A stretch of DNA of 64,000 nucleotides, from the NCBI GenBank assembly GCA_964434475.1, contig CAYSVS010000001.1:22820-86819 (forward strand). The letters run 5' to 3'. This document shows positions 1-64,000 of the stretch, piece by piece (within the stretch, counting starts at the first letter, position 1; each line of letters begins with the position of its first letter). The stretch is from an uncultured Methanosarcinales archaeon. Its GTDB lineage: Archaea; Nanobdellota; Nanobdellia; Woesearchaeales; CAYSVS01. The translations under genes were made by a program, and so were the position numbers. The notes under the pieces are model-generated. The model was not told the origin of the DNA, did not search any database, and was given only the letters and a program-made list of their open reading frames with translations.

Positions 1-372
1 ACGCAAAAGGATAATTCTTATCTTTTAGGGGATGCTGCTTGCCAGGTTAAGGCAACAACAGGAGGAGGCATCTTACAAGGATTAACTGCTGCAAGATGTT
101 TGTCTAAAGCTATATCTAAAGAAAAGGATTATCAAACGTTATGGAAAAAGGATTTAGGTTTTGAGCTTGGGCTGCATCTTAAGATAAGAAAAATGCTTAA
201 TTCATTCTATAATAAGGATTATGATCGTCTGATCAGATTGATGTCTCAAAAGAGGATAAGGAAAATATTGTCTGAAACAAGCAGAGATAATGTATTTGCA
301 CTATCTTCTAGATTACTGTTGAATGAGCCAAGATTCGCTTATTTCATAAAAAATTTTATAAAGTCTTTCTGA
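1..372 (+). CDS. Geranylgeranyl reductase-family FAD-dependent oxidoreductase, C-terminal fragment (5' end lies outside the window)
   Basis: Frame 1 is open from base 1 and translates ...LLGDAACQVKATTGGGILQGLTAARCL..., which matches the GDAAG...TGGGI signature of the geranylgeranyl reductase family. The ORF-track ORF 100..372 is the in-frame tail. Confidence 0.5.
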   Translation, partial: TQKDNSYLLGDAACQVKATTGGGILQGLTAARCLSKAISKEKDYQTLWKKDLGFELGLHLKIRKMLNSFYNKDYDRLIRLMSQKRIRKILSETSRDNVFALSSRLLLNEPRFAYFIKNFIKSF

Positions 373-385
373 TATTGTTATAATT

Positions 386-778
386 ATGTCAGAAACAAAG
401 ACTTGGGCTATATTTGTTGTAATATTATGTACTTTCCTGACTTCGGCAGCGCAGATTTTTCTTAAATATGGTTCAAATGTGTTGAGATTTGATATGGTTT
501 CATTATTTACTAATTATAATCTTATTGCAGGCATAGTGCTTTATATGCTTGGTGCTATGCTGCTCATAGTAGCTTTCAGCGGAGGAGAAGTAACAGCTTT
601 GTATCCTATATTCGCGACAAGTTATGTGTGGGTGTTGATTTTATCGTATTTTTTTTTGGGTGAAAGCTTGAATATATTCAAGATATTGGCTATATTTATC
701 ATAATCTCTGGAATCTATCTGGTGACTTATGGAAGCAGAAAAAAAGATAAGACATTGCAATATGTGGATGTGGTATGA
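386..778 (+). CDS. Small 4-TM EamA/DMT-type membrane protein (SMR-like half transporter; ArnE/ArnF- or GtrA-like candidate flippase subunit)
   Basis: 130 aa with four hydrophobic helices and a GGEVTALYPIFATSYVWV motif typical of EamA half-domains. Paired with an overlapping paralog. Confidence 0.5.
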   Translation: MSETKTWAIFVVILCTFLTSAAQIFLKYGSNVLRFDMVSLFTNYNLIAGIVLYMLGAMLLIVAFSGGEVTALYPIFATSYVWVLILSYFFLGESLNIFKILAIFIIISGIYLVTYGSRKKDKTLQYVDVV

Positions 779-1122
779 TGGCTGTAGAATTATGGTCAGT
801 AGGATTGGTATTGGTTTGTGCCTTGATAGGAGCATTAGGTCCAATATTCATCAAAAAAGGTACAGCAGATTTAAAGTTGTCAAATATCCATAAGAACTAT
901 AATCTATTTTTAGGTGTATTCTTTTATGGTTTTTCTCTCCTACTATTTATTATAGCATTAAAAGGGGGAGAAGTATCTATATTGTATCCTTTGGTTTCTA
1001 CTGGTTATGTATGGGTTGCTTTGTTTTCTCAGAAGTATCTTAATGAATCTATGAATAGATATAAATGGTCAGGCATAGCTTTGATAATGTTTGGTGTAAT
1101 CCTTATATCTGTTGCTATGTGA
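775..1122 (+). CDS. Small 4-TM EamA/DMT-type membrane protein, paralog of the upstream gene
   Basis: 115 aa with a GGEVSILYPLVSTGYVWV motif. Start overlaps the upstream stop (ATGA). Paired small EamA proteins resemble ArnE/ArnF heterodimeric lipid-linked sugar flippases. Confidence 0.5.
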   Translation: MMAVELWSVGLVLVCALIGALGPIFIKKGTADLKLSNIHKNYNLFLGVFFYGFSLLLFIIALKGGEVSILYPLVSTGYVWVALFSQKYLNESMNRYKWSGIALIMFGVILISVAM

Positions 1123-1264
1123 TTCTCCTGAATAGTATTTATAGGATATGTATTTTATCGTCAATCAAAAAGTTTATAAATTGCGTGGTTTTTCAGGTTA
1201 AAATAATTGATATATTGATAATAATTTGTTATCATATTATTGGATGATGAGGGGTTGGTTTTTG

Positions 1265-4200
1265 ATGGAAGAAAATGTTAAAAAATCAGATGAAGAGGTT
1301 ATTGATGTAACTAAATATTTTAAAAATATAAAGAACATATTTATTGGAAAGAATAAAGGCTTCAAGCCCTTTTTAAAGGATCATGGATTTTGGTTTATAC
1401 CTTTGTTATGTATATTGATCGCCATGTCTTTTAGTGTTTTTATGAGAATCCAGCCTGCTTATCTTCCTATAACTGATGATTGGGCAGATAATAGTATAGA
1501 AAACTATGTCAAAAGCCAAGTGGAAACAAAGATCAATCAGCAATACCCTAATCTTCCTTCAGAGAACAAGCAATCCCTTATCACAGCTGAGATGCAGAAT
1601 GTTATGAAACAACAGGAAGACCAATTAGTACAGCAAAAAGAAGCACTTAGCCAGCAATATAAAGCAAAGATGCAGGATGAAGATGGAAGAACTTATCTGT
1701 TGGCGATAGATCCTTATTATTGGTATGGTTTGGCAAAGAATAAGATAGAGTATGGTCATTATGGTAATAAGATAAACGAAGAAGGAAAGAGTGTTTATAC
1801 TTTAAGGAATGGCAGGATAGGTAAAAAAGTGACTAGCTTCTTGGTGAATCCTGCTGCCATGGTAATCATATACAGGATTATGCATCTTTTTAACCCTTCT
1901 TTAGATCTTATGGGTGCTGCTTTTTATATGCCTTTGATATTGGTAACATTAACTATAATACCTATTTTTTTTGTAACAAGAAAAGTTGGAGGAAATGTAG
2001 GAGGGTTATTTGCAAGTATAATCTTTGCAGTCAATAGTGCTTTATTAAGCAGGACTCCGGCAGGTTTTGCAGACAGCGATGCATACAATGTATTGTTTCC
2101 AGCTTTTATCGCATGGATGTTGATAGAGGCTTTAGATGCTAAATCTGCAAGAGCTCAAAAAGGATATATCGCTTTAGGCGGCTTGTTCACAGGCTTGTTT
2201 GCTATGGCTTGGTCAGGATGGGGTTTTATGTATGATTTTGTTATAGCTACCATAGGCTTGATGTTTTTGTCGTATATTGTTGTCTATAAGAAAACATTGT
2301 TCGGACCAGAAAAATTATCTGATGGGATAAAGGATTTCTTTAAAAGGTCCAAAGTTAAAAGTATTATTACAATATTGGTAACTTATCTTATATCTGCAGC
2401 ATTGTTTGTCACGCTTTTTGTTGATTTTAACAGCTATACTTCTGCTTTGTTAAAACCTTTAAAGTTCATGAAAATAAAAGATGTTGCTGTAAAAACAGTA
2501 TGGCCTAATGTGATGACTACTGTGGCTGAATTTAATACTGTTGATTTTTCTAAAATAGTCACACAGATGGGCGGCAAACTATTGTTCTATATAGCTATAG
2601 CAGGAATAGTTTTGACAGTATTCAGGAAAGATGAAAGGGATAAGATAGATTTGAAGCATTTCTTTTTGTTGTCCATGTGGTTTGTAGGTACTGCTTATGC
2701 ATTCACTAAAGGAACAAGGTTTGCTTTGCTTATGGTGCCTGCTTTTGCGATAGCGTTCGGTGTTGCTATAGGTTATGTTTTTAAGGTTGTTTCTGAGTGG
2801 TCAAGCAGAGAATTAAAGATAAACATGGAATTATCTAAGATAATGCTTTTCATAGTTCTTGCTTTGCTGCTTGTAAGTCCTGTTAAATCAGGCAACAATG
2901 TTGCTAAACATGAGATCCCGAGTTTCAATGATGCATGGCATGATACTTTGAGAGGGATACATGATGCATCTGATGACTCTATTATAACATCGTGGTGGGA
3001 TTTTGGACATTGGTTTGTAACTATGGGCGAAAGAAGAGTTACTTTTGATGGTGGAGATCAAGGTAAAAGGATACATTGGGTAGGAAGAAGCTTGGTTACA
3101 GATGATGAAGAGGAATCTGCAGCGATACTTAAGATGCTTAATTGCGGACAAGAGGAATCTCATAGAAAATTGAAGGAGTATTTAGAAGATGACTATAAAG
3201 CAGTCATGCTATTGAAAAATATAATCATGATGGATAGGTCAGAAGCTGAACAAATACTGAAAGAAAATGGGTTGAGTGATGCTCAGGTAACTGAAGTTCT
3301 TGACTTATCGCACTGCGATAATCTAATAGATAACTTCTATATCGCTTCTGAAGACATGGTAGGAAAAGCAGGAGTTTGGGGACATTTTGGCAGTTGGGAT
3401 TTTGAGAAAGCTTCAATGTATAATAAGGTAAAGAAAATTAAGTCATACGAAGAAGGCATATCTATACTTAAGGAAGAATTTAATCTAAGTCCTGAGAAGG
3501 CTGACAACTATTATTATGAGATAAAGAACAAGGATGCTGATAAATGGATTTCACCTTGGCCAGGATATTATTCTTCTTTGAGCAATTGTAAGAAAGAAGA
3601 TAATGTTATTTTTTGTAATAATGGCGTAGAGGTAAACTTAAATACAATGGAGCCTTATATCAATTCACAAGGCGGAAGAGTACAGCCTAAAAAGATGGCT
3701 TATCTTGACAGTAATCATGAGTTTAAGGTTAAAGAATTTGAATCAGATATACCTTATGGTATTGCTCTTGTTCTGAACGGAGACAGCTATAGATCTATAT
3801 TGATGAGTCAGGAACAGACAGCTTCCATGTTTACGAGATTGTTCTATTTTGAAGGACACGGCTTAAAATATTTCAAACCTTTTAGTGACAAAACAACATT
3901 CAACGGTCAAAGGATATTAACCTATAGGATGAATTGGGATGCTAATGAGACAAATGAGGTTGAAAAATTCTTGCCTTCTTTGGAGGTAAAGGCGAGCCAT
4001 ATTTTGATTACTATGCAGGAGAATGCTACAGAAGAAGAAAGAAAGCAAAAGTTGTTGAAGATAGAACAGCTGCAGGCAAAAGCATTATCTGGAGATAATT
4101 TTGCGGTTTTGGCAAAAGAAAATTCAGATTGTCCTTCGGGTAAAGAAGGCGGCGATCTAGGATGGTTTGGCAAAGGCAATATGGTAAAGCCTTTTGAAGA

Positions 4201-4384
4201 TGCTGCTTTCAGTCTTGATGTAGGAGAGATGTCTGATGTAGTTGAAACGCGTTTTGGATATCATCTGATATATCTTACAGGAAAAAGAAGGGGCGAATCA
4301 GTAGAAGAGATCAATCTAGAGATTCCTGTTGAAGAAAAACCTGTCAATAAAACAACTGACAAATTTAGGAACGAATACAATTAA
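1265..4384 (+). CDS. aglB: Archaeal oligosaccharyltransferase AglB (STT3 family) with a C-terminal parvulin/PpiC-type peptidyl-prolyl isomerase domain
   Basis: Multi-TM N-terminal half and a WWDFG motif (SWWDFGHWFVTMG) diagnostic of STT3/AglB. The C-terminal ~110 aa (ASHILI...GGDLGWFGKGNMVKPFEDAAFSLDVGEMSDVVETRFGYHLIYL) matches PpiC/parvulin rotamases. The likely start is the ATG at 1265 (MEENVKK) preceded by a GAGGGG SD-like motif; the ORF track opens at 1226. Confidence 0.8.
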   Translation: MEENVKKSDEEVIDVTKYFKNIKNIFIGKNKGFKPFLKDHGFWFIPLLCILIAMSFSVFMRIQPAYLPITDDWADNSIENYVKSQVETKINQQYPNLPSENKQSLITAEMQNVMKQQEDQLVQQKEALSQQYKAKMQDEDGRTYLLAIDPYYWYGLAKNKIEYGHYGNKINEEGKSVYTLRNGRIGKKVTSFLVNPAAMVIIYRIMHLFNPSLDLMGAAFYMPLILVTLTIIPIFFVTRKVGGNVGGLFASIIFAVNSALLSRTPAGFADSDAYNVLFPAFIAWMLIEALDAKSARAQKGYIALGGLFTGLFAMAWSGWGFMYDFVIATIGLMFLSYIVVYKKTLFGPEKLSDGIKDFFKRSKVKSIITILVTYLISAALFVTLFVDFNSYTSALLKPLKFMKIKDVAVKTVWPNVMTTVAEFNTVDFSKIVTQMGGKLLFYIAIAGIVLTVFRKDERDKIDLKHFFLLSMWFVGTAYAFTKGTRFALLMVPAFAIAFGVAIGYVFKVVSEWSSRELKINMELSKIMLFIVLALLLVSPVKSGNNVAKHEIPSFNDAWHDTLRGIHDASDDSIITSWWDFGHWFVTMGERRVTFDGGDQGKRIHWVGRSLVTDDEEESAAILKMLNCGQEESHRKLKEYLEDDYKAVMLLKNIIMMDRSEAEQILKENGLSDAQVTEVLDLSHCDNLIDNFYIASEDMVGKAGVWGHFGSWDFEKASMYNKVKKIKSYEEGISILKEEFNLSPEKADNYYYEIKNKDADKWISPWPGYYSSLSNCKKEDNVIFCNNGVEVNLNTMEPYINSQGGRVQPKKMAYLDSNHEFKVKEFESDIPYGIALVLNGDSYRSILMSQEQTASMFTRLFYFEGHGLKYFKPFSDKTTFNGQRILTYRMNWDANETNEVEKFLPSLEVKASHILITMQENATEEERKQKLLKIEQLQAKALSGDNFAVLAKENSDCPSGKEGGDLGWFGKGNMVKPFEDAAFSLDVGEMSDVVETRFGYHLIYLTGKRRGESVEEINLEIPVEEKPVNKTTDKFRNEYN

Positions 4385-4408
4385 TTTTTTATTTTTATAT
4401 ATCAGAAA

Positions 4409-5074
4409 ATGGACAAAAATAATACATGGGTTGTTATACCAGCCTATAATGAAGCGACCAGAGTAGGCAAAGTAATAGAAAAAGCGAAAAAATATTGTTC
4501 TAATATTGTTGTTGTTGATGACGGCAGTAAAGATAATACCTGTGATGCAGCAAAAAAAGAAAAAGTTACTGTACTGAAGCATATAGTAAATATGGGCAAG
4601 GGATCAGCTTTGAAAACTGGTTGTGATTATGCTGTTCTTAACGGAGCAAAGTATATGGTTGTAATGGATTCAGATGGACAGCATGAAGCAAGTGAAATAC
4701 CTGGTTTTTTAAAGATGCTTGAAAAAGGAAATGATATTGTTTTTGGAAATAGGGTCAAGAGAAAAGATATGCCTTTTGTATTGCGCTTCGGAAATTGGTT
4801 CATCAATTTTATGACTTATATATTATTTGGAATTAAGTTAAGGGATACTCAATCAGGGTATAGGGCTTTCACATCAAAGGCATATAAAAAGATAAGATGG
4901 AATGCTCAGGATTATTCTATGGAATCAGAGATGATAGCTAATGCTGGTAAGAATAAGCTTAAATATAAGGAGATACCTATTGCAACAATATACGGAGATA
5001 AATATAAAGGCACAACAATAATCGATGGTGTAAAGATAGTACTTAGATTATGTTTATGGAGGTTGACAAGATGA
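4409..5074 (+). CDS. GT2-family polyprenyl-phosphate glycosyltransferase (DPM1/ArnC-like)
   Basis: N-terminal VVIPAYNEA...VVVDDGSKDNT GT-A fold signature and DSDGQH motif. 221 aa, typical dolichyl-phosphate sugar synthase size. Confidence 0.75.
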   Translation: MDKNNTWVVIPAYNEATRVGKVIEKAKKYCSNIVVVDDGSKDNTCDAAKKEKVTVLKHIVNMGKGSALKTGCDYAVLNGAKYMVVMDSDGQHEASEIPGFLKMLEKGNDIVFGNRVKRKDMPFVLRFGNWFINFMTYILFGIKLRDTQSGYRAFTSKAYKKIRWNAQDYSMESEMIANAGKNKLKYKEIPIATIYGDKYKGTTIIDGVKIVLRLCLWRLTR

Positions 5075-5400
5075 TATTGGGAATACAGATTATAGGGATA
5101 TTGTTCGGTTTGTTTATGTTATATTATACTTTTATCCATTTCAAAAGAAATGAGATATCAAGACCAGAAGTTATATTGTGGACTTTTGCATGGTTGTTTT
5201 TCATATTTTTGACGATTTTTCCTAATAGCCTGGATTTTGTAGCAAGCTCCTTAAATCTTAGCAGGACAATGGATTTTTTGATAATTATGGGATTTTTGTT
5301 CTTGATAGGTTTGACTTATTATGATTATTTTGTAACAAAAAAGAATCAAAAGAAAGTTGAATTATTAGTAAGGAAAATAGCGATAGAGAAAAAGAGGTAA
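5071..5400 (+). CDS. Small 3-4 TM membrane protein (DUF2304/GtrA-like accessory to the GT2 gene)
   Basis: Likely start is the ATG overlapping the GT2 stop (ATGA). About 109 aa with three hydrophobic helices. Small membrane partners commonly follow polyprenyl-P GT2 genes. Confidence 0.35.
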   Translation: MILGIQIIGILFGLFMLYYTFIHFKRNEISRPEVILWTFAWLFFIFLTIFPNSLDFVASSLNLSRTMDFLIIMGFLFLIGLTYYDYFVTKKNQKKVELLVRKIAIEKKR

Positions 5401-5433
5401 AGTTTATAAAGCCCTTTTTCTATTTTTATTCTT

Positions 5434-5793
5434 ATGATCCGATTTTTGAAAAAAAACTTTGTCAAGTTCAGAAATTATATAATACATAGCAAGATATTCC
5501 TGCAAAGGACAATGTCTTGGGTAAGTATAGCTAACTCAGGCATGATATTGTTTTTGGTATTAAGTAAATTTCAGGAATATGGTTTTAAGATACATATAAC
5601 AAGATGGATAATACCTATATACTTCATATTCCTTTTAATGCTTATCGTGTTTGGCTTTGTTGAAGATAGATTGGGATTTCATAGGGAAGAGAAAAGAGTG
5701 CAGGAGAGAAGAAGTCCTTATATGAAAGAGATGCTTGAAAGGATGGACAAAATCGAGAAGAAATTAAATAGCATACAGAGAAAGATAAAATGA
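5434..5793 (+). CDS. Small membrane protein, unknown function
   Basis: 119 aa with two or three hydrophobic segments. Stop overlaps the start of the downstream GT4 gene. Confidence 0.3.
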   Translation: MIRFLKKNFVKFRNYIIHSKIFLQRTMSWVSIANSGMILFLVLSKFQEYGFKIHITRWIIPIYFIFLLMLIVFGFVEDRLGFHREEKRVQERRSPYMKEMLERMDKIEKKLNSIQRKIK

Positions 5794-6923
5794 AGATACT
5801 TTTTGTGATTGAGAACTATATTCCGCATATAGGCGGGGTGGAGATCGTATTCAAGAACCTTGCAGAAGGCTTGGCTAAGCAAGGGCATGATGTTTCTATT
5901 GTCACACACAGGATAAAAAGCACTAGTAAGTATGAGACGATAAATGGTGTTGATATCTACAGGGTAAATTGTCTAAATTCAAGATATTTCTTTACATTTT
6001 TTTCTGTTCCTTTAGTCATTAAACTTGCAAAAGACTGTGATATTATCCATACGACAACATATAATGGGGCGTTTCCTGCAAAAGTTGCTGCAATGTTTAG
6101 GAGAAAGCCTTCGATAATAACTGTGCATGAAGTGTTAGGTAAATTATGGGCTATAACAGATGTGTCTTGGCTTACAGCGAAGATATTGAAGTTTTTTGAG
6201 TGGCTTATAATCAAGCTAAACTTTGACAAGTATGTTTGTGTGTCTAACTCTACAAAAAAGCAAGTGTTGACACAAAGTATAAAGAAAGATAAAGTGATGA
6301 CAATATATAACGGAGTTGATTATGACTTTTGGAATCCTAATAAATATGATGGTGAGATTATACGTAATAAATTAGGATTGCAGGATAATTTTGTATTCTT
6401 GTTTTACGGCAGACCTGGAGTTAGTAAAGGACTAGAGTATTTGATTAAAGCTATTCCTAAGATTATTGAGAAAGTGCCAAATGCTATGTTTTTTGGAATT
6501 GTGAGTAAAGATAAGGCTTATCAGAAGAGATATGATATGATCTTGGATATGATCAAGAACTTAGGTATTGAGAATAATGTGATTATGCATGATCCTGTTC
6601 CATATAAGGAATTGCCTAATTTCATCAAGATGGCAGATTGCGTGGTTATACCAAGCTTGACAGAAGGCTTTGGTTTTACGACAGCAGAAAGCTGCGCTAT
6701 GGATAAGCCTGTAGTAGTAAGTAATACAACTTCTTTGCCAGAGGTTGTTTCAGGCAGATATAAACTTGTTTCGCCTAAAGATTCTAGTGCAATAGCTGAA
6801 GCTGTAATTAATATTGCAAACAATAAATATGAGCAAAAGCCGAAGAAAATATTTAATCTGCAGGATAATATAGACAATTATGTCAAGCTTTACAAAAGTA
6901 TGTTAAATAAAGAAAAGATTTAA
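5790..6923 (+). CDS. GT4-family glycosyltransferase (Glyco_trans_4 + Glycos_transf_1)
   Basis: N-terminus MKILFVIENYIPHIGGVEIVFKNLAEGLAKQGHDVSIVT and a C-terminal EGFGFTTAESCAMDKPVV E-x7-E motif. Confidence 0.75.
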   Translation: MKILFVIENYIPHIGGVEIVFKNLAEGLAKQGHDVSIVTHRIKSTSKYETINGVDIYRVNCLNSRYFFTFFSVPLVIKLAKDCDIIHTTTYNGAFPAKVAAMFRRKPSIITVHEVLGKLWAITDVSWLTAKILKFFEWLIIKLNFDKYVCVSNSTKKQVLTQSIKKDKVMTIYNGVDYDFWNPNKYDGEIIRNKLGLQDNFVFLFYGRPGVSKGLEYLIKAIPKIIEKVPNAMFFGIVSKDKAYQKRYDMILDMIKNLGIENNVIMHDPVPYKELPNFIKMADCVVIPSLTEGFGFTTAESCAMDKPVVVSNTTSLPEVVSGRYKLVSPKDSSAIAEAVINIANNKYEQKPKKIFNLQDNIDNYVKLYKSMLNKEKI

Positions 6924-6948
6924 AAAACAACTATTTTTCTTATTCAAT

Positions 6949-8709
6949 ATGGTATTAAGAAGTCCAATATGCACAGTAGTAGGTCATGTAGATCATGGAA
7001 AAAGCAGCATATTAGATAGGATTAGGCGTTCAAAGATTGTTGCAGGAGAAGCGGGTAAAATAACTCAACATATAGGTGCTTCAGTTGTTCCTTTGGATAT
7101 TGTTAAGAAAATATGCGGTGATCTGTTGAAGTCTATAGGTTTGACCATCCCAGGTATATTGTTTATAGATACTCCTGGTCATGCTGCTTTTACTCATCTC
7201 CGTAAAAGAGGAGGTAATTTAGCAGATATTGCCATACTTGTTGTTGATATAAATGAAGGTTTTAAACCTCAGACTATCGAAAGTATTGAGATTCTTAGAA
7301 GCTACAAGACTCCTTTTGTAATTGCTGCAAACAAGGTTGATCTTTTGCCAAGATGGAGAAGTGATGCAAAGACTCCTGTTCTTGCAAATTTGCAGAAACA
7401 AACTCCAGAAGTAATAACTGCTTTTGAGACAAAAATGTATGAATTAGTAGGGAAGATGTTTGAGTTTGGTATGGAGAGTGAAAGATTTGACAGGGTAGGA
7501 GATTTTACAAAACAGATTGCCATAGTGCCAGTAAGTGCTGAAACTGGAGAAGGCATACCTGAATTACTTATGGTTATTTCAGGACTAGCTCAAAAGTTTT
7601 TAGAGAATAATCTTAAATGTGAATGTGGCAGCAGCGCAAAAGGTACTATCTTGGAGGTAAAGGAAGAGAAAGGGCTTGGAAAGACTGTTGATGTGATAAT
7701 TTATGATGGAAGTTTACATGTTAATGATACTATTGTTATAGGCGGGATAAATCAGCCTATTGTAACAAAGATAAGAGCTTTGCTTGAGCCTCTTCCTTTG
7801 AAAGAGATGAGGGATAAAAAGACAAAGTTCAAATCTGTAAAGGAAGCAGTTGCTGCTACAGGAGTAAAGATTGCAGCGCCTGAACTTGATGAAGTTGTGC
7901 CTGGGATGCCAATAAGAAGCTGTGCAAAAGAAGATATTGATAAGGTAAGTGAAGATATACAGCGGGAAGTGGATGAGGTAATTGTCGAGACTGAAGAGGA
8001 CGGAATAATAGTAAAAGCAGATACTTTGGGCAGTCTAGAGGCTGTTACAGCATTGATGCGCGAGTATGATTTTAAGGTAAGGAAAGCAAATGTAGGTGCA
8101 ATAAGCAAAAAAGATGTTGCAGAAGCAGAAAGCAATCATGACAGGGATCCTTTTACTTCAGTAATTGTAGGGTTTAATGTTGATGTAAAACCTGATGTTA
8201 AAACACCTGATAATGTGAAAATAATAAATAGCGATGTTATATATAGGCTTGTGGAAGATATGCAGAAATATGTGGAAGAAGAGAAAAAAAGACAGGAGAT
8301 GAAAGCTTTAGAAGGATTGACTTGGCCTTGTAAGATTGAGCTTATGAGAGGTTATGTGTTCAGACAGAATAACCCTGCTGTTGTTGGATGTGATGTTCTT
8401 TCTGGAAAACTGAAAACAGGTATGCAGTTGATGAAAGCAGACGGACAGCCGATCACTTCAGTGAAGAGTATGCAAAAAGAAAAAGAGAGCAAGAGTGATA
8501 TTAAAGTGGGAGAGCAGGCAGCTGTAGCAATGGAAAAAGTTACAGTAGGCAGACAGATAAACGAAGGCGACATATTATACTCTTTTGTTCCTGAGAAAGA
8601 TTTTAGGCAGTTCAAGGATCATAAAAATTTGCTAGAAGGCAAGACAAAAGAATTGCTGAAAGAAATAGCTGAAATCATGCGAAGAAAGAACCCTGTTTGG
8701 GGTGTTTAA
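6949..8709 (+). CDS. infB: Translation initiation factor aIF5B (aIF-2/IF2 homolog)
   Basis: G domain with GHVDHGKSS, DTPGH, NKVD; the domain order is typical of aIF5B. 586 aa. Confidence 0.85.
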   Translation: MVLRSPICTVVGHVDHGKSSILDRIRRSKIVAGEAGKITQHIGASVVPLDIVKKICGDLLKSIGLTIPGILFIDTPGHAAFTHLRKRGGNLADIAILVVDINEGFKPQTIESIEILRSYKTPFVIAANKVDLLPRWRSDAKTPVLANLQKQTPEVITAFETKMYELVGKMFEFGMESERFDRVGDFTKQIAIVPVSAETGEGIPELLMVISGLAQKFLENNLKCECGSSAKGTILEVKEEKGLGKTVDVIIYDGSLHVNDTIVIGGINQPIVTKIRALLEPLPLKEMRDKKTKFKSVKEAVAATGVKIAAPELDEVVPGMPIRSCAKEDIDKVSEDIQREVDEVIVETEEDGIIVKADTLGSLEAVTALMREYDFKVRKANVGAISKKDVAEAESNHDRDPFTSVIVGFNVDVKPDVKTPDNVKIINSDVIYRLVEDMQKYVEEEKKRQEMKALEGLTWPCKIELMRGYVFRQNNPAVVGCDVLSGKLKTGMQLMKADGQPITSVKSMQKEKESKSDIKVGEQAAVAMEKVTVGRQINEGDILYSFVPEKDFRQFKDHKNLLEGKTKELLKEIAEIMRRKNPVWGV

Positions 8710-9770
8710 GAAAAGATTTTTTTTAGATTTTTTATGTGGTTTTTGGGCATATATTTTAATTTTTTCTCAAAAAATTCTTCAAAGCTTTCTGCGTTGTAGC
8801 TTTCTTTTAGTTTTTCTCGAAAAGTTGATTTAGTCATATCTTTAACATCATTCATAATCTTGATAAAATCAAAAAAATGTCTGTGCTTTTCTGCTCTTTT
8901 AACTATAGCTTCGCGTTCTTCTGCATATATCTCTTTGACCCTTTTTAGCGTGAAAATCTTGGGATGTTTTTTGTGATATCTTTTAAGCAATACATCTTGA
9001 ACAGATAATTCTTTTCTTATAGGTCGTTTGTTAAATAGTAGATTAAAATCAAAAAGAATGGTGTCAAAACCAGCAACTATCCTGTTTCTTGGGCTTAATA
9101 CATCTGAGTATACTTCCAAAAAATCAGCATGGCAATTTGCTCTTATTATGCCGTCAATATAATCTTCGTTTTTAAGCAAAAATTCTTCATTAACCTCATC
9201 CACTGTGTGTCCTTTGATTGAGTCTTCTAAAAACACTGTTCTGTTGAACGTATATTCTGGCATTTCATATTCGCAAATAATATCATATAAGAAACGTCCT
9301 AAAATCCTTGCTGTGTCTGGTTTTTTAGCATATACTGGCCATTTTACTTTGTTTCTATTTTTGTTATATTGTATCTTTATAGGGGTTGAACTTGTATGTA
9401 TCATATAATCTCTTTTTCTTATCTTGAATTCTTGTTTTCTTCTCTTGAACAATGAAGCTAAAGCATTGCAGCATATTCTTTCTGCATCTTTTTTTGCAGA
9501 TTTAGTCTTATTTTTCACAGGATATGTGTAGATATCTTCATATTCTCTATCAGTTTCATAACATCTGGGCACATTTTTTGCATCTTTACCTGTTATGTTT
9601 CTATATGTTATCCTTTTCTTTATATTTGTTTTATCGTCTTTTTTTGGAAGATTTACGTATTGTTTGTGTTTTTTAAAGAAATTTATTATATTTTGAGGTA
9701 TTTCTACGAATTCTTGCCTAAGATCTGTTGCATATAGATTTATTGTTGAATATTTTGCCATGATGATCAA
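8706..9770 (-). CDS. Hypothetical protein (ORFan, K-rich)
   Basis: Long 354-aa ORF with coding-like composition and no motif I can recognise. Confidence 0.4.
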   Translation of the reverse strand: MIIMAKYSTINLYATDLRQEFVEIPQNIINFFKKHKQYVNLPKKDDKTNIKKRITYRNITGKDAKNVPRCYETDREYEDIYTYPVKNKTKSAKKDAERICCNALASLFKRRKQEFKIRKRDYMIHTSSTPIKIQYNKNRNKVKWPVYAKKPDTARILGRFLYDIICEYEMPEYTFNRTVFLEDSIKGHTVDEVNEEFLLKNEDYIDGIIRANCHADFLEVYSDVLSPRNRIVAGFDTILFDFNLLFNKRPIRKELSVQDVLLKRYHKKHPKIFTLKRVKEIYAEEREAIVKRAEKHRHFFDFIKIMNDVKDMTKSTFREKLKESYNAESFEEFFEKKLKYMPKNHIKNLKKIFS

Positions 9771-9915
9771 ATATTAATTTTTTAATGTATTGGATAAATC
9801 ATAAAAACTTATAAATCTAACTTCTGGTTTTTAATCTGTCTGTTTTTATGTTGACACTAATTTCTGTAAATTCTTTGCATAATGCTTATAAATACGGCTT
9901 GTTTTTGATAAAATC

Positions 9916-10374
9916 ATGAAAAATTACACTATTCTTAATTCAAAGCAGGTAAAGCGTATAATTAAAGTTTTGGAGCAACAGTTTGGTTTTGGTGGTAAGC
10001 TGGATTATGTTTTCTTACGTACGAATAAAGGCAAAATATACGTTGTTAATCGCGATATAGATAGGATAGATTTGGATATGGTAAGGATAAATTCTATGGG
10101 TCTTTATTTTGGAGAACTGCTTGATTCAGGAGAATTAAGATTAAGCATAGAAGGAAGCCAGATAATAGGTCCAAAAGCAAGCAAGAATGTTTTTGAGTTG
10201 GATGATGATTCCTTGAGATTGTGGTTTAAAGGCATAGATTTTGAACTTGAAGATGACAGGAATGCATTTGTTATCATAAAACATGACGAAGATTACTGCG
10301 GATGCGGAAAGATAAAAAATAAGAAATTGTTGAATTATGTGGGAAAAGTCAGAAGGGCTAATTTGATAGGATGA
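9916..10374 (+). CDS. NIP7-like pre-PUA/PUA domain protein (ribosome biogenesis factor homolog)
   Basis: 152 aa. Segment order (KIYVVNRDI, SMGLYFGEL, C-terminal PUA-like FVIIKHDEDYCGCGKI) parallels NIP7/UPF0113 proteins. Confidence 0.45.
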   Translation: MKNYTILNSKQVKRIIKVLEQQFGFGGKLDYVFLRTNKGKIYVVNRDIDRIDLDMVRINSMGLYFGELLDSGELRLSIEGSQIIGPKASKNVFELDDDSLRLWFKGIDFELEDDRNAFVIIKHDEDYCGCGKIKNKKLLNYVGKVRRANLIG

Positions 10375-11779
10375 TCTTTATTTCTTCTTCAAGTTTTTTA
10401 AGTTCATCTTTATCATCCTGTAACTTATCAAAATCATCTATTAATTTGAAATAAAGTTGTTTGAATCTTGTTTTTTGACCCAGTGTTGTCAGTTTTTTTA
10501 CTTTTTTATTGTCTATTTTTCCTTGTTCATAAGCTTTGTAAAGAGATTCTCCTAAATGGTAACCTAATAAGTGCGCTGTGTCTGATTGTATGTTATTTTT
10601 TTTTGATTTTAATTCTTTTACTAATAATATATTCTGTTCTTCTTTCTTTTCTGTTATTTTGTGCAGAAGTGCGTATATTCTTCCTGGTCCTGTGTCAAAA
10701 GTTTTGATGTTGAATTTCCTGTTAGGATACAATATTTTAGAATTAAGGTATCCTATTGCTTCAATTATCGCTATCTCGTATAATTCTTTTGGATTAGGCT
10801 TAGGATTCGAAGCATTTTGCACAAAGTGTGCAGCTTCTTCAGGTATTAAAGTCAAAATCTCTTGAAGATTTCGGATGTCTCCTAAATATTGTATGTTTTT
10901 TTCAGGATGGTATCCTATCAATCTATTTTCTTCTGCTTGTAGGGCTGTTTGTAATTGAGATCCTATCTCAGATTCTAATTTATCTTTATCGAATATTATT
11001 TTTGGGAAAGGCAATTTTAGATCTTTTATCTTAAGTATGTTGGTAATATGTGCTATGCATTTTTCCATTATATTTTTTTGAGATTCATCAGATGTAATTT
11101 CTGAGCGAAAATCTTTGAATATTTCTTCTGCTTTTCCTTCTGCACAATATGTAAGGAATGCTATTGAACAAGGATCTTTTATGTCTTTATATTTTTCTTT
11201 TATTTTTTTGTCTGCAAATTTTAACAAATAGTTTTTGGCAGCATAAAATCCTTCCTTGTCTGCTCTTTTAACTGCGTTCACCATTATGTTTTCATTTTCA
11301 TGTTTTTTCAGAATATGAAGCATAAGTCCAAATAAGCTGTAATAGTATCCGTCATACGCTAGTTCTGCAGAGTTATCTAATGAGTTGTCAATATATTCTT
11401 TCTCATATGCTCTGTATTCTCTTATTTTTTGATTAAGTGGTATTTTACTATTTTTCCTAGAATATTTTGATGCTCTGTATATTGAGACAGCTTCTGCTGC
11501 ATTTTCTTCAACAACCATTCTTAAATCACTTCTTTTACCTACAAGTTCTTCTAATTGTTGATGAAACTTTTCGTGCTCTTTAGTTATCTTGTCTAATTTA
11601 GAATATGCTTTTATCTTTCCTTCGCTGACTTCTGCAAATCTTTTTGAAGAATATGTGTCCATGCCTGAATTTTGAAGCAGCTTTTCTAGCTTAGCTGCTT
11701 CCTTTTCAGGTGTATCGTATAAGTGCAAAATACTCAAAAGTTCTGGTGTGTTTTTTGCAGATACGAATATGCTATACAT
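10358..11779 (-). CDS. Hypothetical protein (473 aa, predicted helical, ORFan)
   Basis: Long ORF with no recognisable catalytic motif. First gene of a three-gene minus-strand unit. Confidence 0.4.
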   Translation of the reverse strand: MYSIFVSAKNTPELLSILHLYDTPEKEAAKLEKLLQNSGMDTYSSKRFAEVSEGKIKAYSKLDKITKEHEKFHQQLEELVGKRSDLRMVVEENAAEAVSIYRASKYSRKNSKIPLNQKIREYRAYEKEYIDNSLDNSAELAYDGYYYSLFGLMLHILKKHENENIMVNAVKRADKEGFYAAKNYLLKFADKKIKEKYKDIKDPCSIAFLTYCAEGKAEEIFKDFRSEITSDESQKNIMEKCIAHITNILKIKDLKLPFPKIIFDKDKLESEIGSQLQTALQAEENRLIGYHPEKNIQYLGDIRNLQEILTLIPEEAAHFVQNASNPKPNPKELYEIAIIEAIGYLNSKILYPNRKFNIKTFDTGPGRIYALLHKITEKKEEQNILLVKELKSKKNNIQSDTAHLLGYHLGESLYKAYEQGKIDNKKVKKLTTLGQKTRFKQLYFKLIDDFDKLQDDKDELKKLEEEIKIILSN

Positions 11780-11792
11780 TTTTATTTTCTCT

Positions 11793-12068
11793 TTAATGTA
11801 GTGCTTCTTCTAAACCGCTTGCTTCTATGTTTTCGAACTTTCCAAAAAATGCTTTGAATAATGAATTATTGTAATCTTTAGAATTGCTTATTCCTGCTTT
11901 ATATAAAGCTTCTTTATTATATCCTTTTCTCATAATTTCATATGCTGCAATATCTGTGTCGCTTAATATTGTTTCGCCATTGTTTCCTGCTGCGTTATCT
12001 TTTACGCATTGTATGTAAGTTTGTTCTAATTTACTAAGGCTTTCTAGGTTTTCTTTTTCATACTCCAT
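11793..12068 (-). CDS. Hypothetical small protein (91 aa)
   Basis: ORF tightly spaced between two hypothetical genes on the same strand. Confidence 0.3.
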   Translation of the reverse strand: MEYEKENLESLSKLEQTYIQCVKDNAAGNNGETILSDTDIAAYEIMRKGYNKEALYKAGISNSKDYNNSLFKAFFGKFENIEASGLEEALH

Positions 12069-12105
12069 ATTATTCCCTCCTAAGCGGTTTGTTTTTTCTT
12101 ATTTT

Positions 12106-12939
12106 CTATGTGTCTCTAAGACTTTTTTCACAGTATGATGTGTATATATTTTGTACTTTGTTTATTATGGATGTTATCTCTTTTTCTGTTCCGTTCATGT
12201 CTATCCTTATCTTATATGAGCCATTTTTTGAGAATCTTATGTTTAAATTATCTGTATCTATTTTTAGGCATTGGTTTTTTTCTAAAGATTCGTATGCTCC
12301 GTACATTTTTTCAAGAGGCATAGTTTCTTTTTTACCTTTCTTAAACAATTCTATCTTTGCATTATCTGAATAGTTAGATGATCTGAAAAGTTCTTCTATG
12401 AGCGAGTAGGTTATATCATTTTTATTTAATTCTTTTAAGGTTATCATAGATACATATATATTCTCTCCTTTCTTTCCTTCGTTCAAAGCAGTCTCGTTTT
12501 TTTGCCTATATTTTTCATAATCTTTTTCTAATATAGTTTTTATGGATATGTTAGAACTATGTTTTATGTCTTTATTTGTTTTTATGAAAGATTCTTCTGC
12601 TATCTTGACAAGTCCGTCTCTATCTAATATGTGCAATACATTTTTTGCTTTTCTTTCATAATGGTTATGACATTCACAAGTTTTTTCTCCTACTTTTATC
12701 AGTGCTTCTCTTTTAGCTTTAGAACTCACATCTCCAAAATATCTTGTAAATAAAACAGATGGTGCAGATAGTTCCTCTGTTGTTGGGGTAGATCCTTTTA
12801 TTAAATACAGTTCAGTAAGTGTATCTAGAGAATCTACGCCTCTGTGCGCTATTCTTTTCATTAGTCTTTCTTTTCTTTCTTGTTCGCTGTTTATTTCAGC
12901 GTTTTCCCTTTCCATAGCCCTAGCTCTATCTATATTCAT
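12106..12939 (-). CDS. Hypothetical protein (277 aa, ORFan)
   Basis: Long ORF with no recognisable motif. Contains a CECHNH cysteine/histidine patch. Confidence 0.4.
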   Translation of the reverse strand: MNIDRARAMERENAEINSEQERKERLMKRIAHRGVDSLDTLTELYLIKGSTPTTEELSAPSVLFTRYFGDVSSKAKREALIKVGEKTCECHNHYERKAKNVLHILDRDGLVKIAEESFIKTNKDIKHSSNISIKTILEKDYEKYRQKNETALNEGKKGENIYVSMITLKELNKNDITYSLIEELFRSSNYSDNAKIELFKKGKKETMPLEKMYGAYESLEKNQCLKIDTDNLNIRFSKNGSYKIRIDMNGTEKEITSIINKVQNIYTSYCEKSLRDT

Positions 12940-13246
12940 AGTTTTTCACCTTGGCCTTAACATCCGCCTTTGTTTATGGGTGGTGTCAAGGCATTAGAAG
13001 TTTAATGTCTTGATTGTAATCGGAGCAAACACTAGATCTTTCACAAAAACATCATACATAGTCCAAGTTTGTGTTTGCTTGTTCATTGTTTAACCTTGTT
13101 GAAAATACTCTTCAGTGATAATATATATGGTGAAAGTTATATATAAATATTTCGCTTTTTCAGTATATGTTTTAGTACCTTTTACATATATTTTGAGATT
13201 TAGTATACTAAAAAGTATATTTCATTTATAAACTAAAGAATATTTT

Positions 13247-13693
13247 CTATATTCTGTATATGTTATCTCCTATATAGTGGATACACTTTACAGATTTGCT
13301 TTTTTCCTGTTTTTTTATATCTTCTGATGATAATAATGCAATGCCTACTGCCAAAGGTTTTTTATGTGTCTCGTCGATGATTGCTATTGCTGCATCTGTA
13401 TCAAATTCTTCAACATCCACTATTCCTGGACGCATTATATCTGCTCCGTTTATTATGAATTTGACAGCTCCCATATCTACTGTGACTTTGGGCAGAAAAT
13501 TTTTATCTAATAGCAATTTAAGTGTTGGAACAATCTTATTTTTATGGTAAAAAAATAATGCTTTATCATCTTTTATAATTGCGTTGTTATCTATTACAAC
13601 TTTGTCTTTTTTGTCAAAAAATTCTTCAATATTGAAATTATTTTTTATCTCTTCATTCAATTCCTTTATCTCTTTCTTTCTTAATTGCTTCAT
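13247..13693 (-). CDS. PUA-domain protein (Tma20/MCT-1-like, DUF1947+PUA)
   Basis: 148 aa. The C-terminal VKFIINGADIMRPGI...AIAIIDETHKKPLAVGIALLSSEDI is a typical PUA fold signature. Confidence 0.5.
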   Translation of the reverse strand: MKQLRKKEIKELNEEIKNNFNIEEFFDKKDKVVIDNNAIIKDDKALFFYHKNKIVPTLKLLLDKNFLPKVTVDMGAVKFIINGADIMRPGIVDVEEFDTDAAIAIIDETHKKPLAVGIALLSSEDIKKQEKSKSVKCIHYIGDNIYRI

Positions 13694-14082
13694 TTTATCT
13701 TTTTTATTGTAACTTTTAATTTGGTTGAAGGGTTTTTCATCTGCTCTATGATTTTTCTGTCGATATCTTTTGCTGCTTTGTCGCTGTGTATGCCTAGTGT
13801 TCTTTCTGAAATAAAAGCGGTTGTTCTTATCACTATTTCCTCATCATCGCTGAAGTCTTTGTTTACTGTGCATTCGAATTCGTCAGAATAGTCTTCTGTT
13901 TCAAGGATTATTTTTATCTTATTGTATTTTAGTATTTTTTTTAATTCTTCTGGTTTAAAGTTTGCTTCTACGCCTATTATGCAATCTCCCTTCAAGGTTA
14001 GATCCTTATCTTTTGTGAACTCTAAAGTTGTTCTATGCATACTAAGGACGTTTTTATGCCCTTTACAAAAAAAAGAAATCAT
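13690..14082 (-). CDS. DUF371-like archaeal protein
   Basis: 130 aa. The N-terminal GHKNVLSMHRTTLEFTKDKDLTLKGDCIIGV resembles the DUF371 family. Confidence 0.4.
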   Translation of the reverse strand: MISFFCKGHKNVLSMHRTTLEFTKDKDLTLKGDCIIGVEANFKPEELKKILKYNKIKIILETEDYSDEFECTVNKDFSDDEEIVIRTTAFISERTLGIHSDKAAKDIDRKIIEQMKNPSTKLKVTIKKIK

Positions 14083-14336
14083 TTAAGTATATCTTCAATG
14101 GGTTTTTTAGGTTTGTTTGCACTTTTTGCTGGTTTTTTACTAGATTCTTGAGCCATCTTTTCTAGATCAACTCCAAGGTCTTTCAGTGCTTTAATATGCA
14201 TCTGCATCAATTGCTCGACAATTCCTAATATTTTTTGCATCTCTTCCCTTTCTTTTGCTAATGTAGCTAATGCTCCTTTGTGAAATCCTATCTGTTCATC
14301 GTTTGATCCTGATTTTTTTGCTGATTTTTTTGCCAT
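14079..14336 (-). CDS. Hypothetical small protein (85 aa, K-rich termini, helical core)
   Basis: ORF first in a minus-strand three-gene unit; stop overlaps the downstream start. Confidence 0.3.
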   Translation of the reverse strand: MAKKSAKKSGSNDEQIGFHKGALATLAKEREEMQKILGIVEQLMQMHIKALKDLGVDLEKMAQESSKKPAKSANKPKKPIEDILK

Positions 14337-14595
14337 TTTGAAAAACCTCCTGTTTTTGACATCCTATAAATATTTGATTTCTATAGTGAATATCGCTTAA
14401 CTTGGTTGTTTTATTGTTTATTTATATATGTTGTGTTTTTTTTGGTTTGTCTCAATATTAATTTTTCAGTAGATAAATAACTCTTAAAATGTATTTTTGT
14501 TTGCGATGTTGTCTTACGAAATCATGTCTGTTTCACCTGTCAATCTGCGTTTTGAAACAAACCTTTAGTTTTTGGAATATATATTTCTATTACAT

Positions 14596-14612
14596 AAAAG
14601 TTTAATATAGAT
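14596..14612 (+). promoter_or_regulatory. Candidate archaeal TATA box (TTTAATATA) about 26 bp upstream of the HerA-like ATG, possibly a leaderless transcript
   Basis: AAAGTTTAATATAG centred ~26 nt upstream of the ATG at 14631. The AT-rich background makes this weak. Confidence 0.2.
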
Positions 14613-14630
14613 GGATTAATTTAATAAATT

Positions 14631-16634
14631 ATGATACTCGGCAGAATAATCGGAAAAGCGAGCACAACTAAATTTAGTTTTGAGGTTACAGGAGAAGCAA
14701 AAAAATTTCTATATGCGCAAGTGCAGCACAAGGATTATGGATATGTGCTTTGTCAGATAACTGAATTGCTTTCAGATTATGAAAAGACTATTGCTTATTG
14801 TAACATAATAGGATATAAGGAAGATGGCAAGATCAAGCAGATAAGGACTCCCTTTGAAATTGGATCAGAAGTGCTGGTTGCTGAGGACAGTATGATCGAG
14901 GATGTTATCGCTATAAATACTAAGAATTCTGCTTATATAGGTAATCTTGAAGGAAAAGATATAAAGATTAGTTTAGATCTTCAAAAATTATTGACAAAGC
15001 ATATTGCTGTCTTGGCTAAATCAGGAAGCGGCAAAAGCTATACTGTTGCTGTGTTGATAGAAGAGATATTAAAAAAAGGGCTGCCTGTTGTTGTAATAGA
15101 TCAGCATGGTGAATATTATTCTTTGAAATATCCCAATAATAAGGAAAAAGAACAGCTGTCCTTATATGGTCTACAAGCAAAAGGATTTTTTCAGCAGATT
15201 GTTGAGTATGGCAACCAAAATTTTAATGCTAATTTTAAGCAGCTTAAAGTAAGCGATAATTTAAATGCTCAAGAATTGCTGCATATTGTTCCTATGAAGT
15301 TGACCTCGGCTCAGGAAGGATTGCTTTATAGTGTTGTTAAGGATATGGATTCTACGAATTTAGATGATATCATTGTACAGCTGCAGCTTATGGAAAATAA
15401 TGCAAAATTTAATCTTATCAATGTATTAGATTATCTGCAGTCTCTGGATGTATTCTCTTCAAATTCTGTTGATATGAATGAACTTGTAAGGCCTGGAAAA
15501 TGCAGTATATTAAACCTAAAGGGAATTGAGCCTGAAGCGCAGCAGATAATAGTGTATAAGTTACTGAAGGATATGTTCAACGCAAGAAAGACAGGCAAAT
15601 TACCTCCTTTTTTTCTGGTTGTTGAAGAAGCTCATAATTTTGTTCCTGAAAAAACTTTTGGTGATGCAAAAAGCAGCAGCGTACTTATGAACATCGCAAG
15701 CGAGGGAAGAAAATTCGGTTTGGGATTATGTGTTATTTCACAACGGCCTGCTCGTGTACAGAAGTCTGTTTTAAGTCAATGTTCTACACAAATAATATTA
15801 AAGGTAACAAATCCAAATGATCTTAAGGCAATAACAACTTCTGTTGAAGGCATAACATATGATACTGAAAACGAGATTGTTAATTTGCCTGTTGGAACTG
15901 CTATGCTTACAGGCATAGCTGAGATGCCTTTATTTGTTAATATAAGACCAAGGTTGACAAGGCATGGAGGACAAGCAGTAGAACTTTTTGAAGAAAAGGA
16001 AGAAAAGGATTTTGTTGAAGAGGTTAAAGAGTATAGTGAGCAATTGGCATTAGTAAAACCTAAGACTACATTGAAAGATTTAAGATTGATGTATGATGAA
16101 AATATTTGTATTAAAAAGCAGCTTGTTCCTGCTGTGATGTTCAATTGCAAAAGAAAGAATAATGAGTTTAATATTTTGGTTGAGCTAGTGAGTGGAAAGG
16201 TTCTGCCAAATATAGAAGATAAGTTTAAGATTAATATTGTTGACCTTACTGATCTTTCTAAAGAACAGATATTGATAATGGAACATGCTTTGCATCTGCT
16301 TAATTTTACTTCTGGTTCATTGGCTAAAAGCACAAAGATGGATGTATTTCAGGTTGAGAGTTTGGCAAATATGTTTGTCAAGCAAGGATTGTTCAGTTTC
16401 AATGGAAGCAATTATACTATAAATGATCATCTAAGGCTTATATCGCATCCGCAGGATTATTCTTGTTATGAAAAGGTTGTTCATGAAAATGTTGATTTTG
16501 ACAAGAAGTTTGATAATATGTTTGAAGCAGATGAAATAAGGAAAAGGTTGGATGCGTTTGTTGATGTAGTTGATTCTAAAGGTTGTTTTATCTTGGAGTA
16601 TAAGATAGATAAGAAAAAGGGCGAATTACTTTAA
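14631..16634 (+). CDS. HerA/FtsK-like P-loop ATPase (HAS-barrel + DUF87) with a ~230-aa C-terminal extension
   Basis: Walker A LAKSGSGKSYTV, Walker B FFLVVEEAHNF, and an N-terminal HAS-barrel-like segment. No nurA partner adjacent. Confidence 0.7.
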   Translation: MILGRIIGKASTTKFSFEVTGEAKKFLYAQVQHKDYGYVLCQITELLSDYEKTIAYCNIIGYKEDGKIKQIRTPFEIGSEVLVAEDSMIEDVIAINTKNSAYIGNLEGKDIKISLDLQKLLTKHIAVLAKSGSGKSYTVAVLIEEILKKGLPVVVIDQHGEYYSLKYPNNKEKEQLSLYGLQAKGFFQQIVEYGNQNFNANFKQLKVSDNLNAQELLHIVPMKLTSAQEGLLYSVVKDMDSTNLDDIIVQLQLMENNAKFNLINVLDYLQSLDVFSSNSVDMNELVRPGKCSILNLKGIEPEAQQIIVYKLLKDMFNARKTGKLPPFFLVVEEAHNFVPEKTFGDAKSSSVLMNIASEGRKFGLGLCVISQRPARVQKSVLSQCSTQIILKVTNPNDLKAITTSVEGITYDTENEIVNLPVGTAMLTGIAEMPLFVNIRPRLTRHGGQAVELFEEKEEKDFVEEVKEYSEQLALVKPKTTLKDLRLMYDENICIKKQLVPAVMFNCKRKNNEFNILVELVSGKVLPNIEDKFKINIVDLTDLSKEQILIMEHALHLLNFTSGSLAKSTKMDVFQVESLANMFVKQGLFSFNGSNYTINDHLRLISHPQDYSCYEKVVHENVDFDKKFDNMFEADEIRKRLDAFVDVVDSKGCFILEYKIDKKKGELL

Positions 16635-16802
16635 AATTTCAAACATATCTTTTGTAGTTAATCTTGTTTTTAGGTTAGTTTCCAGCTTATTGACGATTAT
16701 GTTTGTATCCATTGTTTTTAGATCAAGTATATTATTTTCTTCTATTTTTATAGAACCTTCAATTGGTTTTATTTCTGATTCTTTAAGTTTGATCTTGTTC
16801 AT
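16626..16802 (-). CDS. Hypothetical small protein (58 aa)
   Basis: The probable start is the ATG at 16802 (MNKIKLKESE...). The track's longer 16850 start runs through an overlapping Zn-ribbon ORF in another frame. Confidence 0.3.
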   Translation of the reverse strand: MNKIKLKESEIKPIEGSIKIEENNILDLKTMDTNIIVNKLETNLKTRLTTKDMFEILK

Positions 16803-16933
16803 TGCATTACACCTCTGCATATTTTTTTTGTCTCTCCGCATGTTGTGCATTCATACACTTCATATTTGACATTAGACATGTTCAGTGTTTCTTTCTTGTA
16901 CATCTCTCCGCCGCATCCGCATTTTATTGACAT
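16799..16933 (-). CDS. Small zinc-ribbon protein (44 aa, absent from the ORF track)
   Basis: Hand translation gives MSIKCGCGGEMYKKETLNMSNVKYEVYECTTCGETKKICRGVMQ with C-x-C...C-x2-C pairs. Its TGA overlaps the downstream ATG (ATGA). Confidence 0.35.
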   Translation of the reverse strand: MSIKCGCGGEMYKKETLNMSNVKYEVYECTTCGETKKICRGVMQ

Positions 16934-17280
16934 GATTATAAGAATGAATAAAGGAGTATATAAATATTGTGGGTCATTGGGATTATCTCTTCTATAAACA
17001 TATTAGATGGATAAGATCTTGTTTTATGTATTTTTCATATGTTTACAGGTATTATCTTTCTCTTTTTTCATTCATATTTGACATTATCTAACTTTTTTAT
17101 AACAGAATTCACTTAAAATATACTTATCATCCACATGAACCTGACTTTGTTCTTCTGTTGTGGCATCAGTATTGCTCTAAAAATTATATTTTTCTGAATT
17201 GCATATTTGTATTGTTTATCCATAGAAGATCATATTTTAGTTTTATTGAAAATCTTGTAGAAATTTGAATGAGGTATAAT

Positions 17281-17435
17281 GCCCTGCACTTTAGTGCGAG
17301 ATATTCAATCTCAAAAAATTGTCTTAATAGTTAGTCCGTAATATCTCTAACTTTAGGTAGGGGATATGCTGACAAATCCTAGGTTTGTGGCATGTTGAAC
17401 AAAGTTCAACAGGACAAACAATCAAAAGACAAATT
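17281..17435. repeat. Copy A of a ~150-bp noncoding element repeated in this window (candidate ncRNA or MITE-like)
   Basis: Shares TTTAGTGCGA...AAAAAATTG...GTAATA...GGATATGCTGACAAATC...GCATGTTGAA...AAAGACAAATT blocks with 51994..52174. Contains the hairpin GTTGAAC-AAA-GTTCAAC. Confidence 0.5.
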
Positions 17436-17479
17436 TTGGTTATTTTAGATATGGTTATATTTTTTAATAAACATTAGCT

Positions 17480-18784
17480 TTATTTCAAATGAATCTCAAC
17501 TATATCTTTATCCTTTAATGTATGGTTAAGATGCAGTATCTGTCCTGGAAACTTTGCACTAGGACCCCATATTTTCGCAAACTTGAACTTATTTACAAAA
17601 TCCTTGTGCAGCCTTTCACAGAAATCTTTTATCTTCGAATTGCGTTTCATTATCATGGGTTCTTTCATGTCTGGTTTCTTGGAAATCTCTTTTGTGTATA
17701 TTCTTATGAAATCAAGTTTTTTGAATATTACATCCTTAAGCTCTTCTGTTCCTAAACTCTGGTTTGCTGCTATGCATATATCTGGCTTAATCTCTTTCTT
17801 AAGCTTTTTTAATGTTTTCTCGTTTACCATATCCATTTTATTGAGGACAGTAATGCCTGGAATGTAGCTTTTGTTTTTTTCTATGATATCTATCAACTGA
17901 TCTGCTGTAATGTTTGTTCTTATAACAACCTGTGCATTGGCTATCTTAAATTCCCTTAATATTGCTTTGATCATCTCTTGATTTAAGTGCGTTAATTTTA
18001 CTGTGCTGCCTATATCTATGCCGCCTTTTTCTACTTTTTTAATGGTTACATCTGGTTTTTTTTGGTTTACCCTTATATGGGTATCATATACTTCTTTTTG
18101 TATTATTTCATAGTGGTGCGGGCGTGTAGCGTCAACCAAAAATAATATCAAATCAGCATTTTGCATTACAGATAAAACTTCTTTACCTCTACCAGTTCCT
18201 ACTGCAGCACCTTGGACAATTCCTGGAACATCTAATATCTGTATCTTTGCGTCTTTGTATTCCATAAGCCCTGGAACAACATCTAAAGTAGTAAACTCAT
18301 AAGATCCTACTTCTGAATTTGCATTTGTCAATTCATTCAATAAAGTGGATTTACCTACAGAAGGAAAACCAATCAAAATAACAGAAGCGTCTCCAGATTT
18401 CCTTACAGTATAACCTTCGCCTTTCTTGCTTTTTGATGTTTTAGCTGCTAATTTTTGTTTTAGTTTTGCTACTTGTGCTTTATACATGCCTATGGCGTGC
18501 TGGGTTTTTTTATTGTATTTTGTAGTTGATATTCTTTTCTCTAATTCTTTGATCTGTTCTAATGTTTTTTCTCTGGAACTTTTGTCTTCAGAAGATTCTA
18601 TCTTGACAGGCTTGACCTTTACTTTTTCTTTTTTTGCGGCTGCTTTTGCTTCCTGTAGTTCTTCTCTTTCTCTTTTTAATCTTTTTATGTCTAGTTCGTC
18701 GTCTTCATCTTGATCAGAGTATTGATTCTGCTTTTTCTTTCTTGCAAGCAGCTTCTTCTTTTTCTTGGTCATCCTTATTTTCAT
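17480..18784 (-). CDS. DRG-family GTPase (Obg-like, C-terminal TGS domain) with a ~110-aa K/E-rich N-terminal extension
   Basis: ILIGFPSVGKSTLLN, DVPGIVQGA and NKMD-type motifs typical of developmentally regulated GTP-binding proteins. C-terminal TGS-like segment. Confidence 0.8.
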   Translation of the reverse strand: MKIRMTKKKKKLLARKKKQNQYSDQDEDDELDIKRLKREREELQEAKAAAKKEKVKVKPVKIESSEDKSSREKTLEQIKELEKRISTTKYNKKTQHAIGMYKAQVAKLKQKLAAKTSKSKKGEGYTVRKSGDASVILIGFPSVGKSTLLNELTNANSEVGSYEFTTLDVVPGLMEYKDAKIQILDVPGIVQGAAVGTGRGKEVLSVMQNADLILFLVDATRPHHYEIIQKEVYDTHIRVNQKKPDVTIKKVEKGGIDIGSTVKLTHLNQEMIKAILREFKIANAQVVIRTNITADQLIDIIEKNKSYIPGITVLNKMDMVNEKTLKKLKKEIKPDICIAANQSLGTEELKDVIFKKLDFIRIYTKEISKKPDMKEPMIMKRNSKIKDFCERLHKDFVNKFKFAKIWGPSAKFPGQILHLNHTLKDKDIVEIHLK

Positions 18785-19018
18785 TCTTTTTATCCAGAAA
18801 AAAATTAGTATATAAACTTTATTGATTTGTGGGCTTTGAAGAAAAATTAGTGAATTTCATCACCTAACGTATTTTTTGATTGTAAAACAATAATTTCAGC
18901 CTATAATACTGGCGAAGCTTATGTGCATGGGCTTTAGTGAGCGAGACTTTTTCTAAAGATCATGAATTGAAACAACACAGAAATATTTATAAATATATCT
19001 CGATATTATACTTATGTT

Positions 19019-19582
19019 ATGACAAATGTATTAATAGAGATGCACGCTTATCTGCAGCAGATGTTTTCGACATTTTTGGGAGATCTTATTGTTGCTGCTA
19101 TTATATTGATAATGGGTTTTGTAGCAGGTAAGATTGCAGAAAGGCTGATATTGAGATTCTTGCATAGTGTTGAATTAGATAATGTGCTTTCAAAAGCAGC
19201 ATCTATCAAATTTTCGCTTGAAACTTTATTATCGCATATAGTTTCGTATTTTATTTATTTTCTAGCTGTAATAATGGCTTTAAACAAACTTGGTCTTACT
19301 ACGACTGTTTTATATATAATAAGTGCAAGTGTTTTAGCTTTGATAGTTTTGGCTACCTTGTTGGCTATGAAAGATTTTCTGCCTAATGCTATAGCAGGAT
19401 TTTTGATATATCAAAAACAGATGTTTAAACAGGATGATTTTGTTCATGTGAAAGATATAGAGGGCACTGTAAAAAAAATAAATCTTATAGAGTCGCAGTT
19501 AGAGACAAAATCAGGCGATATTATCCATATACCTAATTCTACATTTACTAATAATGAATTCTTAATAAAGAAAAAAACTTAA
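19019..19582 (+). CDS. Short MscS-family mechanosensitive channel-like protein
   Basis: Three TM helices followed by a KDIEGTVKKINLIESQLETKSGDIIHIPNSTF segment resembling the MscS beta domain. Shorter than canonical MscS. Confidence 0.45.
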   Translation: MTNVLIEMHAYLQQMFSTFLGDLIVAAIILIMGFVAGKIAERLILRFLHSVELDNVLSKAASIKFSLETLLSHIVSYFIYFLAVIMALNKLGLTTTVLYIISASVLALIVLATLLAMKDFLPNAIAGFLIYQKQMFKQDDFVHVKDIEGTVKKINLIESQLETKSGDIIHIPNSTFTNNEFLIKKKT

Positions 19583-19827
19583 ATTTTCTCTAATATGCTT
19601 ACAATATTCCATATTTGTGTTCTGGCATACTGGTCAAGATTTATGTCATCGCTTATTTCATCCAGTTCGTGTAGTGCTTTATTTATTCTTATAGAAAGTT
19701 CTTTGTCTTCTCTTAAAGCGTCTATTGTGTTTTGCAGCTTATTCTTTATATTTCTTGGAACAGAAGGATCTTCTTGTAGTTCCTGTAATATGGATAAAAC
19801 CTCTTTAATGTGTTCTTCAGATGTCAT
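19579..19827 (-). CDS. UPF0147-family small protein
   Basis: 82 aa. The motif SVPRNIKNKLQNTIDALRED...LDEISDDINLDQYARTQIWNIVSILE matches conserved archaeal UPF0147 proteins. Confidence 0.55.
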   Translation of the reverse strand: MTSEEHIKEVLSILQELQEDPSVPRNIKNKLQNTIDALREDKELSIRINKALHELDEISDDINLDQYARTQIWNIVSILEKI

Positions 19828-19828
19828 T

Positions 19829-20167
19829 TTATTCAGCCTGTAGTTTTTCCATTACTTCTTTCTGCATTGCTTGAGCTTTTTCTTTCATACTTTTTTCTTG
19901 TTTTTCTAATGTTTTTATCCTTATCTCTACTGTCTCTTTTTTTGTTTCCAGATCTTTCTTAAGATCTTCCTTTTTTGAAGAGACCATTATGTTGCCTACT
20001 ATCTTATAGGCTTTTTCTGTTTTATCAAGCTCACCTAATGCGGAGTTTATCTCTAATAATTGTGATTGGAACTGTTGTCTTTGAACTAAAAATTGCTGCA
20101 TAGATTGCTCCAATAATTGCAGCTGTTGTATTTTTTCTTGTGTTTTTTTATCCATATTGTCTGTCAT
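19829..20167 (-). CDS. pfdB: Prefoldin beta subunit
   Basis: 112 aa coiled-coil protein (QQLQLLEQSMQQFLVQRQQFQSQLLEINSALGEL). Sits in the conserved L37ae-RpoP-Pcc1-PfdB arrangement. Confidence 0.75.
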   Translation of the reverse strand: MTDNMDKKTQEKIQQLQLLEQSMQQFLVQRQQFQSQLLEINSALGELDKTEKAYKIVGNIMVSSKKEDLKKDLETKKETVEIRIKTLEKQEKSMKEKAQAMQKEVMEKLQAE

Positions 20168-20385
20168 TTTATATCATCTATTTTTTCATATGCTGTAAGC
20201 AGTTTTGTTATTCCGTTTAATGCTGCTCTTAATGCCACAGAGTCATCTGCATTAACCTGAAATTTCAAGTGATCAGGATGTTTTGTTAGACTTACCTGAC
20301 TTCTACCCATCTGTTCAAGCTCTGGTTTTATGCTTTCAAAAACATCGTGTTTTACTTTTGCTATTATTGTTGTTTGATATTTCAT
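20164..20385 (-). CDS. pcc1: KEOPS complex subunit Pcc1-like
   Basis: 73 aa. The call rests on its position between rpoP and pfdB, as in the archaeal exosome superoperon, plus an ...ALRAALNGITKLLT... segment. Confidence 0.5.
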   Translation of the reverse strand: MKYQTTIIAKVKHDVFESIKPELEQMGRSQVSLTKHPDHLKFQVNADDSVALRAALNGITKLLTAYEKIDDIK

Positions 20386-20519
20386 ATTGCTTTTATTTTT
20401 GTTTTGGTAGATCTTGGCTTGAACAATATTTTACTCCCGCAATAAGGGCATCTTATATTTTTTCTCAGATAGTCTTTACTGACTGTTTTGTCGCATTTAA
20501 AGCATTTGTAGGTTGCCAT
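20382..20519 (-). CDS. rpoP: RNA polymerase subunit Rpo12/RpoP (45 aa, absent from the ORF track)
   Basis: Hand translation gives MATYKCFKCDKTVSKDYLRKNIRCPYCGSKILFKPRSTKTKIKAI, a C-x2-C...C-x2-C zinc ribbon with the conserved RCPYCGSKIL motif. Its TGA overlaps the pcc1 ATG. Confidence 0.75.
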   Translation of the reverse strand: MATYKCFKCDKTVSKDYLRKNIRCPYCGSKILFKPRSTKTKIKAI

Positions 20520-20523
20520 TTTA

Positions 20524-20805
20524 TTATTTTTCCTCTTCTTGAGTTTTTTCTTCTATATCTTCAGTCTCTTCTTTTTTAACTTTCTTTTTAGCAATTGTAT
20601 AAGCTTTTCCTGTGAATTTTTTATTGCACTTAGTACAGTTCCATATTCCTGCAGATATTCTTCTTACTCTTACTGCATTGCAATATGGGCATTTGTGCTT
20701 TTTTCTTTGTTCTGCTTCGATAGCGCCCATTTTATCTCTTAATGCTTTACCGTATCTAGTACCAAAACGTTTTGTTGAATTTGTTTTTTTTACTTTTAAT
20801 GCCAT
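20524..20805 (-). CDS. rpl37ae: Ribosomal protein L37ae
   Basis: 93 aa. RFGTRYGKALRDK...CPYCNAVRVRRISAGIWNCTKCNKKFTGKAY is a canonical L37ae zinc ribbon. Confidence 0.85.
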   Translation of the reverse strand: MALKVKKTNSTKRFGTRYGKALRDKMGAIEAEQRKKHKCPYCNAVRVRRISAGIWNCTKCNKKFTGKAYTIAKKKVKKEETEDIEEKTQEEEK

Positions 20806-20828
20806 AATTATTTCACCTTAAATAAATA

Positions 20829-20903
20829 TGGGGCTACCCAGATTTGAACTGGGGTCTTCTGGTCCCAAACCAGAAAGGATGAACCAAGCTACCCAATAGC
20901 CCC
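20829..20903 (-). tRNA. tRNA-Pro (anticodon UGG), 75 nt, no encoded CCA
   Basis: Hand-folded cloverleaf: acceptor GGGGCUA/UAGCCCC, anticodon stem UCUGG/CCAGA with loop UUUGGGA (U33, UGG, G37), T-arm CCCAG-UUCAAAU-CUGGG, discriminator A. Confidence 0.8.
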
Positions 20904-20990
20904 ATATAGTATACTGTGAAATTTTTGAAGTATATTTAAAGGTTACGGTATTTACGAAGTTTTATAAATAATTGTATTTTTTGTTATATT

Positions 20991-22088
20991 ATGGCAATAA
21001 CAGCACAACAAAAATATAAATTGAAGAAATTAGTGAAGAAATTATCTCAATATAGGGGCAGACATACTGAATTGGTCAGTGTCTATATTCCAAATGGTTA
21101 TGATATGAATAAGATAATCAACCATTTATCACAGGAGCAGGGCACTGCTACAAATATAAAATCTACATCTACAAGAAAGAATGTAATAGATGCTTTAGAG
21201 AAGATGATTCAGCATCTTAAGCTATATCCTCAGACACCGCCTAACGGGTTGGCTGTTTTTTCAGGTAATGTAGCGGAAAGAGAAGGTCAAAGTGATGTTA
21301 AAGTATGGAGTATTGAGCCACCAGTACCTTTGAATGTGCGTATATATAGATGCGACAAGGCGTTTGTTTTAGAGCATATAGAGGATATGCTGGAAGTTAA
21401 GGAGATGTATGGCTTGGTTGTTATGGACAGAAGAGATGCTACCATAGCTGTATTAAAAGGAAAAACTATTGTTCCTTTGGTAAAAACACATTCCGAAGTT
21501 CCAGGAAAGTTTAAAACAGGCGGTCAATCAGCTTATAGGTTTGCACAGAATCGTGAGCTTGCAGCTAAGGCGCATTACAAAAAAGTCGGTGATTATATGA
21601 AAGAGCAATGGCTTGGTAACACTGATCTTAAAGCGATTTTGGTAGGAGGACCAGGTCCTACAAAAAATGATTTTGTAAATGGTAGTTTTATCGCGACAGA
21701 ACTTAAGCAAAAGATAATTGCAATCAAGGATCTGAGCTATACTGATGAATTCGGATTACAGGAGCTGCTTGAAAAAAGCCAAGATGTTCTTGCTTCAGAA
21801 GAGGTTGTAGAAGAGAAAAAGGCCATGGCAGAGTTTTTTGATCTTTTGAATAAACAGCCAGGTATAGTAAACTATGGTGAAGCTCAAGTTATGGCAAATC
21901 TTGAGATGGGTGCTGTCGATACATTGTTGCTTTCTGAAGATCTTGATGATGATTCTGTCGAGAAGTTTGAAGAAAAAGCTCAAGAACTTGGTACAACTGT
22001 TAAGATAATCTCTACTGAAACCAGAGAAGGTGTACAGTTAAGAGATATAGGCAAGGTAGCTGCTATTCTACGTTATGAAGTGCAGTAA
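20991..22088 (+). CDS. prf1: Peptide chain release factor aRF1
   Basis: NIKS motif (TNIKSTSTRKNV) and GGQ motif (KFKTGGQSAYRF). 365 aa. Confidence 0.85.
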   Translation: MAITAQQKYKLKKLVKKLSQYRGRHTELVSVYIPNGYDMNKIINHLSQEQGTATNIKSTSTRKNVIDALEKMIQHLKLYPQTPPNGLAVFSGNVAEREGQSDVKVWSIEPPVPLNVRIYRCDKAFVLEHIEDMLEVKEMYGLVVMDRRDATIAVLKGKTIVPLVKTHSEVPGKFKTGGQSAYRFAQNRELAAKAHYKKVGDYMKEQWLGNTDLKAILVGGPGPTKNDFVNGSFIATELKQKIIAIKDLSYTDEFGLQELLEKSQDVLASEEVVEEKKAMAEFFDLLNKQPGIVNYGEAQVMANLEMGAVDTLLLSEDLDDDSVEKFEEKAQELGTTVKIISTETREGVQLRDIGKVAAILRYEVQ

Positions 22089-22453
22089 ATTAAAAGGTTT
22101 ATATGTTTAGTAAGATTAATCTTACTCAGGTGAAGATGAAGGATTTTGCTATTGCAAAAATGAGTTCTAAAGCCCAGATGGTTATACCTGCCGAGATAAT
22201 GCGTCCTGTCTTTTACGAATAAATCTATTGATATTATTGGATTTTACATTCTTTTTTTTATCTAGGTGTTTTAGCTTTTATTACAAACTGGGTTTTATAC
22301 TTCATAGCTTTGCTATGACGGGTAGTTAGATTTTAGGAATTTTTATTGATTTATATTAAAATGTTACTGATAAATGATTACTTTAAGTGTCTATAATCTT
22401 AATTTAGTCAAAACCAATAATCTATATATATTATTGAATAAATTCTTATTTTT

Positions 22454-23146
22454 ATGTCAGAAGAACTTGTAAGGGAAGCGTTCGTATTATTGTATTCTAC
22501 CTGTAATGTAAATAGCTACAAATTCTCTCTTACTTATTCAGGAAGGTTCAAGGATTACGGAGCTAATGTAAAGTATTGCATGAACAAGGTTGATTTTTCA
22601 TTGTCCAAAAAATGGAAGAATGTGAACAAGAATATAGTTATTGGACTATTACATGAATTGTTTGTCAAAGTATTCAAGGCCAAAAATCCAAGCACCTATT
22701 TTTATATTGACCTATACAATGCATTCATAAGGAATGCGCATATAGCAGCACCCAAAACAAAATTTGAGCCTTTATTGGAAGAATCTTTTGATAGGGTAAA
22801 TGAAAAATACTTCCATAATTCTATAGAAAAGCCAAATCTTATATGGGGTAAAAACAATAGAAGAAAATTAGGATGTTATGATTTTAATACAGATACTATT
22901 ACTATAAGCAGGATATTTAAGAATAAAGACTTTGTTTTTCTTGATTATGTGATGTATCATGAGATGCTGCATAAGGATATAAAGTTTGATTCTAAAAAAG
23001 GAAAAAGCAGATTTCACAGTAAAGAATTTAGAAGACGAGAAAAAGAGTTTGAAAACGCTGAATTGATAGAAAAAGCGATAAATAATGGTTTTAGAACCCA
23101 AAAACGCTTAAATCTCTTCCAAAAGCTGTTATTTAAGCAGGATTAG
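22454..23146 (+). CDS. YgjP/DUF45-like HExxH metal-dependent hydrolase
   Basis: 230 aa with a C-terminal YHEMLHKDIKFDSKKGKSRFHSKEF (HExxH...H...F) motif, as in the DUF45/SprT-like families. Confidence 0.45.
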   Translation: MSEELVREAFVLLYSTCNVNSYKFSLTYSGRFKDYGANVKYCMNKVDFSLSKKWKNVNKNIVIGLLHELFVKVFKAKNPSTYFYIDLYNAFIRNAHIAAPKTKFEPLLEESFDRVNEKYFHNSIEKPNLIWGKNNRRKLGCYDFNTDTITISRIFKNKDFVFLDYVMYHEMLHKDIKFDSKKGKSRFHSKEFRRREKEFENAELIEKAINNGFRTQKRLNLFQKLLFKQD

Positions 23147-23211
23147 CCTTTTTATGCGTAAAGTTTAAATATTCCCTGATTTTTAAGATTGAAAACAGTG
23201 GAGGATTTTAA

Positions 23212-23424
23212 ATGGCACAATCACAAAAATTACTGCCTTTGGCTGCAATGGAAAAGATCCTTAAAAAATCAGGGGCTGAAAGAGTTTCTGATAAAGCAAA
23301 AGAGGCTTTGAAAATGGTAATAGAGGATATTGCAGAGGAGATAGCTTCTCAAGCGGTTAGATTAGCTTTGCATGCTGGCAGAAAAACAATAAAAGCTAGA
23401 GATATTAAATTAGCAGCTAAATAA
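23212..23424 (+). CDS. Archaeal histone (HMf family)
   Basis: 70 aa. [58 protein letters not shown] is a classic histone fold. Confidence 0.8.
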
Positions 23425-23540
23425 CATTTCTTGAACAAATCAAGACATACGAAATGTAAGAAATAAGCTATTTTATCAAAACTTTTATAAATAAACTATT
23501 TTTTCGTTAGTTTAAAAGAAAGGTATTAGGTGAGTAAATT

Positions 23541-23939
23541 ATGGCTGGAACACAACCAAAAAGTATAGGATCATTACAAAAAGGAAATTTTGTTATTATT
23601 GATGATGTAGCTTGCAAGGTTACAGATACACAAACTTCAAGACCTGGAAAACATGGTCACGCGAAAGTAAGGCTTACTGGTGCAGGCTTGATAGATGATA
23701 AGAAAAGGGTCATTGTTATGCCAGGGCATGATAATATTGATGTTCCTATTATAGATAAAAAGACCGCTCAAGTGTTAAGTATAACAGGCGATAAAGCAAA
23801 TGTTATGGATGCGGAATCCTACGAGACATTTGATATTGATATACCTCCTGAACTTAAGGATCAGGTTGTTGAAGGATGTAATGTGTTGTACTGGGAAATA
23901 CTTGATGATAAAGTGATGAAACAAGTAAAGAGTGAATAA
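23541..23939 (+). CDS. eif5a: Translation initiation factor 5A (aIF5A)
   Basis: SRPGKHGHAKVRLTGAGLIDDKK hypusination loop (GKHGHAK). 132 aa. Confidence 0.85.
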   Translation: MAGTQPKSIGSLQKGNFVIIDDVACKVTDTQTSRPGKHGHAKVRLTGAGLIDDKKRVIVMPGHDNIDVPIIDKKTAQVLSITGDKANVMDAESYETFDIDIPPELKDQVVEGCNVLYWEILDDKVMKQVKSE

Positions 23940-23986
23940 ATTATGAAAATTAAAAACATTTTCAAAATTAAAACGAGGATTTAACC

Positions 23987-24148
23987 ATGGCAAAATTCGC
24001 AGAAGCTACAAAAAGGCTGTTTTCAAATATATTTGTGTGCAGGAAATGCAAGACTAAGATGCGTGCACCTAACTTGAAAGTATTAGCTGGCAAAGTAAAG
24101 TGCAGAAACTGTAATAGCAGAATACTTAGACCTGTCAGAAAAAAATGA
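23987..24148 (+). CDS. rpl40e: Ribosomal protein L40e (53 aa, absent from the ORF track)
   Basis: Hand translation gives MAKFAEATKRLFSNIFVCRKCKTKMRAPNLKVLAGKVKCRNCNSRILRPVRKK, an L40e-type C4 zinc ribbon. Its TGA overlaps the downstream ATG. Confidence 0.7.
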   Translation: MAKFAEATKRLFSNIFVCRKCKTKMRAPNLKVLAGKVKCRNCNSRILRPVRKK

Positions 24149-25299
24149 ATCTTAATCTAGTATTTGCTCTTATTTTTTATTCTTTAGTTATTGTTTTGAT
24201 TTATAAATATAAGCATAAGTTTGATTTCCATGCAAAGATTATTGCCTTGTATAGGACTAAGATAGGATTAAAGGCAATGGACAAGATAGCTAAATTTAGT
24301 CCTAAGATTTGGAAAATTTGGGGTTATTTAGGTATTGTCGCGGGTTATTTGGGTTTGTTTTTTATAAGCTATATATTAGTAAAAGGTGCTTTTGATCTTA
24401 TACTTTTTCCAGAAGCTCCTGCTGCAGTCACTCCTGTACTTCCTGGAATAAAGATACCAGGAAGTCCTGTATTTATTCCTTTCTGGAGTGGAATAATATC
24501 TATATTTATTGTTGCATTTGTGCATGAATTTGCACATGGAATAATGGCGAGATTATATGGTATGAAGGTCAAAAGTTCAGGTATATTCTTTTTAGGGCCT
24601 ATAATAGGCGCTTTTGTCGAACCTGATGAAGAGAAACTAAAAAGTTCTACCAAGATACAGCAATTGTCTGTTTTTGCAGCAGGTCCTTTTGCAAACATAT
24701 GTTTAGGTATCATAGTATTGATGCTTATGGTTTTTTTTGTAGTCCCTATAGCAAGCTCTATGGTAAATCCTGATGGAGTAATATTTACAGAGACAGTTGA
24801 AGGATATCCTGCACAAAAGGCAGGTATAGGTAGTGGTGCTTTGATCAAATATGCAGACGATACAAGAATAATGAATAAAGAAAATCTTACACATATATTA
24901 TCAAATAAAAGACCTGGTGATGAGCTAGTATTAGGAGATGGAGATAATAATTATACACTTACTTTAGCTTCTAATCCTGATAATGATTCTAAAGCTTATA
25001 TGGGTGCTTTTCTTGAGCAAAAGTATGATATTAAGAAAGGTCATAGTAAGATTTTTTCAAATATTATGTTTTATTTTATAGATTTTTTAAGAATATTGTT
25101 TATGCTTACGATGGGTATAGGTTTTGCTAACTTATTGCCTTTAGGGCCAGTAGACGGAGGAAGGATGCTGCAGGTAACTTTGTATAAGTGGTTCGACAAG
25201 ACAAAAGCTAATAAAATATGGGCTAAGTTGAGTACATTAATGCTTTTCATACTTCTGTTTAATCTGTTTTATCCTATGTTGAGGAGTATCATTTTTTAA
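24145..25299 (+). CDS. Site-2 protease (M50 family, RseP-like) with PDZ domain
   Basis: HEFAHGIMARLYGMKV HExxH inside a TM helix. Multi-TM with a central soluble PDZ-like segment. Confidence 0.75.
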   Translation: MNLNLVFALIFYSLVIVLIYKYKHKFDFHAKIIALYRTKIGLKAMDKIAKFSPKIWKIWGYLGIVAGYLGLFFISYILVKGAFDLILFPEAPAAVTPVLPGIKIPGSPVFIPFWSGIISIFIVAFVHEFAHGIMARLYGMKVKSSGIFFLGPIIGAFVEPDEEKLKSSTKIQQLSVFAAGPFANICLGIIVLMLMVFFVVPIASSMVNPDGVIFTETVEGYPAQKAGIGSGALIKYADDTRIMNKENLTHILSNKRPGDELVLGDGDNNYTLTLASNPDNDSKAYMGAFLEQKYDIKKGHSKIFSNIMFYFIDFLRILFMLTMGIGFANLLPLGPVDGGRMLQVTLYKWFDKTKANKIWAKLSTLMLFILLFNLFYPMLRSIIF

Positions 25300-25301
25300 A
25301 G

Positions 25302-25988
25302 ATGATTTCTATCATTTTACTTGAACCAGAACATCCTGGTAATATTGGAGCAATTGCAAGGGTGATGGCTAATTTTGATTTTGATAAATTGGTCATAGTC
25401 AATCCTAAATGCGATCCAAGATGTGAAGAAGCTATAAACAGAAGTAAACATGGAAAGCATGTTCTTGAAAAAGCCAAGGTATTGAAAAGAATACCTAAAC
25501 AGGATTATCTTATTGCAACGACAGCTAAACTCGGAACAGATTACAATTTAAGAAGAACTCCTCTTACTCCTGAACAATCTGCTGATAAACTGGCAATAGT
25601 TAAGAATAGAAAAGTAGGTGTGCTTATAGGAAGAGAAAGCTACGGATTATTTAACGAAGAGATAGAAAAATGCGATTTTGTCGTAACAATACCTGCTAGT
25701 AAGAAATATTCAACATTAAACATAAGCCATAGTGTTGCTGTTATAGTTTATGAATTGCATAAGAAACTTGGCAAAAGAAAATCAAATGCAAAAATAACTC
25801 CAATATCTTATGCAGAAAAAAAACAGATAAATAAGATGTTTAATCATATTTTTAAAAAACTAGATTGGAAGACAAAAGAAAAGAAACAAACACAACAAAC
25901 ATTGTGGAAAAGGATAATGGGCAAGGCAATGCTAAGCAAAAGGGAAGCATACGCTGTTATGGGTTTTCTAAGAAAGTTAATTAAATGA
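25302..25988 (+). CDS. SPOUT (SpoU/TrmH-class) RNA 2'-O-methyltransferase
   Basis: ISIILLEPEHPGNIGAIARVMANFDFDKLVIVNP and ...NISHSVAVIVYEL motifs of SpoU methyltransferases. K-rich C-terminal tail. Confidence 0.65.
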   Translation: MISIILLEPEHPGNIGAIARVMANFDFDKLVIVNPKCDPRCEEAINRSKHGKHVLEKAKVLKRIPKQDYLIATTAKLGTDYNLRRTPLTPEQSADKLAIVKNRKVGVLIGRESYGLFNEEIEKCDFVVTIPASKKYSTLNISHSVAVIVYELHKKLGKRKSNAKITPISYAEKKQINKMFNHIFKKLDWKTKEKKQTQQTLWKRIMGKAMLSKREAYAVMGFLRKLIK

Positions 25989-25995
25989 TTTTAAT

Positions 25996-26991
25996 TTACA
26001 GATGATGTCCTTTTTCGTATATTTCTAATAATGTTATAAATACTATAAGTATTAAAGGTCCTATAAACAAGCCTACTATTCCCATATAAATCAATCCGCC
26101 TAATGCACCTAAAAGTATAATTAATGGATTTATTTTTGTAGCTTCTCCTACGATGTTTGGTTTAAGTATATTATCTATAGTTCCTATAATGAAGATTCCT
26201 ATCATCATTATGCTGGTTCCTATTATATATTCACCTATCATAAAATGGTAGATAGCTACAGGCAGCCAGACTAAAGGAGCTCCTATCAAAGGCAGTAAAG
26301 AGAGTACAAACATCACGAATCCCCAGAATACTGGTGAAGGCACCCCGAACATATAGAACATGAATCCTCCTATAAAACCTTGAATCATAGCTACTATTAT
26401 TGTTCCATATAATGTTGCAAAGATTAATTTATGTAATTTATCCATTATTTTAGATTTCTTCTTTGTTTTCATCGGAAATATCTTTTCAGTTTTTTTCACT
26501 ATTTCTGGTCCGAACATCAAGAAATAATATAATGCGAAAAACAATATCAATAGGTTGAGCATAGTTGTTGATATGACGCCTAAAATGTTCCGTGTATTTT
26601 TTATGATAGTTTCTGATGCGCTTTGCAATCCAGAAGCCAGATATTCTGATATGTCTATCTCATGTCCTTTTATTTCTAAATCAGTTCTGAATATCTTGTC
26701 TTTTTCTAGCTTTGAATAAACTTGTGTAGTTTCTTTGACCAATGAGTTTAGTAATATTGCTGAAGGTATTATAACTACCAGGATAATTATGATGACTGAT
26801 AAGAATGCAGATATTTTTTTATTTTTTATTTTTTTATTTATCAGCAGATACATAGGTCTAAAGATAAGTGCTAATATGGCTGAAAAAAGCAACGCAACAA
26901 AGAATGGTTTTAATATGTGGAAACTTAAGAATGCGACTAGCATGAATATGAATACAAACATATATTTACTGATTATATCTTTTTTTGGCAT
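25996..26991 (-). CDS. AI-2E family transporter (PerM/UPF0118)
   Basis: 331 aa, ~8 TM, with the C-terminal GLIYMGIVGLFIGPLILIV signature region. Confidence 0.6.
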   Translation of the reverse strand: MPKKDIISKYMFVFIFMLVAFLSFHILKPFFVALLFSAILALIFRPMYLLINKKIKNKKISAFLSVIIIILVVIIPSAILLNSLVKETTQVYSKLEKDKIFRTDLEIKGHEIDISEYLASGLQSASETIIKNTRNILGVISTTMLNLLILFFALYYFLMFGPEIVKKTEKIFPMKTKKKSKIMDKLHKLIFATLYGTIIVAMIQGFIGGFMFYMFGVPSPVFWGFVMFVLSLLPLIGAPLVWLPVAIYHFMIGEYIIGTSIMMIGIFIIGTIDNILKPNIVGEATKINPLIILLGALGGLIYMGIVGLFIGPLILIVFITLLEIYEKGHHL

Positions 26992-27030
26992 TAGCCATTA
27001 CCTCTTTTTTATTGTAGATAAAATTAATTC

Positions 27031-27366
27031 TTATTTATTAAGTTTTTCTTTTATTTTTTCTAGATGGACTTTTACTCTTTTATCTCCTTTTGGATGAGCT
27101 TTAGGACCTAAACCATAGTATGTTTTTTTCGCGCTTGGACCCCATGAATAATTTCCGCTTACATCTTTTATTTCTGAAATGATGAACTCTTCTGTTTCAA
27201 TACCTTTTTTCAGATGATAGTATATAGAACGCATAGTTGCTGCAGGATAAATTTCTCTGTATATCTTGTATACATCATAGCCCGTGCCTTTGCCAATAAC
27301 ATTTAGGATTTCTACGATTGCCTGTCTTATCTCGCTGCCTAAAGGTCTTCCTTTGAGTTTTATCAT
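27031..27366 (-). CDS. Small winged-helix-like putative DNA-binding protein
   Basis: 111 aa with an RQAIVEILNVIGKGTGYDVYKIYREIY helix-turn-helix-like segment. Weak call. Confidence 0.3.
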   Translation of the reverse strand: MIKLKGRPLGSEIRQAIVEILNVIGKGTGYDVYKIYREIYPAATMRSIYYHLKKGIETEEFIISEIKDVSGNYSWGPSAKKTYYGLGPKAHPKGDKRVKVHLEKIKEKLNK

Positions 27367-27422
27367 ATGCTATTATGTTGGTGTTAACATTTATATACTT
27401 TTTGTTTATATTGAAAATAAAT

Positions 27423-28394
27423 ATGAAATATTTATTTGTATTATCTAAAGAAGATATTGGTATTGCAAAAGAAGAAGTGCTTGCTTTGGTTAGTTGTATA
27501 GACAATAAGTTGATAGATAATTATCTTATATTAAATAGGAAAATAAAGATAAGCAATAATATTCTGAAAAGATTAGCGTATACGAAAAAAGTATATAGGG
27601 TCTTGTTTATTCCTAAATCAAAAAAGGATTACGACAATTTTGACTGGCAGAGATATTATAAGAATAGTTTTTCTGTCAGAGCTTATGGAGAATTAAGAAA
27701 AAAAGAGCAAGATTTTGCGAATTTAATATACTACAGATTATCTGATCCTTTAGTAGATCTAAAAGATGCAAAAACAAAGTTTGGTTTCTATAAAATAAAG
27801 AATAAAATATACGTGTGTAAATTGTTGAATGAGAATGATGAAGATTTCCAGTCAAGAAGAAGCCATCTAAGGCCTAAATCATCTGGAACAAGTATGCATC
27901 CTAAATTAGCAAGAGCCTGTGTTAATCTGACAGGCATCAAAAGAGGATATCTTGTAGATTGTTTCTGTGGAAACGGAGGTATATTGATAGAAGCAGGCTT
28001 GATGTGTTTAAGTCCTATAGGATATGATATTGATGATACAAGCATAAAAAAGGCAAAGATAAATCTTGATCATTATAAGATAAGATTTTATAAGCTTTTA
28101 AAGAAAGATGCTGTTGAACTAAAAAGAACAATAAGATATTTAGCTACTGATATGCCTTATGGAAAAAGCAGCAAAATGAGTGATGAATTGGATAAGTTAT
28201 ATTCTGGTTTTTTTAATAATTTGAGACATATCTTGCAAAAAAAAGCAGTAGTCATATTTCCTCATTATGTTGATCATAAAAAATATTTGAAGGATTTTAA
28301 TATAGTTGATGTCTTCAGGAAATATATTCATAAGAGTTTAACTAAAGTTATTGTTATTATAGAGCCAAAAAGAAAGAGGACTATTTTCAAATAA
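27423..28394 (+). CDS. tRNA (guanine-N2) methyltransferase (Trm-G10/Trm11-like, THUMP-type N-terminus)
   Basis: LVDCFCGNGGILIEAG SAM motif and a DMPYG (D/NPPY-type) motif. Start is probably the ATG at 27423 (MKYLFVLSKE); the track opens at 27375. Confidence 0.6.
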   Translation: MKYLFVLSKEDIGIAKEEVLALVSCIDNKLIDNYLILNRKIKISNNILKRLAYTKKVYRVLFIPKSKKDYDNFDWQRYYKNSFSVRAYGELRKKEQDFANLIYYRLSDPLVDLKDAKTKFGFYKIKNKIYVCKLLNENDEDFQSRRSHLRPKSSGTSMHPKLARACVNLTGIKRGYLVDCFCGNGGILIEAGLMCLSPIGYDIDDTSIKKAKINLDHYKIRFYKLLKKDAVELKRTIRYLATDMPYGKSSKMSDELDKLYSGFFNNLRHILQKKAVVIFPHYVDHKKYLKDFNIVDVFRKYIHKSLTKVIVIIEPKRKRTIFK

Positions 28395-28441
28395 TAACAA
28401 AATATTTTAAAGCAAGTGATATTTTATGTTCTAAAAACGGG

Positions 28442-28786
28442 GTGATTTTAATGTTAGTGAATTTATTGAATGCGATTTTTGCAATAATGGGAGGATATAT
28501 TGCAATAACTTATTTGTTTCCTATGCTGAAAGATTTTTTGGCAGGAGCGATAAAGGACAAGGTAAGCTTAGAAGGATTGATGGGTGTACTTAATCTATAT
28601 GTTATAGTGTTTGTTCTTGCTGCAGTTGTTAAGGAATTGGTAGCTATTAATAACCAATATCTTAATTATGTGAATGTATTATCTCCTGCATTGATTGTGA
28701 TGGTTGATCTGATACCTTATCTTAAATATCTAGTATTAGGTGTTTTAGTAATAATAGGTATTAACTCATTCAAGAAGAAAAGATAA
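28442..28786 (+). CDS. Small membrane protein (3 TM)
   Basis: Hydrophobic 114-aa ORF. Confidence 0.3.
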   Translation: MILMLVNLLNAIFAIMGGYIAITYLFPMLKDFLAGAIKDKVSLEGLMGVLNLYVIVFVLAAVVKELVAINNQYLNYVNVLSPALIVMVDLIPYLKYLVLGVLVIIGINSFKKKR

Positions 28787-28789
28787 TTG

Positions 28790-29134
28790 TTAAAAGACAA
28801 TCTTGTCTTTTATTTTTGTTTTACTTTTTTTTATTTTTCCTTGAGGAAGTTCAATAACATATTTAGCTTTTATTTTTGGATTTATAGTGGTAAAAGGTTT
28901 GAAGTTCTCTTTTAGAAAAATTATTTCTTTATCTTTATTCAGCCATAATACGTCTATAGGATAAAAGACAAAGAACATATGTAAAGGAATATTCTGTTCT
29001 TTATTGAATCTGAAAATATATCCTGTGTCTTTGATCTTTTTTGAAAACATCAAGCCTATAGTTTTGGAGAATGCACTGTTAAGCATTATTTTTTTCTTTG
29101 TTAATGTGGTATTTTTAAAACTGTTTTTTATCAT
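28790..29134 (-). CDS. DUF192-family protein
   Basis: 114 aa. GLMF...MFFVFYPIDVLWLNKDKEII...AKYVIELPQGKIKK resembles the DUF192/COG1430 family. Confidence 0.5.
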   Translation of the reverse strand: MIKNSFKNTTLTKKKIMLNSAFSKTIGLMFSKKIKDTGYIFRFNKEQNIPLHMFFVFYPIDVLWLNKDKEIIFLKENFKPFTTINPKIKAKYVIELPQGKIKKSKTKIKDKIVF

Positions 29135-29287
29135 TAAATAAAAAATAAAAGGAAAAGTATTTAAATTAGTTTATTTTCTAATGTTAGAAAGTAATGTGGA
29201 TTCATTGCTATGACTAGGGGTGGGAGTAGCTTGAGGGAGCTATTAGCATCGTAGTGAATTCTTGAAATTAAAAGAGGGAGAGAATAT

Positions 29288-32200
29288 TTGAGGGGAAAGA
29301 GAGGATTTAGTAGAGTAAGATTATTGTTGTTAGTTTTTGTTATTTTAGCTATGTCTTCTTATGCTTTGCCTTCTTTTATATCTATCTGGGATGATACTGA
29401 TCTAGGTAAAGTTATGTATCCTTATAATATGACTTATTTCTATGCTAATTATACTAATTCAACTGGGGACGTAATAACGGGCATGACTCCAGTTTGTAAC
29501 ATAACCATTATAAATACAGAAGGTCCAGGTATAGCGGGTCCTATCCCTATGCAGTATAATGCTGTATCTTTTTTATATGAATACAATAACACTTTTGATG
29601 ATGAAGGTTTGATGTTTGGACCAGGCATACATGATTGGAACGTTAGTTGTGCTTATGATCTTTATGATTATAATTCTAGCTCAGATACTGTAAATATTTC
29701 AGGAGATATGGATGAGATTTTCATAGAAAAATACGCCTTAAATGGAACGGTGTATGAAGATGAGATTGTTACATTCATCCTGAATGTAACGAATTTTGGC
29801 ATGGAAAATTATACAGACTTGTTTTTGGTTGATGAGTTCAACATCAGTTATCTAAATTTTAGTGCATCTACAACTTACCCTGTAAATATTATTCCTGAAG
29901 TTAACTATACTTCTGGAGAAGTTGAATGGATGCTTAATTTAAGCGTAGGCCATTCTTTTGTTGCATTAGTGAATTTCACAGCACTTCAAACAGGCAACAC
30001 AACAAACTATGTTTATGTTAAAAACGATACAGAATATTTTGGAGGAGATTTTGAGGAGATTGAAATCTTGTGGGAAGAAGAGCTTTGTAATCTTGATTTT
30101 AGCAATGTTTCATGCATTTCAAGAGAACCTTGGTGTTCCTGGAATGAAGACTATTGGAATCCTTTTACCCAAGAAGATGGATATTGTATGCCTAATTGTT
30201 CTTTGTTGACAGTAGAGGATTGTCAAGATTATCCTTATGAATGCAATTGGAACGGAAGCAGTTGTAATGATCTAGATTGTTATAGTATAGGCATTGAATC
30301 AGAATGTGGCCAGTATGATCAATGTTATTGGGATTTTGAAGAAAGTGATTGCGATCCTAATTGCACCTACTTTAACTATGATAATCCTGAGTTTAATGAG
30401 TCAAGCGACAATATATTTGAGAATGCAAGTATTTGGTGTATGAAAGCTGATTGCGATTGGAATGGAAGCTATTGTATTGAAGATGAAGAAGAGATAAATA
30501 TTTCTGTAAATAAAATTTTGTTGGACTCCAACATCTATCCTGGAGATACTGTTCAGTTTATGATAAACATAACCAATGTTGGAGATAGTGGCTTGGTTAA
30601 TATCTGGGGTTATGATGACTATAATGATACTTTTATGAATTTTACAGGCATAAGCTGCGGATATATGGCTCATGGTTCAAGATGGGTGCAGATTAATTTT
30701 ACTCAATGTGTTGGTGGTGGTTTGCCACCAGGAGAATCTGTTGCTGCATATATTAACTTTACTGCATTAGAATCAGGCAGTACTTTTAACAATGTCAGCG
30801 TTAATGCAACAGATTTTGATATGAATAATATACTTGAATCTGACCAGATAGATTTCGGGATCTTGGGCGGAGAAGAAGGAAGCGAAGCACCTTGTAATAT
30901 TGAGAATGAAACACAGTGTTTTATGAGAAGCGAGTGTATCTGGGATGACATGATGCATAATCCTTTAACTGATAGCAATGGTTATTGTCAGACCAATTGT
31001 TCTTTGTTGACAGTAGAGGATTGTCAAGATTATCCTTATGAATGCAATTGGAACGGAAGCAGTTGTAATGATCTAGATTGTTATAGTATAGGCATTGAAT
31101 CAGAATGTGGCCAGTATGATCAATGTTATTGGGATTTTGAAGAAAGTGATTGCGATCCTAATTGCACCTACTTTAACTATGATAATCCTGAGTTTAATGA
31201 GTCAAGCGACAATATATTTGAGAATGCAAGTATTTGGTGTATGAAAGCTGATTGCGATTGGAATGGAAGCTATTGTATTGAAGATGAAGAAGAGATAAAT
31301 ATTTCTGTAAATAAAATTTTGTTGGACTCCAACATCTATCCTGGAGATACTGTTCAGTTTATGATAAACATAACCAATGTTGGAGATAGTGGCTTGGTTA
31401 ATATCTGGGGTTATGATGACTATAATGATACTTTTATGAATTTTACAGGCATAAGCTGCGGATATATGGCTCATGGTTCAAGATGGGTGCAGATTAATTT
31501 TACTCAATGTGTTGGTGGTGGTTTGCCACCAGGAGAATCTGTTGCTGCATATATTAACTTTACTGCATTAGAATCAGGCAGTACTTTTAACAATGTCAGC
31601 GTTAATGCAACAGATTTTGATATGAATAATATACTTGAATCTGACCAGATAGATTTCGCAATCTTGGGTGGAGAAGAAGATGAAGATAATGTAACTATAA
31701 ACAAGACAGTTATAACCCCGAGTGTTGAAGACGGAAGTATAGCATCATTTATGATAACAGTTAATAACAACGAACCATATAATATTACAAATTATGAAGT
31801 ATATGATTTCTTCAATACTAGTATGATCAATTATACTGCTGCAAGTTATACGCCCGAGGATATTAATTATACTATGGGTAGAGTTATCTGGGTAATCAAT
31901 AATCTTGAGAATTACAGCTCTTTTTCATTCAATGTGAATTTTTCAACATTTATAGAAGGAAATACTACAAATTATGTTGTCCTGAAGAACAGCACAGGAA
32001 ATCATGTTGCGGATGATAACGCAAGTTTAGAGATAACCTTATTTGAGGAAGAAGATGAAGGAATGTATGATTTTGGAGATGCGCCTGACTCTTGCAACCA
32101 TTTCGGAACAGATATGGAGACAGATCCTAGTATGTTTACCAGCGATATAATTGCAAATTATCCTACAGTACATAACATAACCTTAAAAGATAATTGCGGA

Positions 32201-35200
32201 AAAACTTATGGTCCTTGTCATGATAACTATTTTTTGACTTTAGGAAGTAATATAACCTTAGAACAAGAAGCTGATAAAGGAACTGATGAAGATGCTCCTG
32301 ATAATAATATTCAGCCATCAATAAACCAATCTGATTTTGATTCGATCGGAACAAGTTTTGGAATGGATGATGGGCTAGATGCAGCAGGTATTGATTCTAC
32401 AAGTTTAAACCAATTTAATTGGTCACATTGTGAGAATGTCACAATACCTGTAAATATTACTGTAATTGGCGGTCCTTATGCAAGCGATTGGAATGCGACA
32501 TTGAACATTTGGATTGATTATAGTAGGAATGGACAATGGGGCAGTCCCGGAGGGACAGAGGATTATGTCATGTGCGGTATGGATTCTATATCTGAATGGG
32601 TTGTGCAGAATGAAGTTGTAGCTCAGTTAAGTGGTGGCGGATTTGGTCCAGGTTCTTTTCTACACAATGTAACTTTTATGGCACTCTCTAATTTTTCAAA
32701 CTATACTTGGATGAGATTACAGGTGACTCCTACAGAAGTCGATATAATAGATTATGCTGATGGTTCAGGTCCTGCTGTGTGTTATGAAGATGGAGAAACA
32801 GAGGATTATTATGTTAAAATTATGCCTTTGGAAGAAGAGGAAGAAGAGTTTGAGGAGAATGTTACTATAGAAAAAACCGCTTTGTATTCTGAAGTAGAAA
32901 ATGGAAGTATAGCAACATTCATGATAAACGTAACCAATTATAATGATTTTAATATCACTGATTATGTAATATATGATTTCTTCAACACAAGCATGCTGAA
33001 TTATACTGCTGCAAGTTATACGCAAGAGGATGTCAATTATACTGAAGGAAGAGTTGTTTGGGTTATCAATAATCTTCCTGCTTATGAATCATTTGAGTTT
33101 AGTGTAAACTTTACAACATTGATGATAGGAAACACGACCAATGAAGTTATCTTGAAAAATAGTACAGGAGATTATGTTGATGAAGATGAAGCAAGTTTAG
33201 ATATTATTATGGCTGCAGAAATGCCTGTATTCAATTTTAATGGAACAGTGTATGATGATATGGGTAATACTCTTAGCGGAGCGAATGTCAGTGTAGATGT
33301 ATGGAATAATACAGAAGAACCTATCAGGATTTCAGTTGAATCCACTTTAACCGATGGTTCTGGAGAATTTAATATAGCTCTGCCTGAATATGATCTTGTT
33401 GATAATTATATTTACAAGACAAAAGTGTATTTCGATAATGGTACGCATATATTTGTAAGCAAAGCACCTATGTCTTTATTAAAATCACAATTGGTTGGTG
33501 TTTCTCCTGCACAATTCCATATGACAGAAGGCACCAAATTAAATATTAGTTTGATGGAGATTCCTGGCGAATCAAGATGTTTTATGGATACACTTAAGGA
33601 TGGATTAACAGGAGTCAGAGTAGGTGGGATAGAAGGTACAGTTGGAGATGAAAACGAGAACACTTCGATAAATTTCAGTATAATATATGTGCCTACTGGT
33701 AGAGATTATTCTTTAAGGCTTCAGCCTTGCGCAGCCGATCCTTTTTCAAGAGATATTTCTGCTTCTGAATTAAATCCTAATACTGTCACTAATTTACAAT
33801 ATAACTATTCCCAATCTTTTACCTTTGTTAGTGGCTATGTTAATGGAGATAATTTTGATACTTTCCATATAAACAATTTCGCGTTTGAAGCTGATGCTAT
33901 GATAAAGATACTTGGACCTAATCCAAGCAATAGTGCTTCTGAATCAACAGGAAATGGATTAAATACAAATGATACTTATGATGCATCAACTGGCTTCTTT
34001 AACATTAGCCTACCTGGAAAAGTTTCTCCTGGTGCAAATGTATTCTTGTTTTTTGTAGCTGAAAACAGTTCAGGAAGATACGCTGCTTTTAGGAATTATA
34101 CTATAAATTATAATCAGCCAACTTTTGATATAGGGATTATTGATTTGTATAAGATGCAAGGGTATGCTGCAGATAGGCAGATAAAATATAGTTATAGGGA
34201 AAGCAACGGAAACATTACACAAAAACAAACAAACATCACTGAAGTAAATATTTCATTAGTTGATGAAAGCGGATTACCTGTAACAGACACTTTGTTTATC
34301 GAAGCTTCATTTGAATATGATACTTCAGAATTAACTGATTTTTTTATACCTGTAGAGATTCCGGGATATGATTATCAGGGTGAAAGAATATTTTATAATG
34401 GCAAATTTACTGTTCCTGTTTTAGAAGGGGGAAATATTAAGATAAAAGTATATTCTCCTAAATATTCTATCAAGGAATATGATATTTCAAGCGAAGAGAT
34501 AGCTGCATTAAATCCCGGCGACTCTATAGAGTTAAACTTAACCAATTATACTTCAGGAGATATTGCTGGAAGCTTAAGCACAGATGATATATTTATAGAA
34601 TTTTTAGAGGATTCTCCTGAGTGCAGCAAGCCTGATTATGATGCAGATGCATGTGCCAGGATACCAAGACAAACATTGACAGATTTTAATTATATAGATA
34701 GTGCTTTGGGACTTAGCGAGGCTAATATTGTCGTAGGGAGGAATAGTACAGGCTTGTCTGTAATGTATGTTGAAGCTGATCTTTTTACTTCTGGTGCTTT
34801 AGAAGCTTTATTTGATTCTGATGCTGTTGCTTCAGGTTCAGGTGATTCTTTAGAAGAAGCATGGAGATTCGGAAGTATGGGTCCTGATATATATGAACAC
34901 ATCTTGATATCTATGCCTTATAATGACACTTTCAATGAAAGCGAGTTGGGTTTTAATCTAGATTATCTTTATGATGATAATTGGAATATTATCTGGAATG
35001 TTTCTGCTAATGGTACAAATGTTAACATTGATGATTACTTGGATTATTCTTCTGATTATTTTGAAGGGATAGAATGTACAGATGTTAACAAGAGTGCAAA
35101 GTGTTATATCAATACTAGCTTAAATATGGCTTGGATAAGAGTTCCTCATTTTTCGGGAGTTGGACCTGTATTTGGTATTTTGGATGAAGGCGAGGATATA

Positions 35201-38200
35201 GAAAACGCAACAATAACAAAAACTGCAGTTTTATCGCAAGTAGATAATGGTTCAATCGCTCAATTTATAATAAATATTACTAATACTGGCACAGCTAATA
35301 TTACCAATGCAGAACTTGGTGATGAATATAATATTTCTTATATGAACTTTACAGGCTATTCAACTTTAGACTTAGGTATATCTTTGCCAAATGTTATGGG
35401 CAATAGGGTTGAATGGGATGTTAATATTAGTGTTGGAGAAAGCGTATCTTTGATTGTAAACTTTACAACCTATGCAGTAGGCAACACAACCAACGAGGTT
35501 GAGTTTGAGAAAAACGAAACATATGATTTTGATTCTGATGAAGCTAATCTGGAGATTCTTGTTGGTGTTCCTCATTTCATAGAGAACGCTTCTTTGACAA
35601 AGACTGCTTTGAATAGTCCTGTTGATGTGGGTAGTATTGCGCAGTTTATGATTAATGTTACCAATACAGGTAATGTTAATCTTACTGGATATGAATTGAC
35701 TGATAGATTTAATATAAGCTATATGAATTTCACTTGGGCAAGTCAACCACCAAATGATGTGAGGTTTAGTGAAGGCGAAGTTGAATGGGTATTGAACGTA
35801 AGTGTTGGTGAATCTGAAATAATTCATGTGAATTTTACAACCTATAAAACAGGCACAACATTTAATGAGGTAGATTTTGAAAATAGTACTGGTTTTGGAA
35901 TAACTGAGAGTAATGTGGGTATTGAAATTATAGAACCTGCTTCAGATGTATTGCTTGTCAATACTACAGGATATATTAATCAGACAGGATATTTTATACT
36001 TAATTTAACAAATCCTATCCAGGCAGCAATAGATTCTGCAAATATAGGAGATTTGATTAACATATCCGAAGGAGTATATTTAGCAAATATAAGGGTAGAT
36101 AAAAAAATAGAAATTCATGGAGTTAATAAGACAGGTACAATAATAAGTGCTGCGTCTTCTGGAACAGATATCTTTTATGTTCAAGAAGATAAGGTAAATA
36201 TAAGTCAAATGACATTGACGCGTGCAAATACTGGTTCTGTTGCAGGTATACATTTGCATAATGCAAGCAGGTGCGTGGTGGAAAATGTTTTTTCATTTAA
36301 CAATAGTTATGGTGTTTTAATAACAGGAACATCAGATCATCATATTTGTAATGAGAATATAATAAAAAACAATAATCTTAGCCTGAATATTATAAGAAAT
36401 ATAGGTATAGGTTATTCAAATGGGTATTGCGATGATAACGAAATAATCGATAACCATATATCCTTTTCAATACAGGATGGAATTGCAGTATCAAATTCTG
36501 CAAATACAATAATACGTGATAATAAGATATACAATAATACTAATTCTGGTGGCTATGCTATATCTTTGTCAAGTACCACAAACACTTCAATATACGATAA
36601 TGAAATCCTAAATAATTATTATGGGATGAGGATAACTAATCCTTATGTGGGTAATCAGTATCATAATTATATATATGAAAACATCTTAACAGATAATAGG
36701 ATTAATTTCTATATATTGCATAAGGATAATATTATCTTTAACAATACTATAGTTTCTTTTGCAGATTGGGGTTCGTCAAATTATGGTTTTTGGATGGATC
36801 TTGATGCAGCGAACAATACAATATATAACAATATTATAAATATTTCAGGTGTAACAAGTTTGTTTTCTGTAGTGAAACCAAATAATTGGAATACTACAAG
36901 TAGTGCAGATACCAATATTATAGGAAAAAGTGCTTTTGGAGGCAATTTTTGGGCGAACGAATCAGGAGGTTTTTCTGTAACTTGTTCGGACAATGATTTT
37001 GACGGATATTGTGATGCTAATTATGTTTTAGATACTGGCAATATAGATTATTTTCCTTTAGCAGCAGAAATGGGACAGAATCCTACTGTTTTTATAGAAA
37101 ATGCTACATTAACAAAGACAGTTTTGAATAGTACTGTAGCTAACGGCAGTATTGCGCAGTTTATGATTAATGTTACCAATACAGGTAATGTTAATCTTAC
37201 TGGATATGAATTGACTGATAGATTTAATATAAGTTATATGAATTTCACTTGGGCAAGTCAACCACCACATGATGTGAGGTTTAGTGAAGGCGAAGTTGAA
37301 TGGATGTTTAATCTTAGTGTTGGCAGCACCAAAGTAATTTTTGTCAATTTCACCACCTATAAGGTTGGCAATACGACTAATGGAGTTGATCTTGTAAATT
37401 CATCTGATGATGATATAGCTTATGATGATGCTGATCTTGTTATAACTCTTCCTCTTGTTCCATCTAACATCACAACAGTAGGCTTAGGCAGTCCTTGCTT
37501 AAACCATAACGATTATTTTGAAGGTGCAGCAACATCGCCTTTTGAAGGTCCTGTTAATCCTGATTTAAACAAAATGCCTGATTATTTTTCAGCTGATGGA
37601 GATGTTGTGTATATGTTGGCTAATTTCACATATAACGCTACGCATGGTAACTGTTCTAATATGACTGTTACAGCTGATTTCTCTTTAGCGGGTGGAGAAA
37701 GCAATATTCCAGCAGATTTATTTTCATTTACAAATACTAGCGAATCTTATTATTGTATTTTCAATGCATCTGGAACAGTAAATATGAGCAATGATGTTTC
37801 TTTGGATGGCATGTTAATTGCGCCAGTAAACGTAAGCTTTACAGCAACTGACGGAATAAATAATGTTACAGGAAAAGGAAGGAATGCTGTTATAGTTAAT
37901 ACAACTTATGCTCCATCATGTGGAGTTAATCAACCTGATAATTGCACTATTGCAGATTTGGGTGGGTTTACTGGAGATTCAACAGATTTCATCGACTTGG
38001 CGCATAATGGTAATTTCTTTGATTTCGATAATTTAACTTTTGATATTCCAGGACATAGCAAGATAGTGTTTACAGATAATGTTTCAATTCCAAGACCGAG
38101 TGCTATGCAGGGTTTGATGGATTTTGCTGTAGATAATATGTTGATTAACGGAACTATCGGGGTTAATGATTCTAAATATGATGGCAGCTATGATGATAAA

Positions 38201-41200
38201 CCTAACTTAACAGGAATACATGCAGAGCTTACATTCTATAATATCACTGGATTATATGGCATCAATACTCCGCAAGTTATCAAACAGGCGTTTGGTGGAG
38301 GAGCAGTACAACAAGTGTATGTTTCTGGTCAATTTAGTTTTGATCCTGGAACTGGAAATCTTATATTGCCGATAACTTCCTTTTCACAATATACTGTTCA
38401 GGAAGCACCAGAAGAATTGATTGAAAACGCAACAATAACAAAAACTTTGCTTAATGGTCCTTTAACTGTTGGAGATACAGCGGTGTTTATGATAAATGTA
38501 ACCAACACAGGCACAGTTAACTTTACTGAATTTGAGATAAGAGACTCTTGGAATTCTTCTCATATCAATTACACAGCTTCTGCAAGTCCGGACTATTGCG
38601 TATTTGATGAAGTTAATTATACTGACAGTGAAGCATTCTGGCTGCTTAACCTTAGTGTTGGAGATAGCGCATTGCTTTACGTAAACTTTACAACACTTGC
38701 AACTGGAAATACAACAAACGAGATTGACATAGAGAATTCAACAGGCGGTGATATGGCATATGACGATGAAGATATTGAGATTACTTCTGGACAGCAGCCT
38801 ATAAATGTAACTTTGATATATCCGACAAATGGTTTGATTTTGAATGAAAGTTCATTTAATTTAAATTATAGCGTTAACATAGAATCTAATTGCACTTTGT
38901 ATATTAATAATTCAGGAAATTGGACTCCTTACGAAAGTAATGTACACTTGGGAAATTGGAGTGTTGATATGAACTTAGTTGATGGAAATTATATGTGGAA
39001 TGTATACTGCTTTGATGTCAACAATATCTCAAACAATGCTTGGGCTGAAACAAGTAATTTTACTTTTGTTGTTAATGCATATTCTAGAGATTTTTATGAA
39101 ATTGATGATAACTACACTTTAGCTAATTGGATAACAACAGACAATGTTCCGCAACATCATACTTTTAATCCAGTAAATGACAGCGATTGGTTTAAGTTCA
39201 ATACGACTGCACATAATGAATATACAATTGAAACATATAATCTAAGCGGAGGAGCAGATACAATGTTGTTATTGTATGATTCTGATGGGCAGACATATCT
39301 GACTTATGATGACGATTCTGGACCAGGGTATGGTTCTATTTTAAGATTTAAGGAAGAGGAGAATAAGACATATTATGTTTTGGTTGATGATTATTGGTCA
39401 TCAGGAAACTCTTATAATAATGCAACCTATTCAGTTAAGGTGAATTCATCAGCCATATCTAATGTAGGTAGTTATGATAGTTATGAATATGATGATTATG
39501 CTTGGCAGGCGAATGTTTTAGTACCAAATGGCACAGCGCAAAGCCATAACTTTTATCCTGCTGGTGATGAAGATTGGGTTGAGATTAATATGAGTGCGGG
39601 AGCTAGTTATGTGATTGAGACTGGTAATTTAGCTAATGGTGCTGATACTTATATGTTCTTGTATGGTCCTAATGGAAACTTGTTTGCATATAATGATGAT
39701 GTTGATTCAGGTATCATAATAAGTTCAAAAATAGAATGGACTGCAAACGAATCAGGATTGCATTATCTTAAAGTAAGGGATTATGATACTGGAGCTTCAG
39801 GAGGAACTTATGATATATCTGCAACCTATGGACCTAGTATAAATAATATGTTGTGTCATAATGGGACTGGCTGGACATCATGCAGTAATATTTTATATGG
39901 GACTAACTTTTCAAGCGTAAAAGCTAATTGTACATATCCTGCTGGAATCAAGAATGTGACTTTTAGTCTATTAAATGTTGATGATAATAATTATTTCTTT
40001 ACAGAAGAGCAATACACATCAAACACAACAGACTTTTATGAGTATGACATGGGTGATATAGATGTTGATGATTCGGGAGAATGGAATATTATAGTGGAGT
40101 GTACTGCTTCTGATGGTACTTCAACAAATTATACTGAATCTTGGGGGATTGAATGGGGTAAATTATCTACTTATCTTATTGAACCAACAGATAGTATTAA
40201 TATGTTGAAATATAACCTTACAAATATTTCAACAGGTGTAACTTGTACTGGAGGAGAATGTCAAGACATAACTGCGACATTGGATCCTAAGCCAGTGTAT
40301 GTTGATCCTGTGGTTGAAAGTCTAGTTCAAGAATCAGAGCAATATTCTTTGTTTGTTGATCAAAATAAAAAACAAAGTAAAGTGGATAAAATAGAATCGG
40401 ATGCTGTAATTTCAAAACAAAAAAATACATACGCGCCAGAAGAAAAAAGCGTAGAAGAGATGCTTGACGAACAGGGAGAAGTTCCTGTGATAGTTGTATT
40501 GAAAGATGAGGATATTGAGACTGTTGAATCAAAAGGTCAATTATCTTCTTTAGATATTAAAGGACAGTCATGGGAGAATAAAAAAGAGATGATAAAACAG
40601 CAGCAGGATAAAGTGCTTTCAACATTGTCAACAGAGGATAAGAAAACTAAATTCTTGTTCTGGACCATTAAATCAGAAGAGAAAGAGTTTAATCTTAAGA
40701 GAAAGTATGGATTGACAAATGCATTCTCTGGTAAAGTAACTAAATCAGCTTATGAAAAACTAAAGAATAATCCTGATGTTAAATCAGTGCATTATGATAA
40801 GATTGAAAAAATATTGCTTCATGAGTCTGTTCCGCTGATTGAAGCAGACGAGGTTTGGAACTTGCAGTATAATGGAAACAACATAACTGGCAGTGGTGAA
40901 ACAGTTTGTGTGATAGATACTGGAGTTGATTATAATCATGCTGATCTAGGCGGATGCTTTGGAGCAGGATGTAAAGTATTGGGAGGATATGATTTTTATA
41001 ATGATGATGCTAATCCTATGGATGATCATAATGACATAGTAACTGGTCAAGGTCATGGAACTCATTGCGCTGGAATAGTTGCAAGCACCAATTCAGTATA
41101 TACTGGTGTAGCACCTGGTGCAAATATTATTGCTATGAAAGCATGCGATTCAGGTGGTTCTTGCTCGTCATCAGATATATTATCTGGAATTGAATGGTGT

Positions 41201-44200
41201 GTTGCAAATGCTACTAAATATAATATTTCTGTTATTAGCATGAGTTTAGGAGGAGGAAAGTATAATTCTTATTGCGACAGCGATCCAAGAACTAGTATAA
41301 TCAATACTGCAGTTGGTCAAGGAATAATGGTTGTGGCTGCAAGTGGAAATGATGGATATCATGATGGAATAAGTGCTCCTGCTTGTGTGCAGAATGCGAC
41401 TGCTGTAGGTTCAACAACAAAAGCTGATGCAATATCTTCATTTAGTAATGTTGGTATGCCTTTGGATATATATGCGCCTGGGTCAAGTATTACTTCAACA
41501 AAGTATCCTGGTGGCGGTTTTACAAGTAAATCAGGAACATCTATGGCAACACCGCATGTTGCTGGAGCTGCTGCATTGTTGCATCAATACTACAGGGAGA
41601 GTGAAGGAATTAATATTACTCCTCAAGAGATTGAAGATAAATTTAAGATTACTGGTGTAGATGTATACGATGCAACAAGCGGAATAACAAGGAAAAGGAT
41701 AGATGTGCTTGAAGCTGTCCAAGACAGCAAGGGAGATGTTTCTATGACTCCTGGAGCAACACCGTTCTATTCTTTGACGCAGAATCCTGTATATAGTGCA
41801 AATTTAAGTTGTTTGACTGAACTTAAAGCAGGTGAAAGCTGCAATCAATCATGGACTATAAATGCAACAGGCACAAGAGGACAAACTTATGTGTTCTTTA
41901 CAAGATACAAGCACGACAACGAGGTAAACATAACGCCTAAGTTTAATATAACTATTTTGAACAATGCACCTGTATTGGCAATTCCTGAAAAGGTAATTGC
42001 TGAAGATAGTTATTCTGAGTTTGATGCAGTTCAATATACTACAGATACTGATGATGAGAATTTTACATATTCTATACTGACTGAAAATGTCAGTGAAGTG
42101 GATTGTGGTATTAATAATGATAATATTACTTTAATGCCTGCAGCAAATTGGAGCGGACAAGCAAGCTGTACAGTTAAAGTAACTGATGAGTTTGGCGGAT
42201 ATTCAAACGATACGTTTTTGATCAATGTAACTCCTGTAAATGATGCTCCTTATATTGCAAATGCAATCGATGACATGAGCATGGATGAAGATTCAGTTAA
42301 TTCAAGTGTAGTTGATCTGACAAATGTATTTGATGATGTAGATAATGTAAGTTTAGTTTATAGCTTTGCAACCGATAATGGAAATGTTGGTGCAGATCAG
42401 AATGGCAATTATTTGAGGTTGACTGCTTCAGGCAATTATAGTGGTGTTGTTACAGTAACTGTAAATGCGAGCGATGGCGAGTATAGCGTTACGGATGAGT
42501 TTAATATTACTGTTGTTGCTGTTAATGATGCTCCTTATGTTGCGAATGCAATCTCTGATATGGCTTTGGCAGAAGATACTATTAATAATAGTGCTGCTAA
42601 CTTAACCTTAGTTTTTGGTGACGTCGATAATGCGACTTTGGTTTATAGCTTTGCAGATAATGAAACAGATGTTGTTGCAGATCAAAACAATGATCAATTG
42701 AGATTGACTGCTTCAAATAATTTTACTGGAGATGTTGAAGTTAATGTAACTGCATCAGACGGTGAGTATAGCGTAACAGACACTTTTGTTTTAACAGTTA
42801 CTCCTGTCAATGATGCTCCTTATATTGCGAATCCTATAGATGACATGAGTATGGATGAAGATTCAGTTAATTCAAGTGTTGTTGATTTGACAACTGTATT
42901 TGATGATGTTGATAATGTAAGTTTAGTATATAATTTTGCAACCGATAATGGAAATGTTGGTGCAGATCAAAATGGCAATTATTTGAGGTTGACTGCTTCA
43001 GGCAATTATAGTGGTGTTGTTTTAGTTAATGTTACTGCATCTGATGGCCAATATACCGTGATAGATAAATTTAATGTTACTATTGTTGCTGTCAATGATG
43101 CTCCTTATGTTGCAAGCAATGTTCCTGATGTAACTTTTGCAGAAGATACATATAACGATACTCTTGACTTAGATAATTATTTCAATGATATTGATGATAT
43201 AAATTTGATATATAATTATACGTCTTCTGATACTGATGTTTCAGTTGAGTTCAATAGTGGAATGATCAATATAACTGCAGCAGCAAATTGGAATGGTGTT
43301 GTTACTTTGAATTTCTCTGCTTATGATGGGGAATACTATGTATATGATGATATCAATGTTACAATAACTCCTGTAGATGATGTACCTCAAATAGATGTTG
43401 TGTATCCAAACGGAGGAAATACTTTGTTTGGTGCAGGAAACAACATACGTGCTGATGTTACTGATGTTGATGGAGATGTGCAGTATGTAACATTCTATAA
43501 CTCTAATAATTCTGGAGTAAACTGGTATATTATAGACAATGGCACAACAAGCAATAATGTAACTTATTCATATAGCTGGAACGTATCAAGCTTAGCAAAC
43601 ATCACAACATATAGAATAAATGCGACAGTATATGACGGAACAAGTTTAGTAAGCGATGCTTCTGATGCTGACTTTGAGGTTAATAATAGTATTTTTGAAA
43701 TAAACCCTATATCTAATCTGACTATAAGTTTGGATGAGAATAATTCAGTTGTATTGGATTGGAACCCTTCAAATTCAAGTATTCAAGAATATAGGATATT
43801 TGTTTCTACAGATCCGGAGAGCTTTGATTTTAATGATGTTTATGATACGACTGCTTCTTCCTCCACAATGTGGGTTGATACAAACGCAATAAACTATACA
43901 AAAAGGTATTATGTTGTAAGAGCTGCTTCAGGAAGTCTTGATGATAAGAATAATATGACTGTAGGTAAATATGAGAAAACTTTCAGCAGCGGATGGCAAA
44001 TGGTGTCATTCCCTCTTAATATGAGCAATTGGCAGCTGCCTAGATGGAACACTGAGGATACATTGGAGAATCCAGTCAATGTTGAGCCAGAAGATTCTAT
44101 AAAGTGGATAAACGACAGATATGGAAATAATGCTCAGAGGATAATAGAGAATGCAACCAAGAAATATTGGTCAGACGGAGGAGGACTAAGTAACCTTAAT

Positions 44201-44566
44201 CCTGTACAAGGTTACTGGATGCAGTTCAACCAAAGCGCTACGATGACCTTTATAGGTGAAGTGAATTCTGTAAACTACAGCAGGTCTTTCAACAGCGGAT
44301 GGGATATGATAGGAGTATTCAGTGTCAAGTCAGCTAGTTTGCCTAGATGGAACACAGGGGATACTGTTACAAACCCTGTTGTTGTAAATCCTTCTGATAG
44401 TCAGCAATGGATTAATGATAGATACGGCAACAACGCACAATGGATAATAGAGAATGCAACCAAGAAATACTGGTCAGATGGCGGAGGATTGTCAACAATA
44501 ACTCCGGGTAACGCTTATTGGATGCAGGCTAATCAAAGTTATAGTTTTTACTATTATCCTGGTTAA
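29288..44566 (+). CDS. Giant secreted, heavily N-glycosylatable multidomain surface protein (5092 aa)
   Basis: Single uninterrupted 15.3 kb ORF with an apparent TTG start 9 nt after an AGAGGGAG SD-like motif. Signal peptide (RGKRGFSRVRLLLLVFVILAMSSYA). N-x-S/T sequons are extremely dense. Domains recognised by eye: Cys-rich modules, DUF11-like beta-sandwich repeats, a parallel beta-helix, 2x PPC domains, an internal I9 propeptide plus S8 subtilase, 5x ~96-aa VNDAP repeats and two C-terminal ~100-aa repeats. Confidence 0.85.
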   Translation: MRGKRGFSRVRLLLLVFVILAMSSYALPSFISIWDDTDLGKVMYPYNMTYFYANYTNSTGDVITGMTPVCNITIINTEGPGIAGPIPMQYNAVSFLYEYNNTFDDEGLMFGPGIHDWNVSCAYDLYDYNSSSDTVNISGDMDEIFIEKYALNGTVYEDEIVTFILNVTNFGMENYTDLFLVDEFNISYLNFSASTTYPVNIIPEVNYTSGEVEWMLNLSVGHSFVALVNFTALQTGNTTNYVYVKNDTEYFGGDFEEIEILWEEELCNLDFSNVSCISREPWCSWNEDYWNPFTQEDGYCMPNCSLLTVEDCQDYPYECNWNGSSCNDLDCYSIGIESECGQYDQCYWDFEESDCDPNCTYFNYDNPEFNESSDNIFENASIWCMKADCDWNGSYCIEDEEEINISVNKILLDSNIYPGDTVQFMINITNVGDSGLVNIWGYDDYNDTFMNFTGISCGYMAHGSRWVQINFTQCVGGGLPPGESVAAYINFTALESGSTFNNVSVNATDFDMNNILESDQIDFGILGGEEGSEAPCNIENETQCFMRSECIWDDMMHNPLTDSNGYCQTNCSLLTVEDCQDYPYECNWNGSSCNDLDCYSIGIESECGQYDQCYWDFEESDCDPNCTYFNYDNPEFNESSDNIFENASIWCMKADCDWNGSYCIEDEEEINISVNKILLDSNIYPGDTVQFMINITNVGDSGLVNIWGYDDYNDTFMNFTGISCGYMAHGSRWVQINFTQCVGGGLPPGESVAAYINFTALESGSTFNNVSVNATDFDMNNILESDQIDFAILGGEEDEDNVTINKTVITPSVEDGSIASFMITVNNNEPYNITNYEVYDFFNTSMINYTAASYTPEDINYTMGRVIWVINNLENYSSFSFNVNFSTFIEGNTTNYVVLKNSTGNHVADDNASLEITLFEEEDEGMYDFGDAPDSCNHFGTDMETDPSMFTSDIIANYPTVHNITLKDNCGKTYGPCHDNYFLTLGSNITLEQEADKGTDEDAPDNNIQPSINQSDFDSIGTSFGMDDGLDAAGIDSTSLNQFNWSHCENVTIPVNITVIGGPYASDWNATLNIWIDYSRNGQWGSPGGTEDYVMCGMDSISEWVVQNEVVAQLSGGGFGPGSFLHNVTFMALSNFSNYTWMRLQVTPTEVDIIDYADGSGPAVCYEDGETEDYYVKIMPLEEEEEEFEENVTIEKTALYSEVENGSIATFMINVTNYNDFNITDYVIYDFFNTSMLNYTAASYTQEDVNYTEGRVVWVINNLPAYESFEFSVNFTTLMIGNTTNEVILKNSTGDYVDEDEASLDIIMAAEMPVFNFNGTVYDDMGNTLSGANVSVDVWNNTEEPIRISVESTLTDGSGEFNIALPEYDLVDNYIYKTKVYFDNGTHIFVSKAPMSLLKSQLVGVSPAQFHMTEGTKLNISLMEIPGESRCFMDTLKDGLTGVRVGGIEGTVGDENENTSINFSIIYVPTGRDYSLRLQPCAADPFSRDISASELNPNTVTNLQYNYSQSFTFVSGYVNGDNFDTFHINNFAFEADAMIKILGPNPSNSASESTGNGLNTNDTYDASTGFFNISLPGKVSPGANVFLFFVAENSSGRYAAFRNYTINYNQPTFDIGIIDLYKMQGYAADRQIKYSYRESNGNITQKQTNITEVNISLVDESGLPVTDTLFIEASFEYDTSELTDFFIPVEIPGYDYQGERIFYNGKFTVPVLEGGNIKIKVYSPKYSIKEYDISSEEIAALNPGDSIELNLTNYTSGDIAGSLSTDDIFIEFLEDSPECSKPDYDADACARIPRQTLTDFNYIDSALGLSEANIVVGRNSTGLSVMYVEADLFTSGALEALFDSDAVASGSGDSLEEAWRFGSMGPDIYEHILISMPYNDTFNESELGFNLDYLYDDNWNIIWNVSANGTNVNIDDYLDYSSDYFEGIECTDVNKSAKCYINTSLNMAWIRVPHFSGVGPVFGILDEGEDIENATITKTAVLSQVDNGSIAQFIINITNTGTANITNAELGDEYNISYMNFTGYSTLDLGISLPNVMGNRVEWDVNISVGESVSLIVNFTTYAVGNTTNEVEFEKNETYDFDSDEANLEILVGVPHFIENASLTKTALNSPVDVGSIAQFMINVTNTGNVNLTGYELTDRFNISYMNFTWASQPPNDVRFSEGEVEWVLNVSVGESEIIHVNFTTYKTGTTFNEVDFENSTGFGITESNVGIEIIEPASDVLLVNTTGYINQTGYFILNLTNPIQAAIDSANIGDLINISEGVYLANIRVDKKIEIHGVNKTGTIISAASSGTDIFYVQEDKVNISQMTLTRANTGSVAGIHLHNASRCVVENVFSFNNSYGVLITGTSDHHICNENIIKNNNLSLNIIRNIGIGYSNGYCDDNEIIDNHISFSIQDGIAVSNSANTIIRDNKIYNNTNSGGYAISLSSTTNTSIYDNEILNNYYGMRITNPYVGNQYHNYIYENILTDNRINFYILHKDNIIFNNTIVSFADWGSSNYGFWMDLDAANNTIYNNIINISGVTSLFSVVKPNNWNTTSSADTNIIGKSAFGGNFWANESGGFSVTCSDNDFDGYCDANYVLDTGNIDYFPLAAEMGQNPTVFIENATLTKTVLNSTVANGSIAQFMINVTNTGNVNLTGYELTDRFNISYMNFTWASQPPHDVRFSEGEVEWMFNLSVGSTKVIFVNFTTYKVGNTTNGVDLVNSSDDDIAYDDADLVITLPLVPSNITTVGLGSPCLNHNDYFEGAATSPFEGPVNPDLNKMPDYFSADGDVVYMLANFTYNATHGNCSNMTVTADFSLAGGESNIPADLFSFTNTSESYYCIFNASGTVNMSNDVSLDGMLIAPVNVSFTATDGINNVTGKGRNAVIVNTTYAPSCGVNQPDNCTIADLGGFTGDSTDFIDLAHNGNFFDFDNLTFDIPGHSKIVFTDNVSIPRPSAMQGLMDFAVDNMLINGTIGVNDSKYDGSYDDKPNLTGIHAELTFYNITGLYGINTPQVIKQAFGGGAVQQVYVSGQFSFDPGTGNLILPITSFSQYTVQEAPEELIENATITKTLLNGPLTVGDTAVFMINVTNTGTVNFTEFEIRDSWNSSHINYTASASPDYCVFDEVNYTDSEAFWLLNLSVGDSALLYVNFTTLATGNTTNEIDIENSTGGDMAYDDEDIEITSGQQPINVTLIYPTNGLILNESSFNLNYSVNIESNCTLYINNSGNWTPYESNVHLGNWSVDMNLVDGNYMWNVYCFDVNNISNNAWAETSNFTFVVNAYSRDFYEIDDNYTLANWITTDNVPQHHTFNPVNDSDWFKFNTTAHNEYTIETYNLSGGADTMLLLYDSDGQTYLTYDDDSGPGYGSILRFKEEENKTYYVLVDDYWSSGNSYNNATYSVKVNSSAISNVGSYDSYEYDDYAWQANVLVPNGTAQSHNFYPAGDEDWVEINMSAGASYVIETGNLANGADTYMFLYGPNGNLFAYNDDVDSGIIISSKIEWTANESGLHYLKVRDYDTGASGGTYDISATYGPSINNMLCHNGTGWTSCSNILYGTNFSSVKANCTYPAGIKNVTFSLLNVDDNNYFFTEEQYTSNTTDFYEYDMGDIDVDDSGEWNIIVECTASDGTSTNYTESWGIEWGKLSTYLIEPTDSINMLKYNLTNISTGVTCTGGECQDITATLDPKPVYVDPVVESLVQESEQYSLFVDQNKKQSKVDKIESDAVISKQKNTYAPEEKSVEEMLDEQGEVPVIVVLKDEDIETVESKGQLSSLDIKGQSWENKKEMIKQQQDKVLSTLSTEDKKTKFLFWTIKSEEKEFNLKRKYGLTNAFSGKVTKSAYEKLKNNPDVKSVHYDKIEKILLHESVPLIEADEVWNLQYNGNNITGSGETVCVIDTGVDYNHADLGGCFGAGCKVLGGYDFYNDDANPMDDHNDIVTGQGHGTHCAGIVASTNSVYTGVAPGANIIAMKACDSGGSCSSSDILSGIEWCVANATKYNISVISMSLGGGKYNSYCDSDPRTSIINTAVGQGIMVVAASGNDGYHDGISAPACVQNATAVGSTTKADAISSFSNVGMPLDIYAPGSSITSTKYPGGGFTSKSGTSMATPHVAGAAALLHQYYRESEGINITPQEIEDKFKITGVDVYDATSGITRKRIDVLEAVQDSKGDVSMTPGATPFYSLTQNPVYSANLSCLTELKAGESCNQSWTINATGTRGQTYVFFTRYKHDNEVNITPKFNITILNNAPVLAIPEKVIAEDSYSEFDAVQYTTDTDDENFTYSILTENVSEVDCGINNDNITLMPAANWSGQASCTVKVTDEFGGYSNDTFLINVTPVNDAPYIANAIDDMSMDEDSVNSSVVDLTNVFDDVDNVSLVYSFATDNGNVGADQNGNYLRLTASGNYSGVVTVTVNASDGEYSVTDEFNITVVAVNDAPYVANAISDMALAEDTINNSAANLTLVFGDVDNATLVYSFADNETDVVADQNNDQLRLTASNNFTGDVEVNVTASDGEYSVTDTFVLTVTPVNDAPYIANPIDDMSMDEDSVNSSVVDLTTVFDDVDNVSLVYNFATDNGNVGADQNGNYLRLTASGNYSGVVLVNVTASDGQYTVIDKFNVTIVAVNDAPYVASNVPDVTFAEDTYNDTLDLDNYFNDIDDINLIYNYTSSDTDVSVEFNSGMINITAAANWNGVVTLNFSAYDGEYYVYDDINVTITPVDDVPQIDVVYPNGGNTLFGAGNNIRADVTDVDGDVQYVTFYNSNNSGVNWYIIDNGTTSNNVTYSYSWNVSSLANITTYRINATVYDGTSLVSDASDADFEVNNSIFEINPISNLTISLDENNSVVLDWNPSNSSIQEYRIFVSTDPESFDFNDVYDTTASSSTMWVDTNAINYTKRYYVVRAASGSLDDKNNMTVGKYEKTFSSGWQMVSFPLNMSNWQLPRWNTEDTLENPVNVEPEDSIKWINDRYGNNAQRIIENATKKYWSDGGGLSNLNPVQGYWMQFNQSATMTFIGEVNSVNYSRSFNSGWDMIGVFSVKSASLPRWNTGDTVTNPVVVNPSDSQQWINDRYGNNAQWIIENATKKYWSDGGGLSTITPGNAYWMQANQSYSFYYYPG
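30186..31657 (+). repeat. Exact internal tandem duplication (~670 identical nt at 801-bp offset) within the giant gene
   Basis: Protein segment NCSLLTVEDCQDYPYECNWNG...ESDQIDF occurs twice with 100% identity. Antisense ORFs 30401..30673 and 31202..31474 in the track are identical 90-mers. The N-terminal ~40 aa of each unit are diverged. Confidence 0.7.
40290..41700 (+). other. Internal I9-type propeptide plus S8 subtilisin-like serine protease domain embedded in the giant protein
   Basis: Catalytic triad in subtilase order: VCVIDTGVDYNHADLGG (Asp codon 40916..40918), GQGHGTHCAGIVAS (His codon 41054..41056), SGTSMATPHVAGAAALL (Ser codon 41540..41542). It is preceded by an I9-like segment (PVIVVLKD...KSVHYDKIEKILLHESVPLIEADEVW). 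Confidence 0.7.
42226..43400 (+). repeat. Five tandem ~96-aa (288-nt) VNDAP-motif repeats (cadherin-like / tandem-95-type) in the giant protein
   Basis: Units begin VTPVNDAPYIANAIDDM, VVAVNDAPYVANAISDM, VTPVNDAPYIANPIDDM, VVAVNDAPYVASNVPDV, ITPVDDVPQIDV at ~288-nt spacing. Confidence 0.6.
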
Positions 44567-44571
44567 GGAAG

Positions 44572-45219
44572 ATGAGAATAAGATCTATTTTTTGTTTGAT
44601 ATTAATTTTTTTTATTTCTGTACTGCCTTGTTTAGCTGAACCTTTGGGTGTTTTTGGATATGTTAAGGATATAGAGGGCAATCCTGTTGGCTGTATAGAT
44701 ATGGCTTTCACTGATCTGTCTGAAGATTATACAGGTCATCCTATATCTGGAAAAACTAATTGCGGCGGAATGTATGTTGGAAAATACGCAGTATTTTTTT
44801 ATGAGATAGATGGAGCCAAGGGAAATGATGTGATAGAGATAAAGTTAGATTATGCAGGCAACATCTTCATAGAAAAATTTAATCTTGACGGAAATGAACA
44901 CAATATTACTCTGGATCTTGTTGGTGTTGTTAAAGAATCTGATGGTGAGATTGTTGATTTGATTCCTGTTCCTGCACTTTTTTTGGATGATAAAGATATT
45001 TTACAGGATAAAGATGAAAAAGAATCTATGAAAAAAAATATAAAAGATGCTGTTATTTCAGTTACTGAAAATAAGACAGATAATAATTTAGAAATATCTA
45101 ATAATTATGAAAATATAAATAAAGAACAAGATGTAGGTTATTGTTTAAATATAAAATATTTTATTTTGTTTGGATTTATTTTTTTGATATTATTTTTTTC
45201 TTATAGAAAATTATCTTAG
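44572..45219 (+). CDS. Small secreted protein with C-terminal TM anchor (carboxypeptidase-regulatory-like beta-sandwich motif)
   Basis: Signal peptide MRIRSIFCLILIFFISVLPCLA, GYVKDIEGNPVGCIDMAF (CarboxypepD_reg-like), and a C-terminal hydrophobic YFILFGFIFLILFFSYRKLS. AAGGAAG SD before the ATG. Confidence 0.5.
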   Translation: MRIRSIFCLILIFFISVLPCLAEPLGVFGYVKDIEGNPVGCIDMAFTDLSEDYTGHPISGKTNCGGMYVGKYAVFFYEIDGAKGNDVIEIKLDYAGNIFIEKFNLDGNEHNITLDLVGVVKESDGEIVDLIPVPALFLDDKDILQDKDEKESMKKNIKDAVISVTENKTDNNLEISNNYENINKEQDVGYCLNIKYFILFGFIFLILFFSYRKLS

Positions 45220-45343
45220 TTACTTATATCGGGCTGATATATTATCGATAAAAAGACATACAACAAATAACAACATTTATAAATGGTACGCGATTTAATC
45301 TTTATTTAATAATGTTAAAACATTATAAAGGGAGGGTTTGAAT

Positions 45344-48300
45344 ATGAGGAAAGCAATATTATTATTTACTATGTTAATTTTAAGTTCTGTTTTAGTTTCA
45401 GCAGTACCTATCAACTATGATGGATATGTCAAAAGTCCGATAGGAATAGGAATACCGACAATGAATGTTTCTGTATATAATACTGCTGCAGGATATTCTG
45501 GTACAAGACAGCAATGGAAAGTTACAAGTGCGAATCCTGCATCATTAGGTAGATTTACTGGTTCGTATATGACCGATGATGGTGCAACAAATGCAGATAT
45601 TATAAGAATTTATTCATATAATGAATCTAATCTTGCTTTGGGTTATGCTTTCCTTTTAACAAACTTAGCTAATGTGACTTCATCAAATCATGGAAATCTT
45701 ACAATAAACAGATCCTTTTACCCTCTATTCACTAATGTAGCTTCTCCTCAGAATGATACAGAATATGCGACACAAAATATAAATTTTACATTTACAGTAC
45801 AAGACGATGTTACAGAAGATTTTGAAGAAGATATGTCTTGCGCATTTTATCTTGGTTATGGTACTTCTCCTTCCTTAAACACAACAAATACGACTGTTGA
45901 TTCTGGCGATACTGTGACTTTTGTAAAAACAGCCCTTTTGGATGGAGGATACAATTGGTATATTAACTGTACTAACAATAGATCTGTATCAAATGTAACT
46001 TCAGTCTATGAGTTTGATATAGATACAAAAGCGCCAAGATATGACCAGATACAGGTAAGTGGTTCAATCGTAAATATTTCCGACAACGTAAATATCTGGG
46101 CAAATTGGACAGATACATTCCTCGATTCAGCAGTATTGATAGTTAATGATACAGATAATGAGACTAAGGATATTTCTATGTCAGATATGAATTGGAACCT
46201 GACAAATTTTACATTTACACCTGCTTCAAGCTTTGTCAAACAAAACATTACTTTCAATATAAGGGCAAATGATACTTTAGGTAATTTAAATACTACAACA
46301 AACGCTTATGTCTATTTTAGAGATGATGTTAAGCCTGATGTTGTTCTCATAAATCCTGCAAATCAAAGCTCTAAATCAAGCACGAGTATAACTTTCAACT
46401 ATAGCTATTCAGATAATGTCGCAGGTAATCTAAATTGCTCCTTATACTTAGATATGGGATATAATGAATCTCAAACAGTTGCTGCAACTACTACAATGCA
46501 ATATGGTGCATTTGCAAAAACAGTAGAAGATAATGACGATCACGAATGGTATGTTGTCTGTGTTGATAGTGATGGAAATTCGAATATAACACCAACCAAT
46601 GAATTCACTGTTGACAGCAGCGCTCCTATAGTGAATCTAAACGAGACACAATCATCAACTGTTAACCAAGGTGATAAAATCCATTACTGGGCAAACTGGA
46701 CATATGGAATAAATCAGATTGATGTTGCAATTTTATATGTTAATGGTCAAATGGCGAATATGACCTATTCAGTAGGTTCAAATAATTTAGTCAATCTATC
46801 ATATACAACTAATAATAACCAGGCAGGTTCAACCTTATCATTGTATATGTGGGTGAATGATACTGCTGGATTAGAAGCAAATTCAGGAATCATCACTGTT
46901 GGCGTTAATGACACTATTGCGCCGAGTGTTGTTCCAAATCTACCTATAGATAATTACAATACTTCTTCATTGACAATGAATTGGTCAGCGATAGTTACAG
47001 ACAACAATGTCGCGCCCAATATTAGTTGTAATATAAGTGTAGCAGGAAATATTAATCATATAGGTTCAGGTTTTACAAACGGTTCGATTGTATCCACAGG
47101 TGATCAAACTGTTCCGACAGGAGTTAATCTTTGGAACTTTACATGCTGGGATCAAGCAGGCAATACTGCAACATCAGCTACAAGAACATTGAATGTTGAT
47201 AGACAAGCGTCGCTTGTATTTGCTCAAGGTTATAATGATTCAACAGTTGGATTAACTAAATCTATATTGGTTTATGCGAATGTAACTGATAATTTTTTAG
47301 GTATAAAGAACGTAAGCATAAAATATGGTTCAAATGCACCTGTTGCGATGACTCCAACAGGAGATACTTATAGCGTTGCAACAACTGCTGGTGCTTTGGG
47401 TATAAGTACAACAGACAACCATTCTGTTACAATAATAGCATATGATACTGTTAATAATGTAAATAATACAGAAGTTATCTATATCGATGTTGATGCAAGC
47501 ATGCCTATAGTACATACAGTTTTAGCAAATGAAACTTATGTAAAAAGCACAGACCTTATCAATTTTTCAGCATTTGTCAATGATACGTCTTTGGTAAGCG
47601 TCACCTTGAACGGAACAAATATGACTGGTGATATGGTAAACGGTGGAATATTTTATACGATAAACTCAACATCTGATTTCGGATGTGAAGATATTGAAGG
47701 AACATGCACATTCTTTGTTTCAGCATCAGATACAGTAGGAAATGTAAATGATACAGAGAGTGTTACTGTAACTGTTGATGATATAGCACCAAGAGTTACA
47801 AGTTTTTCAGTTGTTGATGCTGATAATATGGTTATGAACACCACTTCAGTAGTTGTAAGAGCCAACATAACAGATGCAAGTGTTGCTAGTGTTACAGTAA
47901 ACGGAACAGCGATGAGCCAATCAGGAGATTATTATCAAGTTACAACGACTATGGCGGCTTTAGGCTGCGCTCCAGACGGAGAATGTACTCTAGGCATCAC
48001 GGCAACTGATGCAGCTGGAAACATTAATTCAACAGAAACTACTACTATAACAGTTGATACAACAGCTCCAACAATGAATTTAACATATCCAGGAAATAAT
48101 ACTTGGAGAAAGGTGACAACACCAAAATTGAATTACTCATTTGTTGATGCATATAGTGATAATGCAAGCTGTACTTTATCCATAAACTCAGTAGATTTCA
48201 CTAGTACAGTTAACAATGATACTCAAAAACAAGTATATGTAACAGGTGCTAGCTTATCAAGCGGTTCAACATATACTTGGACAGTGGCTTGTACAGATTT

Positions 48301-50602
48301 AGCAGGAAATGTTGGAACCAGCTCAAGAGTAATCAAGATAGATACAGTAAAGCCAAGCACAACATTGACATATAATAATACTGATGCAGAAACAACTTGG
48401 GTTAATACTCCTGTAAATATCACTATAACAGCAACAGATGTAAATTCAGGTGTCAATTATACACAATGGAGAAATTCAACATCCGGCTCATGGATAACTG
48501 TTGAAGGAAGCTTTGTATTGTCAAACAATTTGACTGACAATATTATATATTATAGGTCAGTTGACAATGCGACAAACACTGAGACAATCAAACAGAAAGA
48601 TTTCTACTATGATGGAACAGCTCCTGTTGCGCCTTCGATAACATTAAGCTCAGATACTGTGGGATTGGGCGGAAGTGTTGTAGTTGATGTAACTAGTTCA
48701 GATCTTTTGTCAGGATTAGCTTCAACAGCTGATTATGAGATAAATGGTTCAACTGGAACTTTAGATTATTCGAACGGAAAATATTCTGGAACAGTAACAG
48801 CTCCAGCAATAGCAGGAACATATAATTTGACAATCACAGTAAGTGATGAAGCAGGAAATACTGTAAGTGATGCAAATTCTCAGATAACTACAAACGGTAC
48901 AGTAGCTTCAATCAGTGTAAATAAGGCTAATGGAACTGTTGTAGAAAGCGGAAGCACAGTTACGATTACTATCGATGGCGATAATGCAACCGGTTGGTAT
49001 AATTATACTGGTGGATCAGAAACGAATATTTCTGGAACTTCAGCATCAGTTACAATATCTGGCACAGGATTGTTTAATCTGTATGTGTATGCGAACAATA
49101 CAGCAGGATTGGTAAATCAAAACTATACTTATGTTATTGATGCAGATGCGCCTTTAACAACTGTTACAGCTCCTACAGCAGGTTCAGAGATTAACGCAAC
49201 AGATACAATAACAGCAACAGCAGACGATCAAACTGGAATTGGTGTTGAAAATGTTGTTTTCACTGTAACTAAAGTAGGAAGCACAACTGCTTATAAAACA
49301 TTTACAGATACAACATCGCCATATACATTTACATTAGATACTTTTGCAGCAAAAGACGGTAATTATAGTATAGAAGCTGTAGCAACAGACTACTTTAGCA
49401 ATAGCAATACATCAACAATCTATGTGGTGATAAATAACACAGGAGTATCGACTACAACAAATGCAGACGCATCTGGTGAGGTTGATTTTTCAGCAACAGA
49501 TTTTGCTACAGTATTGGATGTGATTACAGGATTGAATGATAGTGTTAATGTAGTGGTTTCAGTTCCACAAAGTGTTGCTAATGCTCCAAGTACAACGACG
49601 CAATTAGAGGAAACAATACACACTTTAAATATCACAACAGATACGCCAGCAACATCAAGAGTTTATTTTACTATTTTGACAACTACATTGGATGATTTGA
49701 GCATAACTTCTCCATACTCTAATCTGTATGTTTATGTAGATCATGGAAGTGGAGTAGAAGAAATAGGTGCAGCAACATTTGTTGATACAGTAACAAAGAA
49801 CGGTAATGAGTATAAGAGATTCTATTTTGAAACCGATGAATACAGTACATTTTTCATAGGTAAGAAAGCTGTAGTGGTACAAGAAGATGATGAAGAAACT
49901 TCAACCACTGGCGGAACAACAGGCGGGTTAAGCACACTATCAACAGCAAAAGGAATATCTGTGACTCATATGTGGAATGTTATCAAGCCTTCTATTCCAA
50001 GTTCGATGAGTATAACAAACGATGATATAGCATTCAGGAAAGTTGTATTCACTGTAACTGAAGAATCTCAAAATGTAAGGATGGAGATAACATCTTTGGC
50101 AGAAAAGCCAGAAACAACTGTTGAGATTATTGAACCTGTATTCCAGTATCTTGAAGTTGATACTACTAACCTTGATGATGTCAATATCAAATCAGCAAAG
50201 ATAAGCTTTGAGATCAAGAAATCGTGGTTGAACGGTAACAATAAAGAAAGCGTAAGGCTTTTAAGGTTCAGTGATGGCAAGTGGAATGAACTGACTACAG
50301 AATTGACCAATGAAGATGGCACTTATGTTTATTATGAAGCAACTACGCCTGGTTTCAGCTATTTTGCGATAGTGTCTAAAAAGATAGCAGAAGAGCCTGT
50401 AGAGACTGTGCCAACAGAAGAAGTTGAAGAAGAGGTTGAGGTTGAAGAGGAAGAAGAAGCTGCTCCTGAAACCAAGCCAATCGAAGCTCCTGTAACAGAA
50501 GAAGGAATGAAAGGCTGGTTTATAGTGATTGTGTTGGTTGTAATCGGTGTAGCAGCTTATTATTGGTACAACAAGCCAAAGAAAAGGAAGAATAAAAAAT
50601 AG
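45344..50602 (+). CDS. Large T/N-rich secreted surface protein (about 1752 aa) with C-terminal TM anchor and basic tail
   Basis: The probable start is the ATG at 45344, 8 nt after an AGGGAGGG SD; the track opens at 45338. Signal peptide MRKAILLFTMLILSSVLVSAVP. Many Ig/fibronectin-like T-rich repeats with dense sequons. Acidic linker, then GWFIVIVLVVIGVAAYYWYNKPKKRKNKK at the C-terminus. A PGFSYFAIV motif lies ~60 aa before the TM. Confidence 0.8.
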   Translation: MRKAILLFTMLILSSVLVSAVPINYDGYVKSPIGIGIPTMNVSVYNTAAGYSGTRQQWKVTSANPASLGRFTGSYMTDDGATNADIIRIYSYNESNLALGYAFLLTNLANVTSSNHGNLTINRSFYPLFTNVASPQNDTEYATQNINFTFTVQDDVTEDFEEDMSCAFYLGYGTSPSLNTTNTTVDSGDTVTFVKTALLDGGYNWYINCTNNRSVSNVTSVYEFDIDTKAPRYDQIQVSGSIVNISDNVNIWANWTDTFLDSAVLIVNDTDNETKDISMSDMNWNLTNFTFTPASSFVKQNITFNIRANDTLGNLNTTTNAYVYFRDDVKPDVVLINPANQSSKSSTSITFNYSYSDNVAGNLNCSLYLDMGYNESQTVAATTTMQYGAFAKTVEDNDDHEWYVVCVDSDGNSNITPTNEFTVDSSAPIVNLNETQSSTVNQGDKIHYWANWTYGINQIDVAILYVNGQMANMTYSVGSNNLVNLSYTTNNNQAGSTLSLYMWVNDTAGLEANSGIITVGVNDTIAPSVVPNLPIDNYNTSSLTMNWSAIVTDNNVAPNISCNISVAGNINHIGSGFTNGSIVSTGDQTVPTGVNLWNFTCWDQAGNTATSATRTLNVDRQASLVFAQGYNDSTVGLTKSILVYANVTDNFLGIKNVSIKYGSNAPVAMTPTGDTYSVATTAGALGISTTDNHSVTIIAYDTVNNVNNTEVIYIDVDASMPIVHTVLANETYVKSTDLINFSAFVNDTSLVSVTLNGTNMTGDMVNGGIFYTINSTSDFGCEDIEGTCTFFVSASDTVGNVNDTESVTVTVDDIAPRVTSFSVVDADNMVMNTTSVVVRANITDASVASVTVNGTAMSQSGDYYQVTTTMAALGCAPDGECTLGITATDAAGNINSTETTTITVDTTAPTMNLTYPGNNTWRKVTTPKLNYSFVDAYSDNASCTLSINSVDFTSTVNNDTQKQVYVTGASLSSGSTYTWTVACTDLAGNVGTSSRVIKIDTVKPSTTLTYNNTDAETTWVNTPVNITITATDVNSGVNYTQWRNSTSGSWITVEGSFVLSNNLTDNIIYYRSVDNATNTETIKQKDFYYDGTAPVAPSITLSSDTVGLGGSVVVDVTSSDLLSGLASTADYEINGSTGTLDYSNGKYSGTVTAPAIAGTYNLTITVSDEAGNTVSDANSQITTNGTVASISVNKANGTVVESGSTVTITIDGDNATGWYNYTGGSETNISGTSASVTISGTGLFNLYVYANNTAGLVNQNYTYVIDADAPLTTVTAPTAGSEINATDTITATADDQTGIGVENVVFTVTKVGSTTAYKTFTDTTSPYTFTLDTFAAKDGNYSIEAVATDYFSNSNTSTIYVVINNTGVSTTTNADASGEVDFSATDFATVLDVITGLNDSVNVVVSVPQSVANAPSTTTQLEETIHTLNITTDTPATSRVYFTILTTTLDDLSITSPYSNLYVYVDHGSGVEEIGAATFVDTVTKNGNEYKRFYFETDEYSTFFIGKKAVVVQEDDEETSTTGGTTGGLSTLSTAKGISVTHMWNVIKPSIPSSMSITNDDIAFRKVVFTVTEESQNVRMEITSLAEKPETTVEIIEPVFQYLEVDTTNLDDVNIKSAKISFEIKKSWLNGNNKESVRLLRFSDGKWNELTTELTNEDGTYVYYEATTPGFSYFAIVSKKIAEEPVETVPTEEVEEEVEVEEEEEAAPETKPIEAPVTEEGMKGWFIVIVLVVIGVAAYYWYNKPKKRKNKK

Positions 50603-50687
50603 ACTTCTTTTTTTATTTTATTTTTTTAATGTTTTTATATTAATTTTAATGTTTTATTTTTAAGAAGTATATTTTAATTGTTTGATT

Positions 50688-51551
50688 TTATATTATTTTT
50701 AAACTAGCATAACCCACAGCGTTCTTATAATCTTTTGTGATGTCTCCTGATGTATAATAGTTCAAAAGTTTAGCTTTTTCAGCGCCTATTCTTTTTGCTG
50801 TAGCCAATAGCGCAGCAATAGCTTTACTGCCGCAGATTGTCGCTTGTTTATCTTTGACATATTTAAGAAAATTCTTGTCATCAAGCTTGTTGATAAAGCT
50901 TATGGCTTCTCTATCTAGATTATATAAGTGTTCTTTTATATCTTTATTAAATGGTATATATCCATAATTAGGTCCATAATGGGTGAAATCAGATGATGCG
51001 ATTAATGCTGCATCATATTTTGTTTTTTTCAAAGCTTTTGTTAAAGAAAAAGCCAGATCTTTATGAGGACAGTCATGGCTTACGCTTATCGGAACAATCC
51101 TTATTTTACTTTGTTTATCCTTGCAGGCAAACTGCAGGAATGGTAGCTGAACTTCTATACTGTGCTCTTCTTGATGCGCCATAGGTCTATCTTCGAGTAT
51201 AGAATTATTTGTTAGATAATTGACAAACTTCTTATGACATTTTACTGTGCCTAAAGGTGTTTTCCAGTCTTCTGTCAATGTTGCTGTATTGCCTAATCCG
51301 GTATGGTTGGTGCCAAGTATTATGAAAACATCAGGCATTTTAGATTCTGCAATCTCTTTGTATGCATATGCTTGGCATATTCCTGAATAAGCATAACCAG
51401 CATGAGGAGCTATGATGCCCAATGTTTTTTTTTGTGATCTTTTGCCAGGCATCCCAGGACCTTTTTCAAAACACTCTTCTATCTGTCTATTTAATGATTT
51501 TTGAGTATCTTCATAGAACATTCCTGAAACAATAGGTTGTCTTGTCATCAT
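50688..51551 (-). CDS. MEMO1-family protein (AmmeMemoRadiSam system protein B)
   Basis: TLGIIAPHAGYAYSG and HSIE...DFTHYG motifs of the Memo-like family. 287 aa. Confidence 0.7.
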   Translation of the reverse strand: MMTRQPIVSGMFYEDTQKSLNRQIEECFEKGPGMPGKRSQKKTLGIIAPHAGYAYSGICQAYAYKEIAESKMPDVFIILGTNHTGLGNTATLTEDWKTPLGTVKCHKKFVNYLTNNSILEDRPMAHQEEHSIEVQLPFLQFACKDKQSKIRIVPISVSHDCPHKDLAFSLTKALKKTKYDAALIASSDFTHYGPNYGYIPFNKDIKEHLYNLDREAISFINKLDDKNFLKYVKDKQATICGSKAIAALLATAKRIGAEKAKLLNYYTSGDITKDYKNAVGYASLKII

Positions 51552-51651
51552 TTTATTTTTGAGTTTTCTGATATATAAAGGTTTTTATTTATTTTTTTAT
51601 CTATTCTACTTGCTAAATATTTTTAAACCTGTGCTTTGTTCTTGTTTTTTT

Positions 51652-51936
51652 ATGACAGAATTTAAAGATTCGAATATTGATGATAAGGTTGTTTGTGAAT
51701 TAGCAAAATATGTGGGTAAGGAAATTCATGTGGAGTATATTAATCAAGACATCGATAAGCACAGGAAAGCTGTTTTGATGTTTCCTCCTAACAAAAGATC
51801 TTTTCATATAGGAAAGGATGATCATTATTCTATTGTTTATTGGAATTTATCTGATAACGGAAAGTTAAATGCAGTTAAATCAATAAAAGATTCTTACGGT
51901 AAGCAAATATATATGAATGATACATTCTATGATTGA
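51652..51936 (+). CDS. Hypothetical small protein (about 94 aa)
   Basis: Probable start at 51652 (MTEFKDSNIDDK). The track's N-terminal 31 aa (from 51559) read like translated AT-rich intergenic sequence. Confidence 0.3.
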   Translation: MTEFKDSNIDDKVVCELAKYVGKEIHVEYINQDIDKHRKAVLMFPPNKRSFHIGKDDHYSIVYWNLSDNGKLNAVKSIKDSYGKQIYMNDTFYD

Positions 51937-51993
51937 CTTTTATTCTTATTATTGACAATCTCGCTCGCTGTATTTTCTGTGATATTCAAATAT

Positions 51994-52174
51994 CCTGCAT
52001 TTTAGTGCGAAAATTTCAACGCTAAAAAATTGCTTTGTTACTTTTGGCGTGCCAAAAATATGTCTTAATGACAATTCTGTAATACTTCAACCTTTATGTG
52101 GAGGATATGCTGACAAATCATAGATTTGCTGCATGTTGAAATTTGTTAAATAGAATTAACAATAAAGACAAATT
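51994..52174. repeat. Copy B of the ~150-bp repeated noncoding element (carries a ~30-bp insertion relative to copy A)
   Basis: Aligns block by block with 17281..17435 (TTTAGTGCGA, AAAAAATTG, GTAATAC, GGATATGCTGACAAATC, GCATGTTGAA, AAAGACAAATT). Lies in the convergent gap between two gene ends. Confidence 0.5.
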
Positions 52175-52212
52175 AATGTTATTTTTATTATGATGGTTTA
52201 TTTATATCTACC

Positions 52213-53142
52213 TTATTCAGTCAATCCTTCGCAATCATAGATAGATATATGTTCTTGGTCAAGTCTGAACCATATAGGTAATCCTTGTATATTGTAGTAT
52301 TTAGGGTTTAGATCAGAGAAATATATGTAATCTACCACTGACTTTTCTTCAATATTTATGTTATTATTTACAAGATTCTCAATATTCACTAGGCTTTCTA
52401 TCCCCTTATCATTTGCAGTTGTTTTTCCTTCTAACCTGTCAAGATAGCTTGGCCCTAAATCTGATGCTATGTAGTGTTGGCTTAGTGTATGATTCAATAG
52501 TTTTTCTGTTTTGTTATTTTCAATAAAATTGGAGTATGGGCTTTTTTTGATTATATTTGGAACTTTGCCTAACGTATTAATAGAGTATAAAGGATCTTCT
52601 AATCCTTTTATGCTTATTTTGCTTTTGATTGTTTTATTGTATCTGAATTCTGCAATATCACTTTTGTCTTTTAATTCTATATCTGCTTTTAATCTTATTT
52701 CAACGAACCAAGGATCGGTTTGATATATATCTATAGAGATTATGCTTATATTTGAGATAATATTCATATAATCTGCTTTTTCTTTTACTTTGTTAAGCCA
52801 TAGTGCTAGATTGGTATTGTTCATCATCCGAGATTCTTGCCCGTCTAATGTGCTGTTTATGAACAGTTCTTTAAAATCTTTATTGACATTGTCACTGAAT
52901 TCTCTTTTTTCTACTATGTTATCTGTTATTGATGTTAATGCTCTTGAACCTATTATTTCAGATGCTCTTTCTATGTCTCTTTCGAAATCTTCAATAAAGT
53001 AGTTCATTGTATTGACTCTTTTTTTGATAAGATCTCTATCTTTATCTTTTTCTTCGTTTAATGTAAAAGCTGTTAGCAGGAGTGAAACCAGTAAAATTGT
53101 GCTTACTGTAAAAAACATTGCTTTTTTATTTTTTAATGCCAT
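52213..53142 (-). CDS. Pilin-like protein (309 aa) with type IV pilin-type N-terminus
   Basis: N-terminus MALKNKKAMFFTVSTILLVSLLLTAF (basic residues then a hydrophobic helix). Last gene of the minus-strand pilin operon. Confidence 0.5.
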   Translation of the reverse strand: MALKNKKAMFFTVSTILLVSLLLTAFTLNEEKDKDRDLIKKRVNTMNYFIEDFERDIERASEIIGSRALTSITDNIVEKREFSDNVNKDFKELFINSTLDGQESRMMNNTNLALWLNKVKEKADYMNIISNISIISIDIYQTDPWFVEIRLKADIELKDKSDIAEFRYNKTIKSKISIKGLEDPLYSINTLGKVPNIIKKSPYSNFIENNKTEKLLNHTLSQHYIASDLGPSYLDRLEGKTTANDKGIESLVNIENLVNNNINIEEKSVVDYIYFSDLNPKYYNIQGLPIWFRLDQEHISIYDCEGLTE

Positions 53143-55742
53143 ATTCTAACCTCTGCTTTAGTAGGGCCTATCAGATAAGGTATGTTGCCTATATCTATCT
53201 GGTTTACGTTTATGTTCAAGTTTTGTATATTAAGATATAGCAATCCGTCATCATCAAAATCTAATGTTTTGAAAAATTCATATGTTGCAACATCTGTTGC
53301 ATCTTTTCTGTCATAAGATTTTTCCTTGAAATAGCAGTCTTTATCTCCTTTGTAATCATTAGGTATTTTTATTTCTGTTTCTTCACCATCTTCAAATTCC
53401 AGATGCCATCTACATCCTTCGCTTTTTGGCAGAACTTCAGTATATCTTATCTGCGGATAATATATTAAGTCATAGATTAATCTGCTTTTTTCCGGAATCT
53501 TGTTTTTTGATGATGTGCCTATATTAAGTGTAATCTGGTTATCTTCTTCTTTTTCTATATATTTTGTAGGTATGTTTATATGGAATGGATCGCCTAGTTC
53601 TGAATAAGGTAAATTATATGTGTCAATGTCATAAGTATCTATGTCATAGTTTGAGTTTTTTATGTTAGCAGTTTTTGTCCAATAGTCTTTTGAATATGAT
53701 GTTAAAGTTAGCTGTGTTATATCCATTTCTTCGGGTATGTATATACTGGAATTAGAGCTGAAAGGAGGCGTTTCTATGTTGAATAGTATTCCTTCTGGAT
53801 TTTTTTCTTCTTGATTTATTATCTCTATGTATGAATCAGGATATAATGCTGTTGGTTCATAACTGAAGTTTGTCTGGATTGTTTGTTTATTATAACTGAT
53901 ATTTGCTATGCTTTCTGCTATAGACTCATATATTTCGCTTAATTGTGAAGCATTGCTCGCGTCAAAATACTTGCCTTCATTACATGCCATCTGGCTTAAT
54001 GTAGATGCGTCTGCACTTTCTCCAAATCCTACTGTGTAGACGCTTATGTCTTCATCGCATGCTTCTTGTGCAGCTCTTATCGCATCTGTCTTTCCGTTTC
54101 CGCTTCCTCCATAGCATCTTATGTTTGCTTCTCCATCACTCATAACGACAATAAACCTTTTGTTTGTGCTTGATCCTATATTTTCCATGGCTCTTATTAT
54201 TCCGCAGCATATACAAGTTCCGTACCAAGAGTCCATATTATTTATGTGTTCTTTTAGTGTATTTATGTTATTGGTAAGATGAATCTCTCCTACTATTCCT
54301 TCAGGAAATTCTACGATATCCTGGCCACAAGGTTGTTCTACATAGCTTGAATAGTAAGGATATTCTGCGCTATATTCTACCAATCCTATGTTGTTGTTTT
54401 CATTTTCGAGTATGTTATCTATAAAATCAGTGGAAGCTTTTTTAGCAACGTCTATCCTTCTCTCTGCTTCATCTCTGCATTTTCCTGTCCTTATCCATTT
54501 ATATCCGCATGCATCTTGTCCTGCTTTATCAGGATAATTGAAATGCTGCTGCCATCTCCAATTTGTCATATAATCGTCTGGTTCGTTTATACAATATTCC
54601 ATACTGCCTGAGAGGTCGCTTGCCAGGATAACATCAGCAAATTCCTGATCTTGTGTTGTGATGTTCTTTATGCTTAATCTTATAGGCAATGTAGTGTAGC
54701 TGATATCTTCATAGTTAAATATGGTTTGCAGTTCGTTATCATCTATTATTATTGTTTTTTCTCCTTTTGGATTATCTTCATATACTGTCTTATTTCCTAT
54801 TCTCAGATATGTGTCATATGTGCTGTTTATATGGAGTTTGATATTCATCCCTTTGATATCTTTTGTATTTATGCCTGAATAATAATTTATGAAGCCTTTG
54901 ATGCCTTTGAAATATTGTTTTGTCTCAGTATCTGGTTTGAAAAATATGTCTGAAACATTGTAGCTTATCTGGAAAAACCCTCCTGCGATGTATCCTTTAT
55001 TCTGGAATTTAATTTCTATGGTGTTGTTTCCTTTTGTTATTAAATCTAGTTTGTCTTCTGGAACCTGGTAGTAAAAATCTTCTTTTTCACACTCTTTGGC
55101 AAGATATTTGTTTATGTACAGTTCAAAATCTTGATCAGTATCAAATTCAAAATCTGCTGATTTTATAGTATCTGCATTCATAGGAATTCTTATATTGAAT
55201 GTTATGTTTCCATTGCCTATGTATCCTCCAAAATATTCTCTCTTGTTTTGTGTATAATCCTTTATCTCTGTCATAGAAGATCTTGCGATATAACCTTTTA
55301 TGCTTTTGTTTTTCATTATTCCGGTTATATGTCTTGTTCCTGAGATAAGTTGTTTTGGGGTTTTTTCAGATGTAGAATATATCTTTTCCTCTTCTAAAAA
55401 AAATCCATAATCCATCTGCGGAGGTATGATGTTTTTTGAGATGTTCTTAAAAATGTTTTTCGCGATATTTTCTCTATTTGTAGACCAAAATATTACTGTC
55501 TGTTCCAATACAGAATTATCTGTTTCGGTAATTATCTTATCCTCTATAAGTTTGTTTATATACTCATTGTTTGTCTCGTTTATTTTCATCATAGACAAGC
55601 TGTTTATCATATCCTGTGAGTAGAATTCAAGTTGAGATTTTGGATTCTCATGTATATTGAAGCTTGTTAATGCTGTTATACTTATCATTATCAATGTAAG
55701 TGCAAAGATTCCGTCTGCTGTGAAAAACTGGGCTTTTTTCAT
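53133..55742 (-). CDS. Large pilin-like protein with von Willebrand factor A domain (candidate pilus-tip adhesin)
   Basis: N-terminus MKKAQFFTADGIFALTLIMISITAL. vWA MIDAS motifs ILASDLSGSMEY, FIVVMSDGEANI, VYTVGFGESAD at roughly 53970..54620. 869 aa. Confidence 0.65.
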   Translation of the reverse strand: MKKAQFFTADGIFALTLIMISITALTSFNIHENPKSQLEFYSQDMINSLSMMKINETNNEYINKLIEDKIITETDNSVLEQTVIFWSTNRENIAKNIFKNISKNIIPPQMDYGFFLEEEKIYSTSEKTPKQLISGTRHITGIMKNKSIKGYIARSSMTEIKDYTQNKREYFGGYIGNGNITFNIRIPMNADTIKSADFEFDTDQDFELYINKYLAKECEKEDFYYQVPEDKLDLITKGNNTIEIKFQNKGYIAGGFFQISYNVSDIFFKPDTETKQYFKGIKGFINYYSGINTKDIKGMNIKLHINSTYDTYLRIGNKTVYEDNPKGEKTIIIDDNELQTIFNYEDISYTTLPIRLSIKNITTQDQEFADVILASDLSGSMEYCINEPDDYMTNWRWQQHFNYPDKAGQDACGYKWIRTGKCRDEAERRIDVAKKASTDFIDNILENENNNIGLVEYSAEYPYYSSYVEQPCGQDIVEFPEGIVGEIHLTNNINTLKEHINNMDSWYGTCICCGIIRAMENIGSSTNKRFIVVMSDGEANIRCYGGSGNGKTDAIRAAQEACDEDISVYTVGFGESADASTLSQMACNEGKYFDASNASQLSEIYESIAESIANISYNKQTIQTNFSYEPTALYPDSYIEIINQEEKNPEGILFNIETPPFSSNSSIYIPEEMDITQLTLTSYSKDYWTKTANIKNSNYDIDTYDIDTYNLPYSELGDPFHINIPTKYIEKEEDNQITLNIGTSSKNKIPEKSRLIYDLIYYPQIRYTEVLPKSEGCRWHLEFEDGEETEIKIPNDYKGDKDCYFKEKSYDRKDATDVATYEFFKTLDFDDDGLLYLNIQNLNINVNQIDIGNIPYLIGPTKAEVRIWH

Positions 55743-56203
55743 TTCCAGACATACACCCCTATGTTGATCAGATCCTTATCTAATATGCCTATCCTTTCAA
55801 TCTTAACCAGCTCTGTGGTTTCATCATAATCCTCTATTCCATTTATCTTTTCAGTTTCATTATCTTTTGATAGATATATGTAGAAATCAAATTTCATGTT
55901 AGTGATGTTTTTTAATCTGTTGTATTTAATATTTTTTAAGTACTTTAATTTTGTTTTGTTAATCTCATTATCCAGTATTCCTATCTGTTCTATGTTTTCT
56001 GTATTCCAATGTTCAGGATAACCTGTATCCATCAACATTTCAGATAGTCTTATTGCTTCGTTCTCAATTATGTTTACTGATTTCAGGCCTGAATCATAAT
56101 TATAGAAAAATATTGCTGCAACTAATGTAAAGAGCATCAATCCTATCATGAAATCGATGTAAAAAACCTGTGCTTTCTTATTGATTAATGATGACTTTTC
56201 CAT
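55739..56203 (-). CDS. Pilin-like protein (154 aa)
   Basis: N-terminus NKKAQVFYIDFMIGLMLFTLVAAIFF, a class III signal peptide-like sequence. Confidence 0.5.
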   Translation of the reverse strand: MEKSSLINKKAQVFYIDFMIGLMLFTLVAAIFFYNYDSGLKSVNIIENEAIRLSEMLMDTGYPEHWNTENIEQIGILDNEINKTKLKYLKNIKYNRLKNITNMKFDFYIYLSKDNETEKINGIEDYDETTELVKIERIGILDKDLINIGVYVWK

Positions 56204-56576
56204 TTTTTTTCTCTATCTTGTTTATCCCTTTTTCTAGCTCTCCTGTGAATCCTGCCAGTTTGATTTCCTGTTCAAGATTATTATCTAGGGTAACTATCAA
56301 ATATTCTGAGATTACTATAAAATTATATTCGTGATTGTCTATCTTTTCAGGTATTCTAAAATATCTTGTATATCCTTGTTTTGAATTTCTTGCTATATTT
56401 ATCTCCTGGTAAATATTATATGAAAAATCCTGTAATGCTTTATATTGCTTTTTTTGTTCTATGTCTTTGAACTGGCTATAGGTGAATGTTGAGAAAGTTA
56501 TAAGAATTAAGAATCCTACCGCTATCAACATCATGAATTCCATAGAGATCTGAGCTTTTTTTAACCGCTTATCCAT
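56178..56576 (-). CDS. Archaeal type IV pilin-like protein (DUF361-type class III signal peptide)
   Basis: N-terminus LKKAQISMEFMMLIAVGFLIL fits the QxSxExxxL motif of EppA/PibD-processed pilins. 132 aa. Confidence 0.6.
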   Translation of the reverse strand: MDKRLKKAQISMEFMMLIAVGFLILITFSTFTYSQFKDIEQKKQYKALQDFSYNIYQEINIARNSKQGYTRYFRIPEKIDNHEYNFIVISEYLIVTLDNNLEQEIKLAGFTGELEKGINKIEKKNGKVIINQ

Positions 56577-56968
56577 ACATAGTCTCCTCTAGATTCTATG
56601 CTGATTATATGCATACCTTCTTTTTCGTCGATGCTGCCCTGGAGATTGGCTTCAGAAAAGAATTCCATGTCGCTGATTCCTGCGTCTGTTTTTATCCTAA
56701 AGTTTATCTCGTTCTTCGATATTATTATATTATCTATGTTTTTAGGAAAGTTTATCTCTAATGTTGTTTTTGAAGGTTTTCCGTGGTAGTAAACTTCTTG
56801 TGCTGAGTTCACTATTGTAGTACCTATCTTATTTATGTGTTCTGAAATAATAGTATCTTCTGCTGTGGCAGAATACGATATGTATATGATGGTCAATGGT
56901 ATTATCAGTGCCATCGCTATCCCTACTAATAACAGATATTCCATGCTTGACTGAGACTTTTTCAACAT
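56561..56968 (-). CDS. Archaeal type IV pilin-like protein (DUF361-type class III signal peptide)
   Basis: N-terminus MLKKSQSSMEYLLLVGIAMALII is a perfect QxSxExxxL motif. First gene of the five-gene minus-strand pilin operon. Confidence 0.65.
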   Translation of the reverse strand: MLKKSQSSMEYLLLVGIAMALIIPLTIIYISYSATAEDTIISEHINKIGTTIVNSAQEVYYHGKPSKTTLEINFPKNIDNIIISKNEINFRIKTDAGISDMEFFSEANLQGSIDEKEGMHIISIESRGDYVWISG

Positions 56969-57058
56969 ATATTATAAATCTTATAGATTAGTATAAAAAG
57001 AATTGTAACCATTTTAAAATTAAAACACACATTTAAAAAGCTTAGTTGTTTAGTATTT

Positions 57059-57664
57059 TTGAATAGAGGGATAGTAATGAAAAAAAGGGGTGCAACTAAA
57101 AGTAGAAAGCATAATGCTAGTCATAAAAAGAAAGATAATATGCGAAAATCAAAAAAACCTACAAAAGTTTCTCTAAAAAGAAAACCTAAACCAAGTTCTA
57201 AAAAATCAATTACTAAATCAAGAAAGGAAACTAAAAAGCTAATAAATAAATCCCGGAAAAAGGTCAAAAAAAGTTTTAACAAGAACAAGGGAAAAAAATC
57301 AAAAGCTTCTGAAAAAGAGACAAAAAAACGTTCTGGGAAACGTTTATCTAATCGCAAAAGCAAAAAATCATCTAAACCATCTAAAAATTTCAACAGTCAA
57401 TACAAAAAACCTAAACACGCAAAAAAAAAGAGATCTAAGGTTATTAAGATAGATCTTTCTCATCTTGGAGCATATGAAACTGAACTCGATAAATTATTGG
57501 AGGAAGTGAACGAAAGAGAGAAAATAAGTGTAAGGCAGGTTGCAAAAGCTTTTGAAGTGCCTAAATCATTGGTAGAATATTGGGCAAGAATTTTAGAGCA
57601 GAAAGGATTGATCACTTTGCATTATCCATTGATAGGAAGTCCTAAATTGAGGAAGAAAAGATGA
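57059..57664 (+). CDS. Highly lysine-rich basic protein with C-terminal HTH-like domain (putative DNA-binding regulator)
   Basis: ~150 aa of K/S/R-rich low-complexity sequence, then SVRQVAKAFEVPKSLVEYWARILEQKGLITLHY. First gene of the plus-strand pilus assembly operon; its stop overlaps the ATPase start. Confidence 0.4.
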   Translation: MNRGIVMKKRGATKSRKHNASHKKKDNMRKSKKPTKVSLKRKPKPSSKKSITKSRKETKKLINKSRKKVKKSFNKNKGKKSKASEKETKKRSGKRLSNRKSKKSSKPSKNFNSQYKKPKHAKKKRSKVIKIDLSHLGAYETELDKLLEEVNEREKISVRQVAKAFEVPKSLVEYWARILEQKGLITLHYPLIGSPKLRKKR

Positions 57665-59157
57665 ATGTTGTCGAAGAGTATAAGGTTAATATTGATGATG
57701 TTGATGTGAAGGTAAAGATATTAGGCGGAAAAGGACACGCATTAAATTATAATCTTCAGTTAAAGGAGTTTAAGCCAGCAACAAAAGCTTTTATCGACGA
57801 GATAAGGGACGAGCTTGTACATCATGTAAAACTGAGCAGTTTTGAGATACTTGATTCTAAGGCGATAGCTGTTATCAAGAATAGGTTCAGGCAGAAAGCG
57901 AACGAATTAATTGAAAAAAAGCTTCCCCATGTTTCAATCAAAACTAGAAAGTATATAGTAGGATATCTTATACACGAGATGCTTGGGCTTGGTAAACTCG
58001 AGTTGTTGTTGGGAGATGAACATCTTGAAGAGATTGTAGTTAATTCATCTAAAGAGCCTTTGTATGTTTATCATAAGAAATACAAATGGCTTCAGACCAA
58101 TGTGAATATACCTCAAGAATCAAGTATACTTAATTTTTCAAATATAATTGCAAGAAGGGTAGGAAGACAGATAAATACTATGAATCCTTTGCTTGATGCT
58201 CATTTGGTATCAGGAGACAGGGCTAATGCTGTATTGTATCCTGTATCAAACAAAGGCAACCTTATAACTATAAGAAAATTTGCAAGAGACCCGTGGACTG
58301 TTGTTGAGTTTGTCAAGAATGGGACATGCAGCCCTTATATATTTGCATTACTCTGGACTGCTATCCAGTATGAAATGAATATACTTATCAGTGGAGGAAC
58401 AGCAGCAGGAAAGACCTCTATGCTCAATGTTCTTAGCGCTTTTTTTCCTCCTGCACAACGTATCATAAGTATAGAAGATACAAGGGAGATACAACTCCCT
58501 GAATTCTTGCATTGGGTTCCTTTGACCGCAAGGATAGAGAACACAGAAGGAAAAGGTTCTGTGTCTATGCTTGATCTGTTGATAAACTCTTTACGTATGC
58601 GTCCGGATAGGCTGATAGTGGGAGAAATGAGAAGAAAAAGGGAAGCTGAGGTCCTGTTCGAGGGTATGAATACAGGACATAGTGTTTATGCTACAATACA
58701 TGCAGACTCTGTTCAGCAGACAGTAAGAAGGCTTATCAATCCTCCAATAGAGTTGCCTGAACTTTTGCTTGAATCTTTGAACCTTAACGTTGTAATGTTC
58801 AGGGACAGGAAGACAGGTAAAAGGGTTATGCACCAGATAGGAGAGTTTATGGTAAAAGGAGGAAATGATGCTTATATAGAGCCGAACATACTTTACGAGT
58901 GGGATCCAAAGACAAAGAAACAAAGATTGATGCATAAAAGCTCAAGGTTATTCAAGGAATTGTCAAAACATACAGGGATGACTGTAAAAAGGCTTGAAAA
59001 AGAGATAAAGGATAAACAGAAGATAATAAAATGGATGGTCAATAAAAATGTAAAGGGCGTTAACGAGGTAGGAAAGATAGTCAAGGAGTATTATCTTAAT
59101 CATGATGCTCTTATGAAATTTGTCAACGCAAACAAAGATCCGAATACACTAAAATGA
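57661..59157 (+). CDS. Type IV pilus/archaellum-type assembly ATPase (FlaI/TadA/VirB11 superfamily)
   Basis: Walker A ISGGTAAGKTSML, Asp box IISIEDTREIQL, Walker B RPDRLIVGEMRRKREA, His box NTGHSVYATIHADS. Confidence 0.8.
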   Translation: MNVVEEYKVNIDDVDVKVKILGGKGHALNYNLQLKEFKPATKAFIDEIRDELVHHVKLSSFEILDSKAIAVIKNRFRQKANELIEKKLPHVSIKTRKYIVGYLIHEMLGLGKLELLLGDEHLEEIVVNSSKEPLYVYHKKYKWLQTNVNIPQESSILNFSNIIARRVGRQINTMNPLLDAHLVSGDRANAVLYPVSNKGNLITIRKFARDPWTVVEFVKNGTCSPYIFALLWTAIQYEMNILISGGTAAGKTSMLNVLSAFFPPAQRIISIEDTREIQLPEFLHWVPLTARIENTEGKGSVSMLDLLINSLRMRPDRLIVGEMRRKREAEVLFEGMNTGHSVYATIHADSVQQTVRRLINPPIELPELLLESLNLNVVMFRDRKTGKRVMHQIGEFMVKGGNDAYIEPNILYEWDPKTKKQRLMHKSSRLFKELSKHTGMTVKRLEKEIKDKQKIIKWMVNKNVKGVNEVGKIVKEYYLNHDALMKFVNANKDPNTLK

Positions 59158-60053
59158 ACAGATTAAATTTTTTTCTTTTGCCTGAAAGGATATTGAAAAG
59201 GTTTAGTCATTTATTTTTAGGCATAAGTGAAAAGATAGAAGGAAGCTTCAATTCTCTTGAACTGGACCTTAAACAATCAGAAATAAGGATAAATAAGATA
59301 GATTATATCTCTTATTCTCTTGCTTCGTCTTTTATCTTGTTTATCTTGTTGTTTTTGCTTTTTGCAGGATTGTTTGAATATTTTGGGCATAAGAATTATA
59401 TCTTTCTTTCTGTATTATCTTCCTTTTTTCTGATATTTCTTAATTTTTTAAGGATATTGAACTATCCTAGATTCATCACAAACAGAAGAGTGAAAAATAT
59501 TGAAAAGGATTTGTTGATAGTGTTGAGAAATATGTATGTGCAGGTAAAGTCCAACATACCTTTGTTCACTGTGATGGTAAATGTGGCGGGACAGGATTTT
59601 GGAGAGGTAAGCAAGGAATTCAAACGTATGGTAAAACAGATAAACTCAGGCATTTCTGAAGTAAAAGCTTTAGAGGAATCAGCTACAAACACACCTTCTG
59701 CTTTTTTCAGGACAGTATTATGGCAGATAATAAATGGGGTAAAGACAGGGGCAGATATATCTGTTGTTTTGAAAGATCTTATAGAGATGCTTTCAGGAGA
59801 ACAGGTTGATCAGATACAGGAATATGGAGCTTCGCTTAATTCACTTGCTTTATTTTATATGCTTTTAGTGATAATAATGCCTTCTTTAGCGATAACCTTT
59901 TTGATAGCTTCATCAGTATTTTTTTCAAAAGCGATTGTCACGACAAAAGCCTTGTTTTGGCTCTTGTATGTTCTGGTTGTTCTGTTCCAGATAATATTTT
60001 TAGGTATAATAAAATCAAAAAGACCTAGTTTGTTGAGGGATGAAAATGTATGA
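59154..60053 (+). CDS. TadB/GspF-like pilus platform membrane protein (single T2SSF-like domain)
   Basis: 299 aa polytopic membrane protein with a soluble helical insert between TM segments. Translationally coupled to the ATPase and to the next gene. Confidence 0.5.
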   Translation: MNRLNFFLLPERILKRFSHLFLGISEKIEGSFNSLELDLKQSEIRINKIDYISYSLASSFILFILLFLLFAGLFEYFGHKNYIFLSVLSSFFLIFLNFLRILNYPRFITNRRVKNIEKDLLIVLRNMYVQVKSNIPLFTVMVNVAGQDFGEVSKEFKRMVKQINSGISEVKALEESATNTPSAFFRTVLWQIINGVKTGADISVVLKDLIEMLSGEQVDQIQEYGASLNSLALFYMLLVIIMPSLAITFLIASSVFFSKAIVTTKALFWLLYVLVVLFQIIFLGIIKSKRPSLLRDENV

Positions 60054-61005
60054 TTTCATAGGGAGACTGTTTCCTGTATCTGTAAGGAAGAATATAGGTC
60101 AATTGTTGATGTATTCTGATATTGATATAGATACAGAGAGATATATAGGTTTTACTTTTTTGTTTGATATAGCTTTAAGTATTGTAATTACATTATTTCT
60201 AGGACTGTTTTTCAAATTCAATATGCTTATTGTATCTTTATTGTTTTTTGTATTGTTCGATATGATAAGCTATTTTACGCTCCATTTCAAAGCACAGTCA
60301 AAGTCGAAGTTTATTGAATCTATACTTCCTGATGCTTTAAGGCTTACAGCAGGCAACCTTAAGGCAGGAATAACTACAGATAAAGCTTTGCTTTTAAGCG
60401 CCAGACCTGAGTTTGGGCCTTTTAAAAAAGAGTTAATAAGGGCTGGAAAAGAGATAGCTACAGGAAAAGAGATAACCAAGTCTTTGATGGATATAACACA
60501 AAGAGTGAGGTCAGTGAAACTGAAACATGTTATTGAGCTTATTGTTTCTGGATTAAAGACAGGAGGTCAATTAAGCGATCTGCTGCAGCAAACAGCAGAA
60601 GATCTTACAAGGCAGAAACTTATCGAAAGAAAGATAAGGACAAACGTAAAGCTTTATGTCATATTTATATCTATAGCTATAGCTTTTGCGTCTCCTGTTT
60701 TATATGCTTTAAGCACTTTCCTATTGGAAGTTATGGCTGCAAAATTAGCTGCTATAGATCCTAGCGTTTTTTCTTTGATACAGTTTAGCACAGGTAAGAT
60801 GCTGGAGATAAGCTTTGTTACACGATATATAGTTATATCTATAGCGACTACTGTCGTACTGGGTTCTCTTGTGCTTGGACAGATAAGTAAAGGAGATGAA
60901 AAACAAGGAATAAAGAAGATACCTTTCTTGATACTTATTTCTTATGTACTTTTTTTCGTTGTGCTCTTATTTTTGAGAAGAATATTCGGTATGTTCTTGA
61001 TATAA
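60040..61005 (+). CDS. TadC/GspF-like pilus platform membrane protein (second half of a split FlaJ/TadC)
   Basis: 321 aa polytopic membrane protein. Position and topology are consistent with the second T2SSF domain. Confidence 0.5.
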   Translation: MKMYDFIGRLFPVSVRKNIGQLLMYSDIDIDTERYIGFTFLFDIALSIVITLFLGLFFKFNMLIVSLLFFVLFDMISYFTLHFKAQSKSKFIESILPDALRLTAGNLKAGITTDKALLLSARPEFGPFKKELIRAGKEIATGKEITKSLMDITQRVRSVKLKHVIELIVSGLKTGGQLSDLLQQTAEDLTRQKLIERKIRTNVKLYVIFISIAIAFASPVLYALSTFLLEVMAAKLAAIDPSVFSLIQFSTGKMLEISFVTRYIVISIATTVVLGSLVLGQISKGDEKQGIKKIPFLILISYVLFFVVLLFLRRIFGMFLI

Positions 61006-61166
61006 TCTTGATCATTAAAAATTTCGTAGAGTTTGAATGGTTTTTTTGAAAGTTATGGAATTTGTAAGCAGGGAATAAGTGCGCTTTTTTTATATTTTTA
61101 ATACCCAGTCTCATAAAAATCAGAGATTTTTAGGACACAAAAAATATTTTAATATTTTTTAGTATA

Positions 61167-61420
61167 TTGATTGATGGTCACGAACTGTTGACATAAATAG
61201 ATTGTATGTTGGTTGATGGTTACGAACTGTTCATAAATAGATTGTATGTTGGCTGGTGGTCATGAACTGTTGACATAAATAGATTGTATGTTGGTTGATG
61301 GTTACGAACTGTTGACATAAATAGATTGTATATTGATTGATGGTCACGAACTGTTGACATAAATAGATTGTATATTGGCTGGTGGTCACGAACTGTTGAC
61401 ATAAATAGATTGTATATGCT
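61167..61420. repeat. Six tandem direct copies of a ~42-bp unit (TTGATGGTCACGAACTGTTGACATAAATAGATTGTATGTTGG) upstream of the PurF-like gene
   Basis: Read directly: copies at ~61171, 61212, 61252, 61294, 61336, 61378 with few substitutions and one 2-bp deletion. No unique spacers. Confidence 0.85.
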
Positions 61421-61471
61421 ATGTGTTGAACAATAAGAATATATTTAAACAGGTTTTATGTTTTTTTAATC

Positions 61472-62989
61472 ATGTGCGGGATAATAGGGGTAATTTCTAA
61501 AAATAATAGAGAAGATTTGGGATTTCTTATAGCAGAAGGATTGTCGCAGATACAAAACAGAGGAGATGATTCAGCAGGAATAGCTGCGATAAAAAAGTTA
61601 CCCTTATCTCGAAGAGAGTTTGAGATGTATAAGCGGATTGCTGTAGAACATGTTGCAGATGATTTTAATCCTATGACTATTGTTAGGGATAAAGGAAGAG
61701 TAAGAAAAGTTTTTAAGGTAAAATCAGATCTAGAAAGTTTGGCAGGATTTATGGGCATTGGCCAGGTAAGATATCCTACAACAGGATATATAAATGAAAA
61801 TAAATGTGAAAGTTATCAGCCCTTGCATCTTGGAAACAAGAAGATTGCAATCGTACATAATGGAGATGTTCATAATTATGATAAGATAATGTCTGGATTT
61901 CATGGTCTTAGAAGGGCATCAACGAATGATCTAGAAGCTATATTGAACATATTCGCTAAAGAATTTTTTACGACAGCTGATTTTCTTAAGAGAGAAGATA
62001 GGATAACTAAGTCAGTAAAGGCAACAATGGAAACTATAGAGGGTACTTATTGCGTCGCTTCAGTTGTCAATAACTATGGCATTGTTGTTTTTAGGGATTC
62101 TGAAGGAAGAAGACCTTTATTTTATGGTGTGAGGACAAAAGGAAAAGAGATTACTGATTATGCTTTTGCGTCTGAAACTGTTGCACTAGAAAAAATGCTT
62201 TTTAAAGGAACATCTTCTAAAGAATTAAATGGGAGGGCTATGTATGAAGAAGTAAATCCTGGAGAGATGATATTCATATCAAAAGATTTTGAAGTGTTTA
62301 GAAAACAGATCAAAGAACCTGAGACCAAATTTTGTCCATTTGAAGCTGTTTATTTTCAACGTGCTGCATCTTTTGTAAACGATAAACGAGTTAAACAGAT
62401 AAGGAAAGATATCATTAAGTATATGTGGGACAGGTTTAAGACAAAATCTTCAAAAAAATATGATTCTATTTTTAATGATAAAGAAGATTATGTTATTGTT
62501 CCTGTACCAAGGACAGCTGAATGTGCGGCTGTTGAACTTTCCTCTTACGCAGGAATAAAATATTCTACAGCAATCGAAAAGAATCCTTTCTCTGGAAGGA
62601 TATTTCAACAGCCAACAAAGGAGCATAGAGAGATTGGAACAATAAGCGACCATTTTATCTATGAAGAAGAGGTTAGAGGGAAAAATATAATACTTATAGA
62701 TGATTCTATTGTGCGAGGAACTACTATGATAAACGATATAAAATATCTTCGTGATCTGGGTGCAGATACAATAAACGTATTTATTACATTTCCTGCAATC
62801 AAACATCCATGCTACCATGCAATCGATTTTCATACTGAGCAAGAACTGTTGGCCCATGGAAACAGCATACATAAGATTAAAAATATTCTTGGATTAAGCA
62901 GTACTGACTCTTTGACATATGCGACACAGAATGAACTTGAAAAAGCAATTGGTACCAAATATTTATGTAATCAATGCTATAAAGTATAG
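61472..62989 (+). CDS. purF: Amidophosphoribosyltransferase-like protein (class II glutamine amidotransferase + PRTase; PurF family)
   Basis: N-terminal MCGIIGV nucleophile Cys and a PRPP-binding ILIDDSIVRGTTM motif. 505 aa with a divergent middle region. Confidence 0.65.
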   Translation: MCGIIGVISKNNREDLGFLIAEGLSQIQNRGDDSAGIAAIKKLPLSRREFEMYKRIAVEHVADDFNPMTIVRDKGRVRKVFKVKSDLESLAGFMGIGQVRYPTTGYINENKCESYQPLHLGNKKIAIVHNGDVHNYDKIMSGFHGLRRASTNDLEAILNIFAKEFFTTADFLKREDRITKSVKATMETIEGTYCVASVVNNYGIVVFRDSEGRRPLFYGVRTKGKEITDYAFASETVALEKMLFKGTSSKELNGRAMYEEVNPGEMIFISKDFEVFRKQIKEPETKFCPFEAVYFQRAASFVNDKRVKQIRKDIIKYMWDRFKTKSSKKYDSIFNDKEDYVIVPVPRTAECAAVELSSYAGIKYSTAIEKNPFSGRIFQQPTKEHREIGTISDHFIYEEEVRGKNIILIDDSIVRGTTMINDIKYLRDLGADTINVFITFPAIKHPCYHAIDFHTEQELLAHGNSIHKIKNILGLSSTDSLTYATQNELEKAIGTKYLCNQCYKV

Positions 62990-63119
62990 TTTAAATATAA
63001 GAATATATATCTAATTCTTGAGAGAAAATTATATGTTGGTTCCTGAAGAGATAGGAATTATTGTTTTAGCGTATGATTAAAAACAAAATATTAAATAGTT
63101 GTATTTATTTTTTTAATCT

Positions 63120-63878
63120 ATGCTTAGCGTGAATATAGATCCTATACTTGTAGAAATAGGTTTTATACAGATAAGGTATTATGGGTTGGTTTATGTTTTG
63201 AGCTTTTTTTTGCTTTATTATCTTCTTAAGAAACAAAGAGTAAAACTTCAGCTTAAGGTAGAAAAACTTGATGCATTTATACTTTGGCTTATGATAGGAC
63301 TGCTAATAGGCGGAAGAATGATGCATTTTTTAGTTAATGATCCAAGTATGTTTATACAGCGTCCTTTGGATATTTTAAAGATATGGAATGGCGGAATGTC
63401 TTTTTTTGGTGCAGTGATAGGAGGAGGATTGGCTGGATTTCTTTTCTGCAAAAAGCATAAGCTTAATTTTTTGAAGATTGCAGATGTTGTGTCTATAGTC
63501 GGTACAATAGGCATAATTTTCGGAAGATTGGCTAATTTCATAAATCAAGAATTAGTAGGAACTATAACTGATGTTCAATGGTGTTTTAATTTTTCAGGAT
63601 ATACTGGCTGTAGGCATCCTTATCAATTATATGCTTGTTTAAGCCACATTATCTTGTTATTCATTGTTCTTTATATTGCAAGAATAAAAGATGAGAAAGA
63701 GCTTAAGGACGGTATTGTTCTTTTAAGTTTTGTATTTTTTTATACCTTATTCAGGTTCATAACAGATTTTTTTAGGTATGATCCTAGATTTTTTGGATTG
63801 ACTTCATGGCAGTATATAAGCATGGTCGTATTTTTCATAAGTTTGTTCTCATTATATATATATAGAAAAAAAGAATAA
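63120..63878 (+). CDS. lgt: Prolipoprotein diacylglyceryl transferase (Lgt)
   Basis: Lgt signatures: IRYYGLVYVLSF N-terminus, GGMSFFGAVIGGGLAG, FGRLANFINQELVG, RHPYQLYA. 252 aa, 7 TM. Confidence 0.8.
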   Translation: MLSVNIDPILVEIGFIQIRYYGLVYVLSFFLLYYLLKKQRVKLQLKVEKLDAFILWLMIGLLIGGRMMHFLVNDPSMFIQRPLDILKIWNGGMSFFGAVIGGGLAGFLFCKKHKLNFLKIADVVSIVGTIGIIFGRLANFINQELVGTITDVQWCFNFSGYTGCRHPYQLYACLSHIILLFIVLYIARIKDEKELKDGIVLLSFVFFYTLFRFITDFFRYDPRFFGLTSWQYISMVVFFISLFSLYIYRKKE

Positions 63879-64000
63879 AAATTAATTGTCTGATGCCTGG
63901 CTAAGTAATGAACTAGCATCTCTTTTATCTTGTTCTATCCTATCGTCTCTTCCGCAGTAAGGACATCTAAGTACTTTATTGGTGTCAGGTTTGAACGTAA

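Follow-up and report, generated by a model that had tools for sequence, protein, structure and literature searches.

Tandem repeats of microbial surface adhesins evolve in concert by intragenic recombination or gene conversion. Identical repeats are found, for instance, in the streptococcal alpha C/Rib proteins and in the staphylococcal proteins SasG/Aap and Bap. The template and variable repeats of diversity-generating retroelements (DGRs), which are common in DPANN archaea, are about 100-150 nt long and differ at adenines. Among giant surface proteins, those of the SPEARE type from nanohaloarchaea have 5,000-9,400 aa, carry a C-terminal VirB4/TraG-like ATPase domain, and are encoded next to a secretion ATPase gene (PMC10266531).

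The stretch of archaeal DNA analysed in this work (64,000 nt, hereafter the window) has a GC content of about 32% and encodes, among other proteins, aRF1, aIF5A and aIF2/5B. The aRF1 protein shares no more than 76% identity with proteins of Woesearchaeota/Nanoarchaeota MAGs. The host is therefore an uncultured, Woesearchaeota-like member of the DPANN archaea, and the GTDB representatives include no genome of its species. A giant protein is encoded by the largest ORF of the window, and two consecutive Cys-rich units near the N-terminus of this protein share a long perfect repeat. The features needed to follow the description are listed below (positions of the window).

1226-4384: AglB/STT3 oligosaccharyltransferase fused to a C-terminal PPIC-type peptidyl-prolyl isomerase, 1,052 aa
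29288..44566, plus strand: giant ORF, 5,092 aa, TTG start
30057..30193, plus strand: diverged left flank of unit 1, comprising the end of the preceding DUF11 linker and the first four Cys of module 1
30074..30874, plus strand: unit 1 (aa 263-529), composed of Cys-rich module 1, DUF11 and an ILGGE linker
30074-30490, plus strand: Cys-rich module 1 of unit 1, with 16 Cys
30194..30857, plus strand: copy 1 of the perfect 664-nt tract; its left end is at the fifth Cys of the 16-Cys module and its right end is the first base of the codon after DUF11
30401..30673, minus strand: antisense ORF of 90 aa in copy 1, whose twin in copy 2 is 31202..31474
30494-30856, plus strand: DUF11 domain of unit 1
30858..30994, plus strand: unique 137-nt spacer between the perfect copies, comprising the linker and the N-terminus of module 2
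30875..31675, plus strand: unit 2 (aa 530-796), composed of Cys-rich module 2, DUF11 and an ILGGE linker
30875-31291, plus strand: Cys-rich module 2 of unit 2
30995..31658, plus strand: copy 2 of the perfect 664-nt tract
31295-31657, plus strand: DUF11 domain of unit 2

The giant ORF is identical to a database protein (P0002, NCBI) that has been seen on a single contig of 87,274 bp. Its product starts with a Sec-type signal sequence, recognised by eye, and contains 258 N-x-S/T sequons. Pfam domains detected in the protein are about ten DUF11, GEVED, CarboxypepD_reg, two PPC domains, Inhibitor_I9 together with a Peptidase_S8 subtilase, and cadherin-like/Big_9 repeats; the N-terminal half alone scores 125.3 bits against DUF11 over six stretches. 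It is probably a secreted multidomain surface protein that is heavily N-glycosylated. The AglB/STT3 ORF, which is followed by glycosyltransferase genes, fits the high number of sequons.

Immediately downstream of the giant gene, 45338-50602 codes for a predicted surface protein of 1,754 aa with Big_13/Big_7 Ig-like domains, and 53133-55742 (minus strand) codes for another large predicted surface protein, of 869 aa, with a VWA domain. A T2SSE/T2SSF pilus-type pair is also present. Between a T2SSF-like gene (60040..61005) and an amidophosphoribosyltransferase-like gene (61472..62989) lies an intergenic tandem array (61162-61417) with a 42-bp unit, 6.1 copies and 90% matches. In addition, a direct pair of 150-nt sequences (17314-17462 and 52054-52203), 76% identical and separated by 35 kb, was detected. 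Each copy lies just beyond the 3' (low-coordinate) end of a minus-strand ORF (17480..18784 and 52213..53142, among ORFs of at least 150 aa). No Rfam family matches this pair at the gathering threshold; it could be a common downstream/regulatory element or a small RNA.

A base-by-base comparison shows that 30194-30857 and 30995-31658 are identical at every one of their 664 positions. The offset between both copies is 801 nt, that is, 267 codons, so that the reading frame is preserved, and both copies are in frame within the giant ORF. The same direct repeat was recovered by a repeat finder, by self-BLAST and in a map of repeated 31-mers. Since the longest exact repeats obtained in 20 shuffles of the window measured 15-20 nt, the repeat is far beyond chance and a chance origin was rejected. 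The next-best repeats of the window are 87-88% identical. A preliminary description of this DNA, based on the sequence, had reported a perfect duplication of about 670 bp at an 801-bp offset, spanning 30186-31657; the duplication is real, its coordinates being off by only a few bases.

At the protein level, residues 303-523 of the giant protein are identical to residues 570-790 (221 aa). When the preceding Asn and the trailing ILGGEE are included, 228 out of 229 residues are identical, with a single G/A difference. This agrees with the earlier statement that two consecutive Cys-rich units of about 267 aa are 100% identical over about 228 aa. The identical antisense ORFs, which had been regarded as a direct readout of the repeat, are both present with 90 aa each. 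They are mechanical by-products, mirror images of the repeat, and not genes.

Each unit of 267 aa consists of an acidic module of about 140 aa with 16 Cys, followed by a DUF11 domain (PF01345) of about 125 aa. The assignment to DUF11 is supported by the C-terminal 127 aa of the unit, which alone reach 31.1 bits (Pfam gathering cut-off, 24.6). Both units have the same orientation; their homology extends from end to end, and every Cys position is kept. By eye, the 16-Cys module falls into four sub-repeats with the pattern C-x5-6-C-x-W...C-x3-4-C. Neither a Pfam family nor a PDB chain matches it at E≤10, and a single-sequence AlphaFold model of unit 2 was unusable (pLDDT 33.6). Extracellular adhesion or stalk extension is the role that we infer for the units.

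The module is very rare. An exhaustive phmmer search among 1.84 billion representative proteins found it in only two proteins, since the three matches were the giant protein itself, a protein of 3,049 aa (P0003) and a spurious PKD-like match. P0003 is encoded in a contig (Ga0248667_100250, locus L083; 57.9 kb, 33% GC, close to that of the window) from the JGI metagenome 3300022699. It contains a single Cys module, at 12710-13126 of its locus, without a DUF11 after it, and all 16 Cys are invariant among this copy and the two copies of the window. Both proteins have in common the subtilase S8 (42% identity), a GEVED-like region (44%) and the N-terminal region, in a different order, the subtilase being first in P0003, which also carries long beta-helix arrays. 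The presence of a Cys-conserving module in such a rearranged context indicates that the module is a real and rare domain and that these proteins have a fluid architecture. The lack of a described family for this module is a small novelty. Directly after the P0003 gene, with a 4-nt overlap, an ORF of at least 2,478 aa (19147-26580 of that locus) runs off the contig end; it is rich in internal repeats that are 72-88% identical.

No other relatives were obtained. Neither the GTDB species genomes nor the JGI metagenome contigs, the latter searched with the single sequence or with a profile, contained relatives of the unit. A word-indexed search of 5.8 billion proteins gave one weak match (P0001), restricted to the DUF11 part, and a profile of the three modules found nothing in the same set. 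Among 80 Woesearchaeota/Nanoarchaeota loci around aRF1 (best identity, 76%), a syntenic giant gene with the unit is absent.

The identity between the units stops abruptly at its left side. The preliminary description had already noted that the first 40 or so residues of the units are diverged, and the comparison of 30057-30193 with 30858-30994 bears this out. Both segments are homologous, with 69 of 123 nt (about 56%) identical in the aligned codons and 16 of 41 aa (39%) in the protein; they contain one-residue indels and keep all four Cys. The spacer 30858..30994 encodes GILGGEEGSEAPCNIENETQCFMRSECIWDDMMHNPLTDSNGYCQT. At the 3' side of the 664-nt tract, 21 nt with 3 mismatches follow, and the homology then stops at the unit border. 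The repeat is thus a mosaic, with 0/664 differences in the tract and 54/123 nt in the adjoining aligned codons. The left step is located inside the Cys module, at its fifth Cys, where there is no domain boundary.

The units were also compared with P0003, a distant single-module protein and not an orthologue of the two-unit block. Outside the tract, the N-terminus of unit 2 is clearly closer to P0003 than to the N-terminus of unit 1. It is also nearer to P0003 than the N-terminus of unit 1 is, with 77% identity to the P0003 locus at the nucleotide level over 30890-31004. Inside the tract the units are identical to each other.

The perfect tract is also an outlier with respect to the rest of the gene. 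Other repeats in the giant gene are 72-88% identical at the nucleotide level, other DUF11 paralogues show 27-35% aa identity to the DUF11 of the unit, and the P0003 locus, which has many internal repeats, contains no repeat of more than 100 nt with an identity higher than 88% and no long perfect repeat. These values indicate that the identity of the tract is not the consequence of a general constraint.

Our preferred explanation, to which we assign a probability of about 70%, is that the 664-nt identity results from a recent conversion-type overwrite between two pre-existing units. Two old tandem paralogous units, each with a 16-Cys module and a DUF11, would already have been present near the N-terminus. 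A recent non-reciprocal homologous recombination between them, either intragenic gene conversion or an equivalent misaligned double crossover, would then have replaced at least 664 nt of one unit by the sequence of the other. Such an event would have erased all the differences, including the synonymous ones, from the fifth Cys to the end of DUF11, and would have left the first 40 or so codons of the units diverged. The absence of differences in 664 nt (221 codons) beside 41 homologous codons that are only 39% (aa) and 56% (nt) identical argues for a mosaic event, and the location of the tract borders within the Cys module, away from any domain edge, argues for an event at the DNA level rather than for the shuffling of modules. 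A pattern of this kind is the usual hallmark of gene conversion, or of a comparable homologous exchange, when two tandem paralogues already exist. Both the recombination mechanism and its recency are what we infer from this pattern.

Two further pairs of repeats in the giant gene are patchy and 87-88% identical: 35575-35847 with 37090-37362, which are non-adjacent DUF11 domains, and 42227-42582 with 42797-43153, which are cadherin-like repeats two units apart. Both pairs include perfect blocks of 33-86 nt. They may be older conversion tracts, and their presence suggests that exchange recurs in the giant gene. The DUF11 pair flanks a stretch of about 1.2 kb that looks beta-helix-like by eye.

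The origin of the second unit is a different matter. If applied to an older duplication, which would have preceded the overwrite, the earlier suggestion that modules expanded in a rapidly evolving surface protein is plausible. This is supported by the fact that the sole relative, P0003, has one module and a different architecture.

The sequence comes from one 87-kb contig that has been seen only once, and the way in which the repeat was assembled therefore has to be considered. Two contigs of the public Logan assembly match the window, both from the same run (SRR7048224). The first one (L001) is 100% identical to 22324-30223 of the window and ends exactly 30 nt inside the repeat; the second one (L082) is 100% identical to 42992-45465, and its start corresponds to the last 30 nt of another repeated block of the window (42971-43021). 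The Logan assembly uses k=31, with which the end positions of both contigs agree, 30 nt being k-1. The break of the first contig exactly k-1 nt inside the repeat indicates that the reads hold two different sequences entering it; in other words, the read graph branches at the left border of the tract.

There is a real, although minority, possibility that at least two related units exist and that a single collapsed repeat edge was traversed twice by the assembler. In that case, bubble popping would have removed some SNPs that distinguish the copies, or there would be at least three copies separated by identical spacers. A graph going from flank A to the repeat (R), the spacer, R again and flank B contains a loop, and the assembled sequence is the minimal traversal of it. 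The fact that the k=31 assembly of the same run stopped at the repeat, and that matching Logan contigs come from this one run only, also points in this direction. Thus, the 100% identity may hide a few collapsed differences, or the true array may be (R-spacer)n-R with n>1. However, such an effect would bear on how similar the copies are or on how many there are, and not on the existence of a tandem pair whose core is far more similar than its first 40 codons. Differences beyond a few percent would have kept the copies on separate edges over the 664 nt, and the window is contiguous across several other repeats at which the Logan assembly broke.

A stronger form of the assembly explanation, in which there is one true unit and the second was inserted by the assembler or scaffolder, for instance by stitching two strain variants in tandem, is unlikely and has only a slim chance of being correct. 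The contig derives from a metagenome, and perfect repeats are a classic warning sign of such errors. Against this, the 137-nt spacer is unique and opens with a paralogue of the post-DUF11 linker (GILGGEE in the spacer, AILGGEE after unit 2 and EILWEEE after the preceding DUF11), from which it runs into a complete, Cys-conserving N-terminus of the module. Because the linker paralogue is followed by a module N-terminus, the spacer must sit between the end of a DUF11 and the rest of a Cys module. Moreover, two different left flanks enter the repeat in the independent de Bruijn read assembly, and the junctions are in frame within an ORF of 5,092 codons. The alternative of an assembly artefact, which had been raised previously, is therefore weakened in its false-duplication form by the branch at the left edge and the paralogous spacer, and survives in the form of collapsed SNPs or a copy number above two. 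In any case, the copy number and the exact sequence of the deposited contig at this place depend on how the assembler resolved the repeat.

It is very unlikely that slippage or unequal crossing-over caused a simple and very recent duplication, in tandem, of one 801-bp unit where no second unit had existed before. The repeat is in tandem and in frame, its period is exactly 801 nt and its core has zero divergence, all of which such a duplication would explain. But it predicts 801 identical bases, and 137 positions of the period belong to homologous sequence that has diverged strongly and contains indels; these 137 nt per period are old paralogues, which contradicts a simple recent origin. No process of mutation would leave 664 nt untouched (0/664) next to a segment with about 44% changes, and the N-termini of the units relate differently to P0003, which means that both are old. 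From the previous proposal of a very recent duplication or gene conversion, only the second option, a very recent event at the DNA level, fits the data.

The idea that extremely strong purifying selection kept the copies identical, whether it acted on the protein or on a nucleic-acid element within the repeat, has a negligible probability: some constraint is expected in a coding, Cys-rich region, but all the synonymous sites of 221 codons are identical, which selection on the protein can not explain when the Cys-rich part is only about 50% identical to that of P0003 (48-54% for the module against this single relative), and with respect to an element, no Rfam family matches the region and the antisense ORFs merely mirror the repeat. 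A mobile element or an RNA gene within the repeat was also considered and rejected, given the in-frame coding, the match to the DUF11 HMM and the lack of Rfam matches.

If the conversion-type overwrite is real, the locus would provide a clean case, in an uncultured DPANN archaeon, of intragenic homogenisation that occurred recently. It would imply that homologous recombination shapes the giant surface proteins through which contact with host cells is presumed to take place, and it would mark a site where the giant gene can change its length. A broader reading, which we regard as rather doubtful, is that the two-unit block is a copy-number-variable and continually homogenised cassette of a DPANN host-attachment protein, whose array expands and contracts within populations by recombination between its identical cores and which is built around an undescribed extracellular 16-Cys domain known so far from only two public proteins. 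If this were true, the cassette would be an archaeal analogue of the repeat-number variation of bacterial adhesins.

With regard to the known systems, the likeness to a DGR repeat pair lies in the presence of near-identical repeats tied to a surface protein gene in a DPANN genome. In contrast to such a pair, the repeat described here has 664 nt without any difference, and both copies are in tandem within one ORF. No reverse-transcriptase family was found among the 21 ORFs of the window scanned with Pfam, the giant ORF included. A DGR origin was rejected for these two reasons, the 0 mismatches in 664 nt and the lack of a reverse transcriptase among the scanned ORFs.

The giant protein shares with the SPEARE-type proteins a length above 5,000 aa, a small-genome DPANN archaeon as producer, a signal sequence, long Ig-like/adhesion arrays and a presumed role in cell-cell contact. 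Unlike them, it contains Inhibitor_I9 and Peptidase_S8, PPC, GEVED and DUF11 domains. No Pfam match to a VirB4/TraG-like ATPase was found in the giant ORF or in the ORFs downstream of it, 44572..45219 and 45338..50602. Genes for a HerA/DUF87 ATPase (upstream) and a T2SSE ATPase (downstream) are each 13 kb away from the giant gene, so that neither is adjacent. By its length, host, signal sequence and domain content, the giant protein belongs to a loose class of giant DPANN surface proteins.

In function and mechanism, the locus resembles the bacterial adhesin repeats. As in these, the units are in tandem and in frame within an extracellular protein with Ig-like domains, and they do not differ in nucleotide sequence, not even at synonymous sites, with diverged paralogous sequence around them. 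The differences are that only two copies are present here, that the host is a DPANN archaeon, and that homogenisation extends over 83% of the unit, with its start inside a domain. The process is routine concerted evolution, ordinary for repeated surface-protein genes. Current understanding is thus not overturned by this locus, which provides a new instance of a well-known process together with an undescribed 16-Cys module.

What the first reader, a model, noticed from the sequence alone, without database searches (positions are those of the whole stretch)
53133..55742. 869-aa pilin-like protein carrying a vWA (MIDAS) domain: putative pilus-tip adhesin
It has an N-terminal pilin-type signal/anchor (MKKAQFFTADGIFALTLIMISI) and an intact metal-ion-dependent adhesion site (DLSGSM...SDGEAN...TVGFGESAD). 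vWA-tipped pili are known from bacterial systems. An archaeal pilin of this size with vWA would be an obvious host-binding candidate.
Basis: partly seen in the sequence, partly recalled or inferred. Interest (0 to 1): 0.6.

Follow-up and report, generated by a model that had tools for sequence, protein, structure and literature searches.

The report
Archaeal pilin-like vWA adhesin candidate
This gene from a tiny symbiotic-type (DPANN) archaeon encodes a large surface protein with a pilin-type N-terminal helix and a metal-dependent adhesion (vWA) domain. It sits in a fixed five-gene "minor pilin" block beside a type IV pilus motor, which makes it the best candidate for how these uncultured archaea grip surfaces or host cells.

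Summary

The N-terminus (MKKA|QFFTAD plus a 22-residue hydrophobic helix) fits the archaeal class III (prepilin) rule: K/R at -2, G/A at -1, and the cleavage site before the H-domain. This pattern holds in 62-65 of 65 homologues. The N-terminus is profile-homologous to the N-termini of two neighbouring pilin-like proteins.

The gene is the fourth of a fixed five-gene block (p135>p132>p154>vWA>p309). The block lies next to a TadA/CpaF-like ATPase and two TadC-like platform genes. This order recurs in most of 85 related loci. At least 309 genomes encode a relative; the 80 examined are almost all labelled DPANN.

No prepilin peptidase is in the window. Two related loci encode one 2-3 kb from the vWA gene.

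Best reading: a modular minor pilin presented at or near the filament tip, working as a metal-dependent adhesin. It is functionally analogous to bacterial TadG/CpaL and S. sanguinis PilB but is not a sequence member of those families. Cleavage, tip location and ligand are inferred. I rate it a new variant of a known kind, with moderate to high interest.

The parts
53133..55742 (-). 869-aa class III-signal (pilin-like) vWA protein, the finding itself
   Evidence: ORF and translation. Family of full-length homologues in DPANN MAGs. AF2 model pLDDT 84.7.
55656..55742 (-). aa 1-29: 4-residue leader MKKA, predicted prepilin-peptidase site A4|Q5, then the hydrophobic alpha1-like helix with D10 (= +6)
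   Evidence: Column counts in A1: K/R at -2 62/65, G/A at -1 65/65, D at +6 64/65, A at +10 62/65. A less constrained count over 84 locus ORFs agrees. Modelled as helix 2-29. hhalign to the p154 and p309 N-termini.
54657..55655 (-). aa 30-362: helical linker (34-102) plus two beta-sandwich/jelly-roll subdomains (111-358) with the invariant YFGGYIGxGN and IAGG motifs
53901..54638 (-). aa 369-614: vWA (Rossmann-like) domain
54603..54617 (-). MIDAS DxSxS: D376-L-S378-G-S380
   Evidence: Translation checked. Conserved 65/65, 65/65 and 64/65.
54216..54218 (-). MIDAS Thr T509, followed by the conserved Cys cluster C510, C512, C513
   Evidence: T 63/65; each Cys 61/65.
54135..54137 (-). MIDAS Asp D536 (SDG)
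   Evidence: D 64/65.
54459..54596 (-). aa 383-428: lineage-specific Cys-containing loop inserted directly after DxSxS (insertion hot spot A)
   Evidence: Low pLDDT. 12% identity and 43% gaps across the family. In long homologues the same site carries inserts of up to about 1190 aa.
54297..54371 (-). aa 458-482: lineage-specific beta-hairpin (insertion hot spot B)
   Evidence: 13% identity and 73% gaps. Insert site in P0111, P0175, P0129 and others.
53136..53885 (-). aa 620-869: conserved C-terminal beta-rich domain of unknown fold, with the C777/C803 pair, a GCxWxxEFED motif and the DFDDDG loop (aa 828-833)
   Evidence: pLDDT mostly 80-95. No Pfam or PDB sequence match. Cys pair 64/65 and co-absent.
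56561..56968 (-). p135: small pilin, KKS|QSSMEY (Q+1, E+5, Y+6; Epd/Flp-type)
   Evidence: A2: E invariant and Q >=90% in 85 sequences. 18/85 match Pfam Class_IIIsignal. Q+1 108/122 and E+5 108/122.
56178..56576 (-). p132: small pilin, KKA|QISMEF (Q+1, E+5, F+6)
   Evidence: Pfam Class_IIIsignal E 0.0026. Family counts 57/68.
55739..56203 (-). p154: minor pilin-like, NKKA|QVFYID (Q+1, D+6), same N-terminal class as the vWA protein
   Evidence: D+6 48/61. hhalign to the vWA N-terminus 92.3%, E 5.5e-7. Present in 79/85 loci.
52213..53142 (-). p309: larger pilin-like protein, KNKKA|MFFTVS, with no acidic residue at +5/+6 (candidate cap subunit)
   Evidence: hhalign to the vWA N-terminus 76.7%, E 2e-5. 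Present in 83/85 loci, and directly downstream of the vWA gene in nearly all arrangements listed.
57059..57664 (+). Lys-rich protein with a C-terminal winged-helix domain, conserved upstream of the ATPase
   Evidence: Weak MarR/HTH Pfam hits. Present in 62/85 loci.
57661..59157 (+). Type IV filament assembly ATPase (T2SSE; TadA/CpaF/FlaI-like)
   Evidence: Pfam T2SSE E 2.7e-30. NCBIfam FlaI 263 bits and TadA family 189 bits, both below cutoff. Relatives at 54-58% identity are named CpaF/TadA family in Woesearchaeota/Nanoarchaeota.
59154..60053 (+). Platform protein 1 (T2SSF; TadB/TadC-like)
   Evidence: Pfam T2SSF E 1.3e-14.
60040..61005 (+). Platform protein 2 (T2SSF; TadB/TadC-like)
   Evidence: Pfam T2SSF E 5e-13. 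A split platform is the hallmark of archaeal system 1 (Epd) and bacterial Tad (10.64898/2026.04.22.720090).

Best explanation
The protein is a modular, class III-signal (type IV pilin-like) subunit of an Epd/Tad-like type IV filament of a DPANN archaeon (Woesearchaeota/Nanoarchaeota type).

Proposed mechanism:
1. It inserts in the membrane with the short MKKA leader inside and the bulk outside.
2. A prepilin peptidase encoded elsewhere cuts after A4.
3. The freed hydrophobic helix lets it join p154 and p309, which share its N-terminal class. Together they form a priming/tip complex.
4. The ATPase and the two platform proteins then polymerise the E5-bearing pilins p135/p132 onto that complex.
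5. This places the bulky ectodomain at or near the filament tip. The ectodomain comprises two CBM-like jelly rolls, the vWA domain and a C-terminal beta domain.
6. There the MIDAS metal completes its coordination with an acidic group on a ligand. Lineage-specific loops and inserted modules on the vWA domain tune specificity.
7. For an episymbiont-type archaeon the likely ligand is on a host cell surface.

Shown: the vWA fold, the conserved MIDAS, the class III-type motif, the conserved operon and the machinery linkage. Inferred: cleavage, incorporation into the filament, tip position, adhesin role and the identity of the ligand.
For: - vWA and MIDAS.
- Class III layout: against the published rule (PMC4371748).
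- N-terminal homology to the neighbouring pilin-like proteins.
- The two small neighbours carry the Q+1/E+5/[FY]+6 signature of EppA substrates such as EpdB/C (KG|QV; PMC4371748).
- Overlapping genes indicate one operon.
- The fixed order p135>p132>p154>vWA>p309 beside HTH-ATPase-TadC-TadC recurs in most of 85 loci at only about 30% identity.
- A Peptidase_A24 gene is linked to the locus in L076 and L079.
- Thirteen N-x-S/T sequons and 13 Cys fit an extracellular ectodomain. An AglB gene is in the window.
- p309 lacks the acidic residue, as tip-capping GspK-type pilins do (GspK and CpaL logic from PMC8179133 and 10.1101/2025.02.12.637803).
- Variable inserts (LamG and others) cluster in vWA loops.
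- Structural neighbours include pilus-tip vWA adhesins (Mfa5, SpaC, PilB, RrgA, GBS104).
- Functional precedents are PilB (PMC8179133) and CpaL/TadG (10.1101/2025.02.12.637803).
Against: - No prepilin peptidase lies in the 64-kb window, and the rest of the genome was not available.
- No signal-peptide predictor could be run.
- After the helix there is no recognisable pilin alpha-beta roll or Ig-type pilin head, so only the helix is pilin-like.
- The acidic residue is D at +6, not E at +5.
- The vWA core, including the MIDAS, is the most conserved part. That could equally mean a conserved internal partner rather than diverse external ligands.
- By sequence the nearest vWA domains are BatA/BatB-type membrane proteins, which are not pilus proteins.
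- There are no expression, localisation or binding data. No cultured organism appeared among the 80 loci listed, judging by their record titles.
Confidence: 0.6

Rival explanations
1. Assembly or priming factor rather than adhesin. The protein is a class III subunit of the initiation complex, and its vWA/MIDAS binds another machinery or envelope component (for example p309, p154 or an S-layer protein). Its job would be to start, stabilise or anchor the filament. This matches what was once proposed for TadG (anchoring) and what PilY1 and the minor pilins do in priming.
For: - The vWA core and MIDAS are the most conserved segment (41% against about 30% elsewhere), and the N-module motifs are invariant. 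This is the pattern expected for a conserved partner.
- Among loci selected for carrying the vWA gene, p309, p154 and p135/p132 are almost always present too (83, 79 and 78 of 85).
- CpaL deletion affects pilus number (10.1101/2025.02.12.637803).
- Makarova et al. cite the TadG anchoring hypothesis (PMC4858521).
Against: - Priming and adhesion are not exclusive. PilY1 and CpaL are proposed to do both.
- Large variable modules (LamG and others, up to more than 1000 aa) inserted in vWA loops, and tandem paralogues in some loci, are hard to explain by a purely internal role.
Confidence: 0.2
2. A surface-anchored vWA protein that is not built into an extended filament. After (or without) cleavage it would stay in the membrane by its N-terminal helix. 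It might sit in a short pseudopilus or a bindosome-like assembly, as the class III-signal sugar-binding proteins of Sulfolobus do.
For: - Only the helix is pilin-like, and no pilin head domain is present.
- The ATPase also shows similarity to the bindosome ATPase BasE (130 bits).
- Bindosome-type class III substrates are a documented archaeal precedent (PMC4371748; 10.64898/2026.04.22.720090).
Against: - The operon contains bona fide small E5-type pilins able to form a filament.
- The ATPase is closer to FlaI and TadA models than to BasE.
- The five-gene layout mirrors minor-pilin/tip operons.
Confidence: 0.15
3. An ordinary Sec-exported or TM-anchored BatA/BatB-like vWA protein that merely lies next to a pilus locus.
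Against: - All Bat scores are far below the family cutoffs (19.5 bits against 380).
- The K-[KR]-[GA] site precedes the H-domain and is invariant.
- The N-terminus is homologous to those of p154 and p309.
- The genes overlap translationally.
- The position inside the pilin block is fixed in most of 85 loci.
- No other Bat-operon protein family (for example a MoxR-type ATPase) was among the Pfam hits for any window ORF scanned.
Confidence: 0.05

Closest known systems
TadG / CpaL of bacterial Tad (Flp) pili (A. actinomycetemcomitans TadG; Caulobacter crescentus CpaL)
   Same: - A large minor-pilin-like protein with a prepilin-type N-terminus fused to a MIDAS-bearing vWA domain that is interrupted by an inserted beta-rich region.
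- Encoded with two smaller minor pilins, next to a TadA/CpaF-type ATPase and a split platform (TadB/TadC).
- Small major pilins with a G|xxxxE[YF] motif.
- CpaL is predicted to sit at the tip with CpaJ/CpaK (10.1101/2025.02.12.637803).
- Tad pili are thought to derive from archaeal Epd-like pili (10.64898/2026.04.22.720090).
   Different: - No sequence membership: no hit at E<=0.1 to any Tad-named Pfam family except one noise hit to TadF (1/53 at E 0.089).
- The N-terminal motif is x-[FY]-F-[ST]-x-D-A with D at +6.
- The architecture is larger: helical linker, two jelly rolls, vWA and an extra 250-aa C-terminal domain.
- It is an archaeal host with a single membrane and no secretin.
PilB, bimodular type IV minor pilin of Streptococcus sanguinis (PDB 7b7p/7ba2)
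   Same: - A class III signal peptide plus a vWA module with a complete MIDAS.
- A shown adhesin, modelled at the pilus tip.
   Different: - PilB has a canonical pilin alpha-beta head directly linked to the vWA. Here no pilin head is detected.
- PilB's leader and motif are the bacterial N-methyl type with E5.
- That paper's survey of modular pilins covered bacteria only and does not mention archaea.
PilY1/PilC plus the minor-pilin priming complex (T4aP), and GspH-I-J-K of the T2SS
   Same: - An operon of several minor pilins plus one large adhesin with a vWA domain (P. aeruginosa PilY1).
- A cap subunit lacking the acidic residue (GspK), as p309 does here.
- The complex primes assembly and ends up at the tip (PMC8179133 and 10.1101/2025.02.12.637803).
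   Different: - PilY1 is not a pilin; it rides on the minor pilins through a beta-propeller, and no propeller is present here.
- No detectable sequence relationship.
Archaeal Epd pilus / TFF 'system 1' (Methanococcus maripaludis)
   Same: - A split platform (two genes) and one ATPase.
- Pilins with a KG|Q...E processing site like the EppA substrates.
- Accessory class III proteins with adhesin-like or galactose-binding domains are reported in the Epd cluster, and system 1 is reported in some DPANN.
   Different: - No vWA-bearing class III protein is described for Epd or any archaeal system in the papers searched.
- No EppA gene is in the window. The linked peptidases in L076/L079 are of PibD/FlaK size (283-292 aa).
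- Assignment of this locus to system 1 was not tested phylogenetically.
Sortase- and type V-pilus tip adhesins with vWA (SpaC, RrgA, GBS104, PitA, Mfa5)
   Different: The assembly chemistry is entirely different (sortase or strand exchange), with no class III signal. The resemblance is at the level of the domain and the design principle only.

Membership tests
vWA domain with MIDAS (Pfam PF00092 / integrin I-domain-like) | Significant match to the vWA profile and a Rossmann-like fold | tested here: met
vWA domain with MIDAS (Pfam PF00092 / integrin I-domain-like) | Five MIDAS ligands: DxSxS, T and D | tested here: met
   D376, S378, S380, T509 and D536 are present and 63-65/65 conserved. Metal binding itself was not testable.
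Archaeal class III signal peptide / type IV pilin-like protein | Processing site before the H-domain: G/A/S at -1, a charged residue at -2, then a roughly 20-residue hydrophobic helix (PMC4371748) | tested here: met
   MKKA|Q plus 22 hydrophobic residues. Family counts: G/A 65/65 and K/R 62/65. Modelled as helix 2-29.
Archaeal class III signal peptide / type IV pilin-like protein | Match to the curated N-terminal profiles (PF04021 Class_IIIsignal, PF07790 Pilin_N) | tested here: not met
   The vWA protein and its N-modules give no hit. The neighbours p132/p135 do hit PF04021 (18/85 at E<=0.01). These profiles are short and model other motif classes.
Archaeal class III signal peptide / type IV pilin-like protein | Cleavage by a prepilin peptidase (PibD/FlaK/EppA) present in the genome | tested here: inconclusive
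   None in the window. Peptidase_A24 genes lie 2-3 kb from the orthologue in L076 and L079 (47.2 and 36.5 bits against cutoff 26.5). The genome of the window beyond 64 kb could not be read, and cleavage is not testable here.
Archaeal class III signal peptide / type IV pilin-like protein | Globular pilin head (alpha-beta roll or Ig-like sandwich packed on alpha1C) | tested here: not met
Archaeal class III signal peptide / type IV pilin-like protein | Encoded with T4P assembly genes (ATPase and platform) and other pilins | tested here: met
   for the window. 61/85 loci have the ATPase and 57/85 have TadC genes despite truncated contigs.
TadG/CpaL family (Tad pseudopilin with vWA) | N-terminal TadE/G-like pseudopilin profile (a Pfam family; accession recalled from memory, not checked here) | tested here: not met
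   No hit at E<=0.1 to any Tad-named Pfam family in the protein. In 53 N-modules the only such hit is TadF, 1/53 at E 0.089, which is noise.
TadG/CpaL family (Tad pseudopilin with vWA) | vWA with MIDAS, split by an inserted domain, in a locus with a TadA/CpaF ATPase and a split platform | tested here: met
   This is a functional/architectural resemblance, not proof of common descent.
BatA/BatB aerotolerance-type membrane vWA proteins | Score above the NCBIfam BatA/PRK13685 cutoffs, and a Bat operon context | tested here: not met
   19.5 and 22.2 bits against cutoffs of 380 and 432. The context is a pilus locus.
PilY1/PilC adhesins | C-terminal PilY1 beta-propeller | tested here: not met
   No propeller family matched in Pfam, and PDB matches are vWA only. 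The fold of the C-terminal domain remains unidentified.

The most novel reading that the evidence does not exclude
The fixed five-gene block is the DPANN host-recognition device. The vWA subunit would be the archaeal counterpart of TadG/CpaL. That would mean a vWA-bearing tip subunit was already part of the Epd-like ancestor that gave rise to bacterial Tad pili. The swappable modules inserted into three vWA loops (LamG and others, up to more than 1000 aa) would then set which host a given Woesearchaeota/Pacearchaeota lineage can attach to.
Probability: 0.2. Interest if true: 0.8.

Novelty: new variant of a known kind. Interest (0 to 1): 0.58.

Why it matters
Woesearchaeota, Pacearchaeota and related DPANN archaea are abundant and have small genomes. 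They are presumed to live attached to other microbes. No cultured organism appeared among the 80 related loci listed, and neither their hosts nor their attachment molecules are known.

This family gives a concrete, widely conserved candidate: relatives in at least 309 species-representative genomes, and 468 cluster representatives at E<=1e-30. It has a testable active site (the MIDAS) and an obvious specificity-determining region (the loop inserts).

A recombinant ectodomain could be used as bait to find ligands or hosts in natural communities. Type IV pili have already been shown to drive episymbiosis in ultrasmall Saccharibacteria (PMC12206443).

The finding also extends the 'modular pilin' principle from bacteria to archaea. 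That principle means grafting an adhesion module onto a pilin helix, as established for PilB and proposed for CpaL/TadG. Finally, it bears on the evolutionary link between archaeal Epd-like and bacterial Tad pili.

Tried and rejected
- The plus-strand reading of the coordinates is full of stops. The gene is on the minus strand.
- Search for a prepilin peptidase in the window: a regex for the GxGD[VI]K motif in six frames, Pfam on essentially all ORFs >=90 aa, inspection of unannotated ORFs, and jackhmmer seeded with the two peptidases found in L076/L079. None was found; the only intramembrane protease is an M50 site-2 protease at 24145..25299.
- The afdb50 fold library was unavailable, so no comparison with predicted TadG/CpaL structures was possible.
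I solved this by aligning the truncated window sequence to full-length database proteins.
- tblastn against plasmids, to look for cultured-organism counterparts, gave only generic haloarchaeal VWA proteins. Neither lies in a T4P locus. Rejected as irrelevant.
- PDB profile searches with p135/p132, p309 and p154 gave nothing significant. Bacterial pilins PilE1, PilA5 and PAK appeared only at E 0.6-1.5.
- hhalign of the p135/p132 N-termini against the vWA N-terminus was not significant (13.9%). There are therefore two N-terminal classes in the operon.
- Literature searches for any description of a vWA-bearing archaeal or DPANN pilin found none. Makarova et al. 2016 discuss vWA only as ArnB-type cytoplasmic regulators and cite TadG.
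- The organism of the window could not be named. Its own protein carries no name in the collection, and its genome is not a species representative (best locus 52% identity).
- Some record titles ('uncultured Methanosarcinales archaeon', 'Euryarchaeota SM23-78', 'Altiarchaeota') are probably loose labels. They were not verified.

Full report
**1. The observation.**
The coordinates 53133..55742 delimit a real ORF, but on the minus strand. It starts with ATG, encodes 869 aa and begins MKKAQFFTADGIFALTLIMISI as quoted. Its start codon overlaps the stop of the upstream gene (ATGA), and its last 10 nt overlap the start of the downstream gene. It is therefore an internal gene of a tightly coupled operon.

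The MIDAS is complete: D376-x-S378-x-S380, T509 and D536. In 65 full-length homologues these residues are conserved 65, 65, 64, 63 and 64 times. The true fifth ligand is the Thr of WYGTCICCG. The Pfam match starts only at aa 435 because a 46-residue lineage-specific loop follows the DxSxS strand.

**2. Anatomy of the protein.**
- aa 1-29: a 4-residue leader and a hydrophobic helix.
- aa 34-102: a helical linker.
- aa 111-358: two beta-sandwich subdomains.
- aa 369-614: the vWA domain.
- aa 620-869: a conserved beta-rich domain.

A separate model of aa 1-367 (pLDDT 82) matches galactose-binding-domain/CBM35-36-86-type jelly rolls at modest Z (7-9.4) and matches no pilin head. The C-terminal domain has no Pfam or PDB sequence relative. 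Its fold could not be searched separately.

Thirteen N-x-S/T sequons and 13 cysteines fit an extracellular, glycosylated ectodomain. Six of the cysteines are conserved in the vWA domain, three of them directly after the MIDAS Thr, and there is a co-varying C777/C803 pair. An AglB gene is in the window.

**3. Is the N-terminus pilin-type?**
No predictor was available, so I tested the published rule. Archaeal class III signal peptides have the processing site before the H-domain, G/A/S at -1 and a charged residue at -2 (PMC4371748).

In the unbiased alignment the position before the hydrophobic stretch is G or A in 65/65 sequences. The preceding residue is K/R in 62/65. This is followed by x-[FY]-F-[ST]-x-D-A-[LF]-[IL]-A, with D at +6 in 64/65. 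A less constrained count over 84 locus ORFs agrees. A plain membrane anchor or a Sec h-region would not keep such a pattern at about 30% overall identity, and a Sec site would follow the hydrophobic region rather than precede it.

Profile-profile comparison shows this N-terminus is homologous to the N-termini of two neighbouring proteins: p154 (92% probability, E 5.5e-7) and p309 (77%, E 2e-5). The curated Pfam N-terminal profiles do not match the vWA protein itself. That point remains 'not met'.

**4. Context.**
The gene is the fourth of five co-oriented, overlapping genes that all begin with K-K-[G/A/S] plus a hydrophobic helix.
- p135 (56561..56968) and p132 (56178..56576) read KKS|QSSMEY and KKA|QISMEF. 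Across 85 family members the E is invariant and the Q is >=90% conserved. Eighteen of 85 hit Pfam Class_IIIsignal individually. This Q+1/E+5 signature is that of the EppA-processed Epd pilins of Methanococcus (KG|QV, KG|QI; PMC4371748). The following F/Y at +6 also resembles the Flp-type G|xxxxEY pattern of Tad pilins (from my own knowledge).
- p154 (55739..56203) shares the D+6 class with the vWA protein.
- p309 (52213..53142) has the same class of N-terminus but no acidic residue.

Divergently transcribed are a Lys-rich winged-helix protein, a T2SSE ATPase and two T2SSF platform genes (57059..61005). The ATPase's closest named relatives (54-58% identity) are 'CpaF family' or 'Flp pilus assembly ATPase TadA' proteins of Woesearchaeota and Nanoarchaeota MAGs. 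A split platform is the hallmark of archaeal TFF system 1 (Epd) and of bacterial Tad (10.64898/2026.04.22.720090).

The rest of the window is archaeal: aIF5B, aIF5A, eRF1/Pelota-like, prefoldin and AglB.

**5. The family and its conservation.**
The protein has 96 word-indexed homologues at E<=1e-40. These are full length at 26-52% identity and named only 'VWA domain-containing protein' in Pacearchaeota, Woesearchaeota and Nanoarchaeota MAGs. An exhaustive search gives 468 cluster representatives at E<=1e-30. At least 309 species-representative genomes encode a relative. The 80 listed are almost all labelled DPANN lineages; a few titles look like loose labels and were not verified.

I analysed 85 loci with iterated HMMs. 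The order p135>p132>p154>vWA>p309 is essentially fixed. p309 is present in 83 loci, p154 in 79 and p135/p132 in 78. The HTH-ATPase-TadC-TadC module is adjacent, either divergent or downstream, in 57-62 loci despite many truncated contigs. Extra p135-like pilin genes often follow (independent gene calls).

Two loci also encode a Peptidase_A24 prepilin peptidase 2-3 kb from the vWA gene (L076 and L079; 47.2 and 36.5 bits against cutoff 26.5). None is in the window or in the other loci.

**6. Variation.**
The vWA core is the most conserved part (41% mean identity, against 28-31% for the other modules). Two loops differ sharply: aa 383-428 directly after DxSxS, and the aa 458-482 hairpin. They are lineage-specific, with 12-13% identity and 43-73% gaps.

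In 88 longer homologues (980-2031 aa) the extra sequence sits at three hot spots: these two loops and aa ~520-529. Some inserts are LamG-like. By standard vWA topology the first two sites lie on the MIDAS face; this is inferred because I had no model coordinates. Some loci carry two or three tandem vWA paralogues.

**7. Mechanism.**
The best-supported reading is a modular minor pilin. After prepilin-peptidase cleavage at A4|Q5, its helix would assemble with p154 and p309 into an initiation/tip complex. The ATPase and platform would then add the E5-bearing pilins p135/p132 beneath it. p309 lacks the acidic residue, as GspK-type cap subunits do, and a similar argument is made for CpaL. The ectodomain would end up at or near the tip. 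There the MIDAS metal would bind an acidic ligand group, the jelly rolls might bind glycans, and the loop inserts would tune specificity.

The fold, the MIDAS, the motif and the synteny are shown. Cleavage, incorporation, tip position and ligand are inferred. I put this at about 0.6.

Rivals:
- A priming/anchoring role in which the vWA binds an internal partner (0.2). The high conservation of the vWA core favours it; the variable inserts argue against it.
- A membrane-retained or bindosome-like surface protein (0.15).
- A Bat-like or Sec protein that is merely adjacent (0.05). The motif, the N-terminal homology, the gene overlap and the fixed synteny contradict it.

**8. Comparison with what is known.**
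Functionally the closest systems are TadG/CpaL of Tad pili and PilB of S. sanguinis. TadG/CpaL is a minor-pilin-like N-terminus plus a split, MIDAS-bearing vWA, predicted at the tip with two minor pilins (10.1101/2025.02.12.637803). PilB is a bimodular pilin-vWA adhesin (PMC8179133). PilY1 with its minor-pilin complex and the vWA tip adhesins of sortase and type V pili are further analogues.

Membership fails where I tested it:
- No Tad-named Pfam family matches at E<=0.1, apart from one noise hit to TadF (1/53 at E 0.089).
- No pilin head is detected.
- No PilY1-type beta-propeller family matched.
- Bat-family scores are far below their cutoffs.

So the protein works like TadG/CpaL or PilB but is not a member of those families by sequence.

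In the literature I could search, no vWA-bearing class III protein is described for archaea or DPANN. Makarova et al. 2016 mention vWA only as ArnB-type regulators. The 2026 survey of archaeal TFF systems reports system 1 in DPANN but no vWA subunit. The PilB paper's census of modular pilins covered bacteria only.

**9. Verdict.**
I rate it a new variant of a known kind: the modular-pilin/vWA tip-adhesin design, realised with a distinct architecture in a conserved five-gene module of DPANN archaea. Interest is moderate to high (0.58). It offers a concrete, testable candidate for attachment in a large uncultured group, but every functional step beyond domain identity is still inference.

Noticed in passing
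window 29288..44566 (+), 44572..45219 (+), 45338..50602 (+): A block of giant surface proteins lies directly upstream of the pilus locus. The first is a 5092-aa ORF with DUF11 repeats, PPC, Inhibitor_I9 plus a subtilase S8 domain (E 2.8e-49) and cadherin-like/Big_9 domains. A 215-aa membrane protein follows. The third is a 1754-aa Big_13/Big_7/PKD protein with a C-terminal TM anchor.
   Followed up: partly
window 63120..63878 (+): A bacterial-type prolipoprotein diacylglyceryl transferase (Lgt, PF01790, E 2.6e-56) is encoded in an otherwise archaeal genome. From my own knowledge this is unusual for archaea and is possibly a horizontal acquisition.
   Followed up: no
window 1226..4384 (+): A 1052-aa AglB/STT3 oligosaccharyltransferase is fused to a C-terminal PPIC-type (parvulin) peptidyl-prolyl isomerase domain (E 2.6e-28). 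Glycosyltransferase genes follow it.
   Followed up: no
window 57059..57664 (+): A Lys-rich protein with a C-terminal winged-helix domain sits directly upstream of, and overlapping, the ATPase gene. It is conserved in that position in 62 of 85 related loci and is a candidate locus-specific regulator or machinery component.
   Followed up: partly
window 53244..53261 (-) (aa 828-833), and aa 509-513: There is a DFDDDG (DxDxDG-type calcium-loop-like) motif in the C-terminal domain. A conserved Cys cluster (T509-C-I-C-C) sits immediately after the MIDAS Thr, together with conserved C412, C543 and C587. This may be disulfide stapling or redox/mechanical control of the MIDAS.
   Followed up: partly
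L076 7448..8299 (+); L079 6970..7848 (-): Prepilin peptidases (Peptidase_A24; the one in L079 also has a weak Arc_PepC_II match) are linked to the vWA locus in only 2 of 85 related loci.
   Followed up: yes
related loci (the arrangements printed; locus ids were not recorded): Some loci carry two or three tandem vWA paralogues, and many carry one to four extra p135-like pilin genes after p309 or after the platform genes. KaiC-like ATPase genes (PF06745) flank the platform genes in L002, L003 and L005 but not in the window.
   Followed up: partly
family members in L002-L085: Sub-threshold Pfam hits connect the module's proteins to DUF families that I believe (from memory, not checked) are haloarchaeal. 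p132/p135 hit DUF7266 (9/85, best 3.9e-6), p154 hits DUF7287 (6/41, best 8.5e-6), and the vWA N-module hits DUF7288/DUF7262 (3/53). These may be distant counterparts of the block in cultivable haloarchaea.
   Followed up: no
window 8706..12939 (-): Four consecutive ORFs (354, 473, 91 and 277 aa) are Lys/Glu-rich and have no TM segment. Three have no Pfam family; the 354-aa ORF has only a sub-threshold DUF6263 hit (19.6 bits against cutoff 26.7).
   Followed up: no
window 386..1122 (+): Two adjacent short EamA-like half-transporter genes (130 and 115 aa) overlap by 4 nt. They are either a split or a paired SMR/EamA-type transporter.
   Followed up: no

What the first reader, a model, noticed from the sequence alone, without database searches (positions are those of the whole stretch)
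61167..61420. Six tandem 42-bp direct repeats immediately upstream of the PurF-like gene
The unit TTGATGGTCACGAACTGTTGACATAAATAGATTGTATGTTGG is repeated six times head to tail. Copies differ by a few substitutions (TTGATGG/CTGGTGG, GTATGTTGG/GTATATTGG) and copy 2 has a 2-bp deletion. The array ends ~50 bp before the ATG at 61472. Each unit contains GTTGACATAAATAG, which is TATA-like. The array could be a set of iterated binding sites for a regulator, a replication-origin-like iteron block, or a promoter-multiplying element.
Basis: seen in the sequence. Interest (0 to 1): 0.55.

Follow-up and report, generated by a model that had tools for sequence, protein, structure and literature searches.

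The report
Orphan 42-bp minisatellite upstream of purF
A real but apparently one-off block of six head-to-tail 42-bp repeats sits just upstream of the promoter of a purine-synthesis gene in an uncultivated DPANN archaeon. It is most likely a replication-slippage product, not an origin, a promoter multiplier or an RNA or protein gene.

Summary
Tandem Repeats Finder gives 61162-61417, period 42, 6.1 copies, 90% matches. A 26-nt core is exact in five copies against 0 expected by chance. The window is chromosomal DNA of a Woesearchaeota-like DPANN archaeon.

The array lies between the oligo-T end of a Tad/FlaI-like pilus operon and the BRE/TATA box of a probably leaderless purF-like gene, at -310 to -55 from the ATG.

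Tests against specific roles:
- The units score no more than 0.4 bits (4.6 for the deletion copy) against this genome's own BRE/TATA profile. Real promoters score 9-15.
- There is no ORB match, no orc1/cdc6 neighbour and no GC-skew turn.
- There is no Rfam hit, and the RNA folds no better than shuffles.
- The two open minus-strand frames have no homologue.
- The repeat is absent from every collection searched.
- Four orthologous purF loci have short upstream regions (48-110 nt) with no array.

The array is bounded by a 6-nt microhomology (GTATAT), the signature of microhomology-mediated tandem duplication.

Best reading: a lineage-specific minisatellite with no dedicated function (0.5). Main rival: phased binding sites for an unknown regulator of a weak purF promoter (0.25). 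That rival rests on substitutions clustering outside the 26-nt core (P≈0.02, post hoc). Interest is low.

The parts
61162..61417 (.). Tandem array: six 42-bp units (unit 2 is 40 bp) plus a 6-nt partial seventh unit. Units start at 61162, 61204, 61244, 61286, 61328 and 61370.
   Evidence: TRF period 42, 6.1 copies, score 414; register and variable columns.
61182..61207 (.). First copy of the 26-nt invariant core GAACTGTTGACATAAATAGATTGTAT. It recurs exactly at 61264, 61306, 61348 and 61390, and with a 2-bp deletion at 61224.
   Evidence: Five exact matches against 0 expected; all six substitutions lie outside it.
61162..61167 (.). Left microhomology arm GTATAT, the first 6 nt of the array.
   Evidence: Read directly from the sequence; the base before it does not continue the repeat.
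61412..61417 (.). Right microhomology arm GTATAT, the partial seventh unit. After it the sequence diverges (GCTATG against TGATTG).
   Evidence: the flank shows no significant similarity to the unit.
61436..61449 (+). Probable BRE/TATA core promoter of the purF-like gene (AGAATATATTTAAA). It starts at -36 from the ATG, the modal position in this genome, and implies a leaderless or near-leaderless mRNA.
   Evidence: Profile score 3.4 bits, weak against 9-15 for the training promoters. Orthologues carry TTTTATAA at about the same distance, -35 to -28.
61444..61457 (-). BRE/TATA-like match on the opposite strand (AAAACCTGTTTAAA). It shares the same AT-rich box and points into the array.
   Evidence: 7.2 bits, top 0.11% of window positions. 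Inference only; no transcript data.
61472..62989 (+). purF-like amidophosphoribosyltransferase gene (505 aa, MCGIIGV... N-terminus).
   Evidence: GATase_6/7 plus Pribosyltran domains; TIGR01134 236 bits, below its cutoff of 350; DPANN clade homologues.
60040..61005 (+). Upstream gene: T2SSF-domain (FlaJ/TadC-like) membrane protein, the last gene of a pilus module that starts at 57661.
   Evidence: Pfam PF00482.
61082..61100 (+). Oligo-T tract GCGCTTTTTTTATATTTTT, a likely archaeal terminator of the pilus operon. It would keep the array out of the upstream transcript.
   Evidence: Sequence. Inference from the known oligo-T termination signal of archaeal RNA polymerase.
61108..61160 (.). Two adjacent small hairpin-forming inverted repeats (14-nt arms 86% complementary; 10-nt arms 100% complementary) in a 77-78% A+T stretch just left of the array.
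   Evidence: the repeat finder pairs I2 and I5; GC 0.22-0.23.

Best explanation
This is a lineage-specific intergenic minisatellite with no dedicated function. A 42-bp stretch of spacer DNA lay between the terminator of a pilus operon and the core promoter of purF, bracketed by the 6-nt direct repeat GTATAT. It was duplicated by microhomology-mediated tandem duplication and then expanded to six copies by slippage or unequal recombination. Units later picked up six transitions and one 2-bp deletion, and diverged units were re-duplicated, giving the order A B C B A C'. Shown: the array, its boundaries, its uniqueness, and the failure of the promoter, origin, RNA and coding tests. Inferred: the mode of origin and the lack of function. 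By position, its only certain effect is to move everything upstream of -55 a further 214 bp away from the purF promoter. Any change in copy number would alter that distance in steps of four helical turns.
For: The array equals n units plus a 6-nt partial unit (GTATAT at 61162-67 and 61412-17). This is the layout expected from duplication between microhomology arms. That mechanism is reported as the dominant route to tandem duplications and repeats, archaea included (bioRxiv 10.64898/2026.02.28.708716). Borg tandem repeats are likewise flanked by partial repeats (PMC9879509). The flanks are not decayed copies. The repeat is an orphan. There is no other copy in 64 kb. There is none in GTDB species genomes, IMG/VR or JGI metagenomes, and none in plasmid or phage records. 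No protein resembles its translations. Four orthologous purF loci in related DPANN archaea have 48-110-nt upstream regions with a TATA box and no array. It is the only intergenic minisatellite in the window and the related loci. One copy carries a 2-bp deletion inside the most conserved segment and breaks the 42-bp phase, which suggests relaxed constraint. Each specific functional test failed: promoter profile, ORB, orc1 and skew, Rfam and folding.
Against: All six substitutions fall in a 16-nt span, leaving 26 nt invariant (P≈0.024 by permutation). That is not expected under uniform neutral decay, although the partition was chosen after seeing the data and the events may not be independent. 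Units differ by up to 5 of 42 positions, so the array has persisted for some time in a compact genome where tandem repeats should be lost easily. The purF core promoter is unusually weak (3.4 bits against 9-15), as expected for a promoter that depends on an upstream activator. With a single sample and no close relative, neutrality cannot be tested by copy-number polymorphism.
Confidence: 0.5

Rival explanations
1. The array is a phased set of binding sites for a sequence-specific DNA-binding protein that activates or represses purF. Each 42-bp unit offers one site, the 26-nt core. The sites sit four helical turns apart on one face of the helix. The last site ends 55 nt upstream of the ATG, next to a weak BRE/TATA box, where a bound activator could recruit TBP/TFB. 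Copy number would set the gain.
For: The invariant 26-nt core contrasts with a variable 16-nt linker (P≈0.024). The period is 42 = 4 x 10.5 bp. The position is -310 to -55, directly upstream of a core promoter scoring only 3.4 bits when the genome's promoters score 9-15 and orthologues carry consensus TTTTATAA boxes. Archaeal Lrp-type regulators bind clusters of helically phased sites and wrap DNA (PMC2995911).
Against: No regulator gene lies nearby. No further copy of the core or of any 13-mer of it lies upstream of other genes in 64 kb. The only dyad, GTCA-N8-TGAC, is broken in copies 2 and 4. Copy 2 has lost 2 bp inside the core, which shifts copy 1 out of phase. Reported archaeal Lrp spacings are two or three turns, not four. 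Orthologous genes manage without any array.
Confidence: 0.25
2. The array is transcribed. One version has a divergent promoter that shares the purF TATA region and fires into the array on the minus strand. This would give a repeat RNA or a small repeat peptide (60 aa, MSTVRDHQPIYNLF x4). The other version has the units acting as extra weak promoters for purF.
For: A minus-strand BRE/TATA match at 61457-61444 scores 7.2 bits (top 0.11%), better than the purF-directed reading. The unit length is divisible by three. Two minus-strand frames are open through the array while all three plus-strand frames are closed. Borg intergenic tandem repeats have been proposed as regulatory RNAs or de novo repeat peptides (PMC9879509).
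Against: Units score no more than 0.4 bits on the promoter profile on either strand, and only 4.6 for the deletion copy. RNA folds are no more stable than shuffles (z = +1.98 and +1.11). There is no Rfam match at or near any gathering score. The ORF is not on record as a called gene. No homologue of either frame exists among 5.8 billion proteins. Four of the six substitutions change the amino acid in the ATG frame, so there is no sign of purifying selection. The 2-bp deletion truncates both frames.
Confidence: 0.08
3. The array is a replication origin, or a plasmid-type iteron or centromere block. Direct repeats bind an initiator or partition protein next to the AT-rich stretch at 61084-61160, which would unwind.
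For: Six direct repeats in helical phase abut a 77-78% A+T segment with small hairpins. Some archaeal origins carry direct repeats with little similarity to the ORB consensus (ori-pHV1, PMC1868953).
Against: Almost all mapped archaeal origins adjoin orc1/cdc6. Here the neighbours are a pilus membrane protein and purF, and no scanned ORF in the window is Orc1/Cdc6, Rep or ParA/B. ORB consensus hits are at chance level and none is near the array. Cumulative GC skew shows no turn. The AT-rich stretch is no more than an ordinary intergenic region of this 32% GC genome. There is no similarity to plasmids or phages. The window is chromosomal, with aIF5B, eRF1, aIF5A and tRNA-Pro.
Confidence: 0.04
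4. It is an assembly artefact. The true locus has fewer or more copies, or the unit variants are strain differences stitched into one array.
For: The contig comes from a metagenome-assembled genome seen in one sample only. A k=31 assembly of the same run does not cross the array. Its left contig stops at 61155, 7 nt before the array, for no reason visible in the window.
Against: The k=31 contig L001 begins exactly at the first 31-mer unique to the junction, and the preceding 30-mer is shared by three units. The reads therefore contain both the repeat-to-repeat and the repeat-to-flank continuations, which means at least two tandem copies. The longest exact internal repeat is 50 nt, so each junction is unique to reads of 100 nt or more. 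The differences are all transitions, as expected for real mutations.
Confidence: 0.05

Closest known systems
Prokaryotic intergenic minisatellites / VNTR loci (for example mycobacterial MIRU, from my own knowledge; tandem repeats upstream of Mycoplasma hyopneumoniae genes, PMC5179023)
   Same: Head-to-tail units of tens of bp in an intergenic spacer, with slightly diverged copies. Lineage-specific, with no coding or RNA function evident. A possible side-effect on the downstream promoter.
   Different: Those families are defined by copy-number polymorphism between strains, and MIRU by many dispersed loci. Here there is one locus in one sample, so polymorphism is untested.
Tandem repeats formed by microhomology-mediated tandem duplication (bioRxiv 10.64898/2026.02.28.708716) and the partial-repeat-flanked tandem repeats of archaeal Borg elements (PMC9879509)
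   Same: The array equals whole units plus a short partial unit identical to the array start (6-nt GTATAT arms). It is intergenic, archaeal and absent from relatives.
   Different: Borg repeats are perfect, A-rich and pervasive in the element. This array is 90% matched, G/T-rich on the plus strand, and the only intergenic array of its kind (period of 15 bp or more) in 64 kb of chromosomal DNA.
Upstream binding-site arrays of archaeal Lrp-family regulators (Ptr2, Ss-LrpB, FL11; PMC2995911)
   Same: Several sites on one helical face immediately upstream of, or over, a BRE/TATA promoter. This arrangement allows cooperative binding or DNA wrapping.
   Different: Known sites are imperfect palindromes of about 13-15 bp spaced two or three turns apart. 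Here the units are 42-bp direct repeats without a conserved dyad, and no regulator is identified.
Archaeal replication origins with ORB / mini-ORB repeats (PMC1868953)
   Same: Repeated elements in a long AT-rich intergenic region.
   Different: There is no orc1/cdc6 neighbour, no ORB consensus and no G-string. The repeats are strictly head-to-tail rather than dispersed or inverted around a DUE. There is no skew change.
Iterons of plasmid and phage origins and partition sites (from my own knowledge)
   Same: Direct repeats at an integral number of helical turns next to AT-rich DNA.
   Different: Iterons are usually 17-22 bp and lie beside their rep or par gene on a mobile replicon. Here the context is chromosomal housekeeping genes, and there is no sequence match to 72,556 plasmids or 50,697 phages.
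Tandemly repeated promoters of haloarchaeal rRNA operons (from my own knowledge; not found in the paper library)
   Different: There each repeat carries a functional promoter. Here the units fail the genome's own BRE/TATA profile.

Membership tests
Minisatellite / tandem repeat of slippage or MTD origin | Head-to-tail copies of one unit without spacers | tested here: met
   TRF period 42, 6.1 copies, 90% matches; register shown.
Minisatellite / tandem repeat of slippage or MTD origin | Array bounded by microhomology arms (whole units plus a short partial unit) | tested here: met
   GTATAT at 61162-67 and 61412-17. The chance of a 6-nt match is about 7e-4 from base composition (my estimate). 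The flanks are otherwise unrelated.
Minisatellite / tandem repeat of slippage or MTD origin | Absent or single-copy at the orthologous site in relatives | tested here: inconclusive
   Four orthologous purF loci lack it. They are only 52-54% identical in protein and not syntenic, so the ancestral single-copy site was not seen.
VNTR | Copy number varies between strains | not testable with these tools
Archaeal replication origin | Adjacent orc1/cdc6 gene | tested here: not met
   The neighbours are a T2SSF protein and purF. No Orc1/Cdc6 domain was found among the ORFs scanned (those of 120 aa or more, minus a few overlapping ones). Logan contig L001 shows 3 kb further downstream: purF, lgt and a HypA-like gene.
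Archaeal replication origin | ORB / mini-ORB consensus (GTTCCAGTGGAAAC...GGGGG) | tested here: not met
   14 hits with up to 3 mismatches against 15.6 expected, none within 7 kb of the array; consensus from PMC1868953.
Archaeal replication origin | [quoted passage not shown] | tested here: inconclusive
   61100-61189 is 77-78% A+T against 68% for the window. Intergenic DNA here is generally this AT-rich.
Archaeal replication origin | Strand-composition switch | tested here: not met
   Cumulative GC skew rises steadily across 46-64 kb. Skew is a weak signal in archaea.
Plasmid/phage iteron or centromere block | Cognate rep or par gene adjacent, on a mobile replicon | tested here: not met
   Chromosomal context (aIF5B, eRF1, aIF5A, tRNA-Pro) with no Rep/Par domains; no blastn match in plasmids or phages.
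Archaeal promoter (BRE/TATA), multiplied | Each unit matches the organism's BRE/TATA signal | tested here: not met
   14-nt profile from 17 window promoters. Units score -0.3 to 0.4 bits (deletion copy 4.6) against 9.1-15.1. TATA alone scores 2.4 against 4.9-10.2.
Archaeal promoter (BRE/TATA), multiplied | Transcription starts about 25 nt downstream of each box | not testable with these tools
   No transcript data.
CRISPR array | Repeats separated by unique spacers | tested here: not met
   Units abut directly. The only CRISPR-DR hit is outside the array at E=0.5, 26 bits against a gathering score of 41.
Structured non-coding RNA | Match to a known family, or folding beyond chance | tested here: not met
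   No Rfam hit at gathering score. The best sub-threshold hits are 15-26 bits against 41-80 required. z = +1.98 (minus strand) and +1.11 (plus strand).
Repeat-protein gene | Open frame with homologues or signs of purifying selection | tested here: not met
   Two minus-strand frames are open (60 and 52 aa). The ORF is not a called gene on record, there is no homologue at E<=10, and 4 of 6 substitutions are non-synonymous.
Regulator-binding site array (Lrp-type or other) | Conserved recognition core repeated in helical phase | tested here: inconclusive
   A 26-nt core is invariant in 5 of 6 units (P≈0.024, post hoc) and the period is 42 bp. However, copy 2 is deleted inside the core and is 40 bp long.
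Regulator-binding site array (Lrp-type or other) | Dyad symmetry of the site; two- or three-turn spacing (Lrp family) | tested here: not met
   Only GTCA-N8-TGAC is present, and it is lost in copies 2 and 4. Spacing is four turns against the two or three reported (PMC2995911).
Regulator-binding site array (Lrp-type or other) | An identified protein that binds it | not testable with these tools
   No candidate gene lies near the array; the rest of the genome is not available.

The most novel reading that the evidence does not exclude
The array is a copy-number-tunable cis-regulatory module of a DPANN archaeon. Six sites, four helical turns apart, would bind an unknown direct-repeat-binding protein that drives or silences a leaderless purF gene with a degenerate BRE/TATA box. 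It may be coupled to a divergent transcript that reads the repeats from the shared TATA region. This would be one of the first regulatory elements described in DPANN archaea, and an upstream array with a longer period than known archaeal Lrp-type sites.
Probability: 0.2. Interest if true: 0.45.

Novelty: new member of a known kind. Interest (0 to 1): 0.2.

Why it matters
It matters little as it stands. It documents a clean example of a microhomology-bounded minisatellite in a streamlined, uncultivated DPANN archaeon, at a site where it could change the spacing upstream of a purine-biosynthesis promoter. If the conserved 26-nt core proved to be a protein-binding site, it would give a rare handle on transcription regulation in DPANN archaea, for which almost no cis-elements are known. 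It would also provide a natural strain-typing (VNTR) marker for this lineage. A by-product is a usable BRE/TATA profile for this genome (AAAAnnTTTATAAA starting near -36), which indicates mostly leaderless mRNAs.

Tried and rejected
- **Promoter multiplication.** Rejected with a BRE/TATA profile learned from the same window.
- **Bacterial sigma-70 promoters or intrinsic terminators in the region.** None found, and the organism is archaeal.
- **ORB/origin.** Rejected on the neighbours, the consensus search and the skew.
- **Plasmid or phage iteron.** No blastn match.
- **CRISPR.** No spacers.
- **Structured RNA or C/D-box sRNA.** Nothing in Rfam at gathering score, or convincingly at E<=10. Folds are no better than shuffles.
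- **Repeat peptide on the minus strand.** No called gene and no homologue.
- **Flanks as decayed extra copies, or a unit derived from the purF promoter.** Alignment scores are no better than shuffles.
- **Resemblance to the lgt promoter.** The unit's TAAATAGATTGTAT resembles the lgt promoter's TAAATAGTTGTAT. I judged this chance-level for an AT-rich 64-kb window.
- **21-bp half-period (TRTTGAY at offset 21).** 7 of 21 matches by eye, about the chance level.
- **Regulon search.** 13-mers of the unit with up to 1 mismatch gave four scattered hits and nothing upstream of genes.
- **Searches for the repeat elsewhere all came back empty.** These were a protein-seeded scan of GTDB genomes for purF relatives; exact 24-mer scans of genome, viral and metagenome contigs; and a paired-core pattern scan of metagenome and viral contigs.
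- **Contig look-ups.** Looking up the upstream gene with the ORF-finder start failed. The ATPase look-up succeeded instead.
- **Corrected memory.** I recalled that Ss-LrpB boxes are four turns apart. The Lrp review gives two or three turns.

Full report
**1. The observation**

The sequence at 61162-61417 is a tandem array of a 42-bp unit. Tandem Repeats Finder reports 6.1 copies, 90% matches, 1% indels and score 414. This is by far the strongest intergenic repeat in the window.

Put in register, the units start at 61162, 61204, 61244, 61286, 61328 and 61370. They are followed by a 6-nt partial unit.

The 26-mer GAACTGTTGACATAAATAGATTGTAT is exact in five units, against 0.00 matches in 100 shuffles. 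Unit 2 has lost the GA of TTGACA.

Six other columns vary, and all changes are transitions. They define three unit types in the order A B C B A C'.

No 18-26-mer of the unit recurs elsewhere in the 64 kb, even with three mismatches.

**2. Is it an assembly artefact?**

The same purF gene is found on a contig from an independent k=31 assembly (Logan) of run SRR7048224. That contig begins at window position 61388.

This position is the first 31-mer unique to the array/flank junction. The 30-mer before it occurs three times in the array. This is the break a de Bruijn graph must make if the reads contain both repeat-to-repeat and repeat-to-flank continuations.

The contig carrying the upstream genes ends at 61155. 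That is 7 nt short of the array, for a reason I cannot see in the window.

The longest exact repeat inside the array is 50 nt. Reads of 100-150 nt can therefore place every unit. I could not check the copy number against reads.

**3. Context**

The window is chromosomal DNA of a DPANN archaeon with 32% GC. It encodes:
- aIF5B, eRF1, aIF5A, a DRG-type GTPase and tRNA-Pro;
- an AglB/STT3 oligosaccharyltransferase;
- giant surface proteins.

The purF-like protein's nearest relatives are 45-57% identical. Where they are named, the names are Woesearchaeota, Nanoarchaeota or 'archaeon'.

Upstream of the array lies a pilus module of a FlaI/TadA-like ATPase and two T2SSF proteins, ending at 61005. It is followed by oligo-T tracts and two small hairpins.

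Downstream lie the purF-like gene (61472-62989, MCGIIGV...) and a bacterial-type lgt gene.

**4. The real promoter**

Upstream regions of genes in the window share the motif AAAAnnTTTATAAA. It most often starts 33-39 nt before the ATG.

Archaeal transcription starts about 25 nt downstream of the TATA box (established knowledge). The motif position therefore implies mostly leaderless mRNAs.

purF has such a box at exactly -36 (AGAATATATTTAAA, 61436-61449). It scores only 3.4 bits, whereas the 17 training promoters score 9.1-15.1.

Orthologous genes in four related archaea carry consensus TTTTATAA boxes at about the same distance. Their upstream regions are only 48-110 nt long and contain no repeats.

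The array thus lies wholly upstream of the core promoter, from -310 to -55.

**5. Tests of specific functions**

*Promoter multiplier.* On either strand the units score -0.3 to 0.4 bits on the 14-nt profile. The 'TATA-like' CATAAATA scores 2.4 bits on the TATA part alone, against 4.9-10.2 for real boxes, which is only the top 1.7% of all 8-mers. Only the deletion copy reaches 4.6.

*Origin.*
- No ORF scanned with Pfam is Orc1/Cdc6, Rep or Par.
- The ORB consensus quoted in PMC1868953 gives 14 hits with up to 3 mismatches, against 15.6 expected. None is near the array.
- Cumulative GC skew has no turn.
- The adjacent 77-78% A+T stretch is ordinary for intergenic DNA here.
- blastn against 72,556 plasmids and 50,697 phages finds nothing.

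*RNA gene.* There is no Rfam match at gathering score, and only noise at E<=10. Both strands fold less stably than their shuffles.

*Coding.*
- The plus strand is closed in all three frames.
- The minus strand is open in two frames, of 60 and 52 aa.
- The 60-aa ORF is not on record as a gene.
- Neither frame has any homologue at E<=10 among 5.8 billion proteins.
- Four of the six substitutions change the amino acid in the ATG frame.
- The 2-bp deletion truncates both frames.

*CRISPR.* There are no spacers.

**6. Distribution**

The 24-mer core is absent from one genome per GTDB species, from IMG/VR and from JGI metagenomes. A looser paired-core pattern is absent from the last two.

The organism's proteins form clusters of size one and come from a single sample. 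Comparative evidence on the array itself is therefore unavailable.

Within the window and the related loci I fetched, it is the only intergenic array with a period of at least 15 bp and three or more copies.

**7. Origin**

The array is six units plus GTATAT, and GTATAT is also its first six bases. The base before the array and the bases after the partial unit do not continue the repeat. The flanks show no significant similarity to the unit.

This is the footprint of duplication between two 6-nt microhomology arms 42 bp apart, followed by expansion. A recent preprint argues that this mechanism dominates tandem-duplication and tandem-repeat birth across life, archaea included (10.64898/2026.02.28.708716). 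Partial-repeat flanks are also a hallmark of tandem repeats in archaeal Borg elements (PMC9879509).

Each unit type occurs twice and one unit looks recombinant. This indicates continued turnover after the units diverged.

**8. What argues for function**

All six substitutions lie within 16 consecutive columns, leaving 26 columns invariant. A permutation test gives P≈0.024 for such clustering. However, the partition was seen before it was tested, and linked changes may be single events.

The period equals four helical turns, so all cores face the same side of the helix. The core promoter is weak, as expected for an activator-dependent gene. Archaeal Lrp-type regulators do use phased site clusters (PMC2995911).

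Several points weigh against this:
- Lrp-type spacings are two or three turns.
- No dyad is conserved; GTCA-N8-TGAC is lost in copies 2 and 4.
- One core carries a deletion that also breaks the phase.
- No second locus carries the motif.
- No regulator gene is nearby.

A BRE/TATA-like match on the minus strand (61457-61444, 7.2 bits) points into the array. It leaves a small chance of a divergent repeat transcript.

**9. Verdict**

Two of the three proposed roles, origin and promoter multiplier, fail direct tests. The third, regulator sites, remains possible but thinly supported.

| Reading | Confidence |
|---|---|
| Lineage-specific minisatellite born by microhomology-mediated duplication, with no dedicated function; at most a spacing effect on a weak purF promoter | 0.5 |
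| Regulator-site array | 0.25 |
| Transcribed repeat | 0.08 |
| Copy-number or assembly error | 0.05 |
| Origin or iteron | 0.04 |

It is a new instance of a known kind of element, and interest is low (0.2). The most novel reading still open is a copy-number-tunable upstream array in a DPANN archaeon. I give it a probability of about 0.2, and it would be of moderate interest if true.

Noticed in passing
window 1226-4384 (+): A 1052-aa ORF joins an STT3/AglB oligosaccharyltransferase (residues 150-679) to a C-terminal PPIC-type (parvulin) peptidyl-prolyl isomerase domain (residues 918-1020). This looks like an unusual fusion.
   Followed up: no
window 63120-63878 (+): A bacterial-type prolipoprotein diacylglyceryl transferase (Lgt; PF01790 191 bits, TIGR00544 152.8 against a cutoff of 118.9) sits in an otherwise archaeal (DPANN) genome, directly after purF.
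   Followed up: no
window 52213-61005: A pilus locus. On the plus strand are a FlaI/TadA-like ATPase and two separate single-T2SSF-domain membrane proteins (299 and 321 aa), a Tad/Epd-like layout. On the minus strand, running divergently, are an 869-aa VWA protein and three small proteins without Pfam hits that might be pilins.
   Followed up: partly
window 29288-44566 (+) and 45338-50602 (+): Giant ORFs of 5092 and 1754 aa carry DUF11 and Big_13/Big_7 domains. The first contains an in-frame 285-bp x 3.2 tandem repeat at 42234-43150. These look like typical DPANN surface proteins.
   Followed up: no
window 61472-62989 (+): The purF-like protein scores 236 bits on TIGR01134, below the equivalog cutoff of 350. 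It belongs to a DPANN-specific clade that is 45-57% identical within itself and only 31-35% identical to the next-best hits, including bacterial PurF. In archaeon AR3 its orthologue lies near purH, purN, folD and glyA, so a role in purine synthesis is plausible.
   Followed up: partly
window 61436-61457: One AT-rich TATA region has BRE-like A-runs on both sides. The minus-strand reading AAAACCTGTTTAAA scores 7.2 bits, and the purF-directed reading scores 3.4. It may be a bidirectional promoter.
   Followed up: partly
window-wide upstream regions: The genome's promoters share AAAAnnTTTATAAA starting about 33-39 nt before the start codon, which implies that most mRNAs are leaderless. A few genes (23541, 45338) have the box about 63-68 nt upstream, followed by a GGTG/GGAGG-like Shine-Dalgarno sequence.
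   Followed up: partly
L002 end = window 61155: The Logan contig carrying the pilus genes stops 7 nt before the array, inside the hairpin AAAAAATATT-TT-AATATTTTTT. All 31-mers there are unique in the window. The cause is unknown; low coverage or a k-mer shared elsewhere in the metagenome are possibilities.
   Followed up: partly
L007/L008 3039-3145: A related Woesearchaeota-like contig has a 42-bp-period, 2.6-copy, A-rich repeat at 70% matches. It lies inside a 426-aa ORF without Pfam hits and is unrelated in sequence to the array studied.
   Followed up: no
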